32,000 bases of DNA from Psychrobacter sp. DM4 (GTDB lineage Bacteria; Pseudomonadota; Gammaproteobacteria; Pseudomonadales; Moraxellaceae). Shown here piece by piece: positions 1-32,000 of the stretch. The position numbers and the translations under genes were made by a program. Numbering within the stretch: position 1 is the first letter of the stretch; every line of letters begins with the position of its first letter. The stretch is taken from contig NZ_CP195536.1 of assembly GCF_051307035.1 (NCBI RefSeq), forward strand, positions 780,001-812,000, given 5' to 3'. A model generated the notes under the pieces. It searched no databases, was not told the origin of the DNA, and saw only the letters and a list, made by a program, of their open reading frames with translations.

Positions 1-2
1 TA

Positions 3-377
3 AAAGATAAATACACCTCGGAATTAGATAAAATTATAGCGTTCGCAGATCGCTGCTCCAATCTAGAGTTTTTTGTCCAAGGGCATACCTCTAAACTCGA
101 ACAGCACACCGCTGAGGATAAGACTCCAAATACTAAAGGTTCGTTTCAGCAGTTATCTTCTATCTCTTTAGCAAGTGCGCGCGCGCAAAGTATCAAAGAT
201 TATTTGGTTACTCTTGACCTGCCAACAAATAGAATTCGAACCTTTGATTGTGGTGCCGATAGCCCTATTGCCTCTAATGATACTGAGGAGGGTGCCAATA
301 TGAATCAGCGAGTATACGGTTGGATGTCGGTGTATGAGAGGTATAATCAAACGCTCCTAAATTGCACAGAGTTTTGA
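3..377 (+). CDS. OmpA-like (peptidoglycan-binding) domain protein, partial; 5' end lies outside the window
   Basis: The frame is open from the window edge to TGA 375-377 and is absent from the ATG-anchored ORF track. The translation ends ...SLASARAQSIKDYLVTLDLPTNRIRTFDCGADSPIASNDTEEGANMNQRVYGW... This fits the OmpA C-terminal domain pattern (LS..RA..V..YL, then G...PIA.N.T.EG...N.RV). It is clearly paralogous to the C-terminus of the next gene. Confidence 0.7.
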   Translation, partial: KDKYTSELDKIIAFADRCSNLEFFVQGHTSKLEQHTAEDKTPNTKGSFQQLSSISLASARAQSIKDYLVTLDLPTNRIRTFDCGADSPIASNDTEEGANMNQRVYGWMSVYERYNQTLLNCTEF

Positions 378-389
378 AGGTGAGATAGT

Positions 390-1004
390 ATGAAAATTCA
401 ATTAACAAAGATAATTTCAATTTCGCTGAGCTTTTTAGTTTTGTCAGCTTGCCAGACTCCAGTACCAAACCCTGTTTCAAACAATCGAACAGACCAAATT
501 ATTGATATACCCGTCGTTGAAGTTAGTTTAGATAGTGATAGCGATGGATATTCTGATGATATAGATATGTGCCCAGGCACTCCAATGAACATAACAGTAG
601 ATGAAAGGGGCTGTCCTCTTAACCTTATGTTAATAGGTGTTCTAAAAATGGAATATCGAGCTTTTTTCGCCAAGGGCAGTAGTGAGTTATCATCGGAGTA
701 TCAGCTTGAGCTTGATAGAGTAGCTCAAAAGCTACAAGAGTATGATACGGCAACTATGGCTATTGAAGGACATGCTTCAACAGATGAAACATCAGCTAAT
801 GATACAGCCTTGCAACCAAATGCTCTAGCAAGAAATAGAACGCTTATCGTCAAAAACTATCTGATAATGCAGCATCAAATTGATCCTAATCGTTTGAGCA
901 CTGCCAGTTATGGCGCCAAACAGCCTATTGCATCTTCTGATACTGAAGATGGCAAATCTATGAATCGCCGAGTTTATGGGCTGGCTGAGGAGCCTCTGGA
1001 TTAA
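390..1004 (+). CDS. OmpA-family outer-membrane lipoprotein with a thrombospondin type-3-like repeat
   Basis: ATG 390 is preceded by GAAGGTGAG. The N-terminus MKIQLTKIISISLSFLVLSAC is a signal peptide plus lipobox. DSDSDGYSDDIDMCPGTP..VDERGCP is an acidic Ca-binding TSP3-like repeat. The C-terminus IEGHASTDE...LARNRTLIVKNYL...SYGAKQPIASSDTEDGKSMNRRVYG is an OmpA_C domain. Confidence 0.8.
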   Translation: MKIQLTKIISISLSFLVLSACQTPVPNPVSNNRTDQIIDIPVVEVSLDSDSDGYSDDIDMCPGTPMNITVDERGCPLNLMLIGVLKMEYRAFFAKGSSELSSEYQLELDRVAQKLQEYDTATMAIEGHASTDETSANDTALQPNALARNRTLIVKNYLIMQHQIDPNRLSTASYGAKQPIASSDTEDGKSMNRRVYGLAEEPLD

Positions 1005-1115
1005 TTATTTTTGACTTTTTAAAATGCTTAAAATCAAGCACAGGTTTTGAATTTCGAACATCGAGTATTTGACAAATAGATTTCGGTTTAAAACAATAAT
1101 CCAAAGGCAAACCCC

Positions 1116-2297
1116 ATGCTCATCCCTACATACTGGGCGCAACATAAACATCGCTTTAACTCGCCTGCGAAAGCTAATCAACCTTCTAAACAAGCGACAA
1201 TTAAACGCTATGGCTGGTCGGATATCAGTCAAAGCGATGCTCTAGAGCATGCCAGATTACGAGTAGCTGAGGCGCATAAACGCTGGCTGGTAGGCGAGGA
1301 TATACTACGCCGTGAGCGCAAGGAAGAATACAATGAGAATAACGGCATTCCCATCCGCGAGCAGATCGTCTCTAAGCAAGTTTTCCCTTCATCTGTATCA
1401 TTAAAAGAGGCGTTAACGCAGCTGATCGTCACGCGCAACAGCTACGGCGCGCAAGTCGCTAACGTCGACAATATCGCTATCATTGATGTTGATAATGATG
1501 ATCTATTAAGCCATCTCTATCCTGAGCAGTACAACGCTGACGGTTTTATACCTGCTTCAGTCACCACTAAAAGCTCGTCCTCAACTAAAATAAAGGTTTG
1601 GTTTTTTGTGTTTGTCTTTATTTTTGTCGCCAGTATCATCGCTTATCTGGGGCTGTCGTGGTTATGGCTATTAGCATTTATGATAGGCGTCACGGCTTAT
1701 CTATGGCAACAAGCCAACCAAAAAGACAAAGCACGCATACAAAAATACACGGATGACAAAGCCTCTCTACAACCTTTTGTGACTAATTTAATTCAAAAGC
1801 GTATCGATAGCCATCCTACAGAATCTTTTCGTTTGTATGAGACGCCCGCAGGCTTTCGTATCGTAGCCACTCACGATACCATCGCGCCAAGCGATAAAGT
1901 CGTCGCTGAGTGGTTTACTACCTTTTACGCTGATGCGAATTATGTACGTCTGTGTCAAGTGCAGCAATGCTTTCGCGCGCGCCTCACGGCCAAGCCTTGG
2001 CGTATAAGTGAGGTCAACGAGAAGCGAGTATTAGACAAAAATATTCCTACCACAGATTTTTGGTCGCGGCCTGCTGAAGACGTCGATGCCATAAAGAATG
2101 AGTCACGCTACGCAGAGCTTGACGCTAGGAAGAAGTGGATTGCGGATTACGACACCTTTGCTCAAGGCTACAAAGCGTGTCGTTATGTCGAGAGTTTTTC
2201 TAGTAAAGAGGTTAAACCAGAACAAGCTGCTATTAATGAGTTTATCCAGTGGCATGATAGTACTTGTCAGGTGGATAAAGAGCTGCCGTTAGCCTAA
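1116..2297 (+). CDS. Uncharacterised membrane protein (two central TM helices, soluble N- and C-terminal domains)
   Basis: This is a 393-codon ORF with AAAGG about 9 nt upstream of the ATG. The central hydrophobic block KVWFFVFVFIFVASIIAYLGLSWLWLLAFMIGVTAYLW predicts a TM hairpin. I could not assign any motif to a named family. Confidence 0.6.
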   Translation: MLIPTYWAQHKHRFNSPAKANQPSKQATIKRYGWSDISQSDALEHARLRVAEAHKRWLVGEDILRRERKEEYNENNGIPIREQIVSKQVFPSSVSLKEALTQLIVTRNSYGAQVANVDNIAIIDVDNDDLLSHLYPEQYNADGFIPASVTTKSSSSTKIKVWFFVFVFIFVASIIAYLGLSWLWLLAFMIGVTAYLWQQANQKDKARIQKYTDDKASLQPFVTNLIQKRIDSHPTESFRLYETPAGFRIVATHDTIAPSDKVVAEWFTTFYADANYVRLCQVQQCFRARLTAKPWRISEVNEKRVLDKNIPTTDFWSRPAEDVDAIKNESRYAELDARKKWIADYDTFAQGYKACRYVESFSSKEVKPEQAAINEFIQWHDSTCQVDKELPLA

Positions 2298-2325
2298 ACA
2301 GTGAATAGTGCTTAAGCACCTATAC

Positions 2326-3237
2326 TCAGCCCAACGCCGAAAACAACACCATCAGCACCGGGGATACAATATTAATAATAAAGCCAAAGCTAATCGCTAG
2401 GGGTACGACCTTTAGTCCACCTGATTGTTGAATAATCGGCAGCGTAAAGTCTAAACTGGTCGCGCCGCCAAGTCCGACCGCGGCTGAGGGATATTTGCGC
2501 ATAAAGACGGGGATAAATATTAGTGCAAAGAACTCACGGATGAGATCATTAAAGAGCGCGACGCTACCCCAAATCGCCCCATAAGCATCGGTCATGACGA
2601 TAGCCGATAACGAATACCAACCAAAGCCCGACGCTAAGGCTAAGCCTTTCGTCCATGATACTTCACTGAACAGCATGGCAAATATCACCCCGCCCACCAA
2701 TACTGCCAAAGTAAAGATCACACTCATCTCCACTCCGCGTTTATTGAGCAACACCTCTTTCAAAGTAATACCTGAGCCTTTAAGACCAATGCCAACGAGT
2801 AAGATAAGTATCATCAGTAGAATAGTCATGGTGTTTTCAGGCGGCATAAAATTGTCGGGCAAAAAATAACCTATCACCATACCGATGACCACGCATATGA
2901 CTTGCGCTAAGCTGCCACGAATACTGACGCGATGTTCTCTCGATTTTGTGGCGAGTTGTTTGGCTTGCCAAGGTTTTAGACGATCAAAAACCATGAGCCC
3001 GATGAGCCCTGTACCAATTGTCAATATCGATAGCACGGTCACATAGAGCGCAATTTCTCCCACTTGACCGCCCAGACCCTCAACTTGTGACAGCTCAATG
3101 CCGATCACGGTCAAAATAATGAAGACCAAGTACGATAGACCTTTATCAGCGAGGATCGTCATCTTTGGATTCGATGGAATTGCAAAGCCAATAAACATCG
3201 GGGTAAGGACGAGAATGAGGGTAATAAGGCTTTGCAT
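2326..3237 (-). CDS. lysO: Lysine exporter LysO (YbjE) family membrane protein
   Basis: The 303-aa polytopic protein aligns by eye along its length with E. coli YbjE as I recall it. Shared blocks are LASGFGWYSLS, FNDLIRE, GGATSLDFTLPIIQQSGG and VPLAISFGFI. Confidence 0.85.
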   Translation of the reverse strand: MQSLITLILVLTPMFIGFAIPSNPKMTILADKGLSYLVFIILTVIGIELSQVEGLGGQVGEIALYVTVLSILTIGTGLIGLMVFDRLKPWQAKQLATKSREHRVSIRGSLAQVICVVIGMVIGYFLPDNFMPPENTMTILLMILILLVGIGLKGSGITLKEVLLNKRGVEMSVIFTLAVLVGGVIFAMLFSEVSWTKGLALASGFGWYSLSAIVMTDAYGAIWGSVALFNDLIREFFALIFIPVFMRKYPSAAVGLGGATSLDFTLPIIQQSGGLKVVPLAISFGFIINIVSPVLMVLFSALG

Positions 3238-3321
3238 AGTGATACGCTCGCAATGGTTTACAAGGCGTTTTTAGGAGGCTGGAGAGTGTATCATAGTAGG
3301 ACATAGGTTCTACTATGAATT

Positions 3322-5190
3322 TTAGCTGGCGACAAGTGCCGGCGCTTGTTCATCTACATCATGAAAGATATTTTTCATTGAACAAGCGTTTTTAAGCAGT
3401 GCGGTATCTATAAGCGGTGCAATTGTACTGGTTCTCGCCTTATCTGCCATATGTGGGTAGTCAGTACGATAATGACCACCGCGACTCTCGTATCGCTGAT
3501 AGGCCGACTCAATAATTAAAGTCGCTAGTTGTAATTGTCTGCTTAATTGAAAATGCGCCAGCCCTTGTGCCGTCATCGTGCTCTGTGTGGTATTAATTTC
3601 CGTCAGACCTGCTTGCAGACGTTGCTGCCATTTTGCTATTTGTACCAGTGCTTGCTGTAACTTCACAGCGCTACGAGTGATGCCCATGTGCGTACTCATA
3701 AGTGTTTTTAGCTGGGTAGTGATGCGACCCATACTATCAATATCAATGTTATCAATATAAAGATCAGTATCGTTATAAGTGACGGTATTACTAGTGCAAG
3801 TGCTCGTATCTTTGAGTAAGCTAATAGTTTGCGTGTCCGCTAAGACAGGCGGCGTCCAAAACATACGCCCAGAATTATTAGAAGAGCTGACATTGTCACA
3901 TACTGATATCTCGTTTAGGTAACGCGGCAAGTCAGTAGCGATATTACGGCCGACGACTACGCATTCTAATAAGGAGTTACTGGCCAAGCGATTGGCACCG
4001 TGCAAGCCTGTGTAGGCGACTTCACCAGCCGCATAGAGTCCTGCTACATCAGTCATACCGCGTGCGTCAGCGACCACACCGCCGCAGCTATAATGCGCTG
4101 TAGGCGCGACTGGAATAGGGTCAGTAGTTATGTCGATACCGAGATCAAGCAGCGTCTGATAAATCTGCGGAAAATGATCTTTAATAAAGTCACTTGGCAG
4201 ATGACTAATATCAAGATGCACATAGCCCAAACCATTATTGCTAATCTGCTCAGCTATCGCGCGCGCTACGATATCGCGCGGCGCCAGCTCTGCGCGCGTA
4301 TCAACCTCTAGCATAAAGCGCTTGCCCGTTTGCGGACAATACAGATGTCCCCCTTCACCGCGTAGCGCCTCTGAGATCAAAAAGCTACTATCGCTCAACG
4401 CAAGACCCGTCGGATGAAACTGGATAAACTCCAAATTGGCTAAGCGGCATCCTGCTTGCCATGCCATCATGACCCCATCACCGACGCAGACGTTAGGCGC
4501 ACTGGCACGTTTGAACAGTTGCCCCAAACCGCCACTAGCCAGTACGACGGCGCGACTGTGAAAACTAAGACGGCGTCCCGTATTATGATCGAACACGTGC
4601 GCCCCGTAGCAGGATTTAAGTTCATCGTCATAAGTTAAAAGGCTTAGCGCTTCATGAAAGGGCAGGATGGTAATATTCGTCGCACTCTGCGCTTTAAGCG
4701 TCAAGGTCTCCATAATATGCCGACCTGTCGCATCATCAGCGTGAGCCACACGGCGGCGACCATGTCCACCTTCTTGGGTTAAATGTAGGTCTGTCGTTTG
4801 TAGTGTATGCTTTGATTGAATATCAATATTTTGTTCAAAATGGGGCTGAGGAATTTGAGTAAAAGGCACGCCTTGTTCGCATAGCCATTGCACTGCCGAT
4901 TGTCCTGCGCCCAAAATCTCAGAAGTATTATGGGTAGTACATAATCCAGCACCAGCGACTAAAGTATCCGCGATATGATCGGTGATAGAGTCGTCTTTAT
5001 CCAAGCTAGCAGCTATGCCGCCTTGCGCATAATGACTTGAACAGACCTCAAGCGCGGCTTTGCTTAGTACCGTAATACGTAGCGATTCAGGTAAGGCCAA
5101 AGCAGTACTTAAGCCGGCTAGGCCAGCCCCGATAATAAGGACATCAGTTTGTATGATAGGTGTTTTATCAGCGCTTGCTCGTCCATTCAT
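3322..5190 (-). CDS. nadB: L-aspartate oxidase
   Basis: It has the FAD fingerprint DVLIIGAGLAGLS, plus HYAQGGIAA, FIQFHPTG, EALRGEGG, APRDIVARAI, PTAHYSCGGV, GLYAAGEVAYTGLHGANRLASNSLLE and ESRGGHYRTDYP. I moved the start to ATG 5190-5188 (MNGRAS...), one nucleotide after the nadA stop. The track start at 5256 would overlap nadA by 65 nt. Confidence 0.93.
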   Translation of the reverse strand: MNGRASADKTPIIQTDVLIIGAGLAGLSTALALPESLRITVLSKAALEVCSSHYAQGGIAASLDKDDSITDHIADTLVAGAGLCTTHNTSEILGAGQSAVQWLCEQGVPFTQIPQPHFEQNIDIQSKHTLQTTDLHLTQEGGHGRRRVAHADDATGRHIMETLTLKAQSATNITILPFHEALSLLTYDDELKSCYGAHVFDHNTGRRLSFHSRAVVLASGGLGQLFKRASAPNVCVGDGVMMAWQAGCRLANLEFIQFHPTGLALSDSSFLISEALRGEGGHLYCPQTGKRFMLEVDTRAELAPRDIVARAIAEQISNNGLGYVHLDISHLPSDFIKDHFPQIYQTLLDLGIDITTDPIPVAPTAHYSCGGVVADARGMTDVAGLYAAGEVAYTGLHGANRLASNSLLECVVVGRNIATDLPRYLNEISVCDNVSSSNNSGRMFWTPPVLADTQTISLLKDTSTCTSNTVTYNDTDLYIDNIDIDSMGRITTQLKTLMSTHMGITRSAVKLQQALVQIAKWQQRLQAGLTEINTTQSTMTAQGLAHFQLSRQLQLATLIIESAYQRYESRGGHYRTDYPHMADKARTSTIAPLIDTALLKNACSMKNIFHDVDEQAPALVAS

Positions 5191-5191
5191 T

Positions 5192-6331
5192 TTAGGCAGC
5201 TCCAACGTTGGCGAATAGGGTACGGTCTTTGACAATATCACCGCTTGTGGCAACACGCTGCTTTTGCGCCTCAGCGAAATCCAGCATGCGTTGCAACGGT
5301 TTTTTGGCGGCGACTGCCAGTTCAGCTGACATCAATACTTCACCGCTACGTTCAGTCAAACAGCGCTCAATACCTTGCAAGCCATTCATTGCCATCCACG
5401 GACAGAACGCGCAGCTCTTACAGCTCGCGCTTTCACCTGCTGTTGGTGCGGCCAAAAAGTGCTTATTTGGTGAGCGTTTTTGCATTTCATGCAAGATACC
5501 TAAGTCAGTGGCGACAATAAAAGTATCGGCGTCCATCTCGTATGTTGATTTGAGCAATTTGCTGGTTGAGCCAACCACATCAGCGAGAGCGACCACGCTA
5601 TCGGGTGATTCAGGATGTACTAGTACTTTTGCGTCAGGGTGCTGCTGTTTTAATTGCGCAAGCTCAGTGGCTTTAAACTCATTGTGAACTAAGCACGAGC
5701 CCTGCCATAGCAGCATATCAGCGCCGGTTTCTTGCGCGATGTATTTACCTAAATGGCGATCAGGACCCCAGATGATCTTTTCGCCTTTGTCATGGAGATG
5801 ACGGATAATATCGATACCGACAGAGGAGGTCACCACCCAATCAGCGCGCGCCTTGACTGCCGCACTCGTATTAGCGTAGACCACAACCGTGCGCTCAGGA
5901 TGCGCATCGCAAAACGCTGAGAACTCATCAGCTGGGCAGCCGAGATCGAGCGAGCACTCCGCCTCTAAATCCGCCATGAGCACGGTCTTCTCCATGCTCA
6001 GAATCTTGGCAGACTCGCCCATAAAGCGCACCCCTGCCACGACTAATGTCTGTGCACTATGTGCTTGACCAAAGCGCGCCATCTCAAGTGAGTCGCCGAC
6101 GCAGCCGCCTGTCGCTAGCGCTAGGTCTTGGATAAAAGGGTCAACGTAATAGTGAGCGACTAGTACCGCATTGTGTTCTTCTAATAACTGCTTGATATTA
6201 TTTTCAACGATCAAGCGTTCAGTACGTGGCAAGTCTGTTGGTGCTTTTGCTTTTGCATAGTCAATCTTAGTTTGGATAGTACTACGATTATCAGTGCTTA
6301 ATACAGGAGCGTCATAGGGATAGATTTTCAT
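5192..6331 (-). CDS. nadA: Quinolinate synthase
   Basis: The 379-aa protein has NadA-type blocks: [34 protein letters not shown] and the cysteine cluster [11 protein letters not shown] (CxxCxxC). It sits immediately upstream of nadB on the same strand. Confidence 0.93.
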
Positions 6332-6428
6332 AAGTCGTGGTCTCTTTTATGACAGTAACAAGGGTTCAGTAGAGAGAAAAATAAGCGCAAGTATGTTTTG
6401 TGACAGCATTTTTAGTGGATAGGTTCTA

Positions 6429-6456
6429 ATTATGCTCATTTTGAGCATAAATACAA
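6429..6456 (-). promoter_or_regulatory. Putative sigma70 promoter of nadA-nadB, with the operator in its spacer
   Basis: Read on the minus strand: TTGTAT (6456-6451), a 16-nt spacer, then CATAAT (6434-6429), about 100 nt upstream of the nadA ATG. The palindrome at 6430-6450 spans essentially the whole spacer and overlaps the -10 hexamer. Hexamer matches are common in AT-rich DNA, so confidence is low. Confidence 0.35.
6430..6450. promoter_or_regulatory. Perfect 9-3-9 palindrome TTATGCTCA-TTT-TGAGCATAA; candidate NadQ/NrtR-type operator in the nadA / regulator divergent region
   Basis: The palindrome is read directly from the sequence. A 19/21-identical copy lies upstream of nadC (7712-7732). 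Both flank the Nudix-type regulator gene. Confidence 0.6.
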
Positions 6457-6620
6457 GTTGTTTTTGTGACTAAAAGAGATTTGAGGGCTATTTATCTTAA
6501 GTATTATCTTTAATTTACGCGATCTACTATGATATTAAGACAAGACAGCTATACTAGATGCTATTACCCCTTATTAACTAAAAGTTTAATCCTTAACTAA
6601 GCACAGGTAACTCTTACACC

Positions 6621-7631
6621 ATGACGTTGTCTTATTCACACGCTCATCAGCAAGGCAGTGGTACTACGGAGGTAGTTGCGGTACTTATCGCTATTACCGA
6701 TCACACCGCGCGTGTCTTGACAGTTGACCAAGGTAAACTGCTCCCTAATGGGCCTTTGATGCCCTTACATCGCTCTTTGCAAGCCGGCGTGCGCGAGTGG
6801 GTTGAGGAACAGACTCAGCAGCCTTTAGGGTACATCGAGCAGCTTTATACCTTTGTGGATACCAACCGGCGCAACGTAGATGGTCATGCGCTGGTCTATG
6901 TCAGCTACCTTGGACTGGTGCAAGAGACACAAACCAACTTACAAAGCCAAGCACTATGGCGAGACTGGTATGAGTATTTTCCATGGGAGAATCACCTGCT
7001 AGGCACACCTGATATTATCGAGCGTCTCATCGTACCTGAGCTACTAGCTTGGGCAGACACCGCGAGCGATACCGCTGCCATATCACGTCGTCGTCAGCGT
7101 ATCGGTCTGTGCTGGGGCGTAGGCACAAAAGTGTTGGATCATAAACAAAGTACAAGTAAAGAATATGCAGATAGTGAGTGGATCGCTGAACATGCCTTAC
7201 TGCGCTATGAGATACTCTATGAGGCAGGACTCATCCCTGAAGCGCCGGCTTACCCTGCCAGTTATCGCTCTCATAAATTGCCAAGCGAGTGGTCAAAGGT
7301 TATGGGCGTACCGATGTATTACGATCATCGTCGTGTTATCGCCACAGCAATCTCTAGACTACGTGCCAAGATAGAGTATCAGCCCCTTATCTTTGGTCTT
7401 ACACCTGATGTATTTACTTTGTCAGAGCTACAAAAGAGCGTCGAAGCGCTCTCTGGCATGCCACTTCATAAGCAGAACTTTCGCCGCCTGCTCGACACTC
7501 AGAACCTAGTGATGGCAACGGGCGAGAGTAGTAGCGCTAGTCGTGGTCGTCCCGCAAAACTTTACCGTTTCCGTCATGATATTGAATTACAAAGTCTGCT
7601 TATGGATAGCAAGTTACCCAAACGCAAATAA
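6621..7631 (+). CDS. nadQ: Nudix-related transcriptional regulator of NAD biosynthesis (NadQ / NrtR-like)
   Basis: The 336-aa protein has an N-terminal region with a Nudix-like layout (VVAVLIAIT...LPNGPL...SLQAGVREWVEEQTQQPLGYIEQLYTF). The C-terminal winged-helix signature is FTLSELQKSVEALSGMPLHKQNFRRLL...GRPAKLYRF, as in NrtR-type regulators. The gene is embedded between nadAB and nadC. Confidence 0.7.
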   Translation: MTLSYSHAHQQGSGTTEVVAVLIAITDHTARVLTVDQGKLLPNGPLMPLHRSLQAGVREWVEEQTQQPLGYIEQLYTFVDTNRRNVDGHALVYVSYLGLVQETQTNLQSQALWRDWYEYFPWENHLLGTPDIIERLIVPELLAWADTASDTAAISRRRQRIGLCWGVGTKVLDHKQSTSKEYADSEWIAEHALLRYEILYEAGLIPEAPAYPASYRSHKLPSEWSKVMGVPMYYDHRRVIATAISRLRAKIEYQPLIFGLTPDVFTLSELQKSVEALSGMPLHKQNFRRLLDTQNLVMATGESSSASRGRPAKLYRFRHDIELQSLLMDSKLPKRK

Positions 7632-7711
7632 TAGATACCAAGCGTTGGTTTAGCCATTTCTCTAAATAAATAAATAATCTATCTTGCCAGTTTGTGCTCT
7701 ATACGCTATAT

Positions 7712-7732
7712 TTATGCTCATTTTGAGTTTAA
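7712..7732. promoter_or_regulatory. Second copy of the operator-like site, TTATGCTCA-TTT-TGAGTTTAA, upstream of nadC
   Basis: It is 19/21 identical to the site at 6430-6450. Its centre is 37 bp upstream of the nadC ATG, directly before a TATAAA(T) -10-like element at 7734-7740. Confidence 0.55.
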
Positions 7733-7758
7733 ATATAAATTAATAAAAGGCAAGATAG

Positions 7759-8619
7759 ATGAGCATAGTAGCAGAGCCTGCGATAGATGACGTATTACTC
7801 AAGCCCTTAGTTGAGGCCGCCTTGTTAGAGGACTTAGGACGTCGAGGTGACGTGACGTCGCAGGCGACCATTCCAGCGGACAAGCAAGCACAATTACAGA
7901 TCAAAGCACGGCAGGCTGGGGTGATATGTGGCATGGATTTGGCGCGATTGTCTTTTGCTATGGTTGATGCCAAGATTGCATTTGTAGCCAAGATTAGCGA
8001 TGGTGAAAGCGTGGTCGCAGGGACAGTACTAGCCACGGTAAGCGGTAATGCCAGACACTTGTTGACCGCAGAGCGTACTGCTTTAAACTTTATGACCCAT
8101 CTGAGCGGCATTGCGACCGCCACTCGCCACATTGTTGATAGCGTGGCAGAGTATCCCGCGCAGATTACATGTACCCGTAAGACTATTCCAGGGTTACGTA
8201 TCGTGCAGAAGTACGCAGTACGCTGTGGCGGTGGACGCAATCACCGCTTAGGACTCGACGATGCTATCTTGATCAAAGACAATCACATCGCTATCGCAGG
8301 GGATATTGCAACCGCTATCAAGCAGGCGCAGGATTTTGCTGGGCACTTGCTACCGATTGAGGTCGAGGTTGATACTTTAGAGCAGCTAGAGCAGGCTTTG
8401 GACGCTGGCGCGCAGCTGGTCTTACTCGATAATATGTCGCCTGAGATACTCACGCAAGCGGTCGCTATGTGCCAAAGCCGTGCCAAGACTGAAGCTTCGG
8501 GCGGTATTACTCCTGAGAGCGTACAAGCAGTGGCAAAAACGGGCGTTGATTTTATCGCGATGGGTTACCTCACACACAGTACAACCGCGCTTGATATTGG
8601 GCTTGATTTTAGTGCCTGA
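7759..8619 (+). CDS. nadC: Nicotinate-nucleotide pyrophosphorylase (quinolinate phosphoribosyltransferase)
   Basis: The 286-aa protein carries LLEDLGRRGDVTS, ERTALNFMTHLSGIAT, TRKTIPGLRIVQKYAVRCGGGRNHRLGLDDAILIKDNHI and LDNM. Confidence 0.93.
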   Translation: MSIVAEPAIDDVLLKPLVEAALLEDLGRRGDVTSQATIPADKQAQLQIKARQAGVICGMDLARLSFAMVDAKIAFVAKISDGESVVAGTVLATVSGNARHLLTAERTALNFMTHLSGIATATRHIVDSVAEYPAQITCTRKTIPGLRIVQKYAVRCGGGRNHRLGLDDAILIKDNHIAIAGDIATAIKQAQDFAGHLLPIEVEVDTLEQLEQALDAGAQLVLLDNMSPEILTQAVAMCQSRAKTEASGGITPESVQAVAKTGVDFIAMGYLTHSTTALDIGLDFSA

Positions 8620-8684
8620 TTTTGAGGGTTAGTATTTATCGAATAATATACTTATGATATAATGCCGCCATTAAACGCCTACTG

Positions 8685-8721
8685 GGTCACCGTCGCTTAC
8701 GCACGGTGACCTTATTTTTTT
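8685..8721 (+). terminator. Rho-independent terminator after nadC
   Basis: The stem GGTCACCGT (8685-8693) pairs with ACGGTGACC (8703-8711) around a 9-nt loop. It is followed by TTATTTTTTT. Confidence 0.7.
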
Positions 8722-8754
8722 GCTGAAGTTTTATGATAGACAAGTGAGCACTCA

Positions 8755-9396
8755 GTGGATACTGAAATCATCAAAATTATCTTAGCCTTTGTGGTCTTGA
8801 TCAACCCCTTTAGTGCATTGACCTTGTTTTTGGATTTGACGCGCGGCTACTCGATGATCAATCGACGTAAAGTTGCCCGTATTGCTTGTTTGACTATTTT
8901 TATCACCATTAGCTTTTTTACGGTAGCAGGAGAGCTGTTGCTAAAAGCTCTAGGCATCTCTATCGGCTCGTTTCAGCTGGCAGGGGGTATATTAGTGTTC
9001 TTAATTGCCCTTAACATGATGAATGGTGAGGGTAATCCAGTAAAACCGGATCAAGAGAACTTCGATGTTGATCACATCCAAAGCTCGCCGCCAAGTACTG
9101 CATCTGCCGTCGTACCCTTAGCTATTCCAATGATGATAGGGCCTGGCGGCATCTCAACCGTAATTATTTACTCTTCACAAGTTTCTGGCATCTTAAAAGT
9201 CTCTGCGGTATTGATCGCAGGCTTACTGATTAGCCTGTTCTGTTATCTAGCGCTAATGGCAGCAGGACGCATCAGTCGCTTACTGGGCGATACTGGCCTC
9301 AACATCATGAGCCGAATTATGGGAATGCTGCTCGCTGCGGTCTCTATTGAGATTATCGTCAGTGGTTTGCGTACGCTATTTCCTGATCTGCTGTAG
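8755..9396 (+). CDS. MarC-family (UPF0056) integral membrane protein
   Basis: The 213-aa protein has a GTG start and is polytopic. The N-terminus IIKIILAFVVLINPFSALTLFL and the overall layout are typical of MarC/UPF0056 proteins. Confidence 0.75.
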   Translation: MDTEIIKIILAFVVLINPFSALTLFLDLTRGYSMINRRKVARIACLTIFITISFFTVAGELLLKALGISIGSFQLAGGILVFLIALNMMNGEGNPVKPDQENFDVDHIQSSPPSTASAVVPLAIPMMIGPGGISTVIIYSSQVSGILKVSAVLIAGLLISLFCYLALMAAGRISRLLGDTGLNIMSRIMGMLLAAVSIEIIVSGLRTLFPDLL

Positions 9397-9550
9397 AGTC
9401 TGTTACAAGTTGTCTTTTTGCACTCAACTTAGTACATTCATGCTTAATTGTTTGTTTCGATATTAAGAGTGCTTAGTTTAAGTACTAAGTCTAAGCACCA
9501 AACAATATGTCGAAGCCTCAGATGTAAAAATAGCTTTTAATATAAAAAGA

Positions 9551-9579
9551 CCAAACATACCCAGTATGTTTGGTTTTTT
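9551..9579. terminator. Bidirectional rho-independent terminator between convergent genes
   Basis: CCAAACATA (9551-9559) pairs with TATGTTTGG (9565-9573). The stem is flanked by AAAAAGA upstream and TTTTTT downstream. It lies between the MarC-family gene (+) and the LysE-family gene (-). Confidence 0.65.
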
Positions 9580-9629
9580 CGCGTCTCTATTTTTATTTTT
9601 GCATATTGCTTCATATAAAATTTACAGGG

Positions 9630-10232
9630 TTAGCTACGGTACAAGTGCCATGCTAAATAGAACATAAGCAGTCCGACTAGCGCATCCAAGATATTCCATG
9701 CTTTCGGCTTAGCAAATAGCGGTTTGAGTAGCCTTGCACCATAGCCAAGCCCAAAGAAAAACACAAAAGAGGCGCTGACGGCGCCGAGTGCGAATACCAA
9801 TTTACTACTAGCGCCTGTTGAAACCATGCCTACGAGCACCAAGGTATCTAAGTAGACGTGCGGATTAAGCCAAGTAAACCCAAAGCAGAGTAGCAAGGAT
9901 TTTTTTAGGCTCGTGACCACTTGTCCCTCGACAGTCAAGGCATGAGACACACGCACGCTGGCGTATAAACTTTGAAGTCCGTACCCTAACAAGAACACGA
10001 CGCCTGCAATCTTGGCGATACTGACCACTTGCGGGAAACGGGCAGTCACTGTGCTAAACCCTGCTACGCCAGCTGAGATAAGTAGGGCGTCACTCACCGC
10101 ACAAAACAGGCAGATATAAAAGATATGCTCACGTCGAAGGCCTTGTTTGAGGACAAAGGCGTTTTGTGAGCCGATAGCAATAATGAGCGATAAGCCAAGC
10201 AAAAAACCAGAGATATAATCAGGGGCATTCAT
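9630..10232 (-). CDS. LysE/ArgO-family basic amino-acid exporter
   Basis: The 200-aa six-TM-type protein has IGSQNAFVLKQGLRREH, SDALLISAGV and the block TWLNPHVYLDT, which it shares with E. coli ArgO as I recall it. Confidence 0.85.
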   Translation of the reverse strand: MNAPDYISGFLLGLSLIIAIGSQNAFVLKQGLRREHIFYICLFCAVSDALLISAGVAGFSTVTARFPQVVSIAKIAGVVFLLGYGLQSLYASVRVSHALTVEGQVVTSLKKSLLLCFGFTWLNPHVYLDTLVLVGMVSTGASSKLVFALGAVSASFVFFFGLGYGARLLKPLFAKPKAWNILDALVGLLMFYLAWHLYRS

Positions 10233-10423
10233 AGTATTTTGCTCGAATAGTAAGGGAGAAATGGTGACGTTTGCTTACTGGCAGCGCCGCAAAAAACTGT
10301 TAAGATACGGTATCAGGCCTGTGCTTGCAAGCTATAAAGCAGCATGTAAAATGGCCGCAAGCGCAGATGATAAGTTTGACTAAAAAGTACTACTAAGATA
10401 ATAGGCGAGGAGTAAAGCCGGTC

Positions 10424-11236
10424 ATGGTGTTAAGTTTGGCAAGAATGCTACAGTCATTTGGGCAAGAGCAAGATGATTTGCCGACTACGGCTGCCAAAAA
10501 TGCACAGCAGGCGGCTATGAATACCGATAATAATACTCAAATTCAAGGGCAGGCTCAAAATCAAAATGCACAGAGCGGTGCGCAAAATACAGGCGTGCAA
10601 ACCCTAGATTCCCAAACTCTGGATTCCCAAACTTTGGTTTCACCACTACGTGAACCAAAGCGTGTTGAGCGTATTTGTGATGCGCTAGCACAAGTGAGCA
10701 ATGTCGGTACGCCAACCCCTCTCACCGATAGATATATGGCTAATCGTGCCCAGTGGCGCTCGCCTAATCGCCCTCCCTTTGACCCCGATACCTTGTGGTA
10801 TCTCAAACATGGACGTTGTCCGATTATGACTGAACTGGTTGAAGTGGTCGATGAGGCCACCCTAAATGCGATGCCGATTGAAGCGGTCGCTATCCTTGAC
10901 CGTATCAATGGCAAGCTCAAACGCTACCGTGAGTGGAGCCAAGAGCTGAACGAGCAGCAACAGCAGCAGCACAATGAGCGTCAATTCGTTATTGATAAAC
11001 TGGTGACTGAGAGCATTCCAGAAGCTCTATATCACTATGAGCAGCTACAACGTTTTAGTCCCCACCGTACCAAAAATAACATAGCTCAGGGCAGTATGAC
11101 GGCAGGGGATATGCTTACCGATTTATTCCTTGAGATCGACTACGAGCTTGATGAGCTTTTAGATGAGTTGCATCAAACCGTTCTCAACCGCTTAGCTTCA
11201 ACGCACCGTTATGTCAAAAGTCGTACGCAAAATTAA
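10424..11236 (+). CDS. Hypothetical protein, paralogue 1 of 3 (Q/N-rich N-terminus, no TM segment)
   Basis: The 270-aa ORF shares three collinear motifs with the next two genes: MPIEAVAILDRINGK, SIPEALYHYEQL and ELDELLDEL...RYV. Confidence 0.6.
   Translation: MVLSLARMLQSFGQEQDDLPTTAAKNAQQAAMNTDNNTQIQGQAQNQNAQSGAQNTGVQTLDSQTLDSQTLVSPLREPKRVERICDALAQVSNVGTPTPLTDRYMANRAQWRSPNRPPFDPDTLWYLKHGRCPIMTELVEVVDEATLNAMPIEAVAILDRINGKLKRYREWSQELNEQQQQQHNERQFVIDKLVTESIPEALYHYEQLQRFSPHRTKNNIAQGSMTAGDMLTDLFLEIDYELDELLDELHQTVLNRLASTHRYVKSRTQN
10598..10642 (+). repeat. In-frame 15-nt tandem repeat (about 3 copies) encoding QTLDS-QTLDS-QTLVS
   Basis: Read directly as caaaccctagattcc / caaactctggattcc / caaactttggtttca. 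It is preceded by Q/N/A-rich low-complexity coding sequence. Confidence 0.8.
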
Positions 11237-11274
11237 CTCTTTTTGCCATAATCTAAACAAAAAAGGAAAAATCA

Positions 11275-11868
11275 ATGACTCAAGTGACTGCCATGTTCGT
11301 AATGTTTATCCTATACGGGGTGCTACCAGTGGCGGGTATCTATTTGGGTTATCGCGGTATCAAAAAAGTCACTGCGCCCAAAATGCTTGAATACGAAGCG
11401 ATGCCGCAACTTGGTTATATCCCTGAGAAAAGTCTGCCAAATGATGTCAAAACCGCTCTAACTCAGATTAATACCAAGGGTGAAAAACTATCTTTGATTT
11501 ATGGTGATACTAATAATGATGGTAAAATTGATGATAAAGATACGGTAACTGAAACCTATATTATGATTCAAAACTTGATGGATAAGCACATTCCTGAAGC
11601 CGTCGCTGATTATCGTCGTTTGCATGACTTAGAGGGTACGCGCGCAGATACAACTAAGATTAAGAACTCTAACGTTACAGGTAAAGAGGCATTACTTGAG
11701 GTACTAGGGACGATTAATATTCAATTTGATGATTTGCTTAATGCGTCATACCATCAAGACGGTCAAAAGCTACTGGTGACCAATCGCTACTTGCAACAGC
11801 GTTTCAATAATCCTACTCAAGACAATACTGTGCAAGTATTACAAACGACCCATTTAGACAAGGAATAG
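11275..11868 (+). CDS. Hypothetical single-pass membrane protein, paralogue 2 of 3
   Basis: The 197-aa ORF is preceded by AAAGGAAAA. It has an N-terminal TM segment, VTAMFVMFILYGVLPVAGIYLGYRG. The shared motifs are LPNDVKTALTQINTK, HIPEAVADYRRL and QFDDLLNAS...RYL. Confidence 0.65.
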   Translation: MTQVTAMFVMFILYGVLPVAGIYLGYRGIKKVTAPKMLEYEAMPQLGYIPEKSLPNDVKTALTQINTKGEKLSLIYGDTNNDGKIDDKDTVTETYIMIQNLMDKHIPEAVADYRRLHDLEGTRADTTKIKNSNVTGKEALLEVLGTINIQFDDLLNASYHQDGQKLLVTNRYLQQRFNNPTQDNTVQVLQTTHLDKE

Positions 11869-11936
11869 GGAAAATTACGCAGGATACTACTAACGCGAGT
11901 AAGGGTTAGAGGGTTAAGAGTAAGAGGGTAACTTAT

Positions 11937-12494
11937 ATGAGTATTCTAATAGGTATCGGTGTCGCAGGTACAGTGGCTACTATTTATTTAGGTCGAAAAG
12001 GCTGGCATGCGTTGCACAAAGCCGTTGGCATTACTCCAGGCGTACTCACGTATCACGACTCGCAGACGCCGAGGTTACTTAATCAGGCGAGATGGCAACA
12101 ACTTAAATTGAATAAAGAGCATTTAAGCTGCCTGCCTAATAGCCAATTGAGTCAGCTCCAGCGTATTGATAATAAAGTGGCAAACTTCGATAACTACCAG
12201 CAGAGCATGCAAAAGCAAAATATAACGCCTGCGATCAGCGAGTCACAATTTATCGTCAATAAGCTATTACAGACAAGACTGCCTGAAATGTTAGCGAGTT
12301 ACTATCATCTAATGACGATGGATGGATATACTAATACAAACCGTTATGAGAGACATAACGAGGCCAGTGAGTTATTACAACAGGTGCTAGATAACATAGA
12401 GACGCGCTTAGACAGTTTACTAAAGAGCGTAGAGCGACAGCATTTACAGGATTTAAAAGTGATGAAAAATTATGTGGACAGTCAAAACGTTTAG
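11937..12494 (+). CDS. Hypothetical single-pass membrane protein, paralogue 3 of 3
   Basis: The 185-aa ORF has an N-terminal TM segment, ILIGIGVAGTVATIYLGRKG. The shared motifs are LPNSQLSQLQRIDNK, RLPEMLASYYHL and RLDSLLKSV...NYV. Confidence 0.65.
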   Translation: MSILIGIGVAGTVATIYLGRKGWHALHKAVGITPGVLTYHDSQTPRLLNQARWQQLKLNKEHLSCLPNSQLSQLQRIDNKVANFDNYQQSMQKQNITPAISESQFIVNKLLQTRLPEMLASYYHLMTMDGYTNTNRYERHNEASELLQQVLDNIETRLDSLLKSVERQHLQDLKVMKNYVDSQNV

Positions 12495-12523
12495 AGATTA
12501 GTAGTTAAACGTTTAAGTCCAAT

Positions 12524-12561
12524 AAAAAGCTGCCAGCGATAATTATCACTGGCAGCTTTTT
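12524..12561. terminator. Bidirectional rho-independent terminator (paralogue array / rluB)
   Basis: AAAAAGCTGCCAG pairs with CTGGCAGCTTTTT around a 12-nt loop. The GC stem is 12529-12536 / 12549-12556, with an A-run on one side and a T-run on the other. Confidence 0.75.
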
Positions 12562-12590
12562 GTTTGTAAATATAAGGCTTAACTTAAATA

Positions 12591-13526
12591 CTAACGCTTG
12601 TCGTTACGATCACGAGTATTGCGCGTTCCGCGGCTGGCAGGACTACCGCTGCTTTTTGGCTTTTCGCTATTGCGGCTACGATTATCACCACTGCTACGAC
12701 TATCCGTACGACGCGCTTTTAGTGGCTTGTTCTTAATGCGTTCTTGCTTGTCTTTGGCCGCACCATGTAACCCTGTGCCATAACGCGGACGCAAGCTAAC
12801 TAGATCAGTTAACGTGTTGATATCTTTTTTGTCCAATTCGATATGACGACCTGTACGCAGCTCTTTTGGTAGATCTATACTACCGTAGCGCGTACGTAAT
12901 AGACGGCTAACCTTGAGACCTTGCGACTCAAACAGACGACGAACTTCGCGGTTACGACCTTCTTTGAGCTGTACATGATACCACTTATTGACGCCTTCAC
13001 CGCCGCCCGCTTTGATATCCTCAAACTGCGCCATGCCATCCTCTAGCATCACGCCTGAAGTCAAGTTGCGAGCGATATCTGGCGTCACTTCACCCAGTAT
13101 GCGCACCGCGTACTCACGAGTGATCTCACTAGAGGGATGCATCAAGCGATGTGCCATCTCGCCGTCATTAGTGAACAACAGCAGACCTGAGGAGTTAATA
13201 TCCAACCGACCGACCATGACCCAACGATCATGAGTCAGTTTCGGCAAGCGCTCAAATACGGTTGGACGACCCTCTGGATCGTTCGCTGAACAAATCTCGC
13301 CCTCAGGCTTGTAATAAGCGATAACGCGGCGACGCTTTTCATTCTCAGCGGTGTATTTGATCTGACGACCATCAACGCGGAGCTCATCACCGGGGCTGAC
13401 GCGATCGCCAATAGTTGCAGGCCCATTATTGACGGAAACGCGTCCGGCTTTGATGACTTCTTCCATCTGACGGCGTGAGCCAAGACCCATACGGGCGAGC
13501 GCTTTTTGTAATTTCTCATCTTTCAT
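12591..13526 (-). CDS. rluB: 23S rRNA pseudouridine synthase RluB
   Basis: It has an S4 domain (KLQKALARMGLGSRRQMEEVIKAGRVSVNN), the catalytic block GRLDINSSGLLLFTNDGE, and a long basic C-terminal tail. I placed the start at ATG 13526-13524 (MKDEKLQK), which is preceded by AAGGAAAG. The track start at 13583 adds an unlikely 19 aa. Confidence 0.9.
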   Translation of the reverse strand: MKDEKLQKALARMGLGSRRQMEEVIKAGRVSVNNGPATIGDRVSPGDELRVDGRQIKYTAENEKRRRVIAYYKPEGEICSANDPEGRPTVFERLPKLTHDRWVMVGRLDINSSGLLLFTNDGEMAHRLMHPSSEITREYAVRILGEVTPDIARNLTSGVMLEDGMAQFEDIKAGGGEGVNKWYHVQLKEGRNREVRRLFESQGLKVSRLLRTRYGSIDLPKELRTGRHIELDKKDINTLTDLVSLRPRYGTGLHGAAKDKQERIKNKPLKARRTDSRSSGDNRSRNSEKPKSSGSPASRGTRNTRDRNDKR

Positions 13527-14004
13527 AATACTTTCCTTGAGTCGGTTAGGGCTACATTTCTCAATGTAGTATTGATAATACAATCATTGACTATTCTACG
13601 CTAAATATAAGTGTTATACAGCACTTTCAACTGATTCTAACCAAATGGCTTCTCATGCAAGAGTGATGACTTGTGATTGCCTAGTTTGAGTTACTTAGAT
13701 ATGAGGACTAGATATTTATATAAAGATATTGTTATATAAGGATGATAATACATAAAAGTACTGATACACAAAAATACATCTGTCTATCAATCATGTTGCT
13801 TACTTATTTATGTGTCCGTGATTTTTAAGTATGACGTTACGGAATAGTAATTTTAACCAAAAAAACAACCTATTAGTTCAATCTATAATCACATATGTTA
13901 TTATGACATTGTTTTTTTTGCTTACAAAATAATAGTCTCCTGATTGAGTTGTCAGTTTGGTATTAAAACTTGTGATCATTTCTAGTTTATTAAGGGTCTT
14001 ATAT

Positions 14005-15081
14005 ATGCATCAATCATCTAAGCTACTGGCTACAACAAGCTTACTATCGATTAGTTTGCTATCTGGTTGTGCAACGACGACTATTAATTCTGGATTACAA
14101 GTAGGTGATTTGCCACCAGTAGGCGTTTTCACTGCTGAGAATGGCATTGAGTTTATGGTACAGCCTCTCACTTTAACTACATTACCGCCCAAACGGGTAG
14201 TTCAGCCGAGTCAGGATTTGCAGCGTTTAGTAAGAACCTCTAACCGCGTAGACTATCGTATAGCTAAGGGTGATGTTCTTAGTATCATACTTGTAGATTA
14301 CCCGAACATTAATGCTTCGACAGCAAGTTTAGTCGTTGACCAACAAGGTTTGGTTCAGATTCCTCTTATAGGTCGTATCCAAGCAAGTGGCATGAGTGTT
14401 CCTCAATTCACCTCTAAACTACGAGGCCAATTGCAACGATATCTAAAATATTCGGACCCTCAAGTCAAAGTGATTGAATATACCGGCAACAGCTTCATTA
14501 TTGATGGTCAAGTCAATAAATCAGGCGAATTTAACATCACTGATGCACCCGTATCGTTGTACAGTGCAATCTCCATGGCAGGCGGAGTGACTCCTACAGG
14601 TGATTCTAATAACATCACCCTGAATCGCAATGGCACAAGCTACAAAATAAATCTACAATCACTTCGCGAAATAGGATCATCAGCCAATCAAATTTATGTG
14701 CAAGATGGTGATTCAATCTTTATCGATGATCTTGATACTAATAAAGTATATGTTTTAGGCGAATTTGGTAGAGTCGCGCCAGTACCTATATTAGAGCAAG
14801 GACTCAATTTGGCTCAGGTTATAGGGGAGTCTGCAGGTCTCAACTCTAATACTGCCAATGCTGCTAAAGTCTATGTGGTTCGCGATGATACTGGCTATCA
14901 ACGCACAAAAATTTATTACGTAGATATGCAGACTATTACAAGTTTTCCATTAGCGAATCGTTTTGAGATGCTACCCAATGATATTGTGTATGTCGATCCT
15001 ACAGGGCTAACTCGTTGGAACCGAGTGCTCAGTGCGTTGTTGCCGTCTTCGTCTGCGATCAGAAGCATATCAACCTTTTAG
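14005..15081 (+). CDS. wza: Polysaccharide export outer-membrane lipoprotein Wza
   Basis: From ATG 14005 the N-terminus MHQSSKLLATTSLLSISLLSGC gives a signal peptide plus lipobox. The Poly_export motif is YRIAKGDVLSIILV...VDQQGLVQIPLIGRIQASGMSVPQFTSKL, followed by SLBB-like repeats. The gene lies just upstream of wzb-wzc. Confidence 0.9.
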   Translation: MHQSSKLLATTSLLSISLLSGCATTTINSGLQVGDLPPVGVFTAENGIEFMVQPLTLTTLPPKRVVQPSQDLQRLVRTSNRVDYRIAKGDVLSIILVDYPNINASTASLVVDQQGLVQIPLIGRIQASGMSVPQFTSKLRGQLQRYLKYSDPQVKVIEYTGNSFIIDGQVNKSGEFNITDAPVSLYSAISMAGGVTPTGDSNNITLNRNGTSYKINLQSLREIGSSANQIYVQDGDSIFIDDLDTNKVYVLGEFGRVAPVPILEQGLNLAQVIGESAGLNSNTANAAKVYVVRDDTGYQRTKIYYVDMQTITSFPLANRFEMLPNDIVYVDPTGLTRWNRVLSALLPSSSAIRSISTF

Positions 15082-15096
15082 GTAAAGTGATAAATT

Positions 15097-15528
15097 ATGA
15101 GCTTTAATAACATCTTGGTGGTTTGTGTAGGCAACATATGCCGTAGTCCGATAGCAGAAGCGCTACTGCAAGAAAAGTACCCTGACAAACATATAGAGTC
15201 TGCAGGTCTTGGTGCACTAGTTGGGAATCCAGTTGATCCCAACTCGCAAGAAGTTATGGCACCCTACAATATAGATATGTCGAATCACGTTGCCAAGCAA
15301 ATTGATGAAAACTTGGTAATGAGAGCAGATTTAATATTTACAATGTCTGACGGTCAGACGAAATGGATAGAAGAGCGTTGGCCACATTGTCGAGGCAAGA
15401 CCTTTAAGATAGGTCATTGGAATGATCAAGACATCGCTGACCCTTATCGACATGATATCTCTTTATTTGAGACAGCGAGACAGGATATTGTCGATAGCAT
15501 AGAACCTTGGATTAACAAGATTAGTTGA
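15097..15528 (+). CDS. wzb: Low-molecular-weight protein-tyrosine phosphatase Wzb
   Basis: The 143-aa protein has the CX5R(S/T) P-loop VCVGNICRSP near the N-terminus and a DP loop (DIADPY). Confidence 0.9.
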   Translation: MSFNNILVVCVGNICRSPIAEALLQEKYPDKHIESAGLGALVGNPVDPNSQEVMAPYNIDMSNHVAKQIDENLVMRADLIFTMSDGQTKWIEERWPHCRGKTFKIGHWNDQDIADPYRHDISLFETARQDIVDSIEPWINKIS

Positions 15529-15590
15529 AGAACCATAATAACCAACTTATTACTGTTAAAAAACTAACTTAAAATGACGAATATATAGTT

Positions 15591-17795
15591 ATGACTTCAG
15601 ATTCAAAGAACCTATCGAGACCTGCTACAGATGATACCAGCGATGTAAATATACTGGTTCTTTTGTTTTCTATATTGCGTGGTTGGAAGACAATACTATT
15701 TTTTGCGTTATTAGGGCTACTCATAGGTGTGCTATATAGCCGCTATGAAACGACTACATTCCAATCAGATGCTCTTATTCAGATCGAAAGTAGCTCAGGA
15801 GGGATCTCAGCATTGGGGTCTGGTATCTCCGATTTAGTCCCTTCAGAATCTAGTCCTGCACAGACAGAAGCTGAGCTGATAAAGTCACGTATGGTACTGA
15901 AACCTGTAGTTGACTTACTTAATCTTTCGATACGTTTAAATGATCCAACTGTAACTGCGATCGATAAAATTCAAAGCAATCGTACTTATTCTCAAGAAAA
16001 CCTCCCTACCTATGTGCTATTAGAAACCAGTGATGGTCAAGCTCAAGTAAGCCAGTTTGATGTATCAGAGGACTACCTTGATACGCTATTTACTTTGGTG
16101 AGCTCTGATAACGGCTTTACTTTGACTAGTGGTTTTGACACTTTCAAAGGTCAATTAAATAAGTCTAATCGCTTCAATGGTACTCAAGGTTTAATTGAGA
16201 TTACAGTCAATGAGTTACCTAGTGATGATCGTCCTATCAGTATCACTAAGCAGTCGCTTCAAAACACTACAAATGCGATCAATAGTGCTTTAACTGTAGC
16301 GGAAGTCGGTAATCAGACTGGTATCATTGAACTAAAAATGGTTGGGTCGAACCAAGATCAGATTAGTCGAGTTTTACGACAAATTGTATTGTCTTATATG
16401 GATCAGAACAACTCTCGTGGCTCAGAAGAGACGACCAAAACTTTAGATTTTATGGAAACTCAAATCCCAGATTTGAGGAAAGAGCTTGAGGACTCTGAAG
16501 CTGCTTTCAATAAGTTCCGTACTGAGAATGGTACTATCGATATTGAACAAGAAGCATCAATCTTAGTAGCTGAGAATGCTCGAATTGATAGCCAGTTAAG
16601 TGAGCTCAGACTAAAAAAAGCAGATTTGACAACATACTATACTGATGAACATCCATTAGTTATACAAGTTGACGATCAAATTGCAGAGTTACAAAGCAGA
16701 ATCCAAGAAGTTGATACTAGAATAGAAGGACTTCCTGAAATACAAAGAGAGTTCTTACAACTATCTGAAGACGTTAGTATCAACAGAGAAATTTATTTAG
16801 CGTTACTCAAAAACTATCAACAACTCCAGATCGTAAAGGCAGGTCAAGTAGGATTTGCGCGCATTATTGATTTGCCAATTAATACTTACCGTGCTATAGC
16901 GCCGAAAAAATCGCTGATTGTCTTAATTGCTACACTAACGGGATTATTACTCGGTATTATGGCAGTTTTGCTTAAAAACATGCTTAGAAGTGTGGTCAAA
17001 GATCCTGATCGTTTGGAGTCAAAAACAGGTGTACCTGTGATAGCTACTATTCCACGGTCACCATTATTGGCCAGATTAAACAAAAGTAAAAAATCGGCCA
17101 GTAGATTGCTTGCTCATAATGATGTTAATAGTCTTAGTTATGAAGCTATCAAAAGTCTACGAACTAGCCTGATGTTCGGTATGCCATCCGAGAGCAAATC
17201 TGGACATCGTGCGAAGGTTATACTCATTACTGGTGAGAGTCCAGGAGTCGGTAAGTCATTTATATCATCGAACTTAGCTGAGGTGTTCTCTCAGCTAAAT
17301 AAAAAGATACTAGTTATTGATGCTGACATGCGTTTGGGTGAGCTACACAAAGTATTTAATATGACGCAGGATAATGGACTGGCAGATTACTTTCAGCAAG
17401 AGGGTCAGAATCTAGTTGATGTTGTTCATCCGACTAGCTTAGACGGTGTAGACTTTATACCTAGAGGAAAAAAACCTCATAATCCAGCATCTCTACTATC
17501 TAGTGACAAGTTTAGTGGTTTAATGACAGAAGTCAGTGCACATTATGATTACATTGTTATAGACTCGCCGCCTGTACTCGCCGCCTCCGATGCAATGATA
17601 CTAGCGCAATATGCTGACAAAGTACTGATGGTGACTAGATTCGATAAGTCTATAGAAGGACAGCTAGTATATGCAGTTAAGCAACTTAATAAAGCTAATG
17701 TAAATGTTGATGGCCTAATCCTTAACGATGTAAAACAAGGTTTAATTGGCAAATACAGTTACCATTATAATTATGCATATGGTAATACTAAGTAA
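15591..17795 (+). CDS. wzc: Polysaccharide co-polymerase / BY-kinase tyrosine autokinase Wzc
   Basis: The 734-aa protein has an N-terminal TM segment, a large periplasmic coiled region and a second TM segment. The kinase domain carries Walker A GESPGVGKS, Walker A' VIDADMR and Walker B DYIVIDSPP. The C-terminal tyrosine cluster is KYSYHYNYAYG. Confidence 0.92.
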   Translation: MTSDSKNLSRPATDDTSDVNILVLLFSILRGWKTILFFALLGLLIGVLYSRYETTTFQSDALIQIESSSGGISALGSGISDLVPSESSPAQTEAELIKSRMVLKPVVDLLNLSIRLNDPTVTAIDKIQSNRTYSQENLPTYVLLETSDGQAQVSQFDVSEDYLDTLFTLVSSDNGFTLTSGFDTFKGQLNKSNRFNGTQGLIEITVNELPSDDRPISITKQSLQNTTNAINSALTVAEVGNQTGIIELKMVGSNQDQISRVLRQIVLSYMDQNNSRGSEETTKTLDFMETQIPDLRKELEDSEAAFNKFRTENGTIDIEQEASILVAENARIDSQLSELRLKKADLTTYYTDEHPLVIQVDDQIAELQSRIQEVDTRIEGLPEIQREFLQLSEDVSINREIYLALLKNYQQLQIVKAGQVGFARIIDLPINTYRAIAPKKSLIVLIATLTGLLLGIMAVLLKNMLRSVVKDPDRLESKTGVPVIATIPRSPLLARLNKSKKSASRLLAHNDVNSLSYEAIKSLRTSLMFGMPSESKSGHRAKVILITGESPGVGKSFISSNLAEVFSQLNKKILVIDADMRLGELHKVFNMTQDNGLADYFQQEGQNLVDVVHPTSLDGVDFIPRGKKPHNPASLLSSDKFSGLMTEVSAHYDYIVIDSPPVLAASDAMILAQYADKVLMVTRFDKSIEGQLVYAVKQLNKANVNVDGLILNDVKQGLIGKYSYHYNYAYGNTK

Positions 17796-17900
17796 AAAGC
17801 GTATACCATCGCAATCTAGTCAGAAACTTGATATATAAATAGATATTTTTATATTTATATTTTTTAACTTTTTTTAATTTCAAGATTAGTTGGGTAAACT

Positions 17901-19178
17901 ATGTTTGATATAAATAATATAAAAATAGCAGTCATTGGTCTTGGTTATGTTGGTTTGCCGTTAGCCGTTGAATTTGGTAAGCAGTATCCAGTGATTGGTT
18001 TTGATATCAATGCAAGTCGTATTGCATCATTACAGGCAGGCAAAGATCATACGTTAGAGGTTAGTACAGAAGAGCTCTCTCAAGCGAAACATCTAAGCTA
18101 TAGCTCAGATATTCAATCACTAAAAGACTGTAATTTCTTTATTGTGACGGTTCCGACTCCTATCGATGACTATAAGCAGCCAGATCTCACACCTTTGATC
18201 AAAGCATCAGAAGCTATTGGTGGCTTGCTTAAGTCCAACGATATCGTAGTCTATGAATCAACAGTCTATCCTGGAGCAACAGAAGAGGTCTGCATCCCTG
18301 TATTAGAAAAAGTATCAGGCCTTACCTTTAACCAGGACTTTTATGCAGGCTACAGTCCAGAGCGTATTAACCCAGGCGACAAAGAACATCGAGTAACTAA
18401 TATACTTAAAGTGACGGCAGGCTCGACGCCACAAGTTGCTGATTTTGTGGATAAAGTATATAACTTGATTATTACCGCTGGTACACATAAAGCGCCCAGT
18501 ATTAAAGTAGCGGAAGCGGCAAAAGTTATCGAGAATACACAAAGAGACGTTAACATTGCTCTCATTAATGAGCTAGCGGTTATCTTTAATAAGATGGACA
18601 TAGATACCGAAGCAGTATTGACCGCTGCGGGCACTAAATGGAACTTTTTACCCTTTCGTCCAGGTTTAGTGGGTGGTCACTGTATTGGCGTAGATCCGTA
18701 TTATCTAACCCATAAAGCTCAAGCTATCGGCTATAACCCTGAGATTATATTAGCAGGACGTCGCCTAAATGATAGTATGGGTGAGTATGTCGTCACTCAA
18801 TTAGTCAAGACGATGATTAAGAAACGCATTCAGGTCGAAGGCGCTAGAGTGCTCATATTAGGACTAAGTTTTAAAGAAAACTGTCCTGATGTGCGTAATA
18901 CAAAGGTCATCGATATTGTCCATGAGTTAGAAGAGTACAATATCGAAGTCGATGTCTATGATCCTTGGATAGACAGTGGCGAAGCTGAGCGCGAATATAA
19001 TATTACCCCAGTTAAAATGCCCTCGTCCAATCATTACGATGGTATTATCCTTGCAGTCGCTCATAGTGAATTCGTTGATATGGGTGTTGAGCGTATTAGA
19101 AACTTTGGCAAAGACAGTCATGTTCTCTATGATTTAAAGTACGTCTTTGATAAAGACAAAACTGATATACGTCTATAA
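17901..19178 (+). CDS. tviB: UDP-N-acetyl-D-glucosamine 6-dehydrogenase (TviB/WbpO/Gna family)
   Basis: It has the Rossmann N-terminus [17 protein letters not shown], the catalytic-Cys block [11 protein letters not shown] and the UDP-sugar dehydrogenase C-terminal domain. It is paired with a TviC-like epimerase. Confidence 0.88.
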
Positions 19179-19203
19179 ACATCTACAGTCATACGGAAAA
19201 ACT

Positions 19204-20232
19204 ATGATATCGACAACTTACGATGAAGTTAAAGAAAAAATAACTGCTGAGCCAAAAACATGGTTAGTCACTGGAGTAGCCGGTTTTATAGGTTCTAATT
19301 TACTCGAGACCTTGTTACTACTGAATCAAAAAGTTGTTGGTCTAGATAACTTTGCTACTGGCTTTCAGCATAACTTAGATGAAGTGCAGTCGCTAGTTAG
19401 CACAGAGCAGTGGACAAGGTTTAATTTCATAGAAGGTGATATTCGTCAATTAGAGGACTGCCAAGCAGCTTGTGTGGGCGTAGATTATGTCTTACATCAA
19501 GCGGCGTTAGGTTCAGTACCACGCTCCATTGCTAATCCTATCGCTACTAATGACACTAATATTTCTGGTTTTTTGAATATGCTTGTTGCAGCTCGCGATG
19601 CTGAGGTTACAAGCTTCACTTATGCCGCTAGTAGTTCAACCTATGGCGATCACCCTGCACTACCCAAAGTAGAGGACACTATTGGCAATCCATTGTCCCC
19701 TTATGCGGTGACCAAATATGTTAACGAGCTATATGCAGATGTATTTGCCCGTACCTATAGCTTCAATACTATAGGGCTGCGTTATTTTAATATTTTTGGT
19801 AAACGTCAAACTCCTGACGGGGCTTATGCCGCAGTGATACCTAAATGGACAGCTGCTATGATTAACGGTGATGAAGTATTTATTAACGGTGATGGTGATA
19901 CTAGTCGTGACTTCAACTTTATCGAAAATGCAGTACAAGCTAATATATTAGCCGCGACTGCCGCTGACGAGGCCAAAAACGAAGTCTATAACGTCGCAGT
20001 TGGTGGTCGTACCACACTTAATACTTTATTTAATGCCCTGAAAGAGACACTTGGTAACAACAGTGTCAAATATAGTAAAGAAGCTATTCATAGAGACTTT
20101 AGGGAAGGGGATGTTCGTCACAGTCAGGCGGATATCAGCAAGATTCAAACGTTGCTAGGCTATGACCCTCAATTCAATATTGTTCAAGGTATTGAGAAAG
20201 CTATGCCTTGGTATGTTGAGTTTTTAGGTTGA
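19204..20232 (+). CDS. tviC: UDP-N-acetylglucosaminuronic acid C4-epimerase (TviC/WbpP-like SDR)
   Basis: The start is at ATG 19204 (MISTTYDEV). It has [14 protein letters not shown] (GxxGxxG) and the SDR catalytic motif SPYAVTKY (YxxxK). The track start at 19147 would overlap tviB. Confidence 0.82.
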
Positions 20233-20249
20233 TTATATAGTGAACTTAT

Positions 20250-22049
20250 ATGTTTAAAGTAATTAGGCAGCTTTTTTCATTGCTTTCAGATAAGCAAGTA
20301 AAGCAGTTTTACGTGTTGCAAGTGCTTGTCGTCATAATGGCGTTTACCGAATTGTTAGGCATCGCTTCTATAGCTCCATTTATGGCTTTAGTAGGAGACA
20401 TCAGTCTGATAGAAGGGACAGGCGTTTTTGCTAAATTGTACCAAATAACTGGTTTAACAGATCCAACAGATTTTCTATTTTACACAGGTATAGCAGTTCT
20501 ACTAGCTCTGACTATATCTACTTTAGTTTCTATGTATACTACTTGGCAGCTTTCTCTTTATGGTGCAAGTGTAGGAACTGAAATTGCTGATCGTCTCTAT
20601 TCGTATTATATGCGAGAAGATTGGCAATTTCATGCAAGTGGTAGCAGTGCTCAGCTAACCAAACAAGTATCTACTGAAGCTATGCGTATAACAGCTGGAA
20701 TCATACAACCACTAATGCGTATGAATTCCAAAATAGTTTTAGCAGCTATCATAGCTATAAGTATTATTATCTATAATCCCGTCACAGCTATAATAGGACT
20801 GTTGATTTTTGTGATAGCCTATGTTCTATTATTTAAGATAGTGCGCAAAACGTTAGTCAATAATGGGAAAAAACTATCACAAGTTTCAACTGATCGTTTT
20901 AGACTAATGAATGAAGGATTTGGTGGTATTAAGGATGTACTATTATTAGATCGTAGCTATGATTTTACTAAACGTTTTGAAGAGAGTGGTAGGATATACT
21001 CTCGTGCTTTAGGTGTGAATACAGCACTTGGCGCTGTACCACGTTATTTCATGGAGCTAATAGCTTTTGGATCCATGATAGGCTTGGTCTTGTTATTAAT
21101 AAAACTACATGAAGGTAATTTAGGTCAAGTGTTACCTATATTAGCTGTGTATGCATTGGCAGCTTTTAAATTATTGCCAGCTCTACAGCAAGTATATACG
21201 AGTTTGGCACAAATCAAAGGTAACATAGCCGCATTTGAAGCAGTCAAGGAGGATTTAACAAAATCTTTTAATAGCCTTAAGTCTACTGAAAATAAGACAG
21301 AACCACTACGTACACAGCTAAAGAATAACATTACTCTAAATAATATTCAGTTTAGCTATCCTGGAAAAGCGATACCAGCTGTAAATGGCGTAAGTATGAC
21401 TATTCCAGCTAACGGTGTCGTCGGTCTGGTTGGGTCTTCTGGCTCTGGAAAATCGACTTTAATAGATTTGTTGCTAGGGCTGCTTACGCCTCAAAGCGGT
21501 GAGTTGTATGTGGATGACACACTTATTACGACTGATAACAAGCGCGCATGGCAAGATACGTTAGGCTTTGTACCGCAAAGTATCTTTTTGAGTGAAGGAT
21601 CGATTGCTGAGAATATTGCTTTCGGTTTACCTATTGAAGATATTAATTTGGATCAAGTTTATAAGACGCTTAAACTTGCTCATCTTACAGAACTAGTCGA
21701 ACAGCTTCCTGATGGCGTCAATACTAAAGTAGGTGAACGAGGAGTGCAGCTATCAGGTGGTCAACGTCAACGCATTGGTATTGCACGTGCTCTATACCAT
21801 GAGGCAGATGTCTTGGTATTTGATGAGGCTACTAGTGCATTGGATGGCATTACAGAAAAAGTAATCATGGATGCTATACATGAGTTCAGCGGTGAAAAAA
21901 CAATAATTATGATCGCGCATCGATTAAAGACAGTGCAAAAATGTGACATCATTTATATCATGGAACATGGTAAAGTAATTGACCAAGGTACTTACAAGCA
22001 ACTTTTAAACAACAACCCTAAATTTAAAAAAATGGCGGAGCATGCTTAA
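20250..22049 (+). CDS. ABC exporter half-transporter (fused TMD-NBD, MsbA/PglK type)
   Basis: The 599-aa protein has an N-terminal six-helix-type membrane domain. The NBD carries Walker A GSSGSGKST, the signature LSGGQRQR, Walker B VLVFDEATSALD and an H-loop IAHRL. Confidence 0.88.
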   Translation: MFKVIRQLFSLLSDKQVKQFYVLQVLVVIMAFTELLGIASIAPFMALVGDISLIEGTGVFAKLYQITGLTDPTDFLFYTGIAVLLALTISTLVSMYTTWQLSLYGASVGTEIADRLYSYYMREDWQFHASGSSAQLTKQVSTEAMRITAGIIQPLMRMNSKIVLAAIIAISIIIYNPVTAIIGLLIFVIAYVLLFKIVRKTLVNNGKKLSQVSTDRFRLMNEGFGGIKDVLLLDRSYDFTKRFEESGRIYSRALGVNTALGAVPRYFMELIAFGSMIGLVLLLIKLHEGNLGQVLPILAVYALAAFKLLPALQQVYTSLAQIKGNIAAFEAVKEDLTKSFNSLKSTENKTEPLRTQLKNNITLNNIQFSYPGKAIPAVNGVSMTIPANGVVGLVGSSGSGKSTLIDLLLGLLTPQSGELYVDDTLITTDNKRAWQDTLGFVPQSIFLSEGSIAENIAFGLPIEDINLDQVYKTLKLAHLTELVEQLPDGVNTKVGERGVQLSGGQRQRIGIARALYHEADVLVFDEATSALDGITEKVIMDAIHEFSGEKTIIMIAHRLKTVQKCDIIYIMEHGKVIDQGTYKQLLNNNPKFKKMAEHA

Positions 22050-22050
22050 T

Positions 22051-23661
22051 ATGAATACTTTACTACTGGATTGTACTCTTCGAGATGGGGGTTATTATAA
22101 TTCTTGGGACTTTTCATCTGAGCTTATCAATGACTATCTTATTGCAATGCAGTCAGCAGGTATCAACATTGTAGAGCTAGGTCTAAGATCACTGCAAAAC
22201 AAAGGTTTCAAAGGTGCTTGTGCTTTCACAACTGATGATTTTTTACGTAGTTTGCCGCTACCAGATGATTTGATCATTGGTGTGATGGTTAATGGAAGTG
22301 AATTAGTGGGTGATATCCAGCAAAATGTGGTATTGGAGCAGTTGTTTCCAGTTCCATCCGAACAGTCACCAGTAGATTTAGTACGTATTGCATGTCATGT
22401 GTATGAATTTGAAAAGGCACTACCAGCCGTCACATGGTTAAAAGAAAAAGGTTACAAAGTCGGCTTCAATTTGATGCAAATAGCGGATTGTTCAGAACAA
22501 GAAGTAAAAAAATTAGCACGTTCGGCAGCCAGCTATCCTATGGATGTTTTATACTTTGCTGACAGTATGGGTGGTATGCAACCTGATCAAGCGGCTCAAA
22601 TTATTGGTTGGCTTCGTAGTGAATGGTCGGGTGCGTTGGGTATTCATACCCATGACAATCAAGGTTTAGCACTGTCGAATACTCTGCGAGCTATTAATGA
22701 AGGTGTTACCTGGGTAGATGCTACAGTAACTGGCATGGGCCGTGGGCCAGGAAATGCACTGACCGAACAGGTTGCTATAGAAGTAGCTGCTTATCGTAAA
22801 CAACCATTAAACTTAGTACCTTTAATGACACTAATTCGTAAATATTTTGGACCAATGAAAGAAGAGTGTGGTTGGGGTAGTAATCCCTATTACTATCTTT
22901 CTGGAAAATATAATATCCATCCTAGTTATATTCAAGAGATGTTGAGTGACTCTCGCTACGATGAAGAAGATTTACTAGCAGTGATTGAGCATTTACGTGT
23001 TGAGGGTGGTAAGAAATTTAGCCTTAATACCTTAGATGCTGCTCGTCATTTTTATCATGGTAAGCCGCAAGGTACATGGTCACCAACTAGTCTGTTTGTC
23101 GATCGAGATGTCTTACTGCTAGGTACAGGACCAGGTGTCGCTAAGCATCGTACTGTGCTAGAGCGCTATATTCGCAAGGAAAAACCTTTAGTACTAGCAT
23201 TGAATACTCAGAGTGAGATCGATGCTGAACTCATTGATTTGCGTGTAGCTTGTCATCCAGTACGTTTGTTAGCAGACTGTGAAGCTCATACTAAATTATC
23301 TCAACCATTAATCACACCATATTCGATGTTACCTAAAGATGTACAGCAAGCATTAGCAAATAAAGAGGTTCTAGACTTTGGTTTGAACGTGCAGGCTGAT
23401 ACTTTCGAGTTCAATGAAACTTACTGTACTACGCCAACATCCTTGGTAATGGCTTATGCCTTCGCAATAGCTACGGGTGGTAAAGCTAAGAGACTATTAC
23501 TAGCTGGGTTTGATGGGTATGAAGGTGAGGATCCACGTAATTTTGAAATGAATAAAGTCGTAAAGACATACACCAATAACGGTAATACAATTCCATTGAT
23601 TGCGATCCTACCTTCTCGTTATGATGTGAGTATTCAAAGCGTTTACGGAGTAGTTAAATGA
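22051..23661 (+). CDS. DRE-TIM metallolyase (HMGL-like aldolase) fused to an extra C-terminal domain of about 190 aa
   Basis: The N-terminal half carries LLDCTLRDGGY, GIHTHDNQGLALSN and VTGMGRGPGNALTE, the HMGL-like/DmpG/IPMS metal-site pattern. The C-terminal part (from about 23101) has LLLGTGPG and AIATGGKAKRLLLAGFDGY. I prefer the start at ATG 22051, where GGAG lies 10 nt upstream, over the track start at 22042. Confidence 0.75.
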   Translation: MNTLLLDCTLRDGGYYNSWDFSSELINDYLIAMQSAGINIVELGLRSLQNKGFKGACAFTTDDFLRSLPLPDDLIIGVMVNGSELVGDIQQNVVLEQLFPVPSEQSPVDLVRIACHVYEFEKALPAVTWLKEKGYKVGFNLMQIADCSEQEVKKLARSAASYPMDVLYFADSMGGMQPDQAAQIIGWLRSEWSGALGIHTHDNQGLALSNTLRAINEGVTWVDATVTGMGRGPGNALTEQVAIEVAAYRKQPLNLVPLMTLIRKYFGPMKEECGWGSNPYYYLSGKYNIHPSYIQEMLSDSRYDEEDLLAVIEHLRVEGGKKFSLNTLDAARHFYHGKPQGTWSPTSLFVDRDVLLLGTGPGVAKHRTVLERYIRKEKPLVLALNTQSEIDAELIDLRVACHPVRLLADCEAHTKLSQPLITPYSMLPKDVQQALANKEVLDFGLNVQADTFEFNETYCTTPTSLVMAYAFAIATGGKAKRLLLAGFDGYEGEDPRNFEMNKVVKTYTNNGNTIPLIAILPSRYDVSIQSVYGVVK

Positions 23662-24350
23662 CAGGAAAGATAACAGCTTTTCTGCCATGTAGAGCTGGCA
23701 GTGAGCGAGTACCACATAAAAATATTAAGCCCTTTTGTAACTACAATTTTGGTCTGATCGAAATTAAGCTAAAACAGCTTGATAGTGTAGAAGGAATTGA
23801 TGAGATTGTACTCTCAACTAACGATTATGATATTTTAGAGTATGCCAACACTCTTAAAATAGAAAAATTAAGAGTACATAAAAGAAACGAACAATTATCA
23901 TCGAGTCAAACCAGTACAGATCAGTTAGTGAATCATGCGTTACATCTGATACCACAAGGTAATATTTTATGGACACATGTTACCTCTCCTTTTATTACGA
24001 ATAAGCATTATGATGAAATTATCAGCTGCTATAAAAATAAAAAGGAAGATGGTTATGATTCATTAATGACAGTGACTGAATTGTATAGTTTTTTATGGCA
24101 GGATGGAAAACCACTAAACTATGATAGAAGTTTAGAGAAATGGCCAAGAACTCAAACAATTAAACCCGTCAATGAAGTAAACAGTGCTGTTTTTCTAGCG
24201 TCTAGTGAAGTATATAAAAAAAATAATGATCGAATTGGCAGTAATCCATATTTATACAAATTGAATAAAATTATTAGTCATGATATAGATTGGCCAGAAG
24301 ACTTCGTTATTGCTGAGTGTATGGTGGAAAAAGGGGTAGTTAGCTTATGA
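23658..24350 (+). CDS. Cytidylyltransferase of the acylneuraminate (CMP-NeuAc/CMP-Kdo synthetase-like) family; second copy in the locus
   Basis: The 230-aa protein has the N-terminal P-loop-like motif AFLPCRAGSERVPHKNIKPF (compare IPARGGSKRIPRKNI in the pseF gene) and LSTND. Its start overlaps the previous stop (ATGA). Confidence 0.78.
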   Translation: MTGKITAFLPCRAGSERVPHKNIKPFCNYNFGLIEIKLKQLDSVEGIDEIVLSTNDYDILEYANTLKIEKLRVHKRNEQLSSSQTSTDQLVNHALHLIPQGNILWTHVTSPFITNKHYDEIISCYKNKKEDGYDSLMTVTELYSFLWQDGKPLNYDRSLEKWPRTQTIKPVNEVNSAVFLASSEVYKKNNDRIGSNPYLYKLNKIISHDIDWPEDFVIAECMVEKGVVSL

Positions 24351-25024
24351 AGAAAAACTTATTAAGCTATCAGACTTTTGTTTTCGACTGTGATGGAGTG
24401 ATATTGAACTCCAATAAAATTAAAACAGAAGCTTTTTATCATTCAGCTTTAGCTTACGGTGAAACAGCGGCACAAGCATTAGTTAAATACCATATTGCAA
24501 ATGGTGGCATATCACGCTATAAGAAATTTGCTTATTTTTTAGATGAGATAGTTCCTACTTTAGTTTCAAAGGTATCTGAACCAAGCTTACATGAGCTATT
24601 AGAACGTTATACTGAGATAGTATTACATGGACTATTAGCCTGTGAAGTGGTAGAAGGGCTTGAAGAATTACGTAGCAAAACGTCTGATGCTAAGTGGTTG
24701 ATAGTTTCTGGTGGTGACCAAGCCGAACTGCGTTATGTTTTTAATGAAAGAGGGCTAGCGAAGTATTTCGATGGTGGTATATTTGGCAGCCCTAATAATA
24801 AAGATGAAATCCTTGAGCGTGAAATAGAAAACAGTAATATAGAGCATCCTGCTTTGTTTTTAGGTGATAGTAAGTATGATTATTTAGCTTCAGCAGGTGT
24901 TGGAATAGATTTTGTATTTTTAACGAGATGGACGGAAGTTGAAGATTATAAAGAATGGTGTGATATTTTTAATTTGACGAGTTTGCCAAATATTAATGAA
25001 CTAAATAAATTAAAGTCAGACTAA
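24347..25024 (+). CDS. HAD-superfamily hydrolase (phosphatase-like, subfamily IA type)
   Basis: Motif I is FVFDCDGVILNS (DxDG). There is a cap region, then motif II LIVSGG, and motifs III/IV ..K..(GDSKYD). Its start overlaps the previous stop (ATGA). Confidence 0.78.
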   Translation: MKKNLLSYQTFVFDCDGVILNSNKIKTEAFYHSALAYGETAAQALVKYHIANGGISRYKKFAYFLDEIVPTLVSKVSEPSLHELLERYTEIVLHGLLACEVVEGLEELRSKTSDAKWLIVSGGDQAELRYVFNERGLAKYFDGGIFGSPNNKDEILEREIENSNIEHPALFLGDSKYDYLASAGVGIDFVFLTRWTEVEDYKEWCDIFNLTSLPNINELNKLKSD

Positions 25025-25158
25025 TAAATCTTAATATCTCTTTAATTATAAAGAGAGAAAACTATTAAGTATTTTACTTCTTAAGATCAGTTGCAATTTT
25101 TTGTATTTGTAAGCAAGTTTTCCACAGTCGATTTTGGTTTTTTTTAGGTTATGATTGC

Positions 25159-26376
25159 ATGAAAAATTTTTTAGTTTATATAAACAATTCAGAAGGAGAG
25201 TTAGATTGGATCGCTCCTTTCGTACTGTACGAAGTTATGAGAGGTATAAAGTTTAGCTTTTACTTAGACAATGTTGGAAACGACCATACAGAAAAGTCTG
25301 AAATTTTAGAAAAGTATGGACTGGACAGTAATAATCTAATAAATAATGATATTCTTTTCGATAGGTTTGATACTTTTTTTTATAAAGTTGTCAATAAGCT
25401 TAGTTATATTGCCTCAGGCAATAACAAATTTAATTATACTTTTCCTGGCAGTAAAAGGCGCAACGATTTTTTCTACTTCCTTTTAAGACCATACCTTTTT
25501 ATAAAAAAGTCCTGCTATCGAAAAAAAATCGAGGAGTTTGATGTAATATTTAGAGACTATAATTTGAAGCCTTCGCTAGCACTATCTTACTATCTGAGCA
25601 CTAATAAAGATGCTTGTGTCGTTGTTTACCCTCACGCTATTGGTATTCAACCTAATACCAATAATAGGTTACCACCAGTTAAGGTAAAATGCGATTTATG
25701 GTTAGAAAATACTGAACTTTCTCTTCATGCCAAAGACGTCTATAAGAAAGAATTCTTTGTGTCTGGTCCTCCCGCATTGTCTGATGCAAGAGACAATTCC
25801 CTGTTTAAAAGTGATTCTAAAAACATCTTAATACTAACTAGGAATTGCAACGAGGAGTATGGATTTAATCTTGATGATGCACTACTATCGTTCGAACAGC
25901 TACTCAATAGTTTATCAAAATTAGGATTTAATATTGTAATAAAACACCATCCTAGAGATATCAATATTAGAAGATGGAGAGAAATTCAAGACAAGTATGA
26001 ACGAATAGAAGAGTTTGAAGATAGTTTGTCAAATCTAAATATTGTATTAAGAGTTTGTTTGACACTTTTCAGTACTGCAGGTATATACGTTTTAGCAAAA
26101 GGCGTACCTGTAATAGACTATTCTCCTTATAAAAGTTTTTCCGACTGTAAAAAAGTTTTACCCTTTCACTTTGATAGTAAGGATTTAAAAGTAGTCACAC
26201 ATCAACTTTGTTCTTTAGGAATTTATGAACAAGAGCAAAGTATACTAAAAATTATAGAAATTATTTCAGATAAAAACCAGTTAGCTAATATGTCAGATTC
26301 TCAGAAGAAAAAATTATACACCTACTATCCTACTAATGCTAATGAGGTAATTAGTAGTAAGTTAAGAGAAATTTAG
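25159..26376 (+). CDS. Orphan soluble protein, possibly a GT-B-type (sialyltransferase/TagF-like) transferase
   Basis: The 405-aa ORF is very AT-rich and has no TM segment. The C-terminal half contains ILILTRN.., VIKHHPRD and, 41 residues later, TLFSTAG. That arrangement resembles the HP ... S-S/T nucleotide-phosphate motifs of CMP/CDP-dependent GT-B transferases. The assignment is tentative. Confidence 0.45.
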   Translation: MKNFLVYINNSEGELDWIAPFVLYEVMRGIKFSFYLDNVGNDHTEKSEILEKYGLDSNNLINNDILFDRFDTFFYKVVNKLSYIASGNNKFNYTFPGSKRRNDFFYFLLRPYLFIKKSCYRKKIEEFDVIFRDYNLKPSLALSYYLSTNKDACVVVYPHAIGIQPNTNNRLPPVKVKCDLWLENTELSLHAKDVYKKEFFVSGPPALSDARDNSLFKSDSKNILILTRNCNEEYGFNLDDALLSFEQLLNSLSKLGFNIVIKHHPRDINIRRWREIQDKYERIEEFEDSLSNLNIVLRVCLTLFSTAGIYVLAKGVPVIDYSPYKSFSDCKKVLPFHFDSKDLKVVTHQLCSLGIYEQEQSILKIIEIISDKNQLANMSDSQKKKLYTYYPTNANEVISSKLREI

Positions 26377-26424
26377 CATTTATAGTCACATTGGTCGATC
26401 AATAAAATAAATACAGGTGAATAT

Positions 26425-27372
26425 ATGAGATTTATTTTCTTAAATCATAGAGTTATTTTAAATAAGAGTGAGCTTTATATATCAAAAGTTAACAAAGCTG
26501 ATTTGATTCAAAAAGATATAAATTATGTAGATAAAGACAATATTAAAAAAATTATAGAGAATGGAGAGTCTTTTTATAAAAATAAGTTATCTGATATTTC
26601 TTTAAACCCAGATGATAAAGATTTAGAATCTATAACTGTAAGTAAATTAGAAAGAGATGGTATTGTTGTTGTACCCAACTATTTAGATGTATCTGAGGTA
26701 GATGAGTTATGCAAACTTATTGATAATGAGTCTGAAAAATATTTATTTAAACTGGGTTCTAACAAATCTTACGAAAACAGCTCAGTAATTATTCAGAAAG
26801 GTTTAGTAGTTAAAAAAAGCTTTAATGAGCTTGTTTCCAGTGATAAACCAGTAATTAATATTAGATCTGGCGCAGATGAGGGCATGGTTGATATCTTTAA
26901 TGTCGACAGGCTAATGCTAGATAAGTCAAGTTTAGGTGTCATGGGCAAAATTATAAATGATGTATTTATAAATAATTTTTTGAGTTCACTACCACAGAAA
27001 ATGAAAATAGAAAATGTCAATTTTTATGCCAATAATGGGATAACTTCTACCAGAGGCTTCCACACAGATTCATTTTCGAAACACATAAAAATTTTTATAT
27101 ATCTTACGGACGTACTGAGCTTTGATAATGGACCTTACACCTTTATTAAAGGATCTCATCTAGATACTCCTTATCGTCGTATTAATAGACATATATCAAA
27201 AGCCTTGAAAGCAGAAACTGAATCACCAATTGTTCCTTTTGAAAATGTATACCCTGTATTAGCTCCTAAGGGCTCTTTAGTTATATCTGATCAATCTGGC
27301 TTTCACCGAGGTTTTCCACAAACAGCTAATGGTAGTAGAAGAGCCTTAGTAATCAATTGTATTTGCATATAG
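26425..27372 (+). CDS. Fe(II)/2-oxoglutarate dioxygenase, phytanoyl-CoA dioxygenase (PhyH) family
   Basis: AGGTG lies 7 nt upstream of the ATG. The motifs are GFHTDS (HxD), IFIYLTDVLSFDNGPYTFIKGSH, a distal His in SGFHRG, then SRRAL. Confidence 0.75.
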   Translation: MRFIFLNHRVILNKSELYISKVNKADLIQKDINYVDKDNIKKIIENGESFYKNKLSDISLNPDDKDLESITVSKLERDGIVVVPNYLDVSEVDELCKLIDNESEKYLFKLGSNKSYENSSVIIQKGLVVKKSFNELVSSDKPVINIRSGADEGMVDIFNVDRLMLDKSSLGVMGKIINDVFINNFLSSLPQKMKIENVNFYANNGITSTRGFHTDSFSKHIKIFIYLTDVLSFDNGPYTFIKGSHLDTPYRRINRHISKALKAETESPIVPFENVYPVLAPKGSLVISDQSGFHRGFPQTANGSRRALVINCICI

Positions 27373-27380
27373 GAATAAAA

Positions 27381-28379
27381 ATGTTAAGTAATAGCACTAT
27401 TTTGATCACTGGCGGTACAGGCTCGTTCGGTAATACCTTTGTACCAATGACATTAGCAAAATATAATCCTAAAAAAATTATTATCTTCTCACGAGATGAG
27501 ATGAAGCAATGGGAAATGGCTAAAAAGTTCGTTGGTGATGATCGTGTGCGATTCTTCATTGGTGATGTCCGTGATAAAGATCGTTTATACCGTGCACTAG
27601 ATGGTGTTGATTATGTCGTACATGCTGCAGCAACTAAAATTGTTCCTACAGCGGAATACAATCCTTTTGAATGTATTAAGACCAACATAAATGGTGCCAT
27701 GAATCTTATCGATGCCTGCATTGATAAAGGTGTAAAAGGCGTCGTTGCATTATCTACGGATAAAGCCAGCAGTCCTATCAACCTTTATGGCGCTACAAAG
27801 CTAGCTTCTGATAAGTTGTTTGTTGCGGCAAACTCTTATTCTGGAGAGCATGGTTCTAAATTCTCAGTCGTACGCTATGGCAACGTTATGGGTTCTCGTG
27901 GTTCAGTCATTCCATTTTTCATGTCTATTAAAGATAGCGGAGTATTGCCTATTACTGATGATAGAATGACGCGCTTTATGATCTCATTAGAAGACGGTGT
28001 TGACTTGGTTTGGCATGCTTTTGAAGATATGATTGGCGGTGAGATCTATGTCAAAAAAATCCCGTCAATGAAAATGACTGACTTGGCTCGCGTCGTTGCT
28101 CCAGAAGCAAAACAAGAGGTCATCGGTATCCGCCCAGGTGAGAAGCTACATGAGCAGATGATTAGTGCTGAAGATGCTTACTACACTTATGAGTATCCAG
28201 ATCATTTCAAAATCTTACCTACTATTAATGAGTGGGCAACAGACCCTGCACGAATCAAGGATGGTAAGCGGGTTCCTGAAGGGTTTGAATATGCGAGTAA
28301 TAATAATCCTGAATGGATGAGTGATGATGATCTGCAAGAGTGGATTGATATCAACCGCGATAAAATTGGGAGTATTTAA
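27381..28379 (+). CDS. pseB: UDP-N-acetylglucosamine 4,6-dehydratase (inverting), PseB
   Basis: ATG 27381 is preceded by AGGAA. It has ILITGGTGSFGN, the SDR motif LYGATKLASDK, and the full-length PseB/FlaA1 layout. It is followed by pseC, pseF and pseG. Confidence 0.92.
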   Translation: MLSNSTILITGGTGSFGNTFVPMTLAKYNPKKIIIFSRDEMKQWEMAKKFVGDDRVRFFIGDVRDKDRLYRALDGVDYVVHAAATKIVPTAEYNPFECIKTNINGAMNLIDACIDKGVKGVVALSTDKASSPINLYGATKLASDKLFVAANSYSGEHGSKFSVVRYGNVMGSRGSVIPFFMSIKDSGVLPITDDRMTRFMISLEDGVDLVWHAFEDMIGGEIYVKKIPSMKMTDLARVVAPEAKQEVIGIRPGEKLHEQMISAEDAYYTYEYPDHFKILPTINEWATDPARIKDGKRVPEGFEYASNNNPEWMSDDDLQEWIDINRDKIGSI

Positions 28380-29537
28380 ATGATTCCTTATGGCCGTCAA
28401 GATATCAGTCAGCAAGACATTGACGCTGTTATTAATGTTCTAAAATCAGACTTTCTGACTCAAGGACCTCAAGTTGGTGCTTTTGAGCAAGCAGTAATAG
28501 ATGCTTGCGGAGCCAAATATGCATCTGCGGTCAATAGTGCAACATCAGCGCTTCACATCGGTTGTCTTGCATTGGGTCTGGGAGAGGGTGATTGGCTTTG
28601 GACGACACCTAATACTTTTGTGGCATCAGCGAACTGCGGGCTGTATTGCGGGGCGAAAGTCGACTTCGTCGATATCGATCCTCAGACTTATAATATGTGT
28701 GCAAAAGAGCTTGAAGAAAAGCTAATACGCGCTGAACAGTCTGGCAAGCTCCCCAAAATAGTCGTGCCTGTACATTTTAGTGGTCAGCCTTGCGATATGG
28801 AAGCGATCCATAATTTATCGAAAAAGTACGGTTTCAAAATTATTGAAGATGCCTCTCATGCTATCGGTGGTAAATACAAAGGCGAGCCTATTGGGAATTG
28901 TCGCTATAGTGACATTACTGTATTTAGCTTTCATCCGGTCAAGATAGTGACGACCGCTGAAGGCGGAATGGCAATGACCAATAGCTCGGAGCTAGCCACA
29001 AAGCTAGAGCTACTACGTAGTCATGGCATCACTCGTGACACTAGTTTGATGACTAAGACTGCTGATGGTCCTTGGTACTATGAACAGATTAACTTAGGTC
29101 TGAATTATAGAATGACGGACTTACAAGCGGCATTAGGCGTGTCTCAGATGCAACGACTAGATAGCTTTGTTACCAAGCGTCATGAGTTAGCACAGCGTTA
29201 TAATGAGCTACTCAAAGACTTACCGGTGACTTTACCTTGGCAGCATGATGATAGCTATTCAGGTCTACATTTATATGTGATTCGCTTGCAATTGGATAAG
29301 ATCGATAAAACTCACCTTGAGGTTTTTGAAGGAATGCGCGCTGCAGGTATCTTAGTGAATTTGCACTATATTCCTGTCCATATGCAGCCTTATTATCAAG
29401 AATTAGGCTTTGAAGTCGGTCAGTTTCCTCAAGCAGAACAGTATTATAAAGAAGCCATTAGTATTCCGATGTTTCCGACAATGACTGATGAGCAGCAAAA
29501 TGAGGTCGTTGCTAAGTTAAAAGAGCTATTGATATGA
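28380..29537 (+). CDS. pseC: UDP-4-amino-4,6-dideoxy-N-acetyl-beta-L-altrosamine transaminase, PseC
   Basis: This is a DegT/DnrJ/EryC1-type aminotransferase. The N-terminus is MIPYGRQDISQQDIDAVINVLKSDFLTQGPQV and the PLP-lysine block is FSFHPVKIVTTAEGG. It starts on the nucleotide after the pseB stop. Confidence 0.92.
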   Translation: MIPYGRQDISQQDIDAVINVLKSDFLTQGPQVGAFEQAVIDACGAKYASAVNSATSALHIGCLALGLGEGDWLWTTPNTFVASANCGLYCGAKVDFVDIDPQTYNMCAKELEEKLIRAEQSGKLPKIVVPVHFSGQPCDMEAIHNLSKKYGFKIIEDASHAIGGKYKGEPIGNCRYSDITVFSFHPVKIVTTAEGGMAMTNSSELATKLELLRSHGITRDTSLMTKTADGPWYYEQINLGLNYRMTDLQAALGVSQMQRLDSFVTKRHELAQRYNELLKDLPVTLPWQHDDSYSGLHLYVIRLQLDKIDKTHLEVFEGMRAAGILVNLHYIPVHMQPYYQELGFEVGQFPQAEQYYKEAISIPMFPTMTDEQQNEVVAKLKELLI

Positions 29538-30220
29538 AAATTGCTGTCATTCCAGCGCGTGGTGGTAGTAAGCGTATACCTCGCAAGAATATCAAAGAGT
29601 TTTGCGGTAAGCCGATGATTGCATATTCTATTGAGGCTGCGCTGCAGTCTGGTTGCTTTGATAAAGTCATCGTTTCGACAGATGATACAGAGATTGCTGA
29701 AGTGGCTAGACGCTATGGCGCAGAAGTGCCGTTCATCAGACCAGCAGAGCTATCTAATGACTATGCAGGTACGATTCCTGTCGTACGTCATGCAGTTGAA
29801 TGGTGTATGCAGCAAGGTGTTGATCCACAGCTGGTATGCTGTTTATATGCTACTGCTCCTTTTGTGACGCCTAAATATCTACAACAAGGTCTTCAGCAAA
29901 TTATCGAACAAGATGCTGATTATGCTTTTACGGTCACTAGCTATGCTTTTCCTATTCAAAGAGCCATCAAGATTTCTCCGCAATTAGGAATTGAGATGTT
30001 TGATTCAAATAACTTTAATACTCGCTCACAAGATTTGGAAGAAGCTTGGCATGACGCAGGTCAGTTTTACTGGGGTAAAGCAGAGGCATGGTTATCTGAA
30101 AAAATAATCTTTGGGCCTGAGTCTACCCCAGTTATTTTGCCAAGACATCGAGTACAAGATATAGATACCTTTGAAGATTGGGATAGGGCTGAATGGTTAT
30201 TTAAGGCTATGCAAGTATGA
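29534..30220 (+). CDS. pseF: Pseudaminic acid cytidylyltransferase, PseF
   Basis: It has MKIAVIPARGGSKRIPRKNIKEFCGKPMIAYSI, VSTDDTEIAEVARRYGAEVPFIRP, and a position between pseC and pseG. It makes an ATGA overlap with pseC. Confidence 0.88.
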   Translation: MKIAVIPARGGSKRIPRKNIKEFCGKPMIAYSIEAALQSGCFDKVIVSTDDTEIAEVARRYGAEVPFIRPAELSNDYAGTIPVVRHAVEWCMQQGVDPQLVCCLYATAPFVTPKYLQQGLQQIIEQDADYAFTVTSYAFPIQRAIKISPQLGIEMFDSNNFNTRSQDLEEAWHDAGQFYWGKAEAWLSEKIIFGPESTPVILPRHRVQDIDTFEDWDRAEWLFKAMQV

Positions 30221-31320
30221 AAGCAGTCTTTCGCTGTGATGCATCAATACAAATAGGTACTGGGCATGTCATGCGTTGTCTCACCTTAGCTGATGCCTTG
30301 AGATCAGAAGGTGTAGAGAGTTATTTTATTTGTCGTGAGCATGTAGGGCATTTGCTTGAGCTTATTGCGCAGCGGGGTTATCAGTCGTACAGCTTACCTT
30401 ATACAGACCAAGCACAAGAATCAGATGAAGATGTTCTAGAACATGCCAGCTGGTTAGGTGCGACGCAAAAAGAGGATGCTAAACGCTGCGGCGAGATACT
30501 GCAAACATTACAGCCTGACTGGTTAATCGTTGATCACTATGCGCTAGATATATCTTGGGAAAGCGCTATGCGCTCATACTGTCAGAAAATTATGGTGATC
30601 GATGACTTAGCAGATCGCTATCATGATTGTGATATTTTACTTGATCAAACCTATGGTTGTGATAGAGATAATTATGCTATATGGGTTCCTGAGAACTGCT
30701 TAGTATTATGCGGTACTAATTATGCTCTGCTCCGACCAGAGTTTGCACAGTGGCGCGAGTATAGTCTTGATCGTCGCAAAACTGGTTGCTTAGACTATCT
30801 GCTTATCAATTTAGGCGGAGTCGATAAAGATAATATGACGACAGAAATACTTAAAGGACTGCAAGAGAGCACTTTGCCTGAACACTGCAAAATAACAGTA
30901 ATTATGGGTTCAACTGCCCCTTGGATCAAAAGTGTGAAAGATCAAGCAAGCCTAATGCGATGGCAAACTGAGATTAAAACTGGCGTAAGCAATATAGCCG
31001 AGATAATGTCAAATAGTGACTTAGCTATAGGTGCGGCTGGTTCTACTTCGTGGGAACGGTGCTGTTTAGGACTACCAACGATTATGCTGGTTTTAGCTGA
31101 AAACCAAAAAACTATTGCTAATTCCTTAGAGATCGTTAGTGCTGCATCTGTATTACCATTAAATTATATTAAAATAGGAAAGTTTTCGTTAGGGTTCGAT
31201 AAAGAATTAGACTCACTTTCATTAGTTACAATGAGCTTATCGGCTCGCAGTATTTGTGACGGCTTAGGTGTATATCGTGTTATTGAAGCCCTTAAACAAA
31301 GAGGTAGTAATGAATATTAG
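30217..31320 (+). CDS. pseG: UDP-2,4-diacetamido-2,4,6-trideoxy-beta-L-altropyranose hydrolase, PseG
   Basis: It has the GT-B-like N-terminus AVFRCDASIQIGTGHVMRCLTLADAL and a C-terminal GAAGSTSWERCCLGLP block typical of PseG. It makes an ATGA overlap with pseF. Confidence 0.85.
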   Translation: MKAVFRCDASIQIGTGHVMRCLTLADALRSEGVESYFICREHVGHLLELIAQRGYQSYSLPYTDQAQESDEDVLEHASWLGATQKEDAKRCGEILQTLQPDWLIVDHYALDISWESAMRSYCQKIMVIDDLADRYHDCDILLDQTYGCDRDNYAIWVPENCLVLCGTNYALLRPEFAQWREYSLDRRKTGCLDYLLINLGGVDKDNMTTEILKGLQESTLPEHCKITVIMGSTAPWIKSVKDQASLMRWQTEIKTGVSNIAEIMSNSDLAIGAAGSTSWERCCLGLPTIMLVLAENQKTIANSLEIVSAASVLPLNYIKIGKFSLGFDKELDSLSLVTMSLSARSICDGLGVYRVIEALKQRGSNEY

Positions 31321-31954
31321 TTTTCTATGCAGCGACCAATTTCATCCTGTAAATGAATACATTAATAAATGGATAGAACAGCACTTTAGTGAACATCATA
31401 TTGAGCTTGTTAGTAGTAAAAGCGAACTATCTGGTGGTGATTTACTATTTTTGATCTCTTGTTCAGAAATAATAAATAGTGAAGATCGGAGTTCTTATAA
31501 AGCATGCTTAGTAATACATGCAAGTGATTTACCATTGGGTAGAGGTTGGAGTCCTCATATTTGGCAGATCTTAGAAGGTAAGAATGATATTACTATTAGT
31601 TTGTTAGAGGCTGAAGATAAAGTTGATAGCGGTCGTATTTGGAAGAAGCTAAACTTGAAAATATCGAGACATGCGCTTTGGAATGAAATAAATGAAAAGT
31701 TATTTGAAAAAGAGATAGAGCTGATTGATTTTGCCGTAAGTAATTTTGATAGTGTAATACCAGAACCACAAGACTTTAATCTGAAACCTACCTATTATCC
31801 TAAAAGGACACCAGCTGATAGCAAAATTGATGCGCTTAAAAGTATAGCTAGTCAATTTGACAGTATTAGAGTTTGCGACCCACATAGATTCCCTGCATTT
31901 TTTGAAATGGAAGGAAAAAAATATAAGATTATTTTGGAGAGAATTAATGACTAG
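31310..31954 (+). CDS. Formyltransferase-fold protein (Fmt/PurN N-domain-like) in the position usually held by pseH
   Basis: From ATG 31310 (MNISFLCSD..), the block LVIHASDLPLGRGWSPHIWQILEG...LLEAEDKVDSGRIW matches the H.SLLP..RG ... D.G formyltransferase core. It overlaps the pseG end by 11 nt and the next gene by 8 nt. Confidence 0.72.
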   Translation: MNISFLCSDQFHPVNEYINKWIEQHFSEHHIELVSSKSELSGGDLLFLISCSEIINSEDRSSYKACLVIHASDLPLGRGWSPHIWQILEGKNDITISLLEAEDKVDSGRIWKKLNLKISRHALWNEINEKLFEKEIELIDFAVSNFDSVIPEPQDFNLKPTYYPKRTPADSKIDALKSIASQFDSIRVCDPHRFPAFFEMEGKKYKIILERIND

Positions 31955-32000
31955 TTTTATTAATATTGATGGTCGTAAAATTGGTAGTGAGTTTGCACCA
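31947..32000 (+). CDS. pseI: Probable pseudaminic acid synthase (NeuB family), first 18 codons only
   Basis: MTSFINIDGRKIGSEFAP resembles NeuB/PseI N-termini (I.I.GR.IG....P then FIIAE), and the position at the end of the pse gene set fits. With only 54 nt visible, the call is weak. Confidence 0.45.
   Translation, partial: MTSFINIDGRKIGSEFAP

Follow-up and report, generated by a model that had tools for sequence, protein, structure and literature searches.

Three coupled genes occupy positions 22051–25024 of the 32,000-nucleotide stretch of Psychrobacter sp. DM4 DNA analysed here (the window), within a Wza/Wzc capsule locus. Gene 1 (22051..23661, forward strand; 536 aa) joins a DRE-TIM/HMGL-like metallolyase to a second domain that is possibly Cst-II/MptE-like; gene 2 (23658..24350, forward strand; 230 aa) encodes a cytidylyltransferase of the CMP-ulosonic-acid-synthetase family, NeuA/PseF-like and of a distinct subfamily; and gene 3 (24347..25024, forward strand; 225 aa) encodes a HAD-IA (capped) phosphatase. 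The ATGA start/stop overlaps linking them, at 23658 and 24347, can be read directly in the sequence. Gene 1 has two possible ATG codons, at 22042 (a 539-aa open reading frame) and at 22051; we prefer the latter because no Shine-Dalgarno sequence precedes 22042, whereas a GGAG stands 10 nt before the 22051 start, which follows the stop codon of the preceding ABC gene by 1 nt. Residues are nonetheless numbered here along the 539-aa frame from 22042. The upstream gene (20250..22049, forward strand) specifies a 599-aa MsbA/PglK-type ABC exporter with fused transmembrane and nucleotide-binding domains (PF00664, PF00005), and a 405-aa polysialyltransferase-family glycosyltransferase (PF07388) is encoded downstream (25159..26376, forward strand). 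Further downstream in the window are pse genes, with pseF at 29534.

The N-terminal domain of gene 1 (22060..23031, forward strand; residues 7–330), a (beta/alpha)8 DRE-TIM barrel with a helical extension, matches the HMGL-like family PF00682 in profile search (E 6.9e-26; 91.6 bits, cut-off 29). All three metal-site motifs are found, DCTLRDG (10–16), GIHTHDNQG (200–208) and GMGRGPGN (231–238), the first opening the barrel signature DCTLRDGGYY, and the predicted metal ligands are D15, H202 and H204. Across 39 members of the family, with identities as low as 31%, these three ligands are invariant, as are D10, T12, R14, G16, N206, G231, G233, R234, G235, G237 and N238, so that the loss of metal-binding Asp or His residues, a possibility raised at the outset, finds no support in a proper alignment. 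The best solved relative is 3dxi (phmmer E 3.7e-44 over residues 6–317; Foldseek of the AF2 model, E 7e-19, TMt 0.89), followed by the DmpG-type aldolases 1nvm, 4jn6 and 4lrs; in the comparison of structural models the AF2 barrel matches 3dxi, 1nvm and 4jn6. By profile score, barrel fold and an Asp plus His-x-His metal site, gene 1 thus meets the criteria of the DRE-TIM metallolyase superfamily. Deposited by structural genomics as the 'N-terminal domain of putative aldolase BVU_2661' of Bacteroides vulgatus, 3dxi is a true member of the gene 1 family that shares the DCTLRDGGYY signature; it has no assigned function, only its barrel has been solved, and its title implies a C-terminal domain in the parent protein.

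Among characterised enzymes, the class II pyruvate aldolases DmpG, BphI and HsaF, themselves DRE-TIM proteins, score best; gene 1 has their TIM barrel, their LRDG motif and their Asp/His/His metal site. DmpG models reach E 1e-30 and 3e-26, whereas no Claisen synthase model does better than 1e-22. The DmpG/BphI models nevertheless remain below their cut-offs (TIGR03217, 92.4 bits versus 286; PRK08195, 106.7 versus 229), and gene 1 falls far under the cut-off on every curated equivalog model. Unlike these aldolases, it sits in a biosynthetic polysaccharide locus rather than one for aromatic catabolism; no acetaldehyde or acylating aldehyde dehydrogenase partner neighbours it, either in the window or in any of the loci examined, and no match to the DmpG communication domain was obtained in gene 1. 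Moreover, Tyr18-Tyr19 stand where DmpG/BphI has its catalytic His (RDGxH; RDGGYY aligns to RDGSHH of 4jn6), with Tyr18 invariant in the family alignment, so that aldolase chemistry is not guaranteed. Profile searches detected neither NeuB (PF03102) nor DAHP-synthase-I homology in genes 1–3. The gene 1 barrel is a DRE-TIM metallolyase closest to the pyruvate aldolases; that it performs a pyruvate aldol condensation is inferred, without biochemical data.

The fused C-terminal alpha/beta domain of gene 1 (23074..23646, forward strand; residues 345–535) is more elusive. Pfam returned no match to it at E<=1, PF01973 included. Its model finds its best Foldseek match in the MptE pyrophosphokinase (HPPK) 8sd5 (prob 0.97, E 0.028, TM 0.42), which is sub-significant, and when PDB sequences were searched with a family profile the ten best matches were all MptE or Cst-II/GT42 sialyltransferases, again at sub-significant E values (0.02–0.5), aligning the GxGPS and Y..A.A.G...L.G.D.Y motifs. 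An hhalign comparison with a DUF115-like protein from another capsule locus (L007) gave a probability of 60%, over the GxGPS motif only. The domain carries GTGPG (361–365), N388 (in ALNTQ), T466-S467 and GFDGY (489–493), and pairwise alignment to a Cst-II sequence not taken from a database record mirrors GxGPS, the Asn ('LNTQ' against 'CNQ'), TS and GxDxY. Residue 388 matches the Asn of Cst-II rather than the Asp of MptE at the aligned site, although this alignment is very remote; the equally remote comparison revealed no counterpart to the catalytic His188 of Cst-II, and the family alignment contains no invariant His, Asp or Glu downstream of GFDGY. Invariance is confined to nucleotide-site residues (G363, N388, P426, Y472, G489, D491 and G492). 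Modelled alone the domain has a pLDDT of 68.5, rising to about 80–90 in the full gene 1 model. From sub-significant scores and a model of moderate confidence, the C-terminal 200 residues may be a remote MptE/DUF115/Cst-II-like (sialyltransferase-fold) nucleotide-binding domain, nucleotide binding itself being inferred. The domain differs from Cst-II, Maf/DUF115 and MptE in being joined to a biosynthetic enzyme, and its conservation far exceeds that of typical glycosyltransferases: the domain is ~70% identical across genera whose surrounding glycosyltransferases and sugars are wholly different, and still 33% identical among distant members. Because of this conservation and the presence of separate glycosyltransferases, a polymer-specific transferase role seems unlikely. 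Most plausibly, the domain would sense or act on a conserved small molecule, as a sensor of the end product (the CMP-sugar) or a phosphotransferase, an inference made without functional data. LeuA, CimA and homocitrate synthase are DRE-TIM enzymes whose C-terminal allosteric domains respond to the pathway end product; by analogy, gene 1 would likewise pair a first-committed DRE-TIM enzyme with a C-terminal ligand-binding domain, but its C-terminal fold is unrelated to theirs and a regulatory role is a hypothesis.

Gene 2 clears the cut-off of CTP_transf_3 (PF02348; 47 bits versus 22.6), its best solved relatives being the CMP-NeuAc synthetases 6ifd, 9t4z and 1qwj. It has the conserved motifs FLPxRxGSxRxxxKN, WTHVTSPF, WPRTQ and DIDW, and the N-terminal CTP-binding motif PxRxGSxRxxxKN is kept in 20 homologues of the window type. 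As a candidate PseF it was rejected, scoring 62.8 bits on the equivalog model (TIGR03584, cut-off 205.7) against 367.8 for the true pseF at 29534; the kdsB equivalog (TIGR00466) gave no match. Gene 3 exceeds the cut-offs of Hydrolase (PF00702, 46.8 bits), HAD_2 (PF13419, 39.5 bits) and TIGR01549 HAD-IA (28.5 bits, cut-off 23.3), with its best model matches to beta-PGM/YqaB and HAD-IA and none to HAD-IIIA or KdsC models. HAD motifs I–IV (FDCDGV, SG, K, GDxxxD) are kept in 51 cassette-linked HADs. The initial annotation, made from the letters and open reading frames alone, had described three coupled genes with these overlaps in a capsule locus, DRE-TIM metal-site motifs in a condensing enzyme that is not NeuB/KdsA-like, a CMP-NeuAc/CMP-Kdo-synthetase-family enzyme distinct from PseF, and a HAD phosphatase; each of these held, the last refined to HAD-IA. 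It had not seen the Cst-II/MptE-like fusion partner, the Tyr-Tyr pair replacing the DmpG His, or the tie of the ABC exporter and polysialyltransferase-like gene to the triad.

The gene 1 family comprises 917 clusters (50% identity) at E<=1e-30, nearly all listed members being ~530–545 aa with both domains. The two-domain aldolase occurs in at least 592 species representatives from many phyla, including SAR11 and Gram-positives such as Rossellomorea, Bacillus and Nesterenkonia. We assessed linkage in 70 evaluable loci, those with >= 2.5 kb on both flanks, seeking neighbours within 2.5 kb. A CTP_transf_3 (CMP-ulosonate-synthetase-family) gene lies near the aldolase in 60 of the 70, of KdsB-like type in 44 and of the window's NeuA/PseF-like type in 16; a cassette-type HAD is present in 47/70 and accompanies the cytidylyltransferase in 44/70, no HAD being found within that distance in about one third. 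Among 72 loci, the gene immediately downstream of the aldolase matches PseF in 43 and KdsB models in 36–41 (best E 4e-94). The KdsB-like partners clear NCBIfam KdsB subfamily cut-offs and fall just under that of the TIGR00466 equivalog (131–144 bits versus 155.2); one bears the RefSeq name '3-deoxy-manno-octulosonate cytidylyltransferase'. NeuB, KdsA and KdsD show no consistent linkage in the loci, nor does any further gene family, and five loci (L001, L002, L004, L007 and L090) contain the cassette without other CMP-sugar genes. Aldolase, C-terminal domain and KdsB-like enzyme also occur as a natural single-polypeptide fusion of 778 aa. On the strength of the linkage counts and natural fusions, the triad is a conserved, horizontally mobile cassette rather than a set of chance neighbours. 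The block of ABC exporter, aldolase, cytidylyltransferase and HAD recurs in the Psychrobacter capsule loci L007 and L093, and an exporter adjoins the aldolase in 8/70 loci overall; the exporter at 20250..22049 is possibly an accessory part of the module. Sulfotransferases are also often found as neighbours of the cassette.

The product of 25159..26376, which matches PF07388 at 28.5 bits (cut-off 23.3), is identical (100%) to the RefSeq protein 'polysialyltransferase family glycosyltransferase [Psychrobacter sp. DM4]'. In each of the six contexts examined, a polysialyltransferase-like glycosyltransferase neighbours the cassette; one of these contexts has no other CMP-sugar genes. Homologues of the window's gene adjoin the cassette in L027, L090, L091, L092 and L093. 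The cassette of L007, the only CMP-sugar pathway in that locus, is flanked by a DUF115/Cst-like gene; in L093 two CMP-sugar routes are accompanied by two sialyltransferase-like glycosyltransferases, a polysialyltransferase-like one by the triad and a GT52 enzyme by pseI. The enzyme encoded at 25159..26376 may thus be the transferase for the cassette's CMP-activated product, although this assignment is inferred.

The arrangement recalls the Kdo (KdsD-KdsA-KdsC-KdsB) and Kdn/Neu5Ac-9-P routes, in which a C3 donor is joined to a phosphorylated aldose, a HAD enzyme dephosphorylates the product, a CTP_transf_3 enzyme activates it and a sialyltransferase-like enzyme transfers it; most cassette cytidylyltransferases are, as in the Kdo pathway, members of the KdsB subfamily. 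Unlike these routes, the cassette has a DRE-TIM condensing enzyme, expected to use pyruvate, in place of the PEP-dependent KdsA (DAHP-synthase-like) or NeuB, a capped type IA HAD in place of the cap-less (HAD-IIIA) KdsC/Kdn-9-P-phosphatase, and an extra fused Cst-II/MptE-like domain. On balance we favour, with moderate confidence, the view that the triad makes a CMP-activated 3-deoxy-2-ulosonic acid (Kdo-, Kdn- or sialic-acid-like) for the capsule without a NeuB/KdsA PEP-dependent synthase. The metal-dependent DRE-TIM domain would form a pyruvate enolate and couple it with a phosphorylated aldose to produce a phospho-ulosonic acid; the HAD-IA phosphatase would remove the phosphate, pulling the reversible aldol reaction forward; gene 2 would convert the sugar acid to its CMP-glycoside; and the polysialyltransferase-like enzyme would attach it to the repeat unit of the capsule. 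The downstream pse genes would supply a second, independent donor, CMP-pseudaminic acid. Since gene 3 is a capped HAD-IA rather than of the KdsC/Kdn-9-P-phosphatase type, it might instead act on a sugar phosphate earlier in the route. What is established for the triad comprises its gene structure and domain families, the intact catalytic motifs, the conserved linkage together with the natural fusions, and the lack of canonical synthases, whereas the chemistry, step order, product and role of the fused domain are all inferred, with no biochemical or genetic data for any member. The route first suggested, condensation of pyruvate with a sugar aldehyde to give a 3-deoxy-2-ulosonic acid that is then CMP-activated, is thus supported by comparative data, its chemistry and the identity of the sugar acid remaining inferences; the accompanying statement that no characterised pathway has this composition held in the literature and curated models searched, where the cassette is neither described nor assigned to a known pathway. 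To our knowledge, no polysaccharide structure has been determined for any carrier strain.

Three alternatives deserve consideration, none of which we think likely. The first leaves the pathway unchanged and takes the fused C-terminal domain to be a GT42/Maf-like glycosyltransferase that passes the CMP-activated sugar acid to an acceptor; gene 1 would then unite synthase and transferase, and the cassette would suffice to make the sugar, activate it and transfer it. The mirrored CMP-binding motifs of Cst-II, with Asn388 in place of the MptE Asp, favour this reading, as does the lack of any one additional glycosyltransferase family linked in all loci. Against it, the domain's identity between genera with different sugars and among distant members is unusual for an acceptor-specific glycosyltransferase, its invariance does not extend beyond the nucleotide site, no His188 equivalent was found, and dedicated sialyltransferase-like glycosyltransferases adjoin the cassette wherever examined.

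In the second, gene 1 would be a Claisen-type synthase (isopropylmalate-, citramalate- or homocitrate-like) combining acetyl-CoA with a 2-oxo acid, and the triad would attach a hydroxy acid, not a sugar, as substituent by way of a CMP- or CDP-linked intermediate. This takes up the non-sugar version of an alternative offered by the initial annotation, a CMP-activated non-sugar or pyruvate-derived substituent. Homocitrate and isopropylmalate synthase models do match gene 1 (E 1e-22 to 1e-16), and the DmpG catalytic His is missing. However, gene 1 has RDGGYY instead of the Claisen signature RDGEQ, no LeuA_dimer regulatory domain was detected in it, and DmpG-type models and structures match it best. 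The partner cytidylyltransferases, moreover, are KdsB-like or NeuA/PseF-like, families in which no characterised member is known to make anything but CMP-2-ulosonic acids, and the accompanying glycosyltransferases belong to sialyltransferase families.

In the third, the cassette would serve capsules or O-antigens that contain Kdo, providing ordinary CMP-Kdo as a back-up or dedicated source: a known sugar from a non-canonical enzyme, formed from pyruvate and arabinose-5-phosphate or, in a Kdo-aldolase-type reaction, from free arabinose released by the HAD. Most partners score just under the KdsB equivalog threshold, sulfotransferases are frequent near the cassette, sulfated Kdo-containing polysaccharides occur in related marine Halomonadaceae, and a pyruvate-dependent Kdo aldolase activity exists (EC 4.1.2.23) to which, as far as we know, no gene has been assigned. 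Yet arabinose-5-phosphate isomerase is not linked, Gram-positives, as a rule without a Kdo pathway, carry the cassette, the window's own cytidylyltransferase is NeuA/PseF-like rather than KdsB-like, and the neighbouring glycosyltransferases are polysialyltransferase- or DUF115-like rather than Kdo transferases of the KpsS/KpsC or WaaA kind.

Returning to the preferred reading of an unconventional CMP-ulosonic acid pathway, a bolder version, which could as readily prove wrong as right, is that the cassette represents a widespread third route to CMP-ulosonic acids, shared by hundreds of species ranging from SAR11 to Bacilli, in which a class II (DRE-TIM) pyruvate aldolase would replace NeuB/KdsA, the fused, degenerate sialyltransferase-fold domain would act as an end-product sensor or phosphotransferase, and polysialyltransferase-like enzymes would install the product. 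If this is true, the sugar acid may be one that still lacks an assigned gene set.

Within a Wza-Wzb-Wzc capsule locus, recognized by profile matches, three forward-strand genes make up a compact cassette: an HMGL-like (PF00682) two-domain aldolase-type protein (gene 1; 22042 or 22051 to 23661), a CTP_transf_3 (PF02348) cytidylyltransferase (gene 2; 23658-24350) and a HAD-family phosphatase (gene 3; 24347-25024). An initial annotation had assigned these three families and reported ATGA couplings at 23658 and 24347; the family calls held in profile searches, and the overlaps were confirmed by direct reading of the sequence. Its start for gene 1, 22051, is also preferred, because a GGAG lies 10 nt ahead of this ATG, which itself comes 1 nt after the stop of the upstream ABC exporter gene, whereas inspection of the sequence upstream of the ATG at 22042 revealed no ribosome-binding site. 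Residue numbers here refer to the 539-aa ORF beginning at 22042.

The N-terminal part of gene 1 matches PF00682 (E = 6.9e-26) and adopts a (beta/alpha)8 barrel in the AlphaFold model (mean pLDDT 80.6). By both structure and sequence its best match is PDB 3dxi, a Bacteroides vulgatus structure entitled ‘N-terminal domain of a putative aldolase BVU_2661’ (Foldseek E = 7e-19, TMt 0.89; phmmer E = 3.7e-44), followed by the DmpG/HsaF pyruvate aldolases 1nvm, 4jn6 and 4lrs, so that the comparison with DmpG proposed at the outset places DmpG-type structures directly after 3dxi. Curated models rank DmpG-type aldolases first (E = 1e-30 and 3e-26) and homocitrate/isopropylmalate synthases next (1e-22 and weaker), all scoring far under the family cut-offs. 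Across 39 family members, down to 31% identity, D10, C11, T12, R14, D15, G16, G17 and Y18 are invariant, as are H202, H204, N206, D226, T228, the GxGRGxGN motif at 231-238 and E242, from which we conclude that the metal site and the enolate-stabilizing Arg are intact. The call of a DRE-TIM metallolyase with its metal-site motifs thus held; loss of the metal-binding Asp or His residues would have refuted it, but D15, H202 and H204 are all retained in this alignment. Members share the signature DCTLRDGGYY, in which an invariant Tyr stands where DmpG has its catalytic His (RDGxH; RDGSHH in 4jn6) and which is not the RDGEQ of Claisen synthases either. Together with the closest characterized matches being pyruvate aldolases, this pattern identifies the barrel as a distinct DRE-TIM subfamily nearest those enzymes, its aldolase chemistry being inferred.

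Gene 2 scores 47 bits against PF02348 (cut-off 22.6) and has intact NeuA-type motifs. Against the PseF model TIGR03584 (cut-off 205.7) it reaches only 62.8 bits, compared with 367.8 bits for the true pseF at 29534; it is clearly not a second PseF, as had been claimed from the sequence alone. Gene 3 is of the HAD-IA type, with motifs I-IV intact.

The two-domain aldolase family comprises 917 clusters at 50% identity with E<=1e-30, nearly all listed members being 520-560 aa long, and more than 6,300 proteins in a 90%-clustered database. A scan of one genome per species confirmed at least 592 loci, with carriers in Gamma-, Alpha- (SAR11, roseobacters) and Betaproteobacteria, Bacilli, Actinomycetota, Cyanobacteriota, Omnitrophota, Elusimicrobiota and Bacteroidota; the architecture is both ancient and common. 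We ran the suggested co-occurrence check over 70 loci in which the aldolase is flanked on each side by 2.5 kb or more, counting neighbours within 2.5 kb: a CTP_transf_3 cytidylyltransferase is present in 60, a cassette-type HAD in 47, both in 44 and an MsbA-like ABC exporter in 8. The HAD is not nearby in a third of this set, and, as ORFs in the comparison loci were called crudely (taking the first start codon and choosing greedily on the same strand), these counts are approximate. All-against-all neighbour clustering and Pfam counts at positions +2 to +4 revealed no other consistently linked family, NeuB, KdsA and arabinose-5-P isomerase included. The cytidylyltransferases are of two kinds, the NeuA/PseF-like type of gene 2 (230 aa; 16 loci) and a KdsB-like type (~245 aa; 44 loci). 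KdsB models match the gene directly downstream of the aldolase in 36-41 of 72 loci (best E = 4e-94), and examples of these partners lie over the NCBIfam KdsB subfamily cut-offs and just under the kdsB equivalog cut-off; a Leisingera plasmid copy is named in RefSeq as aldolase, ‘3-deoxy-manno-octulosonate cytidylyltransferase’ and HAD. In locus L090 (101-2437), aldolase, C-terminal domain and KdsB-like cytidylyltransferase form one natural 778-aa polypeptide. Polysaccharide loci in Oceanisphaera, Halomonas, Paenalcaligenes and Psychrobacter, together with L090, contain the cassette without other CMP-sugar genes.

A 781-aa protein in the 50% library (P0287) is similar in length to the L090 fusion, from which we do not infer its architecture. 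Locus L091 (1859-7763) has the order NeuB, HMGL-like two-domain protein, HpcH/HpaI aldolase, ferredoxin-like protein, HAD, KdsB-like cytidylyltransferase, one further gene and a polysialyltransferase-like gene, possibly a more elaborate version of the pathway. In Candidatus Symbiopectobacterium endolongispinus (L075, 7959-9578) the aldolase gene survives only as four ORF fragments, with the HAD and cytidylyltransferase still present, probably reflecting pseudogenization in a host-restricted symbiont. In the actinobacterial Nesterenkonia sp. NBAIMH1 (L006, 8364-10690), the cytidylyltransferase is 67% identical to that of Psychrobacter and IS/transposase genes lie near the cassette, which suggests recent inter-phylum transfer; no HAD is adjacent. 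Sulfotransferase genes occur a few kb from the cassette in Oceanisphaera (L001, 5593-6645), Halomonas garicola (L009, 10999-11958) and the Leisingera plasmid (L089, 13982-14683 and 18196-19128), a recurrence that hints, tentatively, at a product found in sulfated polysaccharides.

The first gene after the HAD (25159-26376, forward strand; PF07388) encodes a glycosyltransferase named in RefSeq as polysialyltransferase family; its 100% identity to the RefSeq protein of Psychrobacter sp. DM4 places the window in that strain or one almost identical to it. This family is small, with 35 database matches, and was beside the cassette in each of the six contexts we inspected: the window, L027 (Saccharospirillum), L090, L091, L092 and L093. 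L090 is a Wzx/Wzy locus without pse or NeuB genes. The sister Psychrobacter capsule locus L093 shares the ABC-aldolase-cytidylyltransferase-HAD-polysialyltransferase block and also carries pseBCFGHI followed by a GT52 sialyltransferase; it thus combines two CMP-sugar routes with two enzymes of sialyltransferase type, one adjoining each pathway. In L007, a third Psychrobacter capsule type, the ABC-aldolase-cytidylyltransferase-HAD block is followed by a 265-aa DUF115/Cst-like protein, and no other CMP-sugar pathway is found in the locus. From these contexts we infer that the cassette product is likely to be a CMP-linked, sialic-acid-like donor.

The C-terminal domain of gene 1 (residues ~340-539) has no Pfam match. 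Foldseek with the full-length model returned TIM-barrel matches only; modelled separately, at lower confidence (pLDDT 68.5), the domain has MptE HPPK 8sd5 as its top match (probability 0.97, E = 0.028), with SteA next. A PDB-wide search with a profile from 40 diverse family C-terminal domains gave ten best matches that are all MptE or Cst-II/GT42 sialyltransferases (E = 0.024-0.5), aligned on GxGPS and ‘Y..A.A.G...L.G.D.Y’ motifs. Pairwise BLAST of the domain with a Cst-II sequence aligns TSLVMAYAFAIATGGKAKRLLLAGFDGY to TSGVYMCAVAIALGYKEIYLSGIDFY, a lead only, in agreement with the profile search. Membership of the MptE/DUF115/GT42 fold therefore rests on three weak, concordant lines, each sub-significant by itself, and remains a possibility. 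In the 39-member alignment the sole invariant residues of the domain are G363, N388, P426, Y472, G489, D491 and G492, positions that we take to be those lining the CMP site in Cst-II; residue 388 is Asn, as in the Cst-II ‘CNQ’, rather than Asp as in the aligned MptE ‘VADGA’, and the family alignment offers no residue equivalent to the catalytic His of Cst-II. A SIS (KdsD-like) identity, raised by a GxGxS-like motif, was rejected, as neither the fold search nor the profile search returned a SIS structure. Identity in the domain is 70% among close homologues and 33% among distant ones (75% and 42% for the barrel), although the glycosyltransferases flanking the cassette are unrelated, which favours a role on a conserved small molecule. 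Two roles may be envisaged: sensing of the CMP-sugar end product, for which the regulatory domains of LeuA, CimA and homocitrate synthase offer an analogy, and MptE-like phosphotransfer. Both are favoured over a polymer glycosyltransferase role.

While the genes, families and motifs are established, every chemical step is inferred. In the proposed pathway, the DRE-TIM domain would join the metal-bound enolate of pyruvate to a phosphorylated aldose drawn from central metabolism; the HAD-IA phosphatase would dephosphorylate the product, rendering a reversible aldol reaction effectively irreversible; gene 2 would form the CMP-glycoside; and the polysialyltransferase-like enzyme would install the sugar acid. 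Comparative context supports the initial reading of a pyruvate-plus-aldehyde condensation leading to a CMP-ulosonic acid. The product might range from C6 to C9 (KDG/KDGal-, DAH-, Kdo- or Kdn-like), a Kdo-like acid being favoured because KdsB-like partners preponderate.

The cassette occurs in Gram-positives and has no arabinose-5-P isomerase linked to it, both of which argue against plain Kdo. In its logic it resembles the Kdo, Kdn and Neu5Ac-9-P routes, but it belongs to none of them, failing membership tests for NeuB/KdsA, DmpG, PseF, KdsB-equivalog and KdsC. The E. coli K3 sugar, 4-deoxy-2-hexulosonic acid, is 4-deoxy rather than 3-deoxy, and E. coli genomes gave no nucleotide match to gene 1. 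A phosphonate or CDP-alcohol pathway is rejected, there being no PEP mutase and the cytidylyltransferase not being LicC/IspD-like; a phosphonate-inventory paper shares only Pfam names with the cassette. Prior assignment of orthologues to a known pathway would have refuted the proposal; none was found in curated models, which do not name the cassette, or in the open literature searched, and RefSeq names of members are generic only. Subscription-only literature was outside our scope, so an existing characterization is not excluded.

The MsbA/PglK-type ABC exporter (20250-22049, forward strand; 599 aa, with its transmembrane and nucleotide-binding domains fused) stops 1 nt short of gene 1, and two further Psychrobacter capsule types (L007 and L093) share the ABC-aldolase-cytidylyltransferase-HAD block. 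No Wzx-like gene was found in the part of the locus checked (13957-31954), so the exporter is a possible lipid-linked-glycan flippase; it might instead be specific to the cassette product. Between the polysialyltransferase-like gene and pseB lies a forward-strand PhyH-family Fe/2-oxoglutarate dioxygenase-like gene (26425-27372; PF05721, E = 2.6e-8), which by analogy with KdoO could perhaps add a hydroxyl group to a sugar or sugar acid; other loci do not retain it with the cassette, and it sits in the lowest-GC stretch (~0.31, against 0.41-0.44 for the pseudaminic-acid genes). GC content across 22000-27500 is mosaic (gene 1, ~0.39-0.41; genes 2-3, ~0.32-0.34; 25159-27372, ~0.31), consistent with a capsule locus assembled in modules through recombination. 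A formyltransferase-like ORF (Formyl_trans_N, fmt/ArnA-like; 31268-31954, forward strand), directly after and overlapping pseG, might point to N-formylated pseudaminic acid; L093 has an acetyltransferase in its place.

Ulosonic acids, among them Kdo, Kdn and the sialic, pseudaminic and legionaminic acids, are key surface determinants in virulence, in recognition by phages and the immune system, and in vaccine design, and genome mining for them relies on NeuB/KdsA-type synthase markers. To our knowledge, all bacterial ulosonic-acid routes begin with a PEP-dependent synthase of the NeuB or KdsA type; a cassette that relies on an unrelated aldolase, if our reading is correct, would escape such mining, and this one occurs in at least 592 species representatives, abundant marine lineages and Gram-positives among them. 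Knowing the product would give function to thousands of proteins annotated as ‘aldolase catalytic domain-containing protein’ or misnamed ‘KdsB’, and may account for unassigned ‘Kdx’-type sugars in polysaccharide structures. Its identification would also provide a pyruvate-based biocatalyst for making sugar acids and uncover a new use of the sialyltransferase fold.
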